This document shows, piece after piece, positions 1-37,993 of a stretch of DNA of 37,993 bases. The notes under the pieces were generated by a model. It worked only from the letters and a program-made list of their open reading frames with translations, was not told where the DNA came from and ran no database searches. Position 1 is the first letter of the stretch, and every line of letters begins with the position of its first letter. The position numbers and the translations under genes were made by a program. The DNA comes from Verrucomicrobia bacterium UBA1731 (lineage in GTDB: Bacteria; Verrucomicrobiota; Kiritimatiellia; RFP12; UBA1067): contig DCIH01000004.1 of the NCBI GenBank assembly GCA_002317575.1, positions 21,171-59,163 of the forward strand. The letters run 5' to 3'.

Positions 1-152
1 TTTCCCGCGTTCACGGCGTTCCTGTAGTATGCGGCGGCGCACGCTTCAAGAGCATCCAGCGTTTCCTGTGGGCATCTTGCAGACGGTTTTTCGGCCATTG
101 CATCGCGCTGGACGCTTGCGGCTTTCGCCGTGTTCTTCTTCTTGTCATTCAT
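1..152 (-). CDS. hypothetical protein, 5' part only (gene runs off the left edge)
   Basis: Minus-strand ATG at 150-152 preceded by CAAAAAGGAGAACGCAAA. The frame stays open to position 1 (MNDKKKNTAKAASVQRDAMAEKPSARCPQETLDALEACAAAYYRNAVNAG...). Absent from the ORF track because it is truncated. Confidence 0.5.
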   Translation of the reverse strand, partial: MNDKKKNTAKAASVQRDAMAEKPSARCPQETLDALEACAAAYYRNAVNAG

Positions 153-232
153 TTTGCGTTCTCCTTTTTGCGTCTTCGTTGTCGTTTTAGCCGCGCCGTC
201 GGGTGGTCTTTCCGGCGGCGCGGCGTGTCGTG

Positions 233-478
233 TCAGCCGAACTGTTTGGCCACCGACGCGATAATCTTGTCGTTTGCGATGGTCACGGAGTTCCAGCGCC
301 GCACGATCTCGAGAATCGTCTCGGCGGCGTGGTAGAACTTGCCTTCGTCGGCGAACGCCTTGGCGATGACTCCGGCTGAACGAGCAAGCTCGCCGTCGTC
401 CATCTCGCGCACCTTGCGCACAGCCGATTCCGCTTCGGGATTCGATTCGCGCTCCCAGTCCTGTTCGAACGTTTCCAT
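233..478 (-). CDS. small acidic hypothetical protein (81 aa)
   Basis: Track ORF 233..484 starts on GTG only 3 nt after the SD. The ATG at 478 (METFEQDW...) has AAAAAAGGAGAAAGTGAAA upstream. Composition is protein-like, not Arg-rich. Confidence 0.6.
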   Translation of the reverse strand: METFEQDWERESNPEAESAVRKVREMDDGELARSAGVIAKAFADEGKFYHAAETILEIVRRWNSVTIANDKIIASVAKQFG

Positions 479-505
479 TTTCACTTTCTCCTTTTTTGCG
501 TTTCC

Positions 506-1879
506 TTATTCGTCTTCCCCGGCTTCGTCGACGTCACCGTCTTCGTCGCCTTCACATTCGTCTTCGCCGTCGTCTTCGTCTGCGGTGTTTTCGGCGATGA
601 AGAGGTCTGTTTCTTCCTTGCCGATTCCGGCGATGTCAGCCACCGCCGGGAACCTGCGCAGGACGTCGGCGACCTCTTCCGCGTTTTTGTACCCGCCCAT
701 CCACTCGAGGACGATGCCGATCAGCGTCTCGCGCCCGTCGTCTAAATCCTCGAGGTTGTCGACGAAATCGCCGACGCTCTTTTCGATTTCGGAGCGCTTG
801 TCGTCGTCGACGACGGCCTCGCGGACGGCGTTGCACACCTTGCGGTTGCGATCACACTTTGCGCTTTCCTCGGCCCTCTGCTCGGCCATCTCGGCGCGCT
901 TCTTTTCCTTGGCCTCTTCGATGGCCTTTCTGCTGGGGCCGAACTTGATGTCGATTGTACGCCCGTGGACGAGGACGTACGCGCATGGCTTGCGCGTGCT
1001 CTGTTTCGTGCCGTTCGCCTCGTTTGGCACGTCCCAGTATCCGTTGACGCGGACGACCTCGGTTCCGGGCTTTGCGACCTTGTCGATTTGCGCCTGCACG
1101 TACGCGTCGTTTGTCGCCTTGTAGCATTTCCTGTCCATGCACCGACCGAGCGATCCGTCGACCTCTCCGAAGAGGTCGGCCTGCGCTCCCGTTCGCTTCG
1201 CGCAGGCGTTGCACTTGGCGCACGCGTCTGCGGAGCACGAGAAAGGCGAGTCGTCCAAGTCCATCGTCTCGGCGTCGAAAAGACATCCGACGGACGCCCA
1301 CTTCGCGTGGTTGCCGAGGTATCCACGGTTCGCCTTGGCGAACGCGCGCTCTTGGATTTCGGGCGTGTACGTGGCGGCGTGTACGAGCGCGTCCTGCGAG
1401 ACGCCCTTCGGGTTCGACTTCGCGTACTCCCGCCAAGACGAGGAAAGGTCGGAGAGCTTGAGTCTGCTTTTCACCCAGCGTTCCGTGTGCCCCGTCTTCG
1501 CGGACAAGTCCTTGACGTCTAAGCCGGACGCCAACGCGTCGACCATCGCCTCGGACTCTTCGATCATGCCGATGTTTTCGCGCAGAAGGTTCTCGGCGAT
1601 GGTGAGCAGTTTCGCATCCTTGATGCCTCCGTAGATCTCACACCAGTCGGAATTCGCGACCTCCTTAAGGCCGAGCGACTTGAGCGCGGCGAGGCGTCTG
1701 TTTCCGGCGATGCAGTACGTGATCCCCGCTTCTTCGTCGCGCCACAGGGTGATCGGGTTGATGAGGCCCGTTTCCTTGATGCTCGCGGCGAGGTCTGCCA
1801 CGCTTTCCGGCGTGATTTCGCCTCGCGCGTTCCAAGGCGCTAGGACGATTTCGCCGATCTTGATGTTGCCTTCTTCCAT
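506..1879 (-). CDS. ParB N-terminal-domain (ParB/Srx-like) protein with Cys cluster and poly-acidic tail
   Basis: IAGNRRLAALKSLG matches the ParB GxRR box within a ParB-like N-terminal pattern (PITLWRD..YCIAGNRR..TIAENLLRE). Also has a CSADACAKCNACAKRTG cysteine cluster and a C-terminus ...DEDDGEDECEGDEDGDVDEAGEDE. ATG with AAAAAGGAGAACGCAAA SD. Confidence 0.7.
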   Translation of the reverse strand: MEEGNIKIGEIVLAPWNARGEITPESVADLAASIKETGLINPITLWRDEEAGITYCIAGNRRLAALKSLGLKEVANSDWCEIYGGIKDAKLLTIAENLLRENIGMIEESEAMVDALASGLDVKDLSAKTGHTERWVKSRLKLSDLSSSWREYAKSNPKGVSQDALVHAATYTPEIQERAFAKANRGYLGNHAKWASVGCLFDAETMDLDDSPFSCSADACAKCNACAKRTGAQADLFGEVDGSLGRCMDRKCYKATNDAYVQAQIDKVAKPGTEVVRVNGYWDVPNEANGTKQSTRKPCAYVLVHGRTIDIKFGPSRKAIEEAKEKKRAEMAEQRAEESAKCDRNRKVCNAVREAVVDDDKRSEIEKSVGDFVDNLEDLDDGRETLIGIVLEWMGGYKNAEEVADVLRRFPAVADIAGIGKEETDLFIAENTADEDDGEDECEGDEDGDVDEAGEDE

Positions 1880-1922
1880 TTTGCGTTCTCCTTTTTTTCC
1901 TTTTTGGTTTTGTTTTGTGTCG

Positions 1923-2195
1923 TCACTTGTTCTTCAAATCCGTGCGTCCGCGATTGTCCGTCCAGCGGTCGAGCGCCGCCTTGATGCTGTCCGTGAGCCG
2001 ACGCGCGTCGCAGACGGCGAGGCCGTAGTTTGCGTTTCCCGCGTCGTATTCGACCGCCTGCGAATCGACGTACCACTTGCAGACCATCGACACGAAGTCC
2101 GCGCTCAGTTCCTTGAGCGCCTTGCGCTCCGCCTCGAATCGCCTGCGCCACTTTTCGGCCGCGCACGCAGCATTCCTTTTGTCGCATACTGCCAT
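1923..2195 (-). CDS. hypothetical protein (90 aa)
   Basis: ATG 2195 preceded by GGGAGGG SD. Balanced composition. Sits tightly between neighbours. Confidence 0.55.
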   Translation of the reverse strand: MAVCDKRNAACAAEKWRRRFEAERKALKELSADFVSMVCKWYVDSQAVEYDAGNANYGLAVCDARRLTDSIKAALDRWTDNRGRTDLKNK

Positions 2196-2198
2196 CGC

Positions 2199-2375
2199 TC
2201 ACGCCCTCCCGTAAGAGAGCCCGCGTTGCGCTGACGCGCGCTTGACGGCCATTTTCGCCTCCATGCGCGCGGCGCTTCTCGCCTTGCGCTTGGAGTCCCT
2301 CGCCCGTCTGCGGAGGCGCGCCGCGCGCTCCGCTTCCGTCTTTCCGTTGTTTTCCGTTTCCATTTCCGTTTCCAT
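2199..2375 (-). CDS. possible small highly basic protein (METEMETENNGK..., 58 aa)
   Basis: Open frame between the stop of 2386..2610 and the start of 1923..2195. No convincing SD, low-complexity Arg/Ala/Lys composition, and its 5' end is a 12-bp tandem repeat. May be non-coding. Confidence 0.25.
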   Translation of the reverse strand: METEMETENNGKTEAERAARLRRRARDSKRKARSAARMEAKMAVKRASAQRGLSYGRA

Positions 2376-2385
2376 TTCCGTTTGT

Positions 2386-2610
2386 TCACTCGCCGCAACC
2401 CTGCGCGCGTGCCCCCGCGCGCGGAGCCGAAAAAACACGCCCGCCGTTTTCCGCTTCGCCGTCCCGTTCGCGCTCTTCGCGCTCCCAGTAGCCGAACACG
2501 TCTTCGCGCTTCCAGTCCGCGCAGATCTCCCACGCGAGGAATGCGACCAAAACGAGCGCCCCCAAAACGACCGCGCAGACCGCGCATATGACGAACCATT
2601 CGACCGTCAT
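2386..2610 (-). CDS. small single-pass membrane protein (74 aa)
   Basis: Internal ATG at 2610 of track ORF 2386..3378. N-terminal hydrophobic helix MTVEWFVICAVCAVVLGALVLVAFLAW followed by an acidic tail. Starts 5 nt after the stop of the upstream gene (2616). Confidence 0.5.
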   Translation of the reverse strand: MTVEWFVICAVCAVVLGALVLVAFLAWEICADWKREDVFGYWEREERERDGEAENGGRVFSAPRAGARAQGCGE

Positions 2611-2615
2611 GGCGA

Positions 2616-3038
2616 TCACCTCCGCTTTCCCGTTTCCTCGTCGTCGCTGGCCATTGCCGCGCGGATCGCCTTCGCGTCTCGGCGCAGGCGCGCCACGTCG
2701 GCGCGGATTTTTGCGACCCGGTATGGTTCGTGCTGGAGCCAGCCGATCTTTCGGAGGATGTCCCAGCAATGCTCGATGCGCTCGAGGCCGTACGTCTTGC
2801 ACAGCCAGTAGAGCTGGGCCGTGACGGTCACGGAAAGTTCCGCCTGCAGGAGCACCAGCGCCTGCGTCGAAAGTTCTCCGCGCGTCGCGTACATCTCGGT
2901 GCAGTCCCTGTCGAGGTTGTGCATCCGCCCGTATTCCTCGTCCATCTCTCGCGGAATCTTCGCCCAAACGGCGCGCGCCCTGCGCGTGCGTTCGGTCTCG
3001 AAGAAGACCGCGCCGATCTCGTTTCCGACTTCCGTCAC
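2616..3038 (-). CDS. hypothetical protein (140 aa, GTG start)
   Basis: The protein-like part of track ORF 2616..3272 begins at VTEVGNEIGAVFFETERT. GTG at 3038 overlaps the TGA of 3035..3811 (GTGA) and follows an AAAGGGGGGA SD. Upstream residues of the track ORF are Arg-rich shadow. Confidence 0.5.
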   Translation of the reverse strand: MTEVGNEIGAVFFETERTRRARAVWAKIPREMDEEYGRMHNLDRDCTEMYATRGELSTQALVLLQAELSVTVTAQLYWLCKTYGLERIEHCWDILRKIGWLQHEPYRVAKIRADVARLRRDAKAIRAAMASDDEETGKRR

Positions 3039-3811
3039 TTCGCGTCCCCCCTTTCGGCGACGAGGCGGTTGGCGAGCGCCTCCACCTTGTCGAATTTCGC
3101 CTTTTCGCGCCGCTCCGCCGTTGCGTCGCCGTTCGCTCCGCCGTTGCGGTCTTTGTCCCTTCTGTAGTTGTAGATGGAGCCGAGAATCCGTCCGGCGTTC
3201 CGCGCCGTGATTTTTTCGGTCGTGGACGTCTGCGTGCCCCTGCGCTCGTAGGTGAAGCCCACGCGCTTCCATCCATCGTAGATTTCCTCGGCGAAATCCA
3301 CGGGAATTCCTTTCGCGCGCGCAGTCCTGCGCAGTTGTTCGATGGTGAAGTTCGGATTTCCGTCTTCGACCGCGACAACGCGCTCTTCGTCGCGTGCGCT
3401 GGAAGATTCCTCTTCCGTTTTATTCTCTTTGTCTTTGTCTTTGTCTTCGCTTAATAAAGGGACACTTGTTTCGCACCTTGTTTCGCTACCTTGTTTTGGT
3501 TGTTTTTTGCAGGCGTTCTTGTTTCCGAGAGGCGCTCCGCCCATCCGTCCGGCGGCGATTCGGTTGAGCTTCTTGTCGACCACGGGCCGCACGGCGTTGT
3601 AGGCGTCCCACGCGGCCCACTCCGGGCCGTGGGAGGCGCCCTTGACGGGCTTCGGAGGGACGATGCCTCCGAACGCGTAGCGGAAGATCGCGTCGTAAAA
3701 CGCGAGCCGCTTCTCGTCCGTGTCCCGTCCCTCTGCGAGTTCGTGCCAGTTCTCGAAGAACGTGATGTACTTCATCGGCTTGTCTGCGCCAATGCTCTTG
3801 CGTGCATCCAT
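3035..3811 (-). CDS. DUF6291-like phage replication-organiser-type protein (258 aa)
   Basis: The N-terminus KYITFFENWHEL...RLAFYDAIFRYAFGG resembles the DUF6291/Lin1244-type N-terminal module of phage replication organisers. A KDKDKDKENK low-complexity linker and a C-terminal globular part follow. Adjacent to the recombination genes. Confidence 0.45.
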   Translation of the reverse strand: MDARKSIGADKPMKYITFFENWHELAEGRDTDEKRLAFYDAIFRYAFGGIVPPKPVKGASHGPEWAAWDAYNAVRPVVDKKLNRIAAGRMGGAPLGNKNACKKQPKQGSETRCETSVPLLSEDKDKDKENKTEEESSSARDEERVVAVEDGNPNFTIEQLRRTARAKGIPVDFAEEIYDGWKRVGFTYERRGTQTSTTEKITARNAGRILGSIYNYRRDKDRNGGANGDATAERREKAKFDKVEALANRLVAERGDAK

Positions 3812-3925
3812 GTCTTCTTTCCTTCTGTTTTGAAATCGTTTGTTTTGGGTTTCGCGGCTCTGCCTCCGCCCGTCTCGCCGTTTCCGTTCCGCGCCCGGTG
3901 ACGCGCGTTCGTGTGCCGACTTGCG

Positions 3926-4921
3926 TCAGTACGGGAGGTCGAGGTCGTCCTGCTCCATGTCCGGCTCCGCTAGACCGCCGACGGGCGGCTGGTCTTCCGG
4001 CTTGTCTATTTCGCCGCATTGCGCGGCCTTGGACGCGTCCGCGTCTTCGGGCTGGACGGTTTCAGCTTCGGACGCCTTCTGCGCGGCACGGGCCTTGCGT
4101 GCGGGCTTCCTTGGCGCGTCGGGCGTGTCGCCGCCCTTCGGGAACGCGTCTTCGACCGTGCCGACGCCGTCGCGGATCGCGTTGTAGACGTTGCCGAGGT
4201 CGGCGAGCTGTTGCGGGAGGATCGCTTCGATGTGCCGCTGGTACTTGACCTCGATCATCGACTTGGTGACGCCGAATTCGGCGAATGCGTCGAGCATTTT
4301 CTTGATGCGCTCCGGGGTCACTTTGTTGTGGTCGGCGTTCGTCTTGTTGCAGGCGTCCACGGCCATTTCCACGACGTCGCTGGGGATGATGCCGAGGATG
4401 CAGGCGCGCAGTCGGCGGCTGGCTTGGTTCGCGGCGTGCTCGTAGACGTCGCGCCCGGTCGTCACCTCCTTTCCGTTGTCGCGGACGTGCTGGACGGGGA
4501 AGATGCGCTCCTGCCGGACGTTCCGCTCCATGTCCCAGCAGTATGTCTGCACGTTCGTGTATGGCTTTCCGTCGTCGCCGACCTCCATCGTGGCGCGCGT
4601 GCCGAGGGTGAGGTTTCCCCAGCACTGGGCGAGCGTCTCGGCGAGGCGGATGCTCGGCCCGGTCACGACCTGTCCGCCGCGCGCGTAGGTGTACATCGCG
4701 GCCTTGGCGAGCGACGGGCGGGCGCACTCGTTTTTGATTTCGTCCATCGCCGCGAGCTTGTTTCGCGGCAGTGCGCGCGCCATCTTGATCGCGCTGATGG
4801 TCTCCGCCATTTCGCGCGTCATCTGCATGGCGCTGGTTCCGTTCTTCGGAGCGGCCATCATGGCGTCTCCGCCGTTGGCCGCAGGCGCGTCGTTGCGCCG
4901 TTGCATGATCGAACTTGTCAT
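3926..4921 (-). CDS. single-strand annealing protein (RecT/Redbeta-superfamily-like), called mainly by synteny
   Basis: Immediately downstream of the YqaJ-type exonuclease in the same operon (the classic exo + annealase pair). Conserved-looking core GPSIRLAETLAQCWGN and an acidic C-terminal tail. The exact family cannot be resolved by eye. Confidence 0.55.
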   Translation of the reverse strand: MTSSIMQRRNDAPAANGGDAMMAAPKNGTSAMQMTREMAETISAIKMARALPRNKLAAMDEIKNECARPSLAKAAMYTYARGGQVVTGPSIRLAETLAQCWGNLTLGTRATMEVGDDGKPYTNVQTYCWDMERNVRQERIFPVQHVRDNGKEVTTGRDVYEHAANQASRRLRACILGIIPSDVVEMAVDACNKTNADHNKVTPERIKKMLDAFAEFGVTKSMIEVKYQRHIEAILPQQLADLGNVYNAIRDGVGTVEDAFPKGGDTPDAPRKPARKARAAQKASEAETVQPEDADASKAAQCGEIDKPEDQPPVGGLAEPDMEQDDLDLPY

Positions 4922-4967
4922 GTTGCGTTCTCCTTGTTTTTTGTGTTTGTGTGAAGCGGGATTCCGT

Positions 4968-6017
4968 TCACGCCGCGGTCACGGCGCTCACGCGGAGGGT
5001 GCGGGTTTCGCTCTTTTTGTAGAGCGATTCGGGCACTTTCCCCTTTCCCCCGAAGTGTGTCTCGACGGCCTTGGAGTCGAGGCGGTTGGTCACGCTCGTC
5101 TTGAAGGTCGCCTTCCAGCCGTCTGCGGTTCCGAGTTCTGCGGAACCGAGCGCGACCTTGATGCGGTTTTCGATCTCTGCGACGCGCTCCTTTGCGGCGT
5201 CCTCTGCCTCCTTTGCGGCGGCGAGCGCCGCGAATTCGTCGGCGGCGAGACGGACTGGTTCCGCGTCGGGGTTCGACGCGCCGACCGTCGCCTTGACGGC
5301 TTCGGTGTCCGCCTTCGACCCGGTCGGGTCGGGGAGGACGCCCGTCGCTTCGGCGACCGCGAGCTTGTCGAAGAATTCCTTTGCCGCTGGCTCCATCTCG
5401 GCGATTTCGGCGGTCGGGACGTGGATGACGTCGTCCACCCATTCCGGCTTGTTCTCCGCGTCGCCTTCGACCGTGGTGACGAGGTATACCGAAAGTCCGA
5501 CCATCGGGACGTAGATAGCGAGGTACCAGCGCCTGCTTTCCGTCACCGCGATGTAGAGGCAACATTGCACGAGGTAGGTCGTCGGGAAAGGCAGGGGGTG
5601 CTTGCCGAGGAGGTGGTCGCGCCCGTTGCGGATCGCGGCCAGCTCTTTCATCGTCTTGCACTCGAGTCCGGCGTCTTCGTTTGCGATCTTGCGGTCGATG
5701 CTGGCCATGAGGTGCGGGTAGTCGTCGTTTGTGATCACGCAGTTCTCGCGGTGGACTTTTTTTCCCGACCGTTCCTCGAACCGCTTTGCGACGTATTCCT
5801 CGTTGTCCCGCCCGAACCGCATCGCCTCGTTGTCGGCCTTGTCCGGCAAGAGGCCCATCCGCCGGAGGCAGAGCGTGCGCGGCGTCTCGTATTTCGAGAA
5901 GCCCATCACCGCACCCAGTTCGCTCCCGCCGAGGCGGGTTTTTCCAAGTTCCGTCCGGGTGGCGAGCCACGCTTCGCGGCTCCCCACGTCGAAACGGTGC
6001 TTTTTCATCGTGCCCAT
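4968..6017 (-). CDS. YqaJ/lambda-Exo-like PD-(D/E)xK recombination exonuclease
   Basis: RLGGSELGAVMGFSKYETP N-terminal motif; FGRDNEEYVAKRFE; ASIDRKI...AGLECKT (D...ExK). ATG 6017 behind AAAAAAGGAGAACGCGAA. Confidence 0.8.
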   Translation of the reverse strand: MGTMKKHRFDVGSREAWLATRTELGKTRLGGSELGAVMGFSKYETPRTLCLRRMGLLPDKADNEAMRFGRDNEEYVAKRFEERSGKKVHRENCVITNDDYPHLMASIDRKIANEDAGLECKTMKELAAIRNGRDHLLGKHPLPFPTTYLVQCCLYIAVTESRRWYLAIYVPMVGLSVYLVTTVEGDAENKPEWVDDVIHVPTAEIAEMEPAAKEFFDKLAVAEATGVLPDPTGSKADTEAVKATVGASNPDAEPVRLAADEFAALAAAKEAEDAAKERVAEIENRIKVALGSAELGTADGWKATFKTSVTNRLDSKAVETHFGGKGKVPESLYKKSETRTLRVSAVTAA

Positions 6018-6050
6018 TTCGCGTTCTCCTTTTTTGTTTTTCCGTGTTAC

Positions 6051-6079
6051 AATATCCTAAAATCAGCGCATGAAGTCAA
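6051..6079 (-). promoter_or_regulatory. sigma70-like promoter candidate for the exo-annealase operon
   Basis: On the minus strand: TTGACT (6079..6074), 17-nt spacer, GATATT (6056..6051). Lies in the 68-bp gap between 6086 and 6017. Confidence 0.35.
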
Positions 6080-6085
6080 GAGGAA

Positions 6086-6481
6086 CTATTCGTTTTTCCA
6101 CTCGGGCGGAACTTCTCTCCGCGCGAGGCGCGCGTTGAGCGCGTCGTTTCGCTCTATCGACTTTTTGAAAAACGCGCCTCCGCGCCTCTTGGCCGCGTTC
6201 CGGCTGTAGACCGCCGCCGCCACCTGCAGATCCGTCTTCGCGGCTTCCTCGGCGTGTAGCGGGTCTGTTTCGACGTACTCTCGCGCTCCGCTCATGCAGG
6301 CGCGTGCGATGGACGTCATCTCGGCGGCGATCAAATGGCAGACGTCCTTGGCGTGGTAGAAGAGTTGCTCGTCCCGCGAGTCTATTGCCTGCCCCCGAAT
6401 CGTGAGCCACGCTCCGCGCAATGCATTCAAACGCACGAGCTTCTCGGACCTGCTTTCCTTCTGCTCCGAGTATCCGCTCAC
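6086..6481 (-). CDS. hypothetical protein (131 aa, GTG start)
   Basis: Only the last 131 codons of track ORF 6086..7432 are protein-like (VSGYSEQKESRSEKLVRLNALRGAWLTIRGQ...). GTG at 6481 overlaps the TGA of 6478..6855 (GTGA). GAGGAAGG lies upstream. Confidence 0.5.
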   Translation of the reverse strand: MSGYSEQKESRSEKLVRLNALRGAWLTIRGQAIDSRDEQLFYHAKDVCHLIAAEMTSIARACMSGAREYVETDPLHAEEAAKTDLQVAAAVYSRNAAKRRGGAFFKKSIERNDALNARLARREVPPEWKNE

Positions 6482-6855
6482 AGCGCCGCCGCCTTCCTCG
6501 AAACAGTCACGTCGAAGTTCGGGAGCATCTGCTGGACGAGGTTGCGCACGTGGTCTTCCTTCGGGAGAGGGTGCGCCTGCGCCCGGAAGAAGCGCCGCGT
6601 CGCCGAGTCTCCGATGCGCAGTTTGCGGAGATGGTGCTCGACGATTGGAAGGAGTACGCGTTCGACCACGTCTGCTTCGCTCTTGCCGCACCCCTTGAGG
6701 AGGTCGCCGTATTCCTCTCGCAGGCCGATGAGCGCCGTGTGCCAGCGTCCGCGCGTGGCGCACGTCATCCTCATGTTGAAACGCGCAGGGCGCGTCACAG
6801 ACCCGTTGTTTGTAGGGGCTTCCTCGTTTGTGTAGACGTGTTTGCACTTTCCCAT
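6478..6855 (-). CDS. hypothetical protein (125 aa)
   Basis: ATG 6855 behind ACAAGGGAGAACGCAA. Balanced composition. Confidence 0.6.
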   Translation of the reverse strand: MGKCKHVYTNEEAPTNNGSVTRPARFNMRMTCATRGRWHTALIGLREEYGDLLKGCGKSEADVVERVLLPIVEHHLRKLRIGDSATRRFFRAQAHPLPKEDHVRNLVQQMLPNFDVTVSRKAAAL

Positions 6856-6891
6856 TTGCGTTCTCCCTTGTTTCGTCGGTTGTCGTTTCCG

Positions 6892-7617
6892 TCAAAGGTC
6901 GCCGAATCTGTGAGCGCCGATTGTGCGCACCCGGCGGAGCTTCTTCGCCCAGCGCGGGTAGCACTTCGCGTGCGCGTAGTAATGGTTCGCCTTCAGGGTC
7001 GGGCGGAATTCTTCGCGCGCCACCCGCTCGGCGACGGACACGCAATGACGCCATTTCGCCCCTGCGTGCTTCTCTCCGATCCTTGGCCGCGCGTTGTTCC
7101 AGCACGAAAACTGCCGCTTGCGCAGGCATTCGGTAGCCGCGTCCGTGCCGCGTTCGCGCGCCCGGTTGACGATCACCGACGCCACAGCTTCGATCCCGGC
7201 CAAGCTCTCGCCTCGCGCTTCGCGCCACAGCGTTTGGCTCACCACCGCGACCGTCCAAGGATCGGCGCTGGTTGCGCACTTCGTCGGCCCCTTGCATTCG
7301 TCCGGCTTCGGAGCATCCGTCTCCGCTTCCGTCTTCGACGGGCCGATCCCTTGGAGAATCCGGCGCGTTTCCGCTTCCTCGGCTTCGTATTCCGCCTTCG
7401 CCTCGGCGTTCCTGTCTTCCGCAGTCGGCCAAGATTTCGTCGGCTTGTCTTCTGCTTCTCTCCGCATCGCGTCGATCTCGCGTTCAGCCGCGTCGGCCCG
7501 AAGCTTCATCTCGAGGTTGACGAGGACGAGCGCCGCGATGGCCGCGAAAACACCTGCGACGGCGGCGTTGACCGTCCAGTCTGTCATGCGTTCGCGCTTC
7601 TTTTCCTTTGCCGTCAT
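6892..7617 (-). CDS. SleB/Hydrolase_2-type cell-wall hydrolase with N-terminal Ala/Gly-rich membrane anchor (candidate SAR endolysin)
   Basis: LWREARGESLAGIEAVASVIVNRA...RQFSCWN is the SleB-family signature. The N-terminus has VNAAVAGVFAAIAALVLV followed by a charged linker. ATG 7617 follows AAAAGGAGAACCGAC; the track start at 7644 would include that SD. Confidence 0.7.
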   Translation of the reverse strand: MTAKEKKRERMTDWTVNAAVAGVFAAIAALVLVNLEMKLRADAAEREIDAMRREAEDKPTKSWPTAEDRNAEAKAEYEAEEAETRRILQGIGPSKTEAETDAPKPDECKGPTKCATSADPWTVAVVSQTLWREARGESLAGIEAVASVIVNRARERGTDAATECLRKRQFSCWNNARPRIGEKHAGAKWRHCVSVAERVAREEFRPTLKANHYYAHAKCYPRWAKKLRRVRTIGAHRFGDL

Positions 7618-7640
7618 GTCGGTTCTCCTTTTTGCGTTGT

Positions 7641-7808
7641 TCACTTCGTTTCGCCGTTGGCGCGCTCGCCGTCTTCGATGAGCTTTGCGATCTGCCCCCG
7701 GATGGATCGGTGCTCGCGCTTCGCGTTTTCCGCGATGCGCTTGTGTTGCGCCTTGTCCAGCGTCACGTGGACGAGGACGGTATTCGCTTCTTTCGTGTTT
7801 CCCTTCAT
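7641..7808 (-). CDS. ribbon-helix-helix (CopG/Arc-like) protein, 55 aa, not in ORF track
   Basis: Hand translation: MKGNTKEANTVLVHVTLDKAQHKRIAENAKREHRSIRGQIAKLIEDGERANGETK. It shows a beta-strand/helix/helix pattern. The ATG overlaps the TGA of 7805..8095 (ATGA). SD is ACAAGGAGAACAAACG. Confidence 0.6.
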   Translation of the reverse strand: MKGNTKEANTVLVHVTLDKAQHKRIAENAKREHRSIRGQIAKLIEDGERANGETK

Positions 7809-8095
7809 CGTTTGTTCTCCTTGTTCGTTTCGTTTTCGAGCGCCTCGATGGACGCTTCCGTCACGCCTATGTTCCGGCTTCCCGATCCGCGCACCCCGAC
7901 GAGCCGTCCTGCGCGCACCAAATTCACGACCGTGTTGCGGTGGCGACCGAGCCGACGTGCCGCGTCGCCGATGGAAACCACCGACGAGCGCCTTCCGCCG
8001 ACCAGCGCGCGCTCGATGCGCTCGAGTTCCGCGTCCGTCGCCGTCGGGTCTGCGTGCGCAATCCGCACGATCATCTCTTTCGTCATTTCCTGCAT
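7805..8095 (-). CDS. helix-turn-helix DNA-binding protein (Xis/MerR-type HTH)
   Basis: VSIGDAARRLGRHRNTVVNLVRAGRL is a typical excisionase-type HTH. ATG 8095 behind GGAGAAGAGAAA. Confidence 0.6.
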   Translation of the reverse strand: MQEMTKEMIVRIAHADPTATDAELERIERALVGGRRSSVVSIGDAARRLGRHRNTVVNLVRAGRLVGVRGSGSRNIGVTEASIEALENETNKENKR

Positions 8096-8113
8096 TTTCT
8101 CTTCTCCGATCCT

Positions 8114-8131
8114 CGCGCGGGTACCCGCGCG
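8114..8131. repeat. perfect 18-bp GC palindrome CGCGCGGGTACCCGCGCG (operator or RNA hairpin candidate)
   Basis: Self-complementary by inspection. Lies between the stop of 8136..8333 and the SD of the HTH gene. An A8 run follows at 8138-8145 (plus sense). Confidence 0.6.
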
Positions 8132-8135
8132 CTCG

Positions 8136-8333
8136 TCAAAAAAAACCGCGTGCGCGCTTCGCGGGCTTTCCGGCTCCCGTTCCGCGAGACGCGCGCGGAC
8201 ACCCGCGCGTCTTCAAAAAAAATTTGAACTCGTAAATCACCATCTCTTCCGGGGTTTTGCCTTCGGCTTTTGCCATCCGGCTTGCCAGCTCTACCGTTTC
8301 AGCGTCGAGCAGGAGCTTGTTTTTTTTCGGCAT
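8136..8333 (-). CDS. ribbon-helix-helix-like protein (65 aa)
   Basis: ATG 8333 behind AAGGAAGGG. MPKKNKLLLDAETVELASRMAKAEGKTPEEMVIYEFKFF has an RHH pattern. The C-terminal 25 aa run through a GC hairpin and may not be genuine protein. The track start at 8369 lacks an SD. Confidence 0.45.
   Translation of the reverse strand: MPKKNKLLLDAETVELASRMAKAEGKTPEEMVIYEFKFFLKTRGCPRASRGTGAGKPAKRARGFF
8187..8212. repeat. GC-rich inverted repeat (8-9 bp stem, 8-nt loop) followed by A8
   Basis: GACGCGCG-cggacacc-CGCGCGTC at 8188-8211, with A8 at 8215-8222. Same arrangement as the 8114-8145 element. Confidence 0.5.
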
Positions 8334-8499
8334 CGATGACGCCCTTCCTTTTTGCGTGGTCGTGTACAAGTCGTTTTACGAAATCGGTGTAGGTCATCCC
8401 TTCGGCTTGCGCGGCGGCTCGGAGAAGACGGGCGTCGTCGTCGTTGAACCAGAATCCGATCTTCTTGGTCTTGTGTTTTCCGCTCGGCCCCGAACTCAT
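8299..8499 (-). CDS. ribbon-helix-helix protein (66 aa)
   Basis: KKIGFWFNDDDARLLRAAAQAEGMTYTDFVKRLVHDHAKRKG has an RHH pattern. ATG 8499 behind GGGAGCGGAAA. The 3' end overlaps the next RHH gene by 35 nt. Confidence 0.6.
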   Translation of the reverse strand: MSSGPSGKHKTKKIGFWFNDDDARLLRAAAQAEGMTYTDFVKRLVHDHAKRKGVIDAEKKQAPARR

Positions 8500-8543
8500 T
8501 TTCCGCTCCCGCTTGCCTCTTCAGTTTTCCTCTTTGCCCCGTA

Positions 8544-8573
8544 CTATACCACACGCGCGGGGCCACGCGCAAG
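8544..8573 (-). promoter_or_regulatory. extended -10 promoter candidate for the RHH/HTH operon
   Basis: On the minus strand: TTGCGC (8573..8568), 18 nt, then TGGTATAGT (TG-n-TATAGT, -10 at 8549..8544). Three phased A-tracts lie just upstream at 8579-8605. Confidence 0.4.
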
Positions 8574-8681
8574 CCCCTTTTTTACTTTTTTTTTACCTTT
8601 TTTTACGCGCCGAGGAAAATGTCGGGAGGGGCCGTGTGGCCGCGACGCGCGTCCGAATCTTCCGCGTGCGTCAATCGTCCG

Positions 8682-8852
8682 TCACGGCGATCTGCGCGCG
8701 GCGAGCAACGTGCGCGCCAACGCCTCGACCGGGACGCCGATTTCGTCCGCGCATCTGCAGACGGCCTCGGCTTCGGCCTCGTCGAATTCAACGAAAACGA
8801 CGACGCGGTTTTCCGCGTCGCCGTTTTCCGATCCACTTTTGATTTCGTCCAT
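8682..8852 (-). CDS. ribbon-helix-helix-like protein, 56 aa, not in ORF track
   Basis: Hand translation: MDEIKSGSENGDAENRVVVFVEFDEAEAEAVCRCADEIGVPVEALARTLLAARRSP. ATG 8852 behind AAAGGGGGTGGACGAC. Confidence 0.5.
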   Translation of the reverse strand: MDEIKSGSENGDAENRVVVFVEFDEAEAEAVCRCADEIGVPVEALARTLLAARRSP

Positions 8853-8916
8853 GTCGTCCACCCCCTTTCCCCGCTATCCACGGGCCGGGAATGTTATCAC
8901 GGACGCGTTCCGAACA

Positions 8917-9318
8917 TCACATGACCGCCTGCGCGGCTTGTCCGCCTCCCATGAGCAGTTTGCCGATGACGACGCCGCCTCCTGCGGTCGCGACGTATCG
9001 GAGGACGCGCCACAGCGTCTTCGCTCCCTCGATGCGCTCTTTCTGCGCGCGGTAGTCCTTGTCCGACTCCATGCACGGTTTCAGATCGGACTCAACCTTG
9101 TCGATGCGCTCGTCGAGCTTGTCGATCTTGCCTTCGATGCGCTCGTCGTTTTCGAGCGATTTCTTCACGCGGACGGCTTGGTGCGAGACGCACTCCATCA
9201 AGAGGTCGTCGCGGTCGTCGTACGCCTGCCGTAGGAGCGCCTCGCGGATCGCAGGGTCGGCATTCTCCCTCGCCGCGTCGCGCTTCTCTTTCCACCTCTT
9301 GATCTGCTCTTCCGTCAT
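8917..9318 (-). CDS. tail-anchored membrane protein with coiled-coil N-terminal part (133 aa)
   Basis: MTEEQIKRWKEKRD... with heptad-like KIDKLDERIDKVESDL. C-terminal hydrophobic TLWRVLRYVATAGGGVVIGKLLMGGG. The track start at 9438 is TTG with no SD. Confidence 0.5.
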   Translation of the reverse strand: MTEEQIKRWKEKRDAARENADPAIREALLRQAYDDRDDLLMECVSHQAVRVKKSLENDERIEGKIDKLDERIDKVESDLKPCMESDKDYRAQKERIEGAKTLWRVLRYVATAGGGVVIGKLLMGGGQAAQAVM

Positions 9319-9470
9319 TTTTTGTTCCGTCCTTTTGTTGGTTTCCGTTTCAGTTTGAACTGCGAACACGCGCGTTCGCTTCTCGGAGAAACGATGACGG
9401 CGAAAATCGGGCAAAAACCGTTTTGCGGCCTTTCGCAATCAGCGCATTTCATTTTCTGTTTCGCGCTCAT
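9315..9470 (-). CDS. possible small Cys-containing protein (51 aa), not in ORF track
   Basis: Hand translation: MSAKQKMKCADCERPQNGFCPIFAVIVSPRSERACSQFKLKRKPTKGRNKK. Its TGA overlaps the ATG of 8917..9318 (ATGA). The SD is weak. Confidence 0.3.
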   Translation of the reverse strand: MSAKQKMKCADCERPQNGFCPIFAVIVSPRSERACSQFKLKRKPTKGRNKK

Positions 9471-9637
9471 TTCCGGCATTCTCGTTTGTGCATTTCTTTG
9501 ATCCCGTTCATGTCAACTGGGTTTCGCTTCGACTGTTCCGTTCGCTATGTTTATGAACCTTTTCCCACTTTATTGGAACTTGTGCGCGGCCCTGGCCTAT
9601 GCGTCACCCAAATAAAATCTTCCGCTTTCGCTCTTTG

Positions 9638-9859
9638 TTATTTCATCACCAACTTGCTTTCGAGGGCTTTGTACGATTCCCTTCTTCCGATAGCATCCGC
9701 CGTCGCCATGTTCGCCTGCTTGGCGAAATCGCGATAGCGCCGATGCCACTCTTCGGCGTTGTTCGCGATGCGCAGCGTGTCGCCGTTCTCGCGGACGAGC
9801 TGTCCGACGCGGACGACGGGCCTGTGGTTTTCTTCGCGTACGTGGACTGTGAAGAACAT
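9638..9859 (-). CDS. hypothetical protein (73 aa)
   Basis: ATG 9859 behind GGAG. Balanced composition. Last gene before the AT-richer gap. Confidence 0.55.
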   Translation of the reverse strand: MFFTVHVREENHRPVVRVGQLVRENGDTLRIANNAEEWHRRYRDFAKQANMATADAIGRRESYKALESKLVMK

Positions 9860-9863
9860 GGCG

Positions 9864-10334
9864 TCACTCCGCTTCCAACGGCGATCCGAGCGTCATGAAC
9901 TTCCGCTTGATTTTGGAGATCCCGTTCGTCCTCACGGCGAACGCGAACGCCTCGAATTCCTCGCGTCTCGCGCCGACGTGCTCGGAGAGCCACGCCTTGT
10001 CCGTCCCGGCGAGCGTGTTCGTGAACGCCACTTCGATTTCGCGGGCGAGCAGATTGTACTTCCTGTTGATTTTCGCCTGCGACTTCTTGTGCTTGACGCG
10101 TCCGTCTTCGATGACGCGCGTCTCGCCAGTCGCGCTTTGCGCGTGCTTCGCGTTCTCTTCCGCTTCCATTCGCGCGTCCGGCGTGTCGGCGGTCATGACC
10201 CATCTCAAGTCGCGCCGCAGGCATTCGTCTGCCCACCGTGAAACCTCTCCCGAATCGAGCGGCATCGCCGCAAGAAGTCCAGCCGTAGCCGCAAACGCGG
10301 AAAAAGCCGCCGCCGTGATTTTCAGTGCATCCAT
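9864..10334 (-). CDS. hypothetical protein with N-terminal signal peptide or signal anchor (156 aa)
   Basis: MDALKITAAAFSAFAATAGLLAAMPLDSG hydrophobic N-terminus. GGGGAGG SD. Confidence 0.55.
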   Translation of the reverse strand: MDALKITAAAFSAFAATAGLLAAMPLDSGEVSRWADECLRRDLRWVMTADTPDARMEAEENAKHAQSATGETRVIEDGRVKHKKSQAKINRKYNLLAREIEVAFTNTLAGTDKAWLSEHVGARREEFEAFAFAVRTNGISKIKRKFMTLGSPLEAE

Positions 10335-10349
10335 TTCGCGCCTCCCCGA

Positions 10350-11606
10350 TTACTGGTTCACGGCGATTGCCGTTATGTTTCCGCCCGGTTGAATCCGAAT
10401 TCCCCACATCTGTCCGTCTTCGCCTTTGAGGAAGAACTGGCCGTTCACCCAAAGTTCGCCGTTGATGGTAGTCTTCAGCATACGGGTCACCTGCGCGTCG
10501 TAACCGAGCCGCCAGTAGCATTCCCGCGCGTCCGAGACGAGATTCGACACGCCCGGAACAGTCACGATGCCGATGGCCTTCTGCGCGTTCGCCGCCGCAG
10601 TCCACGTGGCGTTCGTAAGGTGCTGTTTGTAGTAGACCGTCAGTTTCGTGAGGTCTACGGAGTCCGCGTCGAGGTTCCATCCGAGGTACGCCTTGTCCGC
10701 CGCCGCGTCGTATTTCACCGACGTGAAGCACAGGGAGTTCGACGCGATGCCGTGGAACGCAACCTCTATCGCGTTCGTGTCGCCCGCCTTGACGACCAGT
10801 TCGTTTGCGTTGTTCTGCCGGATCGCGTAGCGTCCTTTGGTCGTGCCTTTCCCGTCGAACGCCATTTGGCATCCGTTTGCCACAGTCACGTTGTTCGACG
10901 CGTGGTACTTGCTCCAATCCTGCCCGAGGTTTCCGGCGCGGCAATGGTACGCCCACTCGCGCCACTTTCCGAGCTGGCTCTCGCCCATCGAGTCCACGGT
11001 CGGAACGACGAGCTTCGTGAGGTCGTTTACCCATTCCGTGTTTCCGTTCGCCACCTCGTAGATTGCGAGGTCGCTGATGGAGAAGTCGCCTGCTTCCGTC
11101 TTGACGCAGTAGATGATTGCGACGTTGCCGTTGATCTCCGTGGTGATAGAGCCGCAAGGCGGCGTTCCGATTCTCGGCGATTGGTTCACCGAGTCGAAAA
11201 CGATGTCCGCGATGCGCACGTGGCTTCGGCAAGTAATGATGATGCGGTTCGTGACGTTCAGCGTGTTAATCCACTGAGATCCGGCCCAATGTCCGCACAG
11301 CGTCCACTCGTCCAATTCGTTGTCGTATGCGATTTCGGTGTCCCAAACGATGGACGCCTCGCTCCTGTCGAGGATTTCCAGCGTGTATCCGCGCACGCTC
11401 ATGGGGTCTGCAACGGGTTTCGTCTCGCCCTCGTCCCCGATGAACATTGAGACCGAACCGTTGCGTTCGTCCATGTATGCGACCTCGCCCGTCTTGAGAG
11501 GCGTAGAGAACGCCGTTTCGGGATTTGTCTTCGGGACGATTAGCGGAGCCGCATTGGCGAAAAGCGCCGCCGCGACAGCCGCGATGATTGTTGTTGCCTG
11601 TTTCAT
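10350..11606 (-). CDS. secreted or exported hypothetical protein (418 aa)
   Basis: Classical signal peptide MKQATTIIAAVAAALFANA-AP. Beta-rich, Asn/Thr/Trp-rich body. No family recognised. Confidence 0.6.
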   Translation of the reverse strand: MKQATTIIAAVAAALFANAAPLIVPKTNPETAFSTPLKTGEVAYMDERNGSVSMFIGDEGETKPVADPMSVRGYTLEILDRSEASIVWDTEIAYDNELDEWTLCGHWAGSQWINTLNVTNRIIITCRSHVRIADIVFDSVNQSPRIGTPPCGSITTEINGNVAIIYCVKTEAGDFSISDLAIYEVANGNTEWVNDLTKLVVPTVDSMGESQLGKWREWAYHCRAGNLGQDWSKYHASNNVTVANGCQMAFDGKGTTKGRYAIRQNNANELVVKAGDTNAIEVAFHGIASNSLCFTSVKYDAAADKAYLGWNLDADSVDLTKLTVYYKQHLTNATWTAAANAQKAIGIVTVPGVSNLVSDARECYWRLGYDAQVTRMLKTTINGELWVNGQFFLKGEDGQMWGIRIQPGGNITAIAVNQ

Positions 11607-11634
11607 TTGTTTTGCGTTCCCTTCGGGTTCGTTG

Positions 11635-13152
11635 TCATTCGTAGAGGTTCAGCTGGCATCCGACGCTCGCGGCGTACGCCTTGATGACGGGCAACGCCTT
11701 GATGAAACTCGGGCCGCTTCCCGCGTATGTGAAGAGCGACGTGACTATCCACTTTCCGTCGTGGTGGAAATAAATCGGGTGTCCGCTGTCGCCGGAATGT
11801 ATCGGGTATGCTACGCCCATCGTCTTCAGTTTCGTGGCGATGTCGTTTCGGGAGTACTCGCATCCCATGTCGAATTTCCACGTGGAGCCGTCTCCGCGCA
11901 CGGACGAGTAGACGAGTTGCATCGGGTCGTCGAACGCCTGCGTCGCGCACCAGCATTGGATGCCCTGCAGTTTCACGAACTGCTCTTTCATCTTCGCCTC
12001 GCTCATGAGGTACGGGCAGTCGGCGAGCGGGATTTCGCCTTCGAGGATCGTGACCATCGAAATGTCGTCTATGTTCATTGCCGCGATCTGCGCGGCGTTC
12101 CACCCGTTTGAAACGGCCCACTTGTCGAGACGCACCCATTCGCCTTTTTTCACGGTCGTGGAGCCGATGGTTTGGAAACCCTCCCACTTGCACCAGTCCG
12201 GGTAGTGAGTCGCGCCGACGAGCAGTTTCGTACCGAGCGCGAACGGCTTGTCGTTTCCGACGTGTCCTGCGCTCGTAGCCGCCCACGCTGGTTGAGTGAA
12301 ATATCCCCACTTGTACCACGTTTCTTCCGTGCCGACGATTCCGGGGCCGTGGTTCGGCGCGGCGTTTATCCACGCCAACGCTTCGTCGTTTACGGCCTTG
12401 CGCGCTGAACCTTCGTGGTCTGCCCAGTAGAGCGTTTCGTCTATCGTGTCTTGCGTGCCGTTCGAGATCGGAACTTCGGCGTATTTGATTTCGCCGTACT
12501 GGTTCACGGCGCTCACGACGTAGATGCCGCTCGCGTTCGCCGTGAGGTGTCCGTTCGACGATACGGAGCCGCCCGACGTGAGGCATCTCCACCCGCCAAC
12601 GGTCAACGCCTCGATGCTGTATTCGTCGTAAAGTTCGCCCCAGCAGTCCGCTTCGAGGTTTCGGACGTGGTGCGACTGGAGAACGTTGTAAATCTGCCCG
12701 CAGTCGTTTTCGTACGTTCCGACGATTGTCTGCGAAGAGCTGGAGCTGGACAGTTTGAACTCTATTCCCCACGCGCCCGCCTTGCTCCAGCACGGTTCCG
12801 TGTTGACGCTCTTCCGAACGCTTTCGATGCGGTTCGTCGCGTCCGTGTATCGGCTTTCCACCCACGGAACGAGATTCGTCACCGTATCGGGGTTTCCCTT
12901 GACCTTGCCCCACTTGCACGTGAGCGGTTCGACGACATCCGCCTGCGCGGAGAACGCCAAAAACGAAACGCACGCGATTGCCCCAAGTTTTTTCACAAGC
13001 GAATTGAACGCCGCCATGAGCTGGTCGAGGTCGTTGTCGTCCGTGTTTAGGTTGTGCGGTATCCCGGTCATGTCGAGGCGCGTGCGAGCGCCACCGTCTT
13101 TGATGTCGTAAGTTGTACCGTCTGTCATCTTGATCTGCGCAATGTCGGCCAT
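11635..13152 (-). CDS. chimeric fibre-like protein: fibre N-terminal motif fused in frame to a protein retaining a signal-peptide-like segment (505 aa)
   Basis: ATG 13152 behind GGGAGGGA. MADIAQIKMTDGTTYDIKDGGAR matches the N-terminus of the neighbouring fibre (VTRYIKDGEAR). Residues 46-71, MAAFNSLVKKLGAIACVSFLAFSAQA-DV, look like an intact Sec signal peptide. The track start at 13254 lacks an SD. Confidence 0.6.
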   Translation of the reverse strand: MADIAQIKMTDGTTYDIKDGGARTRLDMTGIPHNLNTDDNDLDQLMAAFNSLVKKLGAIACVSFLAFSAQADVVEPLTCKWGKVKGNPDTVTNLVPWVESRYTDATNRIESVRKSVNTEPCWSKAGAWGIEFKLSSSSSSQTIVGTYENDCGQIYNVLQSHHVRNLEADCWGELYDEYSIEALTVGGWRCLTSGGSVSSNGHLTANASGIYVVSAVNQYGEIKYAEVPISNGTQDTIDETLYWADHEGSARKAVNDEALAWINAAPNHGPGIVGTEETWYKWGYFTQPAWAATSAGHVGNDKPFALGTKLLVGATHYPDWCKWEGFQTIGSTTVKKGEWVRLDKWAVSNGWNAAQIAAMNIDDISMVTILEGEIPLADCPYLMSEAKMKEQFVKLQGIQCWCATQAFDDPMQLVYSSVRGDGSTWKFDMGCEYSRNDIATKLKTMGVAYPIHSGDSGHPIYFHHDGKWIVTSLFTYAGSGPSFIKALPVIKAYAASVGCQLNLYE

Positions 13153-13275
13153 AGCATCCCTCCCGCCTTTGCCGTTGCGGTAAATTGTCACCATCCCGTA
13201 AAAACGGGGCGGACGGTTTCCGTTTCCGTACGCCGCCCGCCCTGTTTTGATCACTTGCGGCTCAAGCCGCGTCCC

Positions 13276-14322
13276 TTACGAGACCGTGACCGCGCCGGAC
13301 ACGCCCGTGAAGGTCGCGCTCGGATAGATTTCCTCGCCCGTGAAGGTGGCCGTGCTGACCGTACCAGCCGGGGTGATCTCGGAGACCGCGACCGTGCCGG
13401 ACGGGGTGCACAGACCGCCGTCGAGGTTCGCCGCCGTGCCCGTGAAGGTCGGAGCGGAGATGGATCCGGCGGGAGTGATGCTCTCCACCGAGACGTTGCC
13501 CGCCGCCGTGACCGAACCCGTGACCGCCGAAGCGGAGCCCGTGAAGGTCGGGGCCGTCGCCGTCGCCGTCGCGCCCGTCACGAACGACTTGCTGGCCGCC
13601 GTGAGCGTCAGCACTTCGCCCGAAACAGAAGCCGTAAGTTCGCCGATGCTGGCCGTCGGAGCGGAGACCTCGATGGTCGGAGCGGAGACCGTGCCGTAAG
13701 GCGTGCAGGAGCCGTTGGCGAGGTCGACCGTCGTGCCCGTGAAGGACGCGCTCGGCGTCACCGCCGTGCCCGTGAACGCGGGGGCGCTGACCGAACCCGT
13801 GGCCGTCACCGTGCCCGTCACCGCAACGGACGAACCCGTGAAGGTCGCCGTGGGCGTCACAGCCGTGCCCGTGAAGGTCTGCGCGCTGATCGTGCCTTCG
13901 GGCGTGATCATGCCGACGCTCACGGTGCCGGTAGGCGTGAACGAACCCGTTGCGCTGTCCTTGTAGGCGAGAGCGCCGAGCTTGCCGGACGAACCGAGTT
14001 CGCACCAGCTCGTACCGTTCCAAATGAACTCGAGGCCCTGCGTGGTCTGGCCGACCGTCTTGTTGTAGCAAACGAAGTTGCCCTTCGTGACCGTCACTTC
14101 CTTGGTCTCGCCCGAGCTGCCCGTCTTGTAGACGTCAATCGGGTTGACGGTCGAGCCGTCGACCAGCTCCGTGGCGGAAACGCCGAGGAACTTCACGCCC
14201 TGCGCGACGAGCTCTTCGAGCGCGGTGATGGCCGTGCGGGCCTCGCCGTCCTTGATGTAGCGCGTCACGTTGTCCGGGGTGACAATCTGCGACAGATAAT
14301 TCTTGGTAGGATCGTCAGTCAT
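13276..14322 (-). CDS. tail fibre protein with beta-strand TFTG repeats (348 aa)
   Basis: N-terminal YIKDGEAR motif, an FIWNGTSWCELG knob-like motif, then at least 8 copies of x-FTG-T/S-x-V-T units. Confidence 0.65.
   Translation of the reverse strand: MTDDPTKNYLSQIVTPDNVTRYIKDGEARTAITALEELVAQGVKFLGVSATELVDGSTVNPIDVYKTGSSGETKEVTVTKGNFVCYNKTVGQTTQGLEFIWNGTSWCELGSSGKLGALAYKDSATGSFTPTGTVSVGMITPEGTISAQTFTGTAVTPTATFTGSSVAVTGTVTATGSVSAPAFTGTAVTPSASFTGTTVDLANGSCTPYGTVSAPTIEVSAPTASIGELTASVSGEVLTLTAASKSFVTGATATATAPTFTGSASAVTGSVTAAGNVSVESITPAGSISAPTFTGTAANLDGGLCTPSGTVAVSEITPAGTVSTATFTGEEIYPSATFTGVSGAVTVS
13279..13953 (-). repeat. in-frame coding repeats (TFTGTAVTP-type units)
   Basis: cccgtgaaggt(c/g) recurs at about 13306, 13340, 13440, 13540, 13737, 13838 and 13870. 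Confidence 0.7.
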
Positions 14323-14365
14323 TTTTCAATGCCTTTCTTTTTTGTTTGTTTGTGGTGTTGCAACA

Positions 14366-16369
14366 TCACGAAGGAACGTCCCCCGTGGTGAGAATGAGTT
14401 TCTGCCCGTTCGCGTACGCGCCGACGCGAGAACCGATGCGGGCGATGGCCGCTCCGATTTCCGTTGCGCTCACGCCGCTGTCTGCGAGGTTTCCGTCGAC
14501 GGTCAGCGACGCAAGATGCCCAGCCGTTGCGTTCTTGACCTTGTCCGCCTTGCCTTCTCCCGCTCCGCCGTTGTCGAGCTTTTCCTTGTCGGCGGCGCTC
14601 ATGAGTCCGTCCATCGTGGTCGTTGCCGTTCCGTCGAGATTCACTTCGACGGAGAACGACGCGTCTTCCTCTTGGACGATGATCTTCATCTTCTGCAGGA
14701 ACACGTCGTAAACGACGGAGCTGACAGTCTGCCAAGTTCCGAAGCCGGGCGTCCCGCGCTTGCGAGACCTTTCGTTGAACACTGCCTGCCAGTGCGATTC
14801 CTTGTTTGCGAACGCGTCCGGCTCGGTTACCGCCTTGACGACCGTCAAATTCCCGAACGAATCGTTGCCGCAGAACTCGGTGTGCCAGTACGGTTCCTCT
14901 TCCGGCGCGTACGCCTTGGTGTACTTCAGCTTTTGGAGAAGCGACCTCATGCCAGCTTCCGTGTTCGCGGTCGCGTAGTTCTCGAGGATGATGTTCATGC
15001 GCTCGAGTCCGATGCCGTACGGATCGAGTCCGTTGACGATGGAGTAGTCCACGCGTCCGCTTCCAGTTGCGTCTGTCGCCACGCGGTAGTTTGTCACCCA
15101 CGGGCGGCTCGTAATGTCTTTAGCCACGCCGTCCTCGACCAGCCACGTGCTTGTTCTGTCGGCGAGGATGAAGTGCACGTCGAAGTTCCAGCTGACGGGA
15201 ACCCACACCGCGTCCGCGAGGAACCGGGCCGCGCCCTGCGCCGTCGAGAATCCGTCCAGCGCGTACCGAACGCCCGAGAAGACGCACACGTCGCGCCCAT
15301 GCCATCCGCTCGTCGCCTTCTTCGGAACGACGTTCACGCAGGCCGTGAGAGACACGTCGTTTATGCCGTCCGTAATCATGCAAGGCATCGCCTTCATCCA
15401 GTCGTTTTTAGCCCTGCTTGCGACGATCTCGTCGGTGAGTTGCTTGATGCCCCCGGCGATGCCCATAGTACGGTGCTTTCCGTTGTGCGCTTCCGTGCGC
15501 ACGATGAAGCTCGCGCTTTCGTCGTAGTACCAGTCGTAGTTGCGCCCGAAGTATCGGAAGTTCCGGGCGACCGAGCAGAGTCCCATCGCCGCGAACTGGT
15601 AGTTTTGCTTGAGCCACTCTTCGACGCCTTCGTAGTCGATGGCGCGGTATTCCGTCAGCCACAGGTACTCCCGCACTTTTTTGATGAGCGAGTAGCCGTT
15701 CCCGTAGACGCCTTCGTAGAGCTTGTCGTCCGCCGCCTTTCGCGCCGCCGTTTCCGCCATGTCAGCCGCCGCGCGCGTCACGGTCTCTGCGGCGAGGTCT
15801 TCCGCACCTGCAAACGACGCCGGATTCTTTCCGCTGTCCGCGATATTGCCGTCCGCCGTGAGCGACGCGAGGTTGCCAGCAGTTGCGTTTTTCACCTTGT
15901 CGGCCTTGTCGGCCACTTCGGCGGAAATGTCGATCACGACGTTTCCTGTACCGTCCGGCTTCTTTCCGTTCACGGAGAGGACGACGTACCGCCCTGCTTC
16001 CGGGTCGCTCGGATCCATCTGCGGCACGATCCCCTGCATGGTCGATTCCGTCACCGTCAGCTTTCCGCGCCCGCTGAAGTAGTAGGTCGGCATCTTGAAG
16101 TGGACTTCGTAGAAGCTCTCGCCAAGCGTGTCAAACGTCTCGTTTGTGAATGTGACGCGCCAAACGTTGCCGACCTTGCGCGTGTTATATTCCCACGGGA
16201 TCGCGCTCCCCGGCTTGACGACAACGACCTTGACGTCGCTGGCCCCGGTGGGCACGCCGACGATGTCCGCCATCGCCGCCGAGTTCTCGCCGACGTAGAG
16301 CGCCGTGAGCTGGATTTCGGGGTTGCCCGTTTGAAGTTGAACCGAAGTCGTGATCTGCCTGCCGTACAT
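14366..16369 (-). CDS. tail fibre/spike protein with embedded Ntn-hydrolase (choloylglycine hydrolase / penicillin V acylase-like, C59) domain (667 aa)
   Basis: ATG 16369 behind GAGGGAGG. The central region reads C265-SVARNFRYFGRNYDW...HRTMGIAGG...ITDGINDVSLTACVNVVP...DVHFILADRTSTWLVEDG...RPWVTNY. This parallels the bile-salt-hydrolase motifs C-T...GRNMD, DGMNEKGL..AGLN and LTNSP. It is flanked by KADKVKNATAG(N/H)LASLT.DGN.ADSG fibre repeats and a GLMSAADKEKLD motif. Confidence 0.7.
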   Translation of the reverse strand: MYGRQITTSVQLQTGNPEIQLTALYVGENSAAMADIVGVPTGASDVKVVVVKPGSAIPWEYNTRKVGNVWRVTFTNETFDTLGESFYEVHFKMPTYYFSGRGKLTVTESTMQGIVPQMDPSDPEAGRYVVLSVNGKKPDGTGNVVIDISAEVADKADKVKNATAGNLASLTADGNIADSGKNPASFAGAEDLAAETVTRAAADMAETAARKAADDKLYEGVYGNGYSLIKKVREYLWLTEYRAIDYEGVEEWLKQNYQFAAMGLCSVARNFRYFGRNYDWYYDESASFIVRTEAHNGKHRTMGIAGGIKQLTDEIVASRAKNDWMKAMPCMITDGINDVSLTACVNVVPKKATSGWHGRDVCVFSGVRYALDGFSTAQGAARFLADAVWVPVSWNFDVHFILADRTSTWLVEDGVAKDITSRPWVTNYRVATDATGSGRVDYSIVNGLDPYGIGLERMNIILENYATANTEAGMRSLLQKLKYTKAYAPEEEPYWHTEFCGNDSFGNLTVVKAVTEPDAFANKESHWQAVFNERSRKRGTPGFGTWQTVSSVVYDVFLQKMKIIVQEEDASFSVEVNLDGTATTTMDGLMSAADKEKLDNGGAGEGKADKVKNATAGHLASLTVDGNLADSGVSATEIGAAIARIGSRVGAYANGQKLILTTGDVPS
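14474..14551. repeat. direct repeat, left copy (pairs with 15830..15913)
   Basis: About 75% identical by hand alignment to 15830..15913. Both copies encode KADKVKNATAGxLASLTxDGNxADSG. Confidence 0.7.
15830..15913. repeat. direct repeat, right copy (pairs with 14474..14551)
   Basis: See the left copy. Together the two copies bracket the Ntn-hydrolase domain. Confidence 0.7.
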
Positions 16370-16402
16370 TGTCGCCTCCCTCGTTTTCGCCGCGCGGGTC
16401 AA

Positions 16403-19051
<2,649 letters not shown>

Positions 19052-21334
19052 TCACGCCGGAGGTTCGTATGCCTTTCCCCAATCGTCCGGGTCGTCGTCG
19101 TCGTATTCTCCGATGTCGAATCCGAGCAGGGTTCTGTGCTCGTATTCGACCACGAGGTTGCGCATGGAGATGACGTGGCTTGATTGTGTCATCCCGCACG
19201 ATTCCGCCTGCGGAGCGTCCGCCTGCGGAAACGGCAACGGCTGGACGGTCGCCTCCCACGTCTCGAGCGTTCTCGGTATCGACGCGAGGTCGGCGTAGAA
19301 ATTCTTGACGATCTGCTCGCGTTCAGCCGATCCGCTGTTGATTCTCTGCGCCCTCGCTTTCGTCCACTTGCTTCGCGCGTCTTTCACGGCGTCCACGGCC
19401 TTGTTGATCTCGTTGTTCAGCTCGCGCTGTTTGTCTCGTATCAGTTTTTGCGCGTGCGCGTTCGGTTCGGATGCCGCCTCATAAGCGGCGTCCATTTGTT
19501 CGATTATTTTTGCGTCGCGTGCGTCCGGCTCGAGCCAGTCCATGCGTATGATTTTCTCGACCGCGTCGTTTGCGCTCCTGTCCGTCGGACGGCACGCGTC
19601 GAGCGCTTCGGCGAGGCGTTCGTTTCGGAATTCGATGATCGTCTTTCGCGCCGCGTGACGGACGCCGAGTTCCGCCTTTTTGAGGTTTTCCACGGTAGTC
19701 GACCATGACGAGTCGATTGACGCGACCTCTTCGCGCTCCTTGTTTCGTGATTTAGTAAGCTCTGTGTTCGCCTTTTCCCACGCCGTTTCGTATTCAGCCA
19801 CTTTTTTCTCGTTTCGCTCCTTGAACGAGAACGACACGCGCTGGAATCCGATGTCGCAGAGCTCGCGTTGCACCTCTCGCCGTTCCGTCTGCTTGTCGAT
19901 TGGGTCTCCGAACTTGTCAACGAGGTGCACGTATTCTCCCCAGTACTGCTCTTCGGGATAGGTTCCTTGGTCTTCGTCGAGTTCCCACCGTCCGTCCATG
20001 CGCGCGGCCATAACCCAAGTCGCCGCAGACAGGACGAAATCGGCGCGCACCGCCTTGATGCGTCCCGTTTGGTAGCAGTTTGCGACGCTGATCTTGTATT
20101 TCACGGAGTCAGCCGTGATTCGCGTGTACGTGTCGTATTGCGTTCGCGGCTTCGGAGGCGTCGCCGCCACCTTGCGGCTTCCGTTCTTTCCGTAGTATGT
20201 TGCGTACGCGATGTTTGCGTAGTCGTAACGCCACCACGCGCTGTACGCGGCGAGTCCCGTGTCGTTTGTCCACCCGAGCGTGTCCGTCACGTTGGCGTTT
20301 TGGTATTCTCCGAAGTTCGCCTGCTGGTCGGGCCTGTCCATTTCGCTCCCGCCTTCGCTACCGGACTGCGTCTTCCACTTTGACGTTTCATGGAATCCCG
20401 AACGTATCGGCAACGCGGCGCTTGTCCACGTCATGGTCATGCGTTCGGCGTCCGCGTACAGGCGCTTGACGTCGTCCTCCAGCAGAAGTTCCGCACGGTG
20501 GTTCTCCGGCGCTTCGCGCGTGATTGCGCCTTGCGCGTCCGCAATCCAGAACCCGTGACCTTTGTGGTTTTTGTCGGAAAGGAGAAAGTCGAGGACGTTT
20601 GCGGCGTATGCGTCGGCGCTTTCGCCCTCGAAGTCGCACAGTTCCAGCGACGCGTACTTCGTGAATCCGTCGGCGAGGTTTTCCTTGGAGGCGAGTTCCT
20701 TGACGTCGATCCGCGCGGAGTCGTATGCGTCCGCTTTCGCGTCTTCGCATTCCGTCTTTATGGCGTACAGGTTTTTCGACGACGTCTTGCGCTCGGATTC
20801 CGTCGCCGCGTTCCACGCGTCCGTTATGGCGGAGAGACGCATTTCGTGGTGGAACGCCATTCCGCGCAGGACGAGCTTTTTCTTCTCCTTTGCCCACGCG
20901 AGGTGTCTCTTCGCCGTCGAGCAGGCATCCGCGCACGCGGCGTACGCCTCGGCGGCGGCGACCCATTCTTCTTCCGTTTCTGCGGATTCCATTGCCGCCT
21001 TGGCCGCGTCTTCGGCCTCTTTGAGCGTGTCGTATGCTTCCTGTTTGGCGTCCACGTCGTCCTGCAGTTCTTTCGTCTTGCGTTCCAAGGCGTCGGCGTA
21101 CGTCTCGTTTTCTGCCGCCTGCTGTGCGCTGTGCGTTTCAGCGACTTGTGCGAGCGCTTCGGAAAGGCGAGAGTTTTCGGAGATTGCCGCCTGCGCGGCG
21201 GCTTCATTCGCCTCTTCGACGGCTTCGTCCCGCTCGGCGTATCGCGCCGCGATCTTTCCGAACGACGGGTACGAGACCATCCCCGCCTGCTTCATCAGCG
21301 CGCCGATGCGCTTGTAGTTTTCCCTGTTTCCCAT
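19052..21334 (-). CDS. large distal-tail/baseplate-associated structural protein (760 aa), family unknown
   Basis: ATG 21334 (MGNRENY) behind GGAG; the track start at 21346 is TTG directly abutting the upstream stop. Coiled-coil-like Ala/Glu-rich flanks around a globular core. Position lies between the tape measure and the fibres. Confidence 0.5.
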   Translation of the reverse strand: MGNRENYKRIGALMKQAGMVSYPSFGKIAARYAERDEAVEEANEAAAQAAISENSRLSEALAQVAETHSAQQAAENETYADALERKTKELQDDVDAKQEAYDTLKEAEDAAKAAMESAETEEEWVAAAEAYAACADACSTAKRHLAWAKEKKKLVLRGMAFHHEMRLSAITDAWNAATESERKTSSKNLYAIKTECEDAKADAYDSARIDVKELASKENLADGFTKYASLELCDFEGESADAYAANVLDFLLSDKNHKGHGFWIADAQGAITREAPENHRAELLLEDDVKRLYADAERMTMTWTSAALPIRSGFHETSKWKTQSGSEGGSEMDRPDQQANFGEYQNANVTDTLGWTNDTGLAAYSAWWRYDYANIAYATYYGKNGSRKVAATPPKPRTQYDTYTRITADSVKYKISVANCYQTGRIKAVRADFVLSAATWVMAARMDGRWELDEDQGTYPEEQYWGEYVHLVDKFGDPIDKQTERREVQRELCDIGFQRVSFSFKERNEKKVAEYETAWEKANTELTKSRNKEREEVASIDSSWSTTVENLKKAELGVRHAARKTIIEFRNERLAEALDACRPTDRSANDAVEKIIRMDWLEPDARDAKIIEQMDAAYEAASEPNAHAQKLIRDKQRELNNEINKAVDAVKDARSKWTKARAQRINSGSAEREQIVKNFYADLASIPRTLETWEATVQPLPFPQADAPQAESCGMTQSSHVISMRNLVVEYEHRTLLGFDIGEYDDDDPDDWGKAYEPPA

Positions 21335-21346
21335 CGTCGGCTCCAA

Positions 21347-22276
21347 TTACCGTCCGCGCGCGTTGTCGAGGTCGCGCTTGGCCTTGTCGTATGCTTCTTC
21401 CGCTTCTTCCAGCGCTTTCTTGGCCTCCTTTTCGCGCTCCGCCCAGTCCGCGCTCTTTTGGGATCGTGAGTCCATGATCGCCTTGTACGCCTCCTGCGCG
21501 TCTGCGTACGCCCGTTCTGCGTCTTTGTACGCCGCCATTTCGGCTCCGACGCCCTGCACCTCAGCGATGGCGATTTCTGTATTGTCTATCGCATCGTTTA
21601 GCGCGTCGACGAGTTCCTGCGAGTACATTTCCGGCGTGCGTCCGTGTATGTACGTGTTGAGGTCGTTTTTGAGTCCTGTAGCCGTCTGTTTGAGCGAGAG
21701 TTCATCGTCTTCGTCTCTCGCGTTGTCGATCTTTTCGTCGAGCGACTGCTTCCATTTGTTGTACACGGCCTTCTTGAGCGCCTTCATTTCCGGGTCGCCC
21801 TCGTATTTCATGTACTCGTCCATCGCTTCGATCATCTTGTCGGCGATTTCGGACGCGCTCATCTTTTCCGCCATGCGTTTTTGCTCGGCGAGAACTTGGC
21901 TTGCGTAATCCCGGAACTTGAAGTCCCACTCCCTGTCGCAGACGAATCGAAATCTCGACTCCATCGGCTCGTCGATTCCGTCAGCGCTCCAAATCCACCC
22001 GAGATCAAGCGCGCCTGTCAGTTGTCCGTGCGGGACGTCCACGTCGTTTTCCGTGATTCGCGGAATCGTGTACACCCACGAGCGGAAGTCGGGCATCAAT
22101 CTTCCCGTCCACGTGAAAGGCCCGCCCGTCCGCTCTATGGCCGCTTCGGCGAGGAACGGCGGATCTTCCGTCTTCATGACGCGCTTCTGCGCGCGCATCG
22201 GGAGCTTGCCTTCCTTGCCGTTGTCTTCCACGCGCCGGAGGTCATCGTCGAAGAAGAATTCATAATCGTAGGCCAT
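21347..22276 (-). CDS. structural protein, family unknown (309 aa)
   Basis: GGAGG SD, balanced composition, located in the distal-tail block. Confidence 0.5.
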   Translation of the reverse strand: MAYDYEFFFDDDLRRVEDNGKEGKLPMRAQKRVMKTEDPPFLAEAAIERTGGPFTWTGRLMPDFRSWVYTIPRITENDVDVPHGQLTGALDLGWIWSADGIDEPMESRFRFVCDREWDFKFRDYASQVLAEQKRMAEKMSASEIADKMIEAMDEYMKYEGDPEMKALKKAVYNKWKQSLDEKIDNARDEDDELSLKQTATGLKNDLNTYIHGRTPEMYSQELVDALNDAIDNTEIAIAEVQGVGAEMAAYKDAERAYADAQEAYKAIMDSRSQKSADWAEREKEAKKALEEAEEAYDKAKRDLDNARGR

Positions 22277-22295
22277 TTGTTCGCCTCCGCCCGCG

Positions 22296-23270
22296 TCAGT
22301 TGTAGAACGGGATTTTAGAGAGCTGGCTTCTGTTGTCTTGGGTCACGACGTCGTCTTCGAGTTCATAGATCGTGACGCACGTCTTGTCGTCGTCGCTCTG
22401 CGCTTCCGTTTGAACGACCGAGAGCGTGAAATCCTCGGCTGGGTGGTCGACGCGGACGACGACTGTCTGCCATTCGTTGACGCACGTGTTTTCCGTTTTC
22501 GTGGCCTGCACGCGACCGAGCATCATGCGCTGGTTCGTGACGTACGGCTTCCACGCCGCGTCCTTTTCGATTTCCTTGCCTTCTTCCGTTTCGTATACGA
22601 TGGCGAACGTCCCGGTCGTGTCGCGCTCTAATTTCACGACGTCGTCCATGATCTGCTGGTTGACGAAGTGCTCTGTCACCGTTCTTTCGCCTTCGCCGGA
22701 GTCGTAGGTGTATGTGACGCGGCAGATGGTTCCGACGACGTCGCTCTGCATGGTCTTTCCGAATCCGTCCGTGTCAGCCGACGCCAAGACGCGCGGCCAC
22801 GGTTTTAAGTGCGCGTAAATCGTCCATTTTTCAACGCGTCTCGCCACGCCCTCGTATTCGCTTTCGTCGCTCGTCGCATGATCGTCATCCACGTCGGCGA
22901 TGGCGTACCAGTCGCCTATGATTTCGCCATCCGCGTCTTTCGCGTTGTCGTTTTTCGCCATGTACAGGTCGTCGGCGTTGAGGATCGCCGATCCCGTCGG
23001 CACGAAAATCTGCCATTCTCCGAGCGTGTCGTCTTCCTCGCTCCAAGGGAACCACCTAATCGTCCACGGCTTGACCGCTTCTTCGTCGGCGAACACGTTC
23101 GTGCGCGGCGATTCCGTGGCCGCGTTGATGGTAGTCCCGAAGCCGGAGCGGGATATGCGCTGGCCGACGGACGGCTTGACCTGCGACTGCTTGATGATCT
23201 TGACGAGCGTGCGACCAAACGCCACAGTTATCGGCTGGTCGGGGTTCGGCGGTTTTGGCGCGTACTGCAT
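22296..23270 (-). CDS. structural protein, family unknown (324 aa)
   Basis: AAGGGGGA SD. Beta-rich acidic protein in the distal-tail block. Confidence 0.5.
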   Translation of the reverse strand: MQYAPKPPNPDQPITVAFGRTLVKIIKQSQVKPSVGQRISRSGFGTTINAATESPRTNVFADEEAVKPWTIRWFPWSEEDDTLGEWQIFVPTGSAILNADDLYMAKNDNAKDADGEIIGDWYAIADVDDDHATSDESEYEGVARRVEKWTIYAHLKPWPRVLASADTDGFGKTMQSDVVGTICRVTYTYDSGEGERTVTEHFVNQQIMDDVVKLERDTTGTFAIVYETEEGKEIEKDAAWKPYVTNQRMMLGRVQATKTENTCVNEWQTVVVRVDHPAEDFTLSVVQTEAQSDDDKTCVTIYELEDDVVTQDNRSQLSKIPFYN

Positions 23271-23288
23271 GGCGGCATCCCCCTTACG

Positions 23289-24194
23289 CTATTCCAGCTT
23301 TCCGTCGTAGATCCACGTGTGGTTCAGGTCGTTTGTGCACACCCATTCTTCGGTGCGCGTCCACGTCGTGTCGGCGTTCATCTGCCATTGGTCGACGGAT
23401 TTGAACCAGCGGTACTTATCGGAGTCGGTGTACCCCTTGATTTTCACCGGGGGGTCGCAGAACTGCCCGATGGTTTCGTCGTCGTCGCAGATCTCGAACG
23501 TCGCCCCCTTTTCGATGGCGTGCGTGTCGGGGTCGAATTTGACGCCTTTCGGGCGGACGTAGTTGCTGACCTTTTGGATCACGGGGAGGTAGAGGTTGAA
23601 GCTGTCTATGCCAGCCGTCTTGGCCGCGCAGTATTTTTTCGCGCCGACGCTGTTTACCTTCAGCTCCTTTCCGACCGCGCTTCCGCGTTCGTCGAAGTTG
23701 AAATAATAGAACGTCGGGTCGTTGTTCTCGTCCCACTTGGTGCGCGCCGCCTCGTTTGTCATGTTCCACTTGCGTATCTGCTTCTGTGCGTTCTTCGAGT
23801 CCGCGTCGAGCTTCGCTGGCATGAGTAGGTAGTGCGTCTCGAGGGACTTCTGAACCTCGCGCATCTCGATGTTGTACGTGACGGCGAACTCTTTGTCGAC
23901 GCCGTTTGGCGCGTGGACGAGCTGTGCCGTTATGACGCCGACGAGCGCGTCGCGCCTGCTCTTCTCGAGGTCGATGATGTAGTAGTGCGACGCGTCCGGG
24001 AGGTCTTCCGCTTTGACGAGCCAGTCCGTTGCGCGCTGTCCGACGTACGCGCCCTCTCCCTTGATGTCTTCCCAACGGGCGACCATCGTTATGGTGACGT
24101 ACCTGCGGTCGTCGTATTTGATCGACAGTTCCGGCTGAGCGAACATTTCGCCTTCGGCCAGCTTTCCGTAGTAGATCGGCTCTTTCGTTGCCAT
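23289..24194 (-). CDS. putative distal tail protein, called by position after the tape measure (301 aa)
   Basis: ATG 24194 (MATKEPIYYG) behind GAGAGGAA. It is the first gene after the tape measure. No motif recognised. Confidence 0.4.
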   Translation of the reverse strand: MATKEPIYYGKLAEGEMFAQPELSIKYDDRRYVTITMVARWEDIKGEGAYVGQRATDWLVKAEDLPDASHYYIIDLEKSRRDALVGVITAQLVHAPNGVDKEFAVTYNIEMREVQKSLETHYLLMPAKLDADSKNAQKQIRKWNMTNEAARTKWDENNDPTFYYFNFDERGSAVGKELKVNSVGAKKYCAAKTAGIDSFNLYLPVIQKVSNYVRPKGVKFDPDTHAIEKGATFEICDDDETIGQFCDPPVKIKGYTDSDKYRWFKSVDQWQMNADTTWTRTEEWVCTNDLNHTWIYDGKLE

Positions 24195-24249
24195 GTCGCG
24201 TTCCTCTCTCTTTCGCAATTGCCGAAGAGGTCAAACGCGCAAGGCCGCG

Positions 24250-27200
24250 TCAGCGAGACCAGCGGACGGTTCCGGCGCGCCTGCCGCCTTCCGGGTTCTG
24301 CTTCGTCATGGCCGACAGCATCTGCCGCGTGATTCCGACGAGCGACTTCGTGTTTTCCGCCGTCTTCGTGCCCCACGAGGACACGTTTCCGCCGAGGCCC
24401 ATCTGCGTGAGTCGGTTTTGCGGCTTCAGCTTCTCGCGGTACGCGAGTTCCTTTTCGTCGCCCTCGTATTTCATGTCGGCGATTGCCGAGCGCGCGCTTT
24501 CGATGCGGATCCGGCTTTCGTCGCGCGTGCGCTTGAGGACTGCCAGCTCTTCGACGCCGATTTTCGCGCCGTTGGCGACTTGGATGATGCGCTTCGCGGC
24601 CTCGTCCATCGGGTTCGCGTTGACGCGCGCCTCGTATTCCGCGCGCTGTTGGCGCGTGAGGTTCAGCTTCCCGCCGTTCTCCTGCGCACGGATGAGGACG
24701 TCGCTGTCGGCGTACTCGCGCCGTCCGCGAGCGAGTTGCTCATGCTCGATGGCCATGCGGCCTTCGTAGCTCGCGCGCTTGCGGCGCTGGTCGCGTTCGA
24801 ATTCCTCGTCTGCCATTTTGTACTGATGCGTGCGTTGCTCGTTTTCCATCTTGACGTCGCGACGCCGCAGATCGTCTTGGGCGAGGCGTCCTCGAGCCCC
24901 GGTCATGTAGTCGTATGCTTCCTGTCTCTGCCGCTCCGCTTGGTACTGCTCGTCCCGCGTCATCTTCGGGCCGCGACCTTCGTTTGACGCGCGTATCTTT
25001 TCGTCGAGATCGTTGTAGATGCGGCTGTACTCCGCCTGCATCCGCTCGTCCATCGCGCGCCGTCCCTCGTCCGTTTCAGCGTTGTACTTCGCTTCGCGCT
25101 CGTAATCCTTGCGCTCCTTTTCGACGGCGTGCAGGCGATCCTCTTCCGCGCGTCGCAGTTCGCGCTCGAGCGCCTTCTGCGCGGACTGCGCGGCGAAGCG
25201 CTGGGATCGTGCGGCGTTTCTGTAGTTGATCGCGTTGGACAGGCGCTGGGCGTCCACGTCGCTCATTTCCTTGTAGTACTTCGCTTCGATTTCGGCGATG
25301 CGGTCTTGCACCTTCATCTGCTCTTCCAGCAGGGCGCGCTGTTCGCTTTCGCCCATGCTCCCGGACTGGAACTTTGCCGTTATGTCGGCGTCCTTTTTGT
25401 TCAGCTCGGCGAGGGTCTTCGTGGTGTCTTTAACCTTCTGCATTTCGACCGTTATGGACGCGATCTCTTCGGCGAGCTTCGCCTTTTCCTCTTCAGTGGC
25501 GCTCCCGGAGGACATCGCCTTTTCGGCTTCCTGTTTTTTCCAGTAGAGTCTGTTGTATTCGTCGTCTGCGGCTTTGCCGATTTTGTCCGCGTACTTCGCG
25601 CGGATTTCCTTGACGGTCGCGTCTTCGTCGTTTTCTTCAGTCTGCCAGCGCGCAACTTCCTTTTTGGCGTCTTCTGCCTTCATCGCGTATCCGGCTTCCT
25701 CGTTTGCCTGCTCGCGGGCGTATTGGCGCTGTTGCTCGTTTATGTCGTATTCCTCGCGCGCGATCTGCTCGTCGCGGTTGTACTTGGCCATGCGCATGGA
25801 GCGCGCCTGCTCGACGCGGGCGAGTCGGTTTTCCTCGTCCGTCGCCTTTTTCTGCGCGTCCACGGTTCTGCGGCGCTCTTCGATGGTCTTGCGCTCTTCC
25901 GCGAGGACGTCGAGCTGTCCCTTCGTCAGTTTCTCGCCGCCGACGATCACGCCTTCGAGCGCCTTGATTGTCTGCGCAGCAGATTCGATGGCCTTGTTGT
26001 TCTCGTCCGCCTTTTCCGTGAGTTGTTTGAGACCTTTCTCGCCCGCGTTCAGCCCCCATTGGCTCGCCGCTTCTCCGAAGTACCCGAAGTCTGCGTATTG
26101 GTTTTGTGCGTCCGTTATCTGCTTCCCGAGTTCCTGCGCTTTTGCGAGCGCCTCTTTAGCGGCTTTGAGCTTGTCTTCTGCGTTTTTCGTTTCGACGGCG
26201 TTTCGTCTCGCTTCCACGTCCAGCGCCTGCGTCTGCTCTTCGTAGTTCGATTGGTCGTCCGCCTCTTTGGCGTTCTGCTCGGCGTAGAATCTCTCGTTTG
26301 CGCTGACGGCGCTCATCGCGGCGCGCGTCTTCATGAGGTCGCGTTGCGCCTTTTCCGTCGCCCGTACGGCGTCCGCCTGCTCCTTTTCGATCTCCAGCTC
26401 CTTTTTCGCCATCTCCGCGTTTCGGTCGTATATCTCCATGCGCTTTGCGAGGATCGAATTCGCAGATTCCGTCGCCTGCCCGAGCGCTTCGATTTGGTTC
26501 AGTTCTGTTTCGACCTTGCGCTCGATGCCGCTCCAATAGAAAAAGAGCGCCTTGGAGAATTCGACGATTTTCGAGAATCCCTCGATGGCAAGCCCGATGG
26601 CCGTCGCCTTGAGCATATTCTTGAGCGCCGTACCTGTAATGCGCGCGCCCGCCGCCAAACGGAAGAGCGAGGTTATGAGGCCGTTCACGTCGCCGTTGAC
26701 GATCTGCGTCGGGATTTCGTTGGGGTCGAAACCTCGCCGAAGCGATTCCCCTGCGGAGTCCACGTTCTGCCGGAGGTTCGAGACGCTTTTGTCGATGTCT
26801 TGGAGGACGGGGCCGAACTTCTCCATTTCCTTGGCGCTCATGCCCTGCATCGACTTGCGGAGCTTGTCGTTTTCCTCGTTGATTTTTGCGAGGGACTGCG
26901 CGTTCAGCTCCCCGGACAGGAGTTCCTTCATGCGCGAGAGGTGTCCGTTCGCCTCTTTCGCCTTCGACGGGTCGACGTTCTTGAGCGCCGCCGACATCCG
27001 CGTTATGCCTTCCTCGAGTCCGCGCGCGCTCTTGATCTTTTCGATGCGCTCGTTGAGGAGTTCCATCTTGTCGATGCCCGTGGCTTCGACCGAGAGCTTG
27101 ATCTTGAGAGCGTCTTGGACGGCGTCGCTGAATTCCTCGTATGCCGCGCCGACCTTTTTGATTTCCTTGTTGATGCGGACGAGTCCGTCCGGCTTGATGT

Positions 27201-28704
27201 TTTCCGTCTGCGTCAGCAGTTTGCCGAGGAACCCGGCGAGGCCCTTCATCGTCGATTCGTCGAACACCGTTCCGTCCACGGTTCCGCCTTCGACCGCCTT
27301 TCGGAATCCGTCGAGCGTCTGCTGGATTTCGTTTCCGACCGCTGTGCCGAATTGCCCGGCCTTCGCCGAGAGTTCGTCGATTGCGTTCACGAGGCCCTGC
27401 GTGGTCGCTTCCACGCGCATGATTGCGGGCGGCTTGTTCGCGCGTTCCTTGACGGCGTCCACCGCGTCCTCGGCGTCTTCCGCGTCCGCGTCAACACCGA
27501 GAGTTACTTTGTTGTCGCCCGTTTTTGCAGGCAAGTCGACAGGGCCGATGACGGCGTTCACTTCCACGCCTTCTTCGGCGCGTGCGACGAACGCGTCGAA
27601 TTCCGCCGTGTCGAGCTTCACGCGGCTTTGTACGACGACCTCTTCATTCGGTGCGTCCGTGGCCGTGCGCTCCACCTTTTGCGTGGTCGGGGATGGATCG
27701 GGGAGTTCGTTGGCCGCTCGGCGTTCGACATCTTGCGTGGTCGGCGTGGGCGCGGGTACGTCCGTGGCCGTGCGTTCCACCTCTTGCGTGGTCGTGGCGG
27801 GCGATGGTGCGTCCGTTGCCGTCCGCACCACCTCTTGGGACGCCTTGTCAGGGTCTTCCGGGCCTTCCGCCGTGCGTTCGACCACCTGTTTGGCCTTCGG
27901 CAAGTCCGCCACGTCTCTTTCTTGCGCCCCGTTGTACGTCTTCGGCGCAACGGTTGCGCCACGCCCCTCCACGTTTTGACCGATTTCGGCCTTCACGGGC
28001 GTCACGACGGCCTTTTCGGCCTCCGCCTTGACGGCGTCCACCGCCGCCTCCGCCTTCGACGCGTCCGCTTCCACTTCGATTTTCGCCTTCGCCGGAGCCG
28101 TTGCCTTCGTCGCCTGCGCGCGCGCGTCTGCCGCCTTTGCGATGAACGCTTCGACGGTCGCGGCGAGCGCTTCCGTTTCCGCCTTCACGGACGCGAGGTC
28201 TGTTTCTTCCGTCATGGCGATCTCGGCGTTTAGGTCTGCCCACCCGGTGACGACCTCGTCCAAGTCCAGCCGCGAAGCGTCCGCGAGAGCGCGCGAAATT
28301 CGGCCCACGGACGCGCCCATGCCATCCAGCGCGTCTTTTCCCGTCGCCGCCTTGGAGAGGTTTCTCGCGGCGTCTCGCGCGGCCACGGCGGCGTCCACGA
28401 CGTCCGCCTTCTGCTTTTCTCCGACGATTTCGACGGGCTTGTCGTCACCCGTTCTCTTGACGGCGATCTTGACCTCCTGCGTGTACGACTTCGCCTTGTC
28501 AGCCGCCTCGATCTTTTTCTTGGCGTCCGCGTCGTCGACGACGACCTTCGCCTTCACGGCGACGGCCTTGTCCGCCTCTTTGGCCGCTTCGCCGAGATTC
28601 CTCATGGCCTTTTCGGCTTTCTGCGCGGACTTTGTTGCCGCGTCGACGCCGCTGGTGTCGGCGTCCATCCCGATGTGGAACTTGATTTCGTGTTTTTTGG
28701 CCAT
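24250..28704 (-). CDS. tail tape measure protein (1484 aa)
   Basis: Very long Ala/Glu/Lys-rich helical protein with a central hydrophobic segment ATAIGLAIEGFSKIVEFSKALFFYW. Position lies between the chaperone-like gene and the distal-tail genes. GAGGGGGTG SD. Confidence 0.85.
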   Translation of the reverse strand: MAKKHEIKFHIGMDADTSGVDAATKSAQKAEKAMRNLGEAAKEADKAVAVKAKVVVDDADAKKKIEAADKAKSYTQEVKIAVKRTGDDKPVEIVGEKQKADVVDAAVAARDAARNLSKAATGKDALDGMGASVGRISRALADASRLDLDEVVTGWADLNAEIAMTEETDLASVKAETEALAATVEAFIAKAADARAQATKATAPAKAKIEVEADASKAEAAVDAVKAEAEKAVVTPVKAEIGQNVEGRGATVAPKTYNGAQERDVADLPKAKQVVERTAEGPEDPDKASQEVVRTATDAPSPATTTQEVERTATDVPAPTPTTQDVERRAANELPDPSPTTQKVERTATDAPNEEVVVQSRVKLDTAEFDAFVARAEEGVEVNAVIGPVDLPAKTGDNKVTLGVDADAEDAEDAVDAVKERANKPPAIMRVEATTQGLVNAIDELSAKAGQFGTAVGNEIQQTLDGFRKAVEGGTVDGTVFDESTMKGLAGFLGKLLTQTENIKPDGLVRINKEIKKVGAAYEEFSDAVQDALKIKLSVEATGIDKMELLNERIEKIKSARGLEEGITRMSAALKNVDPSKAKEANGHLSRMKELLSGELNAQSLAKINEENDKLRKSMQGMSAKEMEKFGPVLQDIDKSVSNLRQNVDSAGESLRRGFDPNEIPTQIVNGDVNGLITSLFRLAAGARITGTALKNMLKATAIGLAIEGFSKIVEFSKALFFYWSGIERKVETELNQIEALGQATESANSILAKRMEIYDRNAEMAKKELEIEKEQADAVRATEKAQRDLMKTRAAMSAVSANERFYAEQNAKEADDQSNYEEQTQALDVEARRNAVETKNAEDKLKAAKEALAKAQELGKQITDAQNQYADFGYFGEAASQWGLNAGEKGLKQLTEKADENNKAIESAAQTIKALEGVIVGGEKLTKGQLDVLAEERKTIEERRRTVDAQKKATDEENRLARVEQARSMRMAKYNRDEQIAREEYDINEQQRQYAREQANEEAGYAMKAEDAKKEVARWQTEENDEDATVKEIRAKYADKIGKAADDEYNRLYWKKQEAEKAMSSGSATEEEKAKLAEEIASITVEMQKVKDTTKTLAELNKKDADITAKFQSGSMGESEQRALLEEQMKVQDRIAEIEAKYYKEMSDVDAQRLSNAINYRNAARSQRFAAQSAQKALERELRRAEEDRLHAVEKERKDYEREAKYNAETDEGRRAMDERMQAEYSRIYNDLDEKIRASNEGRGPKMTRDEQYQAERQRQEAYDYMTGARGRLAQDDLRRRDVKMENEQRTHQYKMADEEFERDQRRKRASYEGRMAIEHEQLARGRREYADSDVLIRAQENGGKLNLTRQQRAEYEARVNANPMDEAAKRIIQVANGAKIGVEELAVLKRTRDESRIRIESARSAIADMKYEGDEKELAYREKLKPQNRLTQMGLGGNVSSWGTKTAENTKSLVGITRQMLSAMTKQNPEGGRRAGTVRWSR
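27640..27888 (-). repeat. five tandem units of about 17 aa (Q-E/D-V-E-R-T-A-T-D-x-P-x-P-x-T-T) in the tape measure
   Basis: QVVERTAEGPEDPDKAS / QEVVRTATDAPSPATTT / QEVERTATDVPAPTPTT / QDVERRAANELPDPSPTT / QKVERTATDAPNEE. Confidence 0.7.
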
Positions 28705-28708
28705 GCCG

Positions 28709-29263
28709 TCACCCCCTCATGGCGCGCATCCGTTCGATCACGCGCTTCTCGAAATAGTCCATCACGCTCTCGCCGCCGTTCCTTTGTCTCGCGCACGCGA
28801 TGATGGCTCCCGCGCGGCAGAGCGGCGTTTCCAGCGCCTGCTCCAAATCAATCGAATGCTCGGCGGCGATGCACTCGGCGATTTCCAGAGGCCATCCGAA
28901 CCCGCGTTCGATGCCGAGGTTGATTTCGTTTTTTTCCGTCTTTCCGGCGACGAAGGACGCGAACCCCTCTTCCACGAGGGCGTTCACGACCGGGAACGCC
29001 TTGTCTTCCGTCACGGCGTTGTCCTTGAGCCATCGCGCCATCGCGCGCGCCCCGTTTCCGTTGACGGCCTTCGCGCATCCCCTGCCGTCGAGGGACATCA
29101 CCCACGCCGCGAGGAGCGCCTGCTCCCTCGGTATTCGGCGGGACAATTCCACGCCAAGCGCCTCGAGCGCCGCCGCGTGGTAGATGGTCGTCGGCCCGAT
29201 CTCGGTTCTGCCGAGCCGGGCCGACGACGGGAAGACCGCCGATATGGTCTCGATGGGCAACAT
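28709..29263 (-). CDS. putative tail assembly chaperone, called by position (184 aa)
   Basis: Lies between the tube gene and the tape measure, 5 nt from the tape-measure start. No frameshift partner frame was seen. Confidence 0.3.
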   Translation of the reverse strand: MLPIETISAVFPSSARLGRTEIGPTTIYHAAALEALGVELSRRIPREQALLAAWVMSLDGRGCAKAVNGNGARAMARWLKDNAVTEDKAFPVVNALVEEGFASFVAGKTEKNEINLGIERGFGWPLEIAECIAAEHSIDLEQALETPLCRAGAIIACARQRNGGESVMDYFEKRVIERMRAMRG

Positions 29264-29281
29264 CGGCGCGCCTTCCGATCA

Positions 29282-29731
29282 TCACTCGGACGCCTGGTCG
29301 ATGGCCGGGTATTCGCGCAGGGTCGAGCTCACCTTCGTGATGTCCTCGTTGGAGTACGTCACGTTGATGGACTCGAGACGCCACACGACGTTCGTGGGCA
29401 GGGCTTCGATGCCCGTGAGAGAGCAGGACTGGCCCTTTTCGATGGCGCTGATGTCCACCGTGGTCGCGGACATCGTGGAGCCGGACGGATCCATCGAGGT
29501 CGAGAGGGCGATGAAACCGTCGACGCTGATCTGCCGATATGTGTACGGCGAGGCGAGGGTCACGACCTGTCCGTTCGCGCCCTTGTACTCGTTGAGTTCT
29601 CCCTCTTTGGACATGGAGATGCTCGTTGGGATGATCGTGACGTTCGTGCCGATGGTGATCTGCGCGGTAGCGGTGTCGGCGATGCCGAACGCGGGCTTGA
29701 TACCATAGGCCGTGTTGTGCTTGTATGCCAT
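29282..29731 (-). CDS. putative major tail (tube) protein (149 aa)
   Basis: Small beta-rich Thr/Ser/Ile-rich protein directly upstream of the chaperone and tape measure. No sheath gene nearby. Confidence 0.45.
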   Translation of the reverse strand: MAYKHNTAYGIKPAFGIADTATAQITIGTNVTIIPTSISMSKEGELNEYKGANGQVVTLASPYTYRQISVDGFIALSTSMDPSGSTMSATTVDISAIEKGQSCSLTGIEALPTNVVWRLESINVTYSNEDITKVSSTLREYPAIDQASE

Positions 29732-29758
29732 TTTATTGCCTTTCTTTGTTCTGTTTCG

Positions 29759-30202
29759 TTACCCGCGAAGCGAACACTCGCCCGCGAAATTCATGCGCAT
29801 CACGTTGATGCCGTCCACGTCGTCCCGGTTCATCCCCGAAAAACGGAGAGGCCCGTTGACGGTTTCCCAAAGCGACCAGTGCAGGCACGTCGCCAAATGC
29901 TCGGCTGCGTTCTGCGCCGTCAGCCCTTCGCTCTCGCTTCGGTTGAGCGACGGGTTCTCGAGGATTCGGATTTCGATGGCGACCGTACCCGTCAGCACCG
30001 CGCCGGAATCTCCGCGCCTGTCGAAGCCCGTCACTGCGACGACGATCTGCAGTCCCGACTCGGCGAGGCCGAGTTCGATTTCAGTTCGTATGTCCGCATT
30101 GTCTTCGACGATGACGGCCATTTTCCCCGACTCGCGCAGATACTCGTCTTCGCGTATGCCTTCGGCGATCTCTTCAGCCACGTGTCTCAGCGTCATTCGC
30201 AT
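29759..30202 (-). CDS. putative tail terminator / tail completion protein (147 aa)
   Basis: Position immediately upstream of the tube gene, and size. No motif recognised. Confidence 0.35.
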   Translation of the reverse strand: MRMTLRHVAEEIAEGIREDEYLRESGKMAVIVEDNADIRTEIELGLAESGLQIVVAVTGFDRRGDSGAVLTGTVAIEIRILENPSLNRSESEGLTAQNAAEHLATCLHWSLWETVNGPLRFSGMNRDDVDGINVMRMNFAGECSLRG

Positions 30203-30229
30203 GGTTTCATTCTTTCCAAGTTCGCCGCG

Positions 30230-31360
30230 TCAGTCATTCCGCGCGGAATTCGCCGATTTCGCCCCCGTCGCCTCTTCCAGCGCGCGTAGGTTCGATTCGA
30301 TTCGCATTCTGTCTTCTACGTTTTCGGCTCGCGCCAACGCCTCGCGCTCCGCTTTGACGGCCTCCCCGGCGACGCCGAGCTTCAGCAGGGCGTTTGCGAG
30401 CGTTTCCCACGGCCACGGGCCGTAATCGCGCGTGTTGGTTTGGTATTCCGTGTTTCGGTTTTCGGTCATGAGGCACAGGCGTCCGGCGAGGACGACGCCC
30501 TGCCAGCGCTCTTGGCTTGTGAGCAAGTCCATCATCTCGCAGGCGGGCGTGCGGTACGTCGGGTCGAGGCAGATCGCGCGCCACAGCCACAGCTCCATGC
30601 CGTCCAAGTCGCCGCGTTCGCCGTGGCAACGTGCGACCATGTACAGGGCGTCCGCCTTCTGCGGCGTCCATCGGCTCTTCGGGTTGTCGACGAAATCCAA
30701 GAGGACGCTCTCTGCTTTGGCGTAATCCTTGCGCGCCCAAAGTTCGCGCCCGTAGATGAATTGGCAATGAGGAGACGTCGGGTGTTCGTCGAGCGCGAGT
30801 TCCATGAGGTCGCCGTAGTATGAGCGCCCCTTTTCGGGATCGGGGTGGTGTTCGAGGACGAGATGGCCGTAGAGGTTGCAGTATCCGTTCTCTGCGATGC
30901 CCTCGAGGTATTCGTGGACGGGGTATTTCCATCGGCCTTTCCCGGCTCGGTGTATTTTGTTGTAGGTGAATCCGATGTCGGCCCCGTCCGCCTTCGTGGC
31001 GATCATCCATTTGTATCGGTAGAGCACGACGTCCGCCTTCGTGTCGGCGACCGCCTTCTCGAGGATTTCGCGCCACCCGTCGTCGGCGAACTTTTCGTCG
31101 AGATCCGTGCAGACGAACCAGTCGGCGTCCGGGTGAATCGCGCGCGCGTAATCGAGCGACGCGTTGCGCGCCACGTCGAAACGCCACGGCTCGATCTTCG
31201 CGCACGAGACGTCGGCTCCGCGCTCGCGGAGTTTTTCTGCGGTTCCGTCCGTAGATCCCGTGTCGAGGACGACGACGGCGTCCGCCTTGCCCATCGAATC
31301 CATCCATGCGTCCACGAACTTCGCCTCGTTTTTGGCGATGGCGTACACCACGATTTTCAC
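30230..31360 (-). CDS. family-2 (GT-A fold) glycosyltransferase with C-terminal TPR-like repeats (376 aa, GTG start)
   Basis: IVVYAIAKNEAKFV, VVVLDTGSTDGT and a DXD-like FVCTDLDE motif. C-terminal helical repeats (YAKAESVLLDFV...YMVARCHGERGDLDGMELWLWRAICLDP). GTG 31360 behind CTAAAAAAGGAGAACGCAAC. Confidence 0.7.
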   Translation of the reverse strand: MKIVVYAIAKNEAKFVDAWMDSMGKADAVVVLDTGSTDGTAEKLRERGADVSCAKIEPWRFDVARNASLDYARAIHPDADWFVCTDLDEKFADDGWREILEKAVADTKADVVLYRYKWMIATKADGADIGFTYNKIHRAGKGRWKYPVHEYLEGIAENGYCNLYGHLVLEHHPDPEKGRSYYGDLMELALDEHPTSPHCQFIYGRELWARKDYAKAESVLLDFVDNPKSRWTPQKADALYMVARCHGERGDLDGMELWLWRAICLDPTYRTPACEMMDLLTSQERWQGVVLAGRLCLMTENRNTEYQTNTRDYGPWPWETLANALLKLGVAGEAVKAEREALARAENVEDRMRIESNLRALEEATGAKSANSARND

Positions 31361-31400
31361 GTTGCGTTCTCCTTTTTTAGGTTGTCGGTCTTTGTTTCGG

Positions 31401-32066
31401 TCAAAACTGGAACAGGACGTCGTCGAACGCCTGAGACGCCCACGCGCCGAATCGCTCGCGCGTCGGAAGGAGACCCTCGTCTTTCGGGAGGACGGTCTTC
31501 TTCACGAGAAGGTAGAGCGGGCGGAGCTTTCCTCCGTCGTTTTCCGCGAGGACGCGTCCGGCCCGGAAGATGGAGTGCCCTTCGCGTCGCAGTTCTCCGG
31601 CGCGCCGTGCGTACGAGATTTTGTCGATTGGGATCGTGAGCGCCTTCGCGCGCTTAGGTCGTATGGTCACGGGGCCGAAGGCGCGGACGAGAGACGGCGT
31701 GTTTCCGATAACCACGTCGACGCCGTTCTCGGTTGCGTTGCGCACCTCGGTGAAACCCTCGCCGCCGTCGGGACGCCTTTTCGATCCGGCTCGCATCTGC
31801 CCGCGTCCGGGCGCGAACTCGAGGAACCCGGTGTGCATCGCGCCGAGTCTGTCTGCCGTCTTGTGGCGCGCCGTCGACGCCTCGGCCACGTGGTCGGCGA
31901 GGCGCTCCCGGCAGAACACGCCGACCTTGCGCACCACGGATCGTATGCGGGCGGTCGAGAGCACGCCTTCCAGCTCTTTCTTGAGCTGGACGGCTCCCTG
32001 CGCGCGAATTTCAACGGTGACGGCCATGAAATGGCCGCGCGGGTCAAACGAACGGGATTGCGCCAT
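31401..32066 (-). CDS. putative head-tail joining / virion morphogenesis protein (221 aa)
   Basis: Position between the head-associated genes and the tail completion genes. GGAG SD. No firm motif. Confidence 0.3.
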   Translation of the reverse strand: MAQSRSFDPRGHFMAVTVEIRAQGAVQLKKELEGVLSTARIRSVVRKVGVFCRERLADHVAEASTARHKTADRLGAMHTGFLEFAPGRGQMRAGSKRRPDGGEGFTEVRNATENGVDVVIGNTPSLVRAFGPVTIRPKRAKALTIPIDKISYARRAGELRREGHSIFRAGRVLAENDGGKLRPLYLLVKKTVLPKDEGLLPTRERFGAWASQAFDDVLFQF

Positions 32067-32130
32067 CGTCTCCGGCGTGGTATTTTGTGCGTGGTTTACC
32101 CGCTCGGCACATTGCGTGGAGGTACTGACA

Positions 32131-32412
32131 ATGGAAAACGTTGAACCTGTCGATTATTCGTCCGTCGAAGAACTTGACGCGAAGCTGAACGAGCTTGGCG
32201 CGTGCCGATTCCAGTTGCAGGACGGGACGTCATACGGCGTCGAGCGCCGCGAGGACGGACTCGTTTGGGTCTACGAGGAAATCGAATCCGACGAATGGCG
32301 TGAAGAATCTTTCCCGTCTTTCGGTCAGGCCGTGTCGCTTTTCTTGGTCGGCGGGAAGTCCCTCATGGAGCTTTCGGGCGGCGTCGTGTTGCCGCCGTTC
32401 ACGATCCGCTGA
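32131..32412 (+). CDS. small acidic protein (93 aa), the only credible plus-strand gene; candidate immunity/moron gene
   Basis: ATG 32131 preceded by GTGGAGGTACTGACA (GGAGG, 9-nt spacing). Protein-like sequence MENVEPVDYSSVEELDAKLNELGACRFQLQDGTSYGVERREDGLVWVYEEIESDEWREESF.... Its 3' end overlaps the MuF-toxin gene tail to tail by 14 nt. Confidence 0.6.
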   Translation: MENVEPVDYSSVEELDAKLNELGACRFQLQDGTSYGVERREDGLVWVYEEIESDEWREESFPSFGQAVSLFLVGGKSLMELSGGVVLPPFTIR

Positions 32413-34879
32413 CGTCGCTTTCCGTCTCGGTTCCGTCCGACGCCGATTCCGCATCCGGGACTGCCGAGCAGGCGAGTCGTATGCGGTCGCTGAACTCTTG
32501 GTCATCCGTTCGAAGGAACAGGTTGAACACCTGCGCGACGCGTCCTTTCTTCGTCGCCCTGTCCCACGGCTCGTATGGTTCTTTCCCGTCTTGCGGATCG
32601 TAGAACACAGTCTTGCCGTTTTCCTGCCGGGCGCGGAATGCGTGAGCTCCGCCGTCCCGCCACGAGATGCCGATCTCGCAACGCGCGCCGTCGCCCCATT
32701 CGGCCATCTTGTCCACGATGTCCTGTCGGCTCTTCCACGGCATGGCCTTGTCCGGCTCCTTGTAAAGCGGGAACATATAGCGCTTCGTCCCGTACTTGAG
32801 CCCGCGCCATATCACGTCCGCGTTCTTCGCCGTTCCGTTCGGGTTGACCTCACAAGGCAACGCCTCGACCTTCCATCCGCGCGCACGCGCTTCGTCCGCG
32901 CCGACGCACCGCTGGCAGTTGCTGTGGAATCGGGCGCCTTGGTTCGGCTTGGAGTAGTTCGGGTTCGTCTTCTCCATCGGCAGATCCTCTTTCGAGTGCT
33001 TCGCGCCGATGACGGACATGGCCGTCGCCGTTTTCTTCTCGAGGTCTGTGACGGGCTTCCACGCCGACTTTGCGTCCGCCTTCGCGGCGAGCTCCCATTC
33101 CCGGATCGCCCGCGCGGCGGCGGCGGCGCTTTCTGCGACGGCCACGGCCCTGCGCTTCGACGATTCCGCGAGCTTGCGGCAGGCGTCCACGCTCCCGGTG
33201 TCGACGGACGTCTTGAAAATGACGCGGGAGAGCTTCGCGGACTTTTCGGCGGATTCGAGCCGCGCGACCGCCTCTTCGGCTACGGTGTCGTCCGCCGTCG
33301 CGCCTTCCCAGCGCGCTTTCGCCTCGTCGAGCAGTTTTCTCGCCTTCGCCGCCGGATCTGCGAACGCCGCTTTCAGCGCATCGTCCACTTCGTCGGCGAG
33401 ATCTGCGATTTCGTTGTCCGCGAACACTTCGATGGCGAGGCGGGAGTCCTTTTCCGCTTCGCCGAACGCGTCTGCCATCGCCTTGGCGTCTTCAGCTTCC
33501 TTTGCTGCGCGCCGCGCGACGCTTTCCGCCGCCATCACCATCAGCTTCATCTTGCCGTCGAACCGACCCTGCGCGTTTTCGTCTTGCGGGTTCTCGGCCT
33601 TGTCCACGGCCTGCGCGTAGCCGACGAGCCGCTCCGCCTCGCCGCGCACGGTTTTCGCGCCTTCGCGCAACGCCTCGAGCGCACCGCGCATCCGTCCGAG
33701 CGCCGCTTCGACTTCCGCGTCTTCTATCCCCTTCGCCAACGATTCCGCAGTCTTTGCGTCCGCTTCCGCCTTGCGCACCAGACCGTCCGCCGCTTCGGCG
33801 GAGGCGTCCACGGACGCTCTCGCCTCTCCTATCTTGGAGAGGGCTTCCGTCTTCGATGACAAGTCCGGCGCGAACGCGGCGGCTTCCGTCGGGATCGCGG
33901 TCGTTTCCTCCGGGGGCGTTTCAGCAGTTGGAGCTTCAGCCGACGCCCGCCCTTCGCTAGAAACCTCCGGCTCCGGCTGGAGTTTGTACGGCGTTTGCGT
34001 TCCCGGCTCGAAATCGCGGCGGTCGCCGTCGCCGTAGAGGCGCTTTTTGAGTTCGCGCAGTTTCGCCTTTTCCTCTTCCGTGTATTCGTCGCGGAGCATT
34101 TTCTTGCCGGACGCCTTTGCCTTCGCGGCCACCTCGCGCCCGAAATCCTCGAGGCCGTCGGGCTTCCCCTCCTGTTTGCACATGGCCTTCCACTCGCACC
34201 CGTCGACGTTCACCCACGCCATGCCGCTACCGAACGCGAACGGCGGGTACGGAGATCCGAGCGCGTCGTCGTATCCGCCGACGCCGTCGCCGACGGCCTG
34301 CCAAATCGGGGAGTTCTTTAGGGCGACCATGCGCCGCTTGAGAGCGCCAGCCCATCCGACGGATTCGCCCGCCGCCTTCCACCGTGCGGCCCAGTCGCCC
34401 CTCGGTTTTTTGCGAGCCCCGGTGCGCGTGAGCTTCCACGCCGGGAGGGCCATGAGGACGTCGGGGTCTTCCTCGCCAACGGCCATCTGCCCCATCGACC
34501 GCGCCTGCTTGACGTTGGTGTCGATGATGAGCTGGATGCGTCGTGAGGACGAGAGGTCTGTCGTAGATCCGGGCGTCGCGGGAGGAGTACGTCCGTCACC
34601 GAACCCGGTTTGCGGCGTGTATCCGAGCTGGTGGAGGACTCCTTGGAGCTTCGCCTCGGCCACGGACGGGATGACGCGTCGGCTCGCCACGTCAGCGAGC
34701 GTCCGCTTCACCATGTCGAGGTATGCGCGCGAAGTCGTCCGCGCGGAGAAGAGCGCCTGTTGCTTGATTCGCTCGTCCCATTCCGATCCGATGGCACGCG
34801 AGGACAGTTCCGTCGGCCTCGGCTGGAGCCGGACGAGACGCTTTTCGCTCGCGCTTTCGGGCTTTTGTGCCTGCGGCAT
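32399..34879 (-). CDS. MuF/SPP1-gp7-like minor head domain protein with long helical linker and C-terminal papain-fold toxin-like (Tox-PL1/glutamine-deamidase-like) domain (826 aa)
   Basis: N-terminal RIQLIIDTNVKQARSMGQ...WKLTRTGARKKPRGDW...SPYPPFAFGSGMAW resembles Phage_Mu_F. The C-terminal NPNYSKPN...HSNC655QRC...WRDGGAH746AF...VFYD761PQDG gives a Cys/His/Asp order typical of papain-fold toxin domains. GGGAGGGGAAAGGGA SD. Confidence 0.55.
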   Translation of the reverse strand: MPQAQKPESASEKRLVRLQPRPTELSSRAIGSEWDERIKQQALFSARTTSRAYLDMVKRTLADVASRRVIPSVAEAKLQGVLHQLGYTPQTGFGDGRTPPATPGSTTDLSSSRRIQLIIDTNVKQARSMGQMAVGEEDPDVLMALPAWKLTRTGARKKPRGDWAARWKAAGESVGWAGALKRRMVALKNSPIWQAVGDGVGGYDDALGSPYPPFAFGSGMAWVNVDGCEWKAMCKQEGKPDGLEDFGREVAAKAKASGKKMLRDEYTEEEKAKLRELKKRLYGDGDRRDFEPGTQTPYKLQPEPEVSSEGRASAEAPTAETPPEETTAIPTEAAAFAPDLSSKTEALSKIGEARASVDASAEAADGLVRKAEADAKTAESLAKGIEDAEVEAALGRMRGALEALREGAKTVRGEAERLVGYAQAVDKAENPQDENAQGRFDGKMKLMVMAAESVARRAAKEAEDAKAMADAFGEAEKDSRLAIEVFADNEIADLADEVDDALKAAFADPAAKARKLLDEAKARWEGATADDTVAEEAVARLESAEKSAKLSRVIFKTSVDTGSVDACRKLAESSKRRAVAVAESAAAAARAIREWELAAKADAKSAWKPVTDLEKKTATAMSVIGAKHSKEDLPMEKTNPNYSKPNQGARFHSNCQRCVGADEARARGWKVEALPCEVNPNGTAKNADVIWRGLKYGTKRYMFPLYKEPDKAMPWKSRQDIVDKMAEWGDGARCEIGISWRDGGAHAFRARQENGKTVFYDPQDGKEPYEPWDRATKKGRVAQVFNLFLRTDDQEFSDRIRLACSAVPDAESASDGTETESDVSGS

Positions 34880-34913
34880 TCCCTTTCCCCTCCCGTTTCG
34901 GTTCAGTGAGCCG

Positions 34914-35348
34914 TCATATTTTTTCGTTGAGGAGTTTCTTTCGCGGCTCGCCGAATTCCGGCCCCGCGAGGTGGCTTTCGTCTTCCGACTCGTCGAAACT
35001 TTCGGGCGTCACCTCGCCGTTGGCCACCGCCTTGAACAGATCGAGCGCCTGCTGTCGCGCGTCCTTTCGCGGTTCCTTGATCTCGACGGGCATACGCTTC
35101 AGCACGTCGAAGGCGGCGTAGTCCATCGCCGGGGATATGAGCGATTCGGGGATGTCGTAGCTCGCCGCCGACATCCGCACCTGTTTGTTTTTTCGGACGT
35201 ACCCGCGCACCATCGCCGCCGTGCGCTTGAGGAGGTCTTCGACCGGGTCTGCCCCCGACGCGAAGTCGGGAGACGTCCTGTACGCCTCCAGCTCCTTTTG
35301 GGAGAGCGTGGCGGCGATGTCCTGCAGTGTCGGGGTTCTCCATGCCAT
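34914..35348 (-). CDS. Mu gp36/DUF1320-like head-completion protein (144 aa)
   Basis: The pattern T..DI...LS..EL.........DPVEDLL.RTAAMVRGYV.......IPESLISPAMDYAAFDVLKR....E.R...RQQALDLFKAVANGE resembles DUF1320. AAAGGAG SD. Confidence 0.5.
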   Translation of the reverse strand: MAWRTPTLQDIAATLSQKELEAYRTSPDFASGADPVEDLLKRTAAMVRGYVRKNKQVRMSAASYDIPESLISPAMDYAAFDVLKRMPVEIKEPRKDARQQALDLFKAVANGEVTPESFDESEDESHLAGPEFGEPRKKLLNEKI

Positions 35349-35349
35349 G

Positions 35350-35817
35350 TCAGTTAGCTCCTTTGTTCGCGGAGGCCGTCGCCCCCGTCCGTTGCATCAC
35401 GTCGATCTTGTCCTCGAGGGCCTTGACGCGTTGGCGCTGTTGCACCAGCTCTTCCATGACCGCCGGGGGGACGCGCCAATGGTCGACCTTTCCCTCGGCG
35501 TTCGTCACGGCGTAAACCCAGCGATCCGCCGAAACGACCACCGCCTGCGGCTTCGCGCTCGAACAGCCGACCGCCCAGCAGGCGGACGCCGCAAAAATCC
35601 CGGCGACGCATCCACGTAGCATGGCGTTCACCTTCTGCTCGTCTCCGCCCCACACGGCGGCGTTCAGTTCCTCGTACGCCGCCTCTTTCGATTCCCTCGC
35701 TTTGGCCACGTCTCCCTCAGCATCCCTTGTTTCGTTGTTTTTCGTAGATTTCCACTTGAAAAACGCGCCTATGGCGTTTCCAACGCCGCCGATCATGGTT
35801 GTAATTCCGTCGATCAT
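35350..35817 (-). CDS. membrane protein (155 aa) with nested in-frame lipoprotein-type start at 35622
   Basis: ATG 35817 behind GGGAGG; the track start at 35865 is TTG. N-terminal hydrophobic MIDGITTMIGGVGNAIGAFF. The internal ATG 35622 has its own GAAGGTGAAC SD and reads MLRGCVAGIFAASACWAVG-C (lipobox-like). Confidence 0.55.
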   Translation of the reverse strand: MIDGITTMIGGVGNAIGAFFKWKSTKNNETRDAEGDVAKARESKEAAYEELNAAVWGGDEQKVNAMLRGCVAGIFAASACWAVGCSSAKPQAVVVSADRWVYAVTNAEGKVDHWRVPPAVMEELVQQRQRVKALEDKIDVMQRTGATASANKGAN

Positions 35818-36120
35818 CCAAAACCTCCCGCAGTCGCCGATCAAGTCAAAAAGAAAGACGGACAAAACCGCAATGCCCGAAAAACGCGAAAATCCGCCCC
35901 GTCACGCTTCGCGCGTGAACCCGCGCGCACGTTTTTCCGTGAAACGCTCCGCGCGCACACAGGGCCGTTTTTGACCCGTTTCAGCAAATCGAGTCGTTTT
36001 CCCGTCCCAGTTATCCGCGAAAACGCCGAAATGACCGCCGCCGCGAGCCGTCTTTCCGTGGCCCCTGCGCCACGATCTGTCTTTGTGGTCGCTCATGTCA
36101 TCGCCGTGGCGGTAAAATCC

Positions 36121-36157
36121 GGGGGCCTCCATGCGCATGGCGCGCGCGGAGGCCCCC
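36121..36157 (-). terminator. strong hairpin, likely intrinsic terminator closing the GGCT unit
   Basis: GGGGGCCTCC, a 17-nt loop, then GGAGGCCCCC (perfect 10-bp stem). The minus-sense flank is GGAUUUUACC and the plus-sense flank is UUAUGUUUCC. It lies 120 nt after the stop at 36277. Confidence 0.5.
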
Positions 36158-36276
36158 TTATGTTTCCGTGAGCGCTCCACCGCCGGAAACCTCGCGGGGT
36201 TGGAAGCGCCTTGCCGTCGGGCGGCGGAACGGACGCTCTTCGCGGCCTTCCGCCCGTCTTCAAGGCGTGGCGCAAA

Positions 36277-36726
36277 TCAGCGGACGCCTTTTGCGCGCCT
36301 CTCTTGCGACGCCCTGTATGCTCGCCAGTCGGCGACTGGCTTTCCGTCGCACTTCCGTCGCGCTGGCTCGATCATCCGCGCGTTCGGGTTGTTCCGGTCT
36401 TTTTGGAGCACGTACACAAGCGCCTGCGTTTTCGTCCCGTCTTCGAACTCGACCTCCGTCTGCGTCCGACCGTAGAGTCGCGGGTAGCCCTCGAGGACGT
36501 CCATGCGCGCCAATCCGTCGTCATCCGTCTCGAGGACTTCGCAGGCGACCATCGGAGCCGAAGAGCAACGGGTCGGCTTCGCGTTCGGGAATCCATACCC
36601 CGTGTCCCAAAGTTCCCCGTGGAACGTTCCGGGCGTCCGTTTCGCGTTTCCGGCCCACCTCTCGTTTCGCTCCCCAGCCATCAGCGTCCCGTAGACGGCA
36701 ACCAATCTCGTTTTTCCGTTTTCCAT
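36277..36726 (-). CDS. gamma-glutamylcyclotransferase-fold (AIG2/GGACT-like) protein (149 aa)
   Basis: LVAVYGTLMAGERN...GELWDTGYGFP...VACEVLE...MDVLEGYPRLYGR...ALVYV matches the GGACT/AIG2 motif order. SD AAAAAGGAGAACTGCG. Confidence 0.7.
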   Translation of the reverse strand: MENGKTRLVAVYGTLMAGERNERWAGNAKRTPGTFHGELWDTGYGFPNAKPTRCSSAPMVACEVLETDDDGLARMDVLEGYPRLYGRTQTEVEFEDGTKTQALVYVLQKDRNNPNARMIEPARRKCDGKPVADWRAYRASQERRAKGVR

Positions 36727-36759
36727 CGCAGTTCTCCTTTTTCCGTTTCCAATAAACCT

Positions 36760-37446
36760 TCATCCAGCCGCCGCGAAGGCGTCAGGAAGTCCGTGCGCTC
36801 GCGCTCCCGCCGAGCAGATCGCCCGGTAATCGTCCGGGTACTTCTTGCCGCGCCGAGAGGCCCGAGCCGCGTCCGTCATGACGTAGGCCATCGCCTTGAC
36901 CTCGATGCCGCTGTCGAGGAGCGTCACGTCGACCCATGCGTCGGCGTATGTCGTCGGCCACCCTTCAAATCTGTCGAGCGCCGCCACCGCGTCTTCCGTC
37001 AAACGCCAAACCATCCCGTACGCCTTCGCGCCGCGCCTGCGTCTCATGTCTGCGTACAGACGCTCTTCGACCGTCCACCCGTCCGCCACTCCCCTGCCGA
37101 CCGGGCGCGCGTCGGCTCCGACCCGACCGAGAAGGCGCGCGTCGTCGAGGTTCGACCCGTATGCGAAATAGAGGTATTCCGTTTCCATTTTACCGTTCTC
37201 ATTCGGCGAGACCGTCTCGCATCCTCTGTCAAGCGACCCGTCAGTCTCGCATTTCCACTTGCGCCCGTCCGGCGTCACTACCGTGATCGGACTGTGCGCT
37301 TCGTATTGCGTCGTGTAGTCGACCGTTCCGCCTGTTGCGCGCGCAACCGCATTCGCGGCATCCTCTCGCGTGATGTTTTCGTATTCGAGTTCGACGCCGA
37401 ATGTGATCGTCGCCAATTCTTCCATCGTGACCGCTTTGTTGTTCAT
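36760..37446 (-). CDS. fusion: N-terminal amidoligase (Amidoligase_2/GS-like) fragment plus C-terminal GGCT-fold domain (228 aa)
   Basis: N-terminal TFGVELEYE...W.CETDGSL..GCETVSP matches the start of amidoligases, but the rest of that fold is absent. C-terminal YLYFAYGSNLDDARL...AYGMVWRL...LDRFEGWPTTY...AMAYV matches the GGCT/AIG2_2 pattern. SD AAAAAAAGGAGAACGGACG. Confidence 0.6.
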   Translation of the reverse strand: MNNKAVTMEELATITFGVELEYENITREDAANAVARATGGTVDYTTQYEAHSPITVVTPDGRKWKCETDGSLDRGCETVSPNENGKMETEYLYFAYGSNLDDARLLGRVGADARPVGRGVADGWTVEERLYADMRRRRGAKAYGMVWRLTEDAVAALDRFEGWPTTYADAWVDVTLLDSGIEVKAMAYVMTDAARASRRGKKYPDDYRAICSAGARAHGLPDAFAAAG

Positions 37447-37509
37447 CGTCCGTTCTCCTTTTTTTGGTTTGCGTCCCGACGGGCTTCCACCCCCGTCGTT
37501 ACGCCCATG

Positions 37510-37537
37510 AACATACCACGTTCAAAAACGAAAGCAA
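37510..37537 (-). promoter_or_regulatory. extended -10 promoter candidate for the amidoligase-GGCT unit
   Basis: On the minus strand: TTGCTT (37537..37532), 16 nt, then TGGTATGTT (-10 at 37515..37510). A 6-bp-stem hairpin GACGGG-cttccacc-CCCGTC lies at about 37478-37497 in the leader. Confidence 0.3.
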
Positions 37538-37712
37538 GCGGTATTTTGAATTTTTTTCACTTTTTTTCGTGGCCTTTGAGCGCCTGCAATTCATCATCTT
37601 CCGCCTTGTCCATCGTGCTTCCGAAACCGAAACCTTCACGCGCGCGCGCGTGCGCGCGCATGGTTCGGCGTGTACCCACTTCCCTTTGTCTTTCTTTCTA
37701 TTTGTCTTTTAT

Positions 37713-37979
37713 TTATAAAGGGACACTTGTTTTGCGACCTTGTTTTTGTTGTTTTTCGCGTGGTCGTTTGATGGTATGCTGGTTGCGATTCCATTCGTTG
37801 ACGAGAAAATGATACAGCAACCGCGCGCCAACCGAAAGCGCGGACGTGTCGCCGTCGGGCCGTCCGCGCCACCATCGAAACAGCGCAAGCACCAGCGCGT
37901 CGATTTCGTCGGACGTCAAGCCGACGCTTGCCCATTGCTCCACGTCATCCCGGAAGATCGGGAAATATTCGCCTTTCAT
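37713..37979 (-). CDS. short DUF6291-like protein (88 aa), paralogous to the N-terminal part of 3035..3811
   Basis: EIDALVLALFRWWRG parallels RLAFYDAIFRYAFGG, and the C-terminal KQQKQGRKTSVPL parallels KQPKQGSETRCETSVPLL in 3035..3811. GGAGG SD. Coordinates are taken from the ORF track. Confidence 0.5.
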   Translation of the reverse strand: MKGEYFPIFRDDVEQWASVGLTSDEIDALVLALFRWWRGRPDGDTSALSVGARLLYHFLVNEWNRNQHTIKRPREKQQKQGRKTSVPL

Positions 37980-37993
37980 GCGCGACCTCCGTT

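Follow-up and report, generated by a model that had tools for sequence, protein, structure and literature searches.

A Cys-Ntn hydrolase domain embedded in a predicted phage tail fibre

Bile salt hydrolases (BSH) and penicillin V acylases (PVA) are soluble cytoplasmic or periplasmic homotetramers in which the Cys lies at position 2 or follows a very short propeptide. Isopenicillin-N acyltransferase (IAT), a peroxisomal fungal acyltransferase, has instead an internal Gly-Cys-type site at which the precursor self-cleaves to alpha and beta chains that remain associated. The enzymes known from phage fibres and other appendages are receptor-destroying esterases, glycanases and lyases, with phi29 gp12 and the lactococcal neck-passage structures as further examples, and the folds known for virion enzymes are the beta-helix lyase or glycosidase, the sialidase, the SGNH esterase and the peptidase or lysin. 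A different kind of module is S74, a Ser-Lys chaperone at the C terminus that plays no enzymatic part once it has been released.

We analysed a window of 37,993 nucleotides from the contig DCIH01000004.1 of Verrucomicrobia bacterium UBA1731, in which a tail-fibre gene of an uncultured phage carries an embedded domain that resembles each of these systems in part. Its Ntn fold is that of the CBAH/C59 enzymes (PF02275; PDB 5hke, 8bls, 2bjf, 4wl2 and 2oqc), with which a family profile aligns collinearly along the full domain. Common to both are the Arg and Asp in G-R-N-x-D, the Asn in T-N and the oxyanion Asn that follows DG(I/M)N-E/D-x-G; C265 of the fibre, although weakly aligned, is taken as the equivalent of the Cys nucleophile. 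In contrast to BSH and PVA, the Cys of the fibre is residue 265 and follows a conserved pro-segment of about 40 residues, the spacing from Cys to Arg is 11 where theirs is 16, and identity is 10-16 %. The proenzyme layout of the fibre family, with G-[GA]-C-S at the site, is similar to that of IAT/C45 (PF03417, NF040521, PDB 2x1c/2x1d), and the IAT precursor gives the Foldseek matches of lowest rmsd (6-7 Å); however, the IAT alpha subunit has roughly 100 residues against about 40 in the pro-segment, and nothing points to acyl-CoA chemistry in the fibre domain. To our knowledge, the fibre context is without precedent for the IAT/C45 family.

As in enzymatic fibres and tailspikes, the catalytic domain would sit on a virion appendage; it is encoded in a fibre gene cluster and comes with a modular N-terminal anchor common to alternative fibres at this locus. 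Unlike the known virion enzymes it has a Cys-Ntn amidase fold, amidase being the predicted activity. Fibre autoproteolysis after folding is an established theme through the S74 chaperones of endosialidases and T5 pb1, but the cleavage proposed here would activate a retained enzyme and split the fibre mid-chain.

The fibre gene and its repeats

The gene is a real open reading frame, as judged from the list of reading frames and from homologues, and encodes a 667-aa fibre protein of 72.4 kDa within coordinates that include the stop codon (Table 1). Public data hold an identical protein (P0001) and a homologue that is 65 % identical (P0002). An exact 51-mer had no match in IMG/VR or among JGI metagenome contigs. 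Of two possible starts, the ATG at 16369 and the TTG at 16402 further upstream, we prefer the ATG because GAGGGAGG lies 5 nt before it; this ATG is 34 nt beyond the point where the collagen-fibre gene stops. An overlapping plus-strand frame at 14303..18406 was rejected as coding; it is probably spurious and of a kind typical of high-GC DNA, whereas the minus-strand frame has clear homologues.

Table 1. Features of the fibre gene and its neighbours in the window
Feature	Position	Strand	Basis
Complete CDS, 667-aa fibre protein	14366..16369	-	ORF list, public homologues, L018 synteny
Ribosome-binding site GAGGGAGG	16375..16382	-	From sequence; 5 nt 5' of the ATG at 16369
N-terminal beta-rich domain, residues 1-115; probable virion attachment module	16025..16369	-	BLASTP against the collagen fibre
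Fibre repeat copy 1, K155-G180, KADKVKNATAGNLASLTADGNIADSG	15830..15907	-	phrog_31688 match, E = 1.5e-18
Long alpha-helix, residues 183-221 (predicted)	15707..15823	-	Full-length AF2 model, pLDDT about 55-85
Pro-segment/alpha-chain, residues 224-264	15578..15700	-	AF2 domain model and conservation
Cys265 TGC codon, predicted nucleophile and new N-terminus	15575..15577	-	Invariant, 95/95
Ntn-hydrolase beta-chain, residues 265-575	14645..15577	-	Profile against BSH/PVA, Foldseek, invariant residues
Fibre motif GLMSAADKEKLD, residues 588-599	14573..14608	-	Read in sequence
Fibre repeat copy 2, K607-G632, KADKVKNATAGHLASLTVDGNLADSG	14474..14551	-	61/78 nt identical to copy 1
C-terminal tail, residues 633-667	14369..14473	-	Low confidence in full-length AF2 model
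Upstream neighbour, 865-aa collagen-like tail fibre	16403..19000	-	Pfam Collagen E = 2.7e-41, many PHROG tail-fibre families
Downstream neighbour, 348-aa putative third fibre	13276..14322	-	Position and repetitive sequence only

The order collagen fibre, Ntn fibre, third fibre is kept in the locus L018, where the homologue of the collagen-like fibre is 51 % identical and the 348-aa gene keeps its position with 38 % identity. The latter gene matched no family in Pfam or PHROG searches, and PHROG, Pfam and PDB searches with the neighbouring tail genes were mostly empty. The Ntn-fibre gene lies downstream of a 1484-aa gene for which size and position, and nothing else, suggest a possible tape measure. 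Elsewhere in the window, a RecE-linked protein matches phages from many phyla and no matches were found for the putative capsid gene. The only hint of the host, a weak one, comes from Dysosmobacter and 'Firmicutes CAG' genomes, which contain repeat-level relatives of the fibre.

Residues 1-115 are modelled with low confidence in the full-length AF2 model. BLASTP aligns this domain with the collagen fibre over 108 collinear residues (27 % identity, E = 2e-4), so the N-terminal domain that a preliminary description had seen as common to both fibres is borne out, weakly. Residues 27-73 of the query alone have a weak, sub-threshold match to Pfam Expansin_C (E = 0.021). The helix predicted for residues 183-221 is possibly a coiled-coil stalk leading into the enzyme domain. 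Past that domain, GLMSAADKEKLD is weakly similar to a motif, G[FL][ML]S..DK.K[IL]D, that recurs in FtbO (PDB chain 9j1l, E = 0.07), phrog_6907 matches residues 518-600 (E = 1.4e-6), and conservation of the C-terminal tail is limited to P0002. The location among fibre genes, with synteny kept in L018, the fibre repeats and the anchor domain indicate a genuine tail fibre, as had been proposed, and its presence on the virion is predicted from the genes.

Direct repeats bracketing the domain had been taken as the sign of a cassette moved by recombination. The repeats exist, at 78 nt each, and both copies encode KADKVKNATAGxLASLTxDGNxADSG, but the signature of recombination does not hold: the copies are diverged (78 % identical), share no exact run longer than 8 nt and differ in 15 codons, 12 of them synonymously. 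We therefore reject the repeats as recombination substrates. The repeat is widespread among fibres, phrog_31688 being found in tandem in hundreds of 324-aa gut-phage fibres without an Ntn insert, and it forms three tandem copies in the fibre of L007. A search with residues 1-222 found no fibre that shares the N-terminal domain and lacks the Ntn cassette, and returned repeat-level matches only, in 324-aa fibres with tandem repeats. The cassette insertion suggested earlier accordingly draws architectural support from the tandem repeats elsewhere, with no direct 'empty site' relative.

Identity and proenzyme organisation of the domain

The Ntn domain comprises residues about 224-576. The motifs first read by eye, namely C265, R276-N-Y-D279, DGINDVSLTACVNVV at 334-348, DVHFILADRTSTWLVEDG at 397-414 and WVTNY at 424-428, are all at the positions given for them, and their key residues are invariant in 95 homologues. 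Searched alone, the query has no match to CBAH (PF02275) or AAT (PF03417) in Pfam at E ≤ 1, and phmmer against the PDB gave spurious or weak matches only. Its sole direct family match is NCBIfam NF040521, C45_proenzyme (E = 2.9e-5, 23.6 bits against a cut-off of 85), a model on which its relatives score 62-64 bits, also under the cut-off. Homologues retrieved with the query at E = 1e-24 to 1e-44 exceed the Pfam gathering thresholds of both AAT and CBAH. The CBAH threshold is passed by 25 of the 47 long members (29.1 bits for P0004 and 44.5 bits for P0011) and the AAT threshold by 44 of 47, AAT being the Pfam family matched by most relatives. Since relatives pass the CBAH threshold, homology is clear and the query is an outlier.

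Family profiles match BSH/PVA structures with E = 4e-8, and a profile of 122 sequences matches 28 BSH/PVA PDB chains, at best with E = 2.4e-15. The match runs in three collinear stretches covering GRNYDW, DGIND...N, TN and the C-terminal W.TV.S.YD. A search for a CBAH/Ntn profile match, which the preliminary description had put forward as a check, is positive for the family profile and the homologues but misses in Pfam for the query alone.

The AF2 model of the domain is confident (pLDDT 94.6, pTM 0.93) and has, with its Foldseek matches, the four-layer alpha-beta-beta-alpha Ntn fold. Foldseek returned 82 PDB matches at E ≤ 0.001; the best 50 of the 82 are all BSH, PVA or IAT, with probability 1.0 and TM-scores of 0.39-0.53, and the top matches are BSH, PVA and the IAT precursor 2x1c (E = 5e-10). 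Because TM-scores to the known enzymes are only 0.45-0.5, a substrate cannot be transferred from BSH, PVA or IAT. Homologues, profiles, the AF2 model and Foldseek agree that the fibre contains an Ntn-hydrolase domain, and sequence and model identify it as a true Cys-Ntn hydrolase of the choloylglycine-hydrolase/AAT type. We place it in MEROPS clan PB(C), between the families C59/CBAH and C45/AAT.

Eleven residues are invariant in the 95 homologues: C265, R276, D279, D334, G335, N337, N427, G454, R457, W546 and E567. N346 is conserved in at least 90 % of them. At position 550, where at least 90 % of the family has His, the query and P0002 have Ser. The beta-chain contains R276, D279, N346, N427 and R457. 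HMMER alignments pair R276 and D279 (GRNYDW), N346 and N427 with positions of the BSH catalytic set (Cys2, Arg18, Asp21, Asn82, Asn175 and Arg228); R457 is invariant and a candidate counterpart of Arg228. C265, whose conservation in homologues had been named as decisive and is complete, aligns with BSH Cys2 only in a weak stretch that scores -2.2 bits on its own. In the AF2 domain model it is residue 42, at the start of a beta-strand (41-47).

The Cys is preceded by 264 residues in the query and by 10-433, mostly 37 or more, in the 95 homologues. Because it is internal in all 95, an autoproteolytic proenzyme is the natural reading. The pro-segment of residues 224-264 has a conserved YL[YW]..Y..DY motif (Y235 in 81/95 homologues, L236 in 76/95) and ends in G263-L264, with G263 in 73/95. 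It is modelled with pLDDT over 90 as a beta-hairpin and helix (strands 5-10 and 13-18, helix 23-36), and this conserved, well-modelled segment fits a retained alpha chain. The family consensus before the nucleophile is G-[GA]-C-S, with Gly at -2 in 73/95 and Gly or Ala at -1 in 80/95. The site of the query is G-L-C, and Leu at -1 is found in only 7/95 homologues.

Relatives on other phage structural proteins

The Ntn family comprises at least 1,275 clusters at 50 % identity, and its fusion partners are fibre, baseplate, adaptor, neck and DGR-target modules. The modules found on relatives are Phage_fiber_rpt, BppU_N, BppL_N, Phage_tail_C, SU10_adaptor and a neck-terminator. One relative (L001) follows tape-measure and Dit genes, a fibre-type relative (L002) closes the tail module, with an Amidase_3 endolysin immediately downstream of it, and two (L003 and L019) are in head-tail connector positions. 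Another is a DGR target, in which 18/18 VR/TR mismatches fall at TR adenines and the reverse transcriptase gene is adjacent. Family members are also found in Firmicutes prophages and phages, for example in Solibacillus and SPbeta-like phages. About 30 % of the sampled members resemble secreted bacterial proteins without phage context, which leaves room for an ancestral substrate other than a phage receptor. The preliminary description had missed that the fibre is one member of a large family with baseplate, neck, adaptor and DGR-target fusions and secreted bacterial relatives. Action at the tail tip is harder to reconcile with the neck and adaptor fusions.

Phage reference sets contain little of this family. 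Neither the gene nor the domain matched any of 50,697 GenBank phage records by blastn or tblastn, and the Ntn part of a more central member (P0011) gave one partial GenBank-phage match, to an unannotated 6-kb faecal metagenomic fragment named 'Bacteriophage sp.'. The family is absent from PHROGs, and Foldseek against BFVD returned a giant-virus TANGO2 protein only (E = 6e-4) and no family member. In the literature searched, no phage structural protein was described as carrying an Ntn, C45 or C59 domain. The architecture, which had been put forward as undescribed, is indeed without a description in the literature and phage reference sets searched. The fibre domain, which has the known Cys-Ntn fold, is one of a large undescribed family fused to phage structural proteins.

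Proposed working, alternatives and significance

We hypothesize, with a probability of roughly 0.6, that the tail fibre combines an attachment domain, repeats, a helical stalk and a proenzyme Cys-Ntn hydrolase that self-cleaves to give an envelope-directed amidase. The order along the chain would be N-terminal attachment domain, fibre repeats, helical stalk, Ntn hydrolase, one repeat and a short C-terminal tail. After folding, the chain would cleave itself between L264 and C265 into fragments of 28.6 and 43.9 kDa, and the freed alpha-amino group of C265 would act as the general base. By analogy with the alpha/beta chains of IAT and acid ceramidase, the two chains may be held together non-covalently via the beta-hairpin/helix pro-segment. 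On the virion, the target of the amidase would be an amide bond, either non-peptide or in a side chain, of a polymer on the host surface; N-acyl or amino-acid-amide substituents on glycans of the capsule, O-antigen or teichoic-acid type are candidates. In this role it would resemble the esterase and glycanase domains in other fibres, modifying a receptor or acting as a depolymerase.

An alternative that we consider unlikely is a non-enzymatic use, with the domain serving as a pseudo-enzyme adhesin or as a self-cleaving maturation device without turnover of an external substrate. Autoproteolytic modules mature some phage fibres, the S74 intramolecular chaperones among them; many structural fusions, including those to necks, place the domain where a cell-surface substrate is less obvious; and the query departs from the family at the -1 position and at H550. 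Nevertheless, the residues taken to correspond to BSH catalytic and oxyanion positions are all kept: across 95 diverse sequences, among them phage fusions, C265, R276, D279, N427 and R457 do not vary and N346 is conserved in at least 90 %. Such conservation is more than autoproteolysis or binding alone should require and counts against a non-enzymatic use, as does the retention of the whole 350-residue fold in place of a minimal cleavage module.

It is conceivable, yet in our judgement improbable, that the domain is a virion cell-wall hydrolase that cuts a peptidoglycan amide (stem peptide, cross-bridge or MurNAc-L-Ala) and aids tail penetration. In that case it would be a tail-associated lysin of a new type and not a receptor-modifying enzyme. 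Peptidoglycan hydrolases are common on the virions of phages with Gram-positive hosts, and both the Firmicutes members of the family and the fibre-type relative next to the endolysin are in keeping with such a role. The structural matches speak otherwise, the PDB entries listed being all BSH, PVA or IAT, and we know of no peptidoglycan hydrolase with the Ntn fold of the fibre domain. In addition, Pfam detects no cell-wall-binding domain in the query, the domain sits on fibre or neck proteins and not on the tape measure or tail tip, and the phages examined already carry ordinary lysins of the CHAP and Amidase_3 types.

Bile-salt or acyl-amide hydrolysis on the virion had been raised at the outset. 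A small-molecule amidase acting on conjugated bile salts, penicillin V or acyl-homoserine lactones, with an auxiliary-metabolic or signal-quenching role, would agree with BSH and PVA as the closest solved structures and with the gut-type origin of repeat-level relatives and several family members (Dysosmobacter, Lachnospiraceae, 'human fecal'). We regard it as very improbable: identity to BSH is 10-16 % with TM-scores of 0.45-0.5, the Cys-Arg spacing differs from that of BSH (Cys2/Arg18 in the numbering used earlier), and a bile-salt enzyme on a fibre, a baseplate or a DGR-diversified receptor-binding protein has no obvious benefit for a virus. These figures, together with scores on the NCBIfam BSH equivalog NF038245 far under its cut-off of 350, leave bile-salt or penicillin-V specificity unsupported. 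A bile salt hydrolase proper was rejected, as the query has no NF038245 match and its relatives score 19.8-28.5 bits. A chance resemblance of motifs in an ordinary fibre, which the empty Pfam and phmmer searches with the query alone might suggest, is refuted to the point of being negligible by transitive homology via proteins above Pfam thresholds, BSH profile matches to E = 2.4e-15, a confident AF2 model with Foldseek probability 1.0 to Ntn hydrolases and the invariant motif residues.

More tentatively, and at somewhat less than even odds, the fibre may be the first recognised member of a large undescribed class of self-activating Cys Ntn amidases displayed on phage particles. On this reading the fibre chain would be split mid-shaft by autoproteolysis, and nothing but the non-covalent contact between the alpha and beta chains of the enzyme would join its two parts. 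The fusions to fibre, baseplate and neck proteins suggest a new kind of virion-carried enzyme.

The enzymes known from virions are for the most part glycanases, lyases, esterases and peptidoglycan hydrolases; they set host range and serve as tools, as capsule depolymerases and enzybiotics. With a Cys Ntn amidase on fibres, this repertoire would gain a new chemistry, the cleavage of amide-linked substituents or polymers, and the hydrolysis of amide bonds in polymers of the host surface would form a new category among the enzymatic activities of virions. Such an enzyme would also indicate a class of receptor or shield that phages must remove. The family is abundant in metagenomes and nearly absent from cultured phages and phage protein databases, so that a whole type of module is annotated as 'hypothetical'. 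Identification of the substrate would annotate thousands of proteins, the secreted bacterial relatives included.

A cysteine Ntn-hydrolase domain within a fibre gene

The ATG of the fibre gene at 16369 is preceded, after a 5-nt spacer, by GAGGGAGG and lies 34 nt past the TAA of the collagen-fibre gene, so the gene coordinates and residue numbering of the preliminary description are right. We rejected an overlapping longer plus-strand ORF as coding since it is the minus-strand product that has clear relatives. The GC content of the window is about 61 %. Public data contain one protein identical to the query (P0001) and one that is 65 % identical (P0002), and the contig carrying the latter keeps the gene order of collagen fibre (51 % identity), query homologue and third fibre-like gene (38 % identity).

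Searched alone, the query matches neither CBAH nor AAT in Pfam at E ≤ 1, and phmmer finds no meaningful match in the PDB. Its sole direct match is sub-threshold, to NCBIfam NF040521 'C45 family autoproteolytic acyltransferase/hydrolase' (E = 2.9e-5; 23.6 bits for a cut-off of 85 bits). Six more distant relatives, about 30 % identical to the query across its central 350 residues (E = 1e-24 to 1e-44), match PF03417 (AAT) and/or PF02275 (CBAH), with the gathering score exceeded in five of the six. The expected family profile is thus missed by the query itself but reached through its relatives. An 8-sequence domain profile matched BSH and PVA in the PDB at E = 4e-8, and a 122-sequence profile matched 28 BSH/PVA chains (best E = 2.4e-15) over three collinear stretches: G-R-N-x-D; DG(I)N(D/E)xG...N, T-N; and the C-terminal motif W/Y-T-V-x-S-x-Y-D-x-x-N-K-T-L. 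At the level of sequence, this transitive and profile evidence is decisive for the Ntn-hydrolase identity.

Modelled with AlphaFold2 on the 122-sequence alignment, residues 224-576 gave a prediction of very high confidence (pLDDT 94.6, pTM 0.93). The model's best 50 Foldseek matches in the PDB are BSH, PVA and IAT only (the last as precursor 2x1c and mature 2x1d/e), with probability 1.0, E down to 5e-10 and modest TM-scores of 0.39-0.53. Eleven residues are invariant in 95 full-length homologues (C265, R276, D279, D334, G335, N337, N427, G454, R457, W546 and E567), including the predicted nucleophile as had been anticipated, and at least 90 % of them also share N346. In HMMER alignments R276 and D279, N346 and N427 fall on the BSH Arg, Asp, oxyanion Asn and T-N Asn, while C265 aligns with BSH Cys2 only within a weak stretch scoring -2.2 bits on its own. 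R457 is a plausible equivalent of the second BSH Arg, a pairing that no alignment showed. Because profile, structure model and conservation agree, the motif series first noticed in the sequence is real and not a chance resemblance.

Coordinates of features in the window and, where named, on other contigs
Feature	Position	Strand	Remark
Fibre gene (query)	14366..16369	-	intact ORF, 667 codons
Overlapping longer ORF	14303..18406	+	read as spurious high-GC ORF
KADKV repeat copies	15830..15907 and 14474..14551	-	61/78 nt identical
539-aa protein	11635..13254	-	two genes downstream of query
Large genes upstream of fibres	19052..31307	-	1484, 764, 357, 324, 309, 309 aa
826-aa protein	32399..34879	-	head/packaging-side region
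228-aa protein	36760..37446	-	
Replication/recombination module	506..6017	-	
ParB-like protein	506..1879	-	in replication/recombination module
RecE-linked protein	3926..4921	-	phrog_3657, E = 1.6e-82
RecE-like exonuclease	4968..6017	-	in replication/recombination module
324-aa fibre, L007	9659..10633		
P0011 gene, L003	10001..11623		SPbeta-like phage
P0028 gene, L019	10001..11329		Solibacillus silvestris prophage
Three tandem paralogues, L020	5023..9140		Clostridia bacterium MAG
962-aa Ntn protein and reverse transcriptase region, L016 (IMGVR_UViG_3300045988_123216)	7671..12283		
VR, L016	10378-10492		115 nt, at ORF end
TR, L016	10634-10748		256 nt downstream
Reverse transcriptase ORF, L016	10967..12283		follows TR

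Proenzyme layout and place between C59 and C45

The Cys is internal in all 95 homologues, with 10-433 residues before it, mostly at least 37. The clan includes autoproteolytic members, namely IAT (cleaved at Gly102|Cys103), acid ceramidase and NAAA, and the query family shares their layout of an internal Cys after a pro-segment. In BSH and PVA the Cys instead directly follows the initiator Met, and the Cys-Arg spacing is 16 in BSH (as numbered in the preliminary description) versus 11 in the query. Position -2 from the Cys is Gly in 73/95 homologues; position -1 is Gly or Ala in 80/95, the query and six others having Leu. A strongly conserved pro-segment motif, D-Y-L-Y-E-[VI]-x-Y-x-D-x-D-Y, lies some 25 residues upstream of the Cys and reads E-Y-L-W-L-T-E-Y-R-A-I-D-Y in the query. 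The model folds the pro-segment as a beta-hairpin plus helix (pLDDT > 90), and C265 starts the next strand.

AAT is matched by 44 of the 47 long family members and CBAH by 25, and homologues score 20-28 bits against the NCBIfam BSH equivalog, whose cut-off is 350. Given this layout, the matches to both families and the low BSH-equivalog scores, we place the family, on sequence grounds, as an intermediate between C59 and C45. The domain reads as a proenzyme and not as a BSH, with autoproteolysis itself a prediction.

Fibre modules, flanking repeats and other genes

Residues 1-115 of the query resemble the N-terminus of the adjoining collagen-like fibre (865 aa), with which 108 residues align collinearly at 27 % identity and E = 2e-4, a weak hint that they may be an attachment module common to both fibres. 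Typical fibre motifs, SVNGKKPDGTGNVVIDI then KADKVKNATAGNLASLTADGNIADSG, occupy residues 132-180, which match phrog_31688 (E = 1.5e-18). The full-length model places a long helix at 183-221 ahead of the enzyme and is elsewhere, outside the enzyme domain, of low confidence. C-terminal to the domain lie GLMSAADKEKLD (588-599) and the KADKV repeat once more (607-632), and the last 35 residues form a tail.

Both direct repeats said to bracket the domain exist, but the recombination signature seen in them does not hold, the longest exact run being 8 nt. Of the 15 codons that differ, 12 encode the same residue in both copies, which indicates old copies kept alike by selection at the peptide level rather than ones that were duplicated recently or could serve in recombination. 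Gut-phage fibres are commonly built with this repeat: the 324-aa fibre of contig L007 has three tandem units and L006 has one. Hundreds of near-identical 324-aa fibres (the L007 gene and P0262-P0381) carry KADKVKNATAG...SGN.TDSGKKP three times in tandem. Their contigs measure about 30 kb, one being annotated Dysosmobacter sp., and they point to a lineage of gut phages or prophages that is very widespread and shares the fibre repeat of the window. Because the Ntn domain of the query is flanked by two units of a repeat found in tandem elsewhere, an ancient domain insertion between them is a reasonable reading; no 'empty-site' relative with the N-terminal domain of the query was found.

The 539-aa protein has a fibre-like N-terminus and, near its C-terminus, 'HSGDSGHPIYF', which recalls the GDSGxP serine-protease active site; it has no match in Pfam, PHROG or PDB sequences and may be another enzymatic fibre. 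In the 826-aa protein a C-terminal domain (residues 654-766) matches PF15644 ('papain fold toxin 1, glutamine deamidase'; E = 1.9e-9), and the protein could act as an effector that the virion delivers or ejects. The 228-aa protein has a PHROG match to gamma-glutamyl cyclotransferase (E = 3e-14) and a match to an amidoligase family; its gene may be auxiliary or serve host takeover. Most structural genes in the window have no family match; the large genes upstream of the fibres lack PHROG or Pfam matches almost throughout, leaving the particle architecture essentially unannotatable by sequence. The replication/recombination module gives no host clue because its relatives are spread over phages of many phyla.

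The family and its possible function

When a family profile was run against 1.84 billion representative proteins, 1,275 family clusters reached E ≤ 1e-30; relaxing the threshold to E ≤ 1e-10 gave 2,419, and to E ≤ 1e-3 gave 4,240. Among the best 150 matches many are long (the longest has 2,061 aa), with the Ntn domain N-terminal, central or C-terminal and present twice in at least one member. Its partners include Phage_fiber_rpt, Phage_tail_C, BppL_N, BppU_N, Gp53-like_C, SU10_adaptor, phage neck terminator, LRR_5, Laminin_G_3, assorted PHROG tail, tail-fibre and baseplate families and, weakly, a gp6-like connector (E = 0.0017). As annotated by these profiles, the domain is repeatedly fused to virion modules.

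Genomic contexts confirm that family members occur in a phage setting. The P0007 gene (L001) follows tape-measure and Dit genes, that of P0022 (L002) lies directly ahead of an Amidase_3 endolysin, that of P0011 between capsid and head-tail genes, and that of P0028 in a head-tail connector position. On the viral contig L016, the Ntn domain of a 962-aa protein is joined to a tail-protein C-terminus, which a DGR targets, all 18 mismatches between VR and TR falling at TR adenines; DGR targets are typically receptor-binding proteins. In L019 and L003 the domain is joined to head-tail connector/adaptor-type modules between capsid and tail-tube genes, so the enzyme there would be at the neck and not on a distal fibre.

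Not all members are viral. The three L020 paralogues stand in a non-phage context, beside a sensor kinase and S9/M20 peptidases, and for at least one, the 410-aa P0094, a heuristic indicates a signal-peptide-like N-terminus, so the family has a cellular, secreted branch. By a crude heuristic, about 29 of the 95 sampled members have a signal-peptide or lipoprotein-like N-terminus. Some members are named 'carcinine hydrolase/isopenicillin-N N-acyltransferase family protein' by NCBI.

Taken together, the fibre-cluster gene is shown by sequence comparison and modelling to encode a complete, conserved Cys-Ntn proenzyme domain. Autoproteolysis at L264|C265 would give chains of 28.6 and 43.9 kDa that the conserved pro-segment would keep together, and the freed Cys265 would hydrolyse an amide bond in a polymer of the host surface, modifying the receptor or depolymerising the polymer. 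Two departures of the query from its family, Leu at -1 and Ser550 where at least 90 % have His, would count against this surface-amidase reading, and the neck/adaptor fusions and secreted bacterial relatives caution against presuming action at the tail tip. Alternatively the protein may be a peptidoglycan-directed lysin, or the domain may have a non-catalytic or maturation-only role. A small-molecule amidase acting on bile salts or AHL had also been proposed, and bile-salt or penicillin-V specificity finds no support in the analysis, the BSH-equivalog scores and the Cys-Arg spacing included.

The architecture appears undescribed, as the preliminary description supposed, absence not being proof. 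No PHROG family covers the Ntn domain (compact members have zero matches, long members match only via partner domains), Foldseek found no phage relative in BFVD, and GenBank phages hold none except one unannotated 6-kb metagenomic fragment; a full-text literature search found no relevant account of an Ntn/C45/C59/BSH/IAT-type domain in a phage structural protein. A search of IMG/VR with two conserved patterns gave three loci. The query thus appears to show a known superfamily in an undescribed virion-borne, mid-fibre, predicted self-cleaving form, and to represent a large uncharacterised family.

Follow-up and report, generated by a model that had tools for sequence, protein, structure and literature searches.

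Analysis of a 37,993-nucleotide stretch of DNA from Verrucomicrobia bacterium UBA1731 (hereafter the window) leads us to propose, with a probability of about 60%, that an 826-aa gene and a small convergent gene overlapping its 3' end constitute a polymorphic toxin-immunity cassette of the MuF type. The tailed phage that carries it is probably temperate, and its host is likely a PVC-superphylum bacterium. Judging from sequence comparison, the 826-aa protein consists of a Mu gpF-like head domain, an Ala/Glu-rich linker and a predicted Tox-PL1 Cys-His-Asp enzyme domain, and the 93-aa product of the convergent gene is most likely the antidote, that is, a candidate immunity protein, of this enzyme. 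MuF-Tox-PL1 fusions as such have been known since 2012 and are common in phages; what is new is that the host is likely a PVC bacterium, that the toxin gene stands apart from the portal gene, and that a candidate immunity family accompanies it in a convergent orientation like that of colicins. The coordinates of all features are given in Table 1.

Table 1. Features of the proposed cassette and its neighbours, in window coordinates
Feature	Coordinates	Strand	Basis
826-aa MuF-like / Tox-PL1 fusion gene	32399..34879	-	ORF list; identical protein P0001 called on public contigs
MuF-superfamily (Mu gpF-like) N-terminal domain, aa 1-250	34130..34879	-	homologue conservation, hhalign, phrog_220, Foldseek BFVD
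Ala/Glu-rich linker, aa 251-639	32963..34129	-	composition
Tox-PL1 / PF15644 papain-fold domain, aa 654-766	32582..32920	-	Pfam E=1.9e-9
Putative catalytic codons	C655 32915-32917; H746 32642-32644; D761 32597-32599	-	residues checked in translation
93-aa acidic candidate immunity protein	32131..32412	+	convergent homologues L003-L008, L092-L096, L182; coding-type GC3
GGAGG Shine-Dalgarno of 93-aa ORF, 8 nt before ATG	32118..32122	+	read from sequence
Tail-to-tail overlap of both coding regions, 14 nt	32399..32412	.	coordinates; stop codons overlap; no room for intergenic terminator
Mu Gp36-like head-tail adaptor, upstream neighbour of 826-aa gene	34914..35348	-	PF07030 E=3.8e-6
Basic 221-aa protein, same operon, downstream of 826-aa gene	31401..32066	-	ORF list; pI 10.7

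An earlier note on this DNA had suggested that the 826-aa protein ends in a papain-fold, toxin-type domain, and this was borne out by a full-length match to PF15644 (profile positions 2-114 of 114) with a score of 39.1 bits, well above the Pfam gathering cut-off of 24.1 (E=1.9e-9). The NC-H-DxQ signature of the family is intact as N654-C655, H746 and D761-P-Q763, and the residues named beforehand, C655 in FHSNCQRCV, H746 in GGAHAF and D761 in VFYDPQ, proved correct. In the 9 homologues that carry the Tox-PL1 signature the N, C, H and Q are invariant and the D is kept in 8, and a TNPN[YF] motif is conserved directly ahead of the domain. An AF2 model of the domain, built from only 9 sequences, had a pLDDT of 72.7, and its fold matches in the PDB, which were weak (best E 4e-3), were mostly papain-fold bacterial effectors and peptidases, the better ones being RavD, a Josephin-type clippase, AvrPphB and OspI (4ip3). 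OspI, a Shigella T3SS effector named as the PF15644 representative and the characterised member of that family, shares with the window domain its Pfam family and the Cys-His-Asp triad of a predicted papain fold. However, a phmmer search with the C-terminal domain against the PDB sequences detected no match to any chain, and the OspI target, Ubc13, is eukaryotic. The window domain is a candidate deamidase or peptidase.

The remainder of the protein was compared with 47 homologues, 450-1390 aa in length, whose N-termini are 50-65% identical and whose C-termini vary: PF15644 is carried by 9 of them, the others having another cargo or none, and 38 of the 47 cargo domains are without annotation. 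Moreover, the N-terminal domain has 76 genomic relatives, none of which carries Tox-PL1. The protein family has a polymorphic architecture, in which a conserved N-terminal domain of the trafficking type is combined with interchangeable C-terminal cargo, and, as most relatives of the N-terminal domain are without it, Tox-PL1 is not a structural necessity. The intervening segment, for which an Ala/Glu-rich composition had been claimed, indeed contains 21.8% Ala and 12.9% Glu over aa 261-640 and is weakly conserved among the homologues.

For the N-terminus, the earlier note had expected a match to PF04233, and this was absent from the 826-aa protein and its 46 closest homologues. The MuF models of Pfam did not match the window protein at E<=0.1 or any of the 47 homologues at E<=0.01, and they matched one of 51 wider relatives at E=0.065; likewise, a PHROGs search with the N-terminus of the window protein itself gave no MuF match. 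The claim of a Mu gpF-like domain nevertheless held, since a family profile and transitive matches gave the assignment that the single-sequence Pfam and PHROGs searches did not. When a profile of 98 family sequences was aligned with Mu gp30 using hhalign, we obtained a probability of 90.3% (P=1.5e-6) over 193 collinear columns, with residues 1-249 aligned to residues 1-207 of gp30. In addition, phrog_220, which is the family of Mu gp30 itself (gp30 matches it at 1e-119), was matched by 15 of the 51 relatives with a best E of 5.8e-9. An AF2 model of the N-terminal domain (pLDDT 79.6) found weak BFVD matches in Foldseek (best E 4e-3, TM 0.42-0.54), the named ones being mainly 'head morphogenesis/MuF-like minor capsid' proteins, while against the PDB Foldseek returned nothing meaningful and no MuF-like match. 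With hhalign the likeness was specific for Mu gp30, the MuF domains of SPP1 gp7, the Acutalibacter phage Fontainebleau and locus L096 giving no significant alignment with the family profile. Taken together, these profile-level comparisons indicate that the N-terminal domain is a divergent member of the MuF superfamily that escapes Pfam.

The likeness to Mu gp30 (gpF), the 'minor head protein and DNA pilot', is one of collinear homology extending over gp30 residues 1 to about 207, with shared stretches such as PAW/PYW, SPIWQ/DIFWQ and PYPPF/HYPPN, and further Mu-type head genes (Gp36, Portal_Mu, a Mu-like protease) occur nearby or in related loci. On the other hand, the C-x-C of the gp30 motif 'NCRC' is replaced by 'GSG', the MuF_C/PBECR domain at the C-terminus of gp30 is replaced by the linker and Tox-PL1, and the genomic positions of the two genes are not alike. 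The Gp36-like adaptor is the same upstream neighbour in all related loci (L002-L010). The 826-aa gene comes after the adaptor and not directly downstream of a portal gene. In agreement with the earlier remark that an adjacent portal is lacking, no ORF scanned within the window matched a portal family, and the portal gene of the related locus L010 is located about 9 kb upstream. Downstream, a gene encoding 202-221 aa is found at the position of the 221-aa gene in L003-L010; late transcripts reaching the 221-aa gene must traverse the antisense strand of the 93-aa ORF. A blastn search of the region against known phages gave a trivial 194-nt match only.

The partner ORF was found as first described: 93 aa, on the plus strand, preceded by GGAGG at a distance of 8 nt and overlapping the 826-aa gene convergently by 14 nt. 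It encodes a protein with a pI of 4.1, occupies a 332-nt gap that otherwise has no genes, shows codon-position GC values of 0.64/0.38/0.72 that match the coding pattern of the adjacent genes, and was called by an independent gene caller on a Logan contig. The description of this ORF as the only credible plus-strand gene was roughly right, in that, on a crude GC3-based map, virtually all genes that look convincing are minus-strand genes. In a scan of positions 31300-35400, no sigma-70-like promoter was detected upstream of the ORF, although PVC promoters may differ from the sigma-70 pattern; no terminator was found at the junction, and terminator-like sites were no commoner in this region than in shuffled sequences. 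Thus, the idea of antisense control draws its sequence support from the geometry alone.

Pfam and PHROG searches gave no match to the 93-aa protein, and a word-indexed homology search with this protein alone retrieved only itself. Homologues were nevertheless found convergent with a Tox-PL1 3' end in ten further distinct loci, at spacings of -33 to +12 nt (E=5e-11 for the 93-aa protein against L007_98 in a local BLAST). A partner HMM detected a convergent, directly downstream match in 5 of the 6 distinct Tox-PL1 loci of the window protein's own family and in none of 79 loci that have this N-terminal domain but no Tox-PL1. When 1.84 billion proteins were searched exhaustively, about 12 small relatives came to light; on all four readable contigs (L092/93, L094, L095 and L096) the gene of the relative runs towards a Tox-PL1 gene and overlaps its 3' end. 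One of the toxins is a Pfam-recognised MuF2 (PF06152) fusion, and L182 provides an additional convergent case. The cassette of Tox-PL1 and partner therefore also occurs behind a PF06152-type MuF domain (L096) and behind a MuF domain similar to that type (L182). The proteins are only 25-43% identical across loci and have in common the C-terminal motif F-x-S/T-x-E-x-[AL]-L-x-x-F-x-[VI]-x-G-K-P-L. Relatives with weak similarity (E=2e-4 to 6e-3) in other phages are each encoded by a co-directional ORF located -26 to +42 nt from the Tox-PL1 stop codon. Hence the 93-aa ORF is a real, conserved gene, and the proposal that it is conserved next to homologues of the toxin gene stands, the family being found only beside Tox-PL1 3' ends. 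This distribution is that of a small cognate gene, which lies beside the toxin gene and varies together with the toxin type. As for co-divergence of toxin and partner sequences, we obtained a Spearman coefficient of 0.29 (p=0.2), with no significant correlation beyond one close trio.

Imm35 and SUKH are the immunity families earlier linked to Tox-PL1 (Zhang 2012, PMC3482391), and the 93-aa protein is, like them, small and encoded in specific linkage with this domain. In contrast to what Imm35 identity would entail, no Pfam family, Imm35 included, matched five members of the 93-aa family at E<=10 apart from one chance DUF match, and we rejected that identity; the family appears undescribed. A convergent 104-aa ORF in L002 has a motif-level resemblance to the family and no detectable similarity, and was not counted. 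The small ORFs that follow Tox-PL1 in phages Fontainebleau, GardenState and Et2Brutus likewise had no detectable similarity to it. The opposite orientation of the window partner is unusual, as had been supposed: of 62 non-duplicate Tox-PL1 loci from IMG/VR, 57 have a small co-directional ORF after the toxin gene. In total, roughly 650 phage loci with Tox-PL1 were detected.

The strongest competing explanation, which we nevertheless hold to be improbable, is that Tox-PL1 is a processing peptidase in capsid assembly or ejection that cuts the fusion itself or other head proteins, with the small protein as a temporary inhibitor or assembly chaperone. Zhang 2012 (PMC3482391) favoured such a processing role for Tox-PL1 fused to MuF, annotators of actinophages name homologous fusions 'capsid maturation protease', and the conserved TNPN[YF] motif ahead of the domain might indicate a cleavage site. 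However, the scarcity of Tox-PL1 among the close homologues and its absence from the genomic relatives indicate that it is dispensable for morphogenesis, and L010 encodes a Mu-type prohead protease. An assembly chaperone would be expected to be co-transcribed with the late genes and not convergent to them, and Tox-PL1 is the sole recognised catalytic domain of the protein and is C-terminal, in most relatives at the extreme end, an arrangement that the same study reads as a toxin. Importantly, the partner family tracks Tox-PL1 over unrelated MuF scaffolds and in both orientations, which argues that the enzyme needs neutralising, as a toxin requires.

We consider it less probable still that the 93-aa ORF is mainly regulatory, its convergent transcription or RNA dampening the toxin 3' end or the downstream structural genes, or that it is an unrelated hitch-hiking moron. 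The 14-nt 3' overlap at a junction without a terminator, and the narrow range of tail-to-tail spacing kept across loci, would fit such a role, but conservation of the amino-acid sequence, with its common C-terminal motif, among loci as divergent as these and the coding-like codon-position GC speak against it; antisense action is impossible for the distant relatives because they are co-directional with the toxin gene, and the partner family was never found without Tox-PL1. That the domain is an amidase of the NlpC/P60 or Tae type, carried in the virion to act on peptidoglycan and so aid DNA entry, is highly improbable: Tae1/Tse1 are among the weak PDB fold matches (E about 0.2-0.4), but Pfam gives PF15644 and not NlpC/P60, the better fold matches are effectors acting in the cytoplasm, amidase immunity must be periplasmic whereas the partner is acidic with no obvious hydrophobic signal peptide at its N-terminus as judged by eye, and the phage already encodes a separate cell-wall hydrolase (Hydrolase_2 lysin) in the window.

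If the locus is a toxin-immunity cassette, a few copies of the 826-aa protein would be incorporated into the capsid via the MuF domain and would exit with the DNA at infection, whereupon the Tox-PL1 domain might modify a cytoplasmic host protein, either by glutamine deamidation, as OspI does, or by proteolysis. The 93-aa protein would bind and block the Tox-PL1 domain, and, since it is encoded within the late operon but on the other strand, its expression could be independent of the late genes, from a promoter of its own that would be active while these are silent. Lysogens would thereby be protected from toxin brought by sibling virions, and late transcription, once begun, would collide head-on with the 93-aa gene. 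A lysogenic lifestyle is consistent with the integrases of the related loci L009 and L010 and with the presence in the window, where no integrase was seen, of an HTH_17 gene resembling an excisionase; the phage is thus probably temperate.

A comparable layout is found in the operons of pore-forming colicins: the immunity gene is placed between the toxin gene and the downstream lysis gene but is read from the other strand, giving constitutive immunity and an inducible toxin (PMC4436062). The window partner is likewise encoded opposite to its flanking genes, the toxin gene and the next gene of the operon. The analogy extends only to the gene layout, as the proteins are unrelated and colicin immunity proteins are membrane-bound, whereas the partner is small, acidic and apparently soluble. 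We put forward only tentatively, as something rather less likely than the cassette itself, that the 93-aa protein founds a new immunity family for phage-borne Tox-PL1, one clade of which has become inverted, tail-to-tail, within the late operon and acts as a colicin-like switch, with constitutive prophage immunity silenced by head-on late transcription. If this is true, prophages would survive the toxin of sibling virions while non-lysogenic competitors or cells with rival prophages would be poisoned, virions in PVC gut bacteria would at the same time serve as vehicles that deliver toxin in a kin-discriminating manner, and the inverted overlapping immunity gene would represent one way in which prophages might decouple immunity from toxin expression.

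Whether MuF-fused Tox-PL1 is a toxin or a processing peptidase is a question dating from 2012, for which the partner family provides a concrete candidate toxin/antidote pair. MuF toxins are abundant in gut phages, and experimental work on them has been confined to the (p)ppApp-synthetase type (PMC12226406). The fusions with Tox-PL1, together with the NC-H-DxQ signature, were described by Zhang 2012 (PMC3482391), and the window locus shares with the known MuF polymorphic toxins (PMC3482391; PMC5576092) the MuF head domain, the variable C-terminal cargo that includes Tox-PL1, and the adjacent small ORF. It differs from them in that its N-terminal domain has diverged beyond the reach of Pfam PF04233/PF06152, its toxin gene follows a Gp36-like adaptor and not the portal, and its partner is convergent and overlapping instead of co-directional. 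Moreover, MuF toxins are found mainly in Firmicutes (Jamet et al. 2017, PMC5576092), whereas the related loci come from PVC-superphylum genomes, so that MuF-type cargo delivery would reach phages of Verrucomicrobia, Kiritimatiellae and Lentisphaerae. Related sequenced examples are the minor head protein of Acutalibacter phage Fontainebleau (PF06152+PF15644) and gp4 of Microbacterium phage GardenState (VG15+PF15644), and a single PHROG, phrog_28631, covers both the MuF part and the Tox-PL1 part.

The 826-aa protein is a modular fusion of an N-terminal MuF-like domain and a C-terminal Tox-PL1 domain, and the family of its 93-aa partner is strictly linked genetically to the latter. Both ORFs, the 14-nt tail-to-tail overlap of their coding regions, and C655, H746 and D761 in their sequence contexts were found as the earlier note had described them. 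The window has a G+C content of ~61%, and its minus strand holds nearly all convincing genes in a crude GC3-based gene map. Since spurious ORFs are frequent in high-GC DNA, the 93-aa ORF was checked carefully: it occupies a 332-nt gap without a minus-strand gene, its codon-position GC follows the pattern of neighbouring genes, and an independent gene caller also predicts it on a public contig. The product has a pI of 4.1. Three very long plus-strand ORFs (753-1367 aa), antisense to tail genes, are probably high-G+C artefacts, as none was kept in the gene map.

The papain-fold toxin domain expected at the C-terminus was borne out by Pfam PF15644 (Gln_amidase, 'papain fold toxin 1'); its whole profile spans aa 654-766 (E=1.9e-9, above the curated cut-off). 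The domain carries the NC...H...DxQ signature, which defines Tox-PL1 in Zhang et al. 2012 (PMC3482391) and is conserved in nine homologues, bar one Asp-to-Cys change. Its AlphaFold model (pLDDT 72.7) was built from only nine sequences and gave weak PDB matches (best E=4e-3), mostly to bacterial effectors or peptidases with a papain fold (RavD, a Josephin-type clippase, AvrPphB, MCF, Tae1 and OspI). OspI, a glutamine deamidase, is the characterised PF15644 member (PMC10318531). A TNPN[YF] motif, here TNPNY, precedes the catalytic NC by 5 residues; it is kept a few to ~20 residues before NC across distant MuF-Tox-PL1 proteins (loci L087, L096 and L182), falls outside the Pfam model, and may mark a domain boundary or a processing site.

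At the N-terminus, the anticipated PF04233 match was absent from the 826-aa protein and all 47 close homologues; three independent lines of evidence lead us to call the domain MuF-like. A 98-sequence family profile is collinear with Mu gp30 residues 1-207 (hhalign probability 90%, P=1.5e-6), pairing PAWxL with PYWQY, SPIWQ with DIFWQ and PYPPFAFGSG with HYPPNGWNCRC (family first). The PHROG family phrog_220, 'minor head protein and DNA pilot', which Mu gp30 itself matches at 1e-119, is matched by 15/51 more divergent relatives (best E=5.8e-9). The AlphaFold model (pLDDT 79.6) has BFVD matches, with weak E-values, mainly to 'phage head morphogenesis domain' and 'MuF-like minor capsid protein'. 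Within the MuF superfamily, to which we assign it, the domain is closest to Mu gpF itself. The 826-aa gene lacks the portal adjacency that serves as a MuF criterion and is preceded instead by a Mu Gp36-like adaptor gene; L010, a related locus, has its Mu-type genes for portal, protease and capsid ~9 kb upstream. The linker (aa 261-640) is 22% Ala and 13% Glu.

The N-terminal domain is common to proteins of 450 to 1390 aa with 50-65% identity; nine homologues carry PF15644 and the remainder no recognised cargo. C-terminal extensions without a meaningful Pfam match occur in 38 of 47 proteins (P0010-P0047, up to ~1390 aa) and in a ~2000-aa extended form in L060, and provide many uncharacterised candidates for cargo domains. 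Species-representative genomes hold 76 loci with the domain, most of them in Kiritimatiellae, Lentisphaerae, Verrucomicrobia and Akkermansia MAGs, many encoding 'short' forms and none Tox-PL1. Among sequenced phages, only an Akkermansia phage matches. The phage is likely temperate, since the related loci L009 and L010 have integrases and the window, in which no integrase was seen, has an excisionase-like HTH_17 gene.

In every readable Tox-PL1 locus of the N-terminal family, just one small ORF runs convergently into the toxin 3' end; both Tox-PL1-free homologue loci read lack such an ORF. By local BLAST, the 93-aa protein matches L007_98 (E=5e-11) and L008_126 (1e-4), showing that these ORFs are homologous. 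The ORF is conserved beside toxin homologues: a partner HMM built from these small ORFs matched only convergent ones, at 5/6 distinct Tox-PL1 loci and at 0/79 loci lacking Tox-PL1. In L002, the convergent, overlapping 104-aa ORF after the Tox-PL1 homologue P0005 has no detectable sequence relation to the family; the partner there may have been replaced or have diverged strongly. As an independent test, the partner profile alone was searched against 1.84 billion proteins, yielding roughly a dozen small relatives of 68-136 aa; all four with readable contigs lie tail-to-tail, with a 4-23 nt overlap, against a gene ending in Tox-PL1. These include L096, whose toxin gene is a Pfam-recognised MuF2 (PF06152) and PF15644 fusion, and L182, from a metagenome scan, repeats the convergent layout; the cassette thus moves as a unit from one MuF scaffold to another. 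Phages commonly encode Tox-PL1, as in 125 GenBank phage records, 299 IMG/VR loci and 350 metagenome loci, usually with a co-directional small ORF directly after its gene (57/62 non-duplicate loci). The HMM weakly matched 12 of these loci (E=2e-4 to 6e-3), each time at such a downstream ORF with the C-terminal motif in common. The family is thus linked to Tox-PL1 whichever way its gene points, and the convergent arrangement is the mark of one clade. The family has no match in Pfam, PHROG or Imm35, an immunity family known for Tox-PL1.

MuF proteins are DNA-binding head components present in few copies (PMC12226406; PMC5512222). By analogy with these and with polymorphic toxins, the 826-aa protein would be packaged in the virion and released with the DNA, its Tox-PL1 domain would deamidate or cleave a target in the cytoplasm, and that domain would be blocked by the acidic partner. 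A cell-wall target is argued against, since the partner's N-terminus, read by eye, has no obvious signal peptide and the phage encodes a separate lysin. The main alternative, that Tox-PL1 is a processing peptidase, was Zhang et al.'s own suggestion for MuF fusions (PMC3482391); it is weakened by the dispensability of the domain across the N-terminal family and by a partner gene convergent against the late operon. To return to the toxin/immunity reading, the partner gene is antisense within that operon, flanked by the toxin gene and a conserved gene for a 221-aa protein, the same layout as in pore-forming colicin operons (PMC4436062). Being reversed, it could be expressed while late genes are off, a hypothesis for which no promoter or terminator consensus was found. 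A plus-strand terminator-like hairpin lies within the toxin gene, just past the Tox-PL1 coding part; a 93-aa ORF transcript ending there would cover the entire toxin domain in antisense, and such sites are no more numerous than in shuffled sequence. A purely RNA-level role for the ORF is unlikely, as its protein sequence is conserved and it has co-directional relatives, an arrangement that rules out antisense action.

The MuF-Tox-PL1 architecture has been known since 2012 (Zhang et al., PMC3482391), and phrog_28631 covers both parts. New are a Mu gpF-type domain family that Pfam does not recognise, in phages whose hosts are likely members of the PVC superphylum; the distance of its gene from that of the portal, which points to relocation; an apparently undescribed family of partners specific to Tox-PL1; and the inverted, overlapping orientation of the partner genes. 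The identities within the cassette are well supported; the toxin and immunity functions are putative. Two GenBank labels, 'VIP2-like toxin' and 'capsid maturation protease and MuF-like fusion protein', look doubtful for Et2Brutus gp2 and GardenState gp4: in neither does Pfam detect an ADP-ribosyltransferase or a capsid-protease domain, its matches being PF15644 alone in the former and VG15 plus PF15644 in the latter.

Features of the window and of related loci
Feature	Position	Strand	Remark
Toxin gene	32399..34879	-	826 aa
Partner ORF	32131..32412	+	GGAGG 8 nt before ATG
TNPNY motif	32933-32947		aa 645-649
Terminator-like hairpin	33010-33037	+
Long ORFs	14303-18406, 25129-28233, 28028-30289	+
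ParB_N protein	506-1879	-
YqaJ exonuclease	4968-6017	-
Hydrolase_2 cell-wall hydrolase	6892-7644	-	likely endolysin
HTH_17 gene	7805-8095	-
Collagen-repeat tail fibre	16403-19000	-	865 aa
Presumed tape measure	24250-28704	-	1484 aa; from size and position
GT2 glycosyltransferase, TPR repeats	30230-31360	-	phrog_13126, E=1e-79
GGACT/AIG2 gene	36277-36726	-
GGACT/AIG2 gene	36760-37446	-	N-terminal Amidoligase_2 fragment
L002 ORF	5251-5565	-	104 aa
L009 integrase	5654-6802
L010 portal; integrase	1-684 and 6268-7362		771-aa Mu-type portal, faint PBECR1 (RNase) match
L060 extended protein	6001-12132
Et2Brutus gp2 (L088)	1191-2063		Mycobacterium phage
GardenState gp4 (L089)	3086-4744

PHROG has no match for the 1484-aa protein and most tail genes, and the structural module is largely unannotatable. 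Immediately upstream of the head-tail genes, the pair of gamma-glutamyl cyclotransferase-like (GGACT/AIG2) genes looks like a peptide-modification module. The glycosyltransferase inside the structural operon may glycosylate the virion or host surface; L010 has a similar-sized GT2/TPR gene (365 aa) near its capsid gene. The L010 integrase gene sits mid structural block, so that integration would split head and tail modules, and that of L009 abuts uvrB.

Follow-up and report, generated by a model that had tools for sequence, protein, structure and literature searches.

Enzymes with the gamma-glutamyl cyclotransferase (GGCT) fold act on substrates in which a free alpha-amino group attacks the gamma-amide, and 5-oxoproline is released. 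The ligases YbdK/GCS2, glutamine synthetase, GmaS and PafA/Dop use ATP to activate the gamma-carboxylate of glutamate, which is then joined to an amine. Both kinds of step occur in butirosin biosynthesis, a cellular secondary-metabolite pathway in which the ligase BtrJ, an ATP-grasp enzyme that is not glutamine-synthetase-like, puts a gamma-glutamyl group on an amine and the GGCT-fold enzyme BtrG later cyclises it off. Phage amidoligase-GGCT systems were reportedly predicted by Iyer et al. in 2009, and the chemistry of such cassettes has been a prediction since then. Two published accounts describe a cassette of amidoligase, GGCT and amidotransferase genes in phiEco32, LUZ24, PaP3 and RIO-1-like podoviruses, suggested to build gamma-glutamyl-type amide bonds and also to take them off again (PMC5498523, PMC3890496).

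The window, that is, the whole stretch of 37,993 nt analysed here (38 kb of a 59-kb contig), contains two tandem genes that a preliminary description had taken for members of the GGCT fold, the upstream one carrying a truncated amidoligase at its N-terminus. The list of open reading frames places both on the minus strand at exactly 36277-37446. Gene A (37446..36760) encodes 228 aa, in which an N-terminal fragment of Amidoligase_2 is fused in frame to a complete GGCT/AIG2_2 domain, and gene B (36726..36277) encodes a GGACT-type (gamma-glutamylamine cyclotransferase-like) protein of 149 aa.

The GGCT domain of gene A (36760..37188, minus strand), delimited with AF2, Foldseek and Pfam, starts at M87 (ATG at 37188..37186). 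It matches the Pfam families GGACT PF06094 over residues 93-195 (2e-11, 45 bits against a cutoff of 22.8) and AIG2_2 PF13772 over residues 143-224 (2.9e-8, 34.5 bits against a cutoff of 27). PHROGs assigns it to phrog_2520 (3e-14), a family classed as moron / auxiliary metabolic gene. The motif order of the fold is present, with YFAYGSNL at residues 93-100 and, within LDRFEGW, the glutamate E161 (codon 36966..36964, minus strand), which aligns with the catalytic E98 of human GGCT, the position changed to Q in 3cry. Furthermore, the domain keeps 33 of 38 positions with a conservation of 90% or more, residues 90-228 are modelled by AF2 with a pLDDT of 96-98, and Foldseek recovers the GGCT fold through human GGCT 2rbh (E = 7.6e-10; TM 0.66 normalised to the target, rmsd 3.0).

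Gene B matches PF06094 over residues 9-115 (6.2e-19, 69.2 bits against a cutoff of 22.8) and likewise belongs to phrog_2520. It carries the motif YGTLM at residues 12-16, and E79 in DVLEGYP (codon 36492..36490, minus strand) aligns with E82 of human GGACT (3jub), so that the catalytic glutamate is kept in both proteins. In an alignment of 42 family sequences, gene B matches every one of the 16 invariant columns. The profile of this family matches YkqA and, at 1e-9 to 6e-7, YtfP and human GGACT, and in a single-sequence phmmer search gene B alone reaches GGACT/YtfP at E = 0.73, a distant match. Judged by their homologues, A is predicted to cleave gamma-glutamyl-alpha-amino acids or peptides, and B gamma-glutamyl-amines; both cyclotransferases are probably still active.

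The N-terminal part of gene A (residues 1-81, 37204..37446, minus strand), which ends in CETVSP, is recognised as Amidoligase_2 by Pfam, by PHROGs and by a ligase HMM built for this analysis. The match to PF12224 (1.3e-7, 32.2 bits against a cutoff of 22) covers residues 14-77 only, corresponding to profile positions 3-62 of 245; the stub falls into phrog_2443 'amidoligase', occupies positions 3-77 of 297 in our ligase HMM and is 62% identical over 76 aa to the full-length ligase P0016. It is indeed the beginning of the Amidoligase_2 fold, as had been proposed. When mapped on the AF2 model of P0016 (pLDDT 90.9), it comprises a helix, beta1 (with the ExE motif), alpha1 and beta2-beta4 of the glutamine-synthetase-like fold, the first four strands and one helix of a larger sheet. 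Everything past beta4 is absent, including the HxH and ExR strands and all C-terminal helices, and the catalytic domain of the window copy is incomplete. The stub keeps all 12 family-invariant residues that fall within its stretch, including ExE, and 27 of the family's 39 are lost beyond it; the stub therefore cannot be a ligase and, judged from alignment and model, is a remnant of one. HMM scans with the PADLOC-DB defence models gave no meaningful match to protein A, protein B or P0016, and NCBIfam no informative one.

Both genes are preceded by the Shine-Dalgarno (SD) motif AAGGAGAAC, at 37452..37460 for gene A and 36731..36739 for gene B (minus strand). This motif occurs nine times in the window, always on the minus strand, against 0.37 occurrences expected: before A, before B, before six starts in the 1-8 kb block and once at 31366, inside the structural block. 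Calling it an early-type SD has a basis. The promoter claimed for the pair fared less well: the sigma-70-like element TTGCTT, 16 nt, (TGG)TATGTT is present at 37537..37510 (minus strand), but it is weak, agreeing at 8 of 12 positions with a consensus, that of sigma-70, which may not be of the host's type, and a consensus promoter scan did not call it, so we list it as a possible promoter. A small 5'-leader hairpin of the type GACGGGG-GTGGAA-CCCCGTC (37478..37497, minus strand) lies between this element and the SD of gene A. Further upstream, in a 276-nt intergenic region with a folding z of -4.3, the alternating-GC palindrome CATGCGCGCGCACGCGCGCGCGCGTG, followed by GAAGGTTTCGGTTTCGG (37637..37662, minus strand), may serve as terminator of the upstream 88-aa gene and insulate the pair. 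At the other end, about 120 nt beyond the stop of gene B, a terminator-like hairpin (36114..36157, minus strand) closes the two-gene unit: GGGGGCCTCC (36157..36148) pairs with GGAGGCCCCC (36130..36121) in a perfect 10-bp outer stem, which RNAfold lengthens to 11+4 bp, and GGATTTT (GGAUUUU in the RNA) comes next. This hairpin, reported previously, is real, and the pair looks like a moron-like unit between GC-rich hairpins, in keeping with the separate transcription unit proposed for it. An Rfam search of the flanks of the pair, including the closing hairpin, returned no family match, and the window contains no tRNAs.

To place the stub in context, gene neighbourhoods from three groups were scanned with HMMs, and 104 non-redundant loci whose ligases are closely or moderately related were compared. 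In these loci a GGCT gene lies beside a complete amidoligase of about 300 aa. In the closest group, made up of gut Kiritimatiellia/Lentisphaeria MAGs and uncultured phages, the ligase is full length in 44 of 44 loci, a GGCT gene lies nearby in 39, and both GGCT and GGACT are present in 32. In the next group the ligase is full length in 57 of 60 loci, the three exceptions being an assembly gap, a contig end and locus L042, where the ligase aligned only over profile positions 6-248 of 297; an adjacent GGCT gene is likewise present in 57 of the 60. Searches recovered 303 ligase homologues, and the 120 listed all measure 254-420 aa. A Clostridia group, of prophages, has a two-gene version of the cassette that does without GGACT. 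GGCT and GGACT have become fused in three independent cases (L040, L042 and L075), and P0261 is fused as well. It occurs almost throughout one group, whose phages or prophages are linked to gut Kiritimatiellia/Lentisphaeria: here nearly every member carries the three-gene cassette.

The window is colinear with locus L001, which encodes a ligase of 301 aa followed by a GGCT of 144 aa and a GGACT of 134 aa, and L006 shows the same three-gene order between terminase and portal. The GGCT-GGACT order of the window agrees with L001, L006 and L028, its two genes being adjacent, on the same strand and in or beside the head/packaging module. Downstream of the pair, orf144 (Mu Gp36-like) and orf826 share 51% and 60% identity with the genes that stand right after the intact ligase-GGCT pair in L009 and L062. 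Apart from the stub, nothing resembling a ligase was found among the 32 open reading frames of the window scanned with PHROGs and/or Pfam.

The junction inside gene A reads ...CETVSP / NENGK / M87-ETEYLYFAYGSNL in the protein and GTC TCG CCG / AAT GAG AAC GGT AAA / ATG in the DNA. Direct reading of the sequence identifies the five NENGK codons (37189..37203, minus strand) as former intergenic spacer, and within them, before M87, stands AATGAGAAC (37203..37195), an apparent SD remnant that differs by a single mismatch from AAGGAGAAC. M87 is the position at which homologous GGCT genes start (M-x(1-3)-YLYFAYGSNL) and, by this comparison, is the ancestral GGCT start codon. An SD remnant and an ancestral start at the junction, together with colinearity with the intact cassette, are the signature of a deletion and not of a designed domain fusion. 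We therefore consider it likely that the locus represents a decayed version of a phage cassette whose kind is known (amidoligase of about 300 aa, GGCT and GGACT), from which the ligase has been deleted while both cyclotransferases stayed intact.

The deletion, largely shown by the comparison, would have removed about 0.66-0.7 kb, taking the ligase from about residue 82 to its end and the greater part of the spacer that led up to the GGCT gene. Its edge would lie at, or just upstream of, the GGCT SD, the frame being kept by chance; the ancestral allele is reconstructed from relatives 45-62% identical, and the endpoints are approximate, not placed to the base. Most likely, then, the stub is what remains of a ligase gene that once stood next door, and its simplest origin is the in-frame loss of about 0.7 kb. 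The GGCT would now be translated from the SD and start of the ligase as a 228-aa protein with an 81-residue remnant and 5 spacer residues in front, most likely a passenger extension, and a shorter native GGCT starting from M87 behind its weakened SD may be made as well. In the ancestral cassette, the two cyclotransferases presumably removed or processed a gamma-glutamyl amide made by the adjacent ligase. In the window phage this 'writer' would be dead, and the 'erasers' would be left to act on host-made gamma-glutamyl compounds or to await loss.

No second case of the fusion was found. Among the 104 loci, the ligase is truncated only in the window phage, and in an exhaustive phmmer search of 1.84e9 representative proteins none of the best 150 of 1,647 matches, gene A itself aside, covers residues 1-228. 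Neither did 21 word-index matches include another protein with stub plus GGCT, and the GGCT homologues examined for their N-terminal extensions, of 84-210 aa (P0268, P0269, P0288, P0290, P0328, P0331 and P0359), all lack an amidoligase stub. Two candidates were rejected: P0357 is a shortened ligase with no GGCT joined to it, and the apparent frameshift in the ligase of L039 is an assembly gap. Close phage relatives were not detected when the region was compared with INPHARED by blastn; neither P0016 nor gene B had any match in IMG/VR, and the IMG/VR scan with gene A plus one metagenome scan yielded only relatives at no more than 40% identity and no intermediate allele. In MAFFT alignments, TFGVELEY of the ligase N-terminus and YFAYGSNL of GGCT attract each other. 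The alignment used (A5) was chosen after local tests, since A2 and A3 put ligase N-termini onto the GGCT motif, and clustering of neighbour genes was left out, as overlapping-frame open reading frames in high-GC DNA merge clusters.

If the deletion is very recent, the two cyclotransferases could be intact merely for want of time, the loss of the ligase having made them useless and the whole cassette now decaying. GGCT and GGACT almost always accompany an intact ligase in the closest group, which suggests functional dependence; the three independent GGCT-GGACT fusions imply that both act in one pathway; and the stub itself shows no decay, as expected if everything is recent. Against this, both genes retain a start codon, a strong SD, the catalytic glutamate and the conserved positions counted above, and the in-frame junction keeps the GGCT translated. 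Moreover, GGCT-family genes are widespread in phages, where phrog_2520 counts as a moron or auxiliary metabolic family, and the Clostridia group, by dispensing with GGACT, shows that the parts are separable. General decay of the cassette is rather unlikely on this balance.

An adaptive loss, to which we give only a small chance, would have converted a write-and-erase gamma-glutamyl cycle into an erase-only module acting on host gamma-glutamyl amides, with the stub, through its ExE metal/glutamate-binding strand, recruiting substrate or partners. Gamma-glutamylated amines, peptides and cell-wall-derived gamma-glutamyl peptides are candidate host substrates in such a scenario. If it were true, the locus would be a natural 'ligase-null' allele and would give phage GGCT-fold enzymes a ligase-independent role. 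Depletion of glutathione, suggested in the preliminary description, lacks specific support and was set aside: neither protein bears the ChaC signature of glutathione-specific enzymes, and the probable hosts are gut Kiritimatiellia/Lentisphaeria, anaerobes that we infer to be poor in glutathione.

The 81-aa stub might also be a selected module in its own right, binding substrate or metal, serving as a decoy, or acting in a dominant-negative manner on the GGCT domain or on glutamine-synthetase-like enzymes. Its fusion is in frame, its allele is unchanged in several assemblies, and its mean identity to intact ligase N-termini (50.6%) equals that between intact orthologues whose GGCTs have diverged as far (52.4 +/- 7.3%). 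This lack of excess divergence and the 12 retained invariant residues fit a recent deletion and, equally, continued constraint. AF2 keeps the parental secondary structure of the stub in the fusion model (pLDDT 59-86), but that structure is driven by the alignment of full-length parent ligases, and the model has a pTM of 0.67, a pLDDT below 50 at linker residues 84-87 and no defined contact between stub and GGCT domain. What survives is an incomplete beta-sheet without its packing helices. The architecture is unique against the 104 loci, the 303 homologues and the best matches of the protein search, the SD remnant and ancestral start at the junction point to an accident, and identical copies are uninformative on selection. 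A functional stub is improbable for these reasons, and the substrate-binding or decoy role once proposed for it finds no support. That the junction is an artefact of assembly or sequencing (a chimeric join or collapsed reads) is highly improbable since, although artefacts do occur in these data, as the gap in L039 illustrates, the junction contains no N or ambiguity, the reading frame runs clean across it, and the identical junction recurs at 100% nucleotide identity over 1.3-1.7 kb in three more assemblies (L003-L005), of which two are Logan runs and one is a JGI metagenome.

In summary, the deleted-ligase reading corrects a tempting over-reading of a partial-domain fusion, and for annotation it teaches that the neighbourhoods of homologues should be checked before such a fusion in a phage is given a new function. 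The window phage by itself raises no new question. The comparison nevertheless delimits a three-gene cassette, a glutamine-synthetase-like ligase with two different gamma-glutamyl cyclotransferases, and the window phage, as a natural ligase-deleted variant, could be a control in tests of the cassette chemistry.

Human GGCT/C7orf24 (2pn7, 2rbh, 3cry) resembles protein A: with 24% identity, the last 142 aa of A span the entire fold and share the YGSN(L) motif and the catalytic glutamate (human E98, A E161). Unlike the human enzyme, A is phage-encoded, carries a foreign N-terminal extension of 86 residues and is, in its relatives, linked to a ligase. Human GGACT/A2LD1 (3jub) and bacterial YtfP match the family profile of gene B and share the YGTL motif and the glutamate E79 (E82), but they are distant from B, whose specificity for gamma-glutamyl-amines is a prediction. 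Bacillus subtilis YkqA (2qik), for which no functional characterisation was found in the literature searched, consists of two GGCT-fold domains, the N-terminal one similar to the gene B family and the C-terminal one to the GGCT domain of A. It pairs the same two subfamilies as the window and the fused phage proteins of L040, L042, L075 and P0261, although as a single cellular polypeptide and in the opposite domain order. On the ligase side, YbdK/GCS2 (1r8g, 1tt4), glutamine synthetase, GmaS and PafA/Dop are the best Foldseek matches of the P0016 model, with a TM of only 0.4-0.5 and 10-15% identity, and the window keeps just the first 81 residues of the fold. The BtrJ/BtrG couple is, by analogy, a possible paradigm for the ancestral cassette.

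The phiEco32/LUZ24-type cassette differs from the relatives of the window, which hold ligase, GGCT and GGACT only, in or beside the head/packaging module, and the genes that set that type apart are found neither next to the pair, nor among the scanned open reading frames of the window, nor in related loci with gene calls. The window itself is without a ligase, and function in both systems is a prediction. The link drawn in the preliminary description to predicted phage amidoligase-GGCT systems is nonetheless apt, as the phiEco32/LUZ24-type cassette and the relatives of the window both encode the Amidoligase_2 and AIG2/GGCT families together on a phage.

Gene A, a 228-aa ORF (37446..36760, minus strand), and its neighbour gene B, a 149-aa ORF (36726..36277, minus strand), occupy exactly the positions at which the preliminary description had placed two GGCT-fold genes, A being the one with an amidoligase start. 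The Pfam searches that it had proposed matched all three families in A, namely GGACT (PF06094, residues 93-195, 2e-11), AIG2_2 (PF13772, residues 143-224, 2.9e-8) and Amidoligase_2 (PF12224, 1.3e-7, 32.2 bits against a cutoff of 22), the last over residues 14-77 only, equivalent to profile positions 3-62 of 245; B matched GGACT PF06094 (residues 9-115, 6.2e-19). PHROGs matches concur with those of Pfam. Human GGCT is aligned by A residues 75-223, with its E98, which entry 3cry carries in mutated form, opposite E161 in the LDRFEGW segment, and the gene B family profile matches YkqA, YtfP and human GGACT, whose E82 faces B E79. Both assignments are therefore far beyond chance. The catalytic Glu, whose absence from both proteins would have counted against the preliminary description, is present in both. 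Moreover, the GGCT domain of A superposes on human GGCT. Across 39 relatives, 38 positions of this domain reach a conservation of at least 90%; A retains 33 of them and has a conservative change at each of the other five. In B, every one of the 16 columns invariant in its family is intact. Sequence, motifs and fold all assign the pair to GGCT and GGACT.

The N-terminal stub (residues 1-81 of A) most likely derives from a much longer protein. A word-index search with A returned 21 matches, and PF12224 and GGCT were combined only in the window's own protein. P0016, an Amidoligase_2 protein of 301 aa, shares 62% identity with the N-terminal third of A, and its contig (L001) encodes ligase (301 aa), GGCT (144 aa) and GGACT (134 aa) in an order colinear with the window. 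The ligase family gave 303 matches, with lengths of 254-420 aa in all 120 listed. HMMs were built for the ligase, GGCT and GGACT families, and the neighbourhoods of ligase homologues were scanned in IMG/VR contigs, GTDB genome contigs and look-up contigs. The closest group, mostly gut Kiritimatiellia/Lentisphaeria MAGs and uncultured viral contigs, comprises 44 loci, all with a full-length ligase, 39 with GGCT nearby and 32 with both GGCT and GGACT; most loci lacking a partner gene stop at a contig edge. The next group, mostly Clostridia prophages, comprises 60 loci, 57 with a full-length ligase and 57 with GGCT nearby, GGACT being rare. Clostridia prophages widely carry a more distant version with two genes, which has ligase and GGCT but no GGACT. 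The three ligase exceptions in this group are L041, at a contig end, L042, where the profile aligned to 6-248 of 297 only, and L039, rejected as a second disrupted ligase on account of an assembly gap (N in the sequence, 6001-6260). Across the 44 and 60 loci scanned, a ligase ORF that itself ends after profile position 77 was found in the window alone. Furthermore, among the best 150 of 1,647 phmmer matches in a set of 1.84 billion representative proteins, none but A itself spans residues 1-228, and no ligase stub is present in the GGCT homologues checked that have a long N-terminal extension. P0357, an apparently disrupted ligase of 130 aa whose tail is out of frame, has no GGCT fused to it. 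The 3' flank of the pair is also shared with intact cassettes: orf144 and orf826 are 51% and 60% identical to genes of L009/L062 that lie directly 3' of an intact ligase-GGCT pair.

The frame across the junction reads ...GTC TCG CCG AAT GAG AAC GGT AAA ATG GAA ACG GAA TAC CTC TAT TTC..., in which GTC TCG CCG (V-S-P) closes the conserved CETVSP strand. Since homologous GGCT proteins start 1-3 residues ahead of YLYFAYGSNL, M87 corresponds to the start codon of the ancestral GGCT gene. The nine bases AATGAGAAC, which lie six bases 5' of it, differ by one mismatch from the Shine-Dalgarno motif AAGGAGAAC, which precedes both A and B. The simplest history of the fusion is a deletion of ~0.66-0.7 kb with one end at ligase codon 82 and the other at the edge of the ribosome-binding site of GGCT, the frame being kept by chance. 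GGCT would now be translated from the ligase's Shine-Dalgarno sequence and start codon, with some initiation possible at M87 behind the weakened motif.

The AF2 model of P0016 (pLDDT 90.9) has a glutamine-synthetase-like core, with glutamine synthetase, YbdK/GCS2, GmaS and Dop/PafA as best structural matches. From this fold the stub retains a short helix, strand 1 (TFGVELEYE, with the ExE motif), helix 1 and strands 2-4. It is homologous to Amidoligase_2 but falls short of a full catalytic domain: with the GLHIHVG and VEFR strands and all later helices, 27 of 39 columns that are invariant in the alignment are gone, so it cannot be a ligase. In the fusion model the GGCT domain reaches pLDDT 96-98, the stub 59-86 and the linker <50, and a pTM of 0.67 accompanies the absence of defined inter-domain packing. 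The predicted secondary structure of the stub is no proof of autonomous folding, because it derives from an alignment of full-length parents. The preliminary description had proposed a substrate-binding or decoy role for the stub; that the stub itself, or an erase-only state, is adaptive appears improbable. The retained segment has lost none of its 12 invariant residues, and mean identity to intact ligase N-termini is 50.6% (ratio to GGCT identity 1.14), matching the 52.4 +/- 7.3% (ratio 1.13) of pairs of intact orthologues whose GGCTs are equally diverged; there is therefore no sign of relaxed selection, in a comparison that, given the distance of the nearest relatives, would reveal nothing short of heavy decay. 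Extra copies of the fusion allele show 100% nucleotide identity. Conservation of the stub fits recent deletion and continuing constraint equally.

The motif AAGGAGAAC occurs nine times in the window against 0.37 expected, always on the minus strand (158, 1885, 4927, 6023, 7622, 7814, 31366, 36731 and 37452). Six copies fall in the 1-8 kb replication/recombination block, with ParB-like and RecE-like genes, and a single one (31366) in the structural block. The 'early-type' Shine-Dalgarno sequence noticed previously thus has a basis, being shared by A, B and the 1-8 kb block, and this distribution suggests two classes of translation-initiation region in the phage. The perfect 10-bp-stem hairpin said to close the pair was found ~120 nt 3' of the gene B stop (36157..36148 paired with 36130..36121, minus strand), followed by GGAUUUU. 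Of the promoter-like element, TTGCTT-16-TATGTT is present in the ~266-nt intergenic region 5' of A, together with an alternating-GC palindrome of 26 nt (37637-37662, minus strand) and a small leader hairpin; the promoter-like element is weak, matching 8/12 positions, and was uncalled by the scan. Between the B stop and the terminator-like hairpin lies a strongly structured untranslated stretch of ~115 nt (36160-36276, minus strand; z = -3.3 for a 181-nt fold spanning it). Neither this stretch nor the palindrome matched an Rfam family. It is plausible that the pair forms a moron-like independent unit.

Just 3' of the hairpin, a 171-aa ORF (35350-35865, minus strand) matched no family; it has a hydrophobic N-terminal stretch and a lipobox-like AVGCSS motif, and is possibly a lysis or spanin-type protein. 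The adjacent orf144 (144 aa; 34914-35348, minus strand) matches phage Mu Gp36 (PF07030, 3.8e-6), and relatives have Mu-type portal and protease genes, so its head module is Mu-like. A papain-fold toxin domain of the 'Gln_amidase' family (PF15644, residues 654-766, 1.9e-9) lies in the C-terminal part of orf826 (826 aa; 32399-34879, minus strand), two genes downstream of the pair. The first 225 aa of this protein are conserved beside the cassette in L009 and L062, and its C-terminal part has a homologue just upstream of the ligase in L075; the protein is a candidate injected polyvalent or virion-associated effector. An 865-aa protein (16403-19000, minus strand) bears strong collagen-like tail-fibre repeats (phrog_6320, 1.9e-73). 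Most structural proteins lack a PHROG match, so the lineage is poorly described. Nearly all of the closest ligase homologues (50-64% identity; genome contigs L062-L091) belong to Kiritimatiellia/Lentisphaeria MAGs of the gut and rumen, which, with the window's 61% G+C, suggests a PVC-group host.

GGCT cyclises gamma-glutamyl-alpha-amino acids and GGACT gamma-glutamyl-amines such as epsilon-(gamma-Glu)-Lys; both enzymes release 5-oxoproline and depend on a glutamyl moiety whose alpha-amino group is free. Gamma-glutamyl amides are formed, with consumption of ATP, by ligases of the glutamine-synthetase-like type. GGCT and GGACT are fused in one polypeptide in three related loci (L040, L042 and L075; locus coordinates about 5858-7819) and in the database protein P0261, and B. 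subtilis YkqA (2qik) pairs the same subfamilies in the order opposite to the phage fusions. This 'Rosetta-stone' evidence points to two cyclotransferases working together in one pathway. Separately, the GGCT homologues P0006, P0008 and P0012 (275-280 aa) share a conserved C-terminal extension of ~140 aa that carries no Pfam annotation. In the ancestral cassette, the ligase would write a gamma-glutamyl amide and the cyclotransferases remove it; in the window phage the writer would be dead and only the erasers left, which may act on host gamma-glutamyl compounds or await loss. The glutathione depletion considered in the preliminary description gained no specific support. Related cassettes have been labelled variously as peptidoglycan-modifying, superinfection-blocking or nitrogen-metabolism auxiliary genes, and the literature searched reports no experimental function for them.

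Ligase-cyclotransferase cassettes were reportedly predicted by Iyer et al. in 2009, and the window locus is a degenerate, decayed member of that kind. Its cassette type is a compact variant with three genes and with neither amidotransferase nor ATP-grasp partners, and it sits in or beside the head module.
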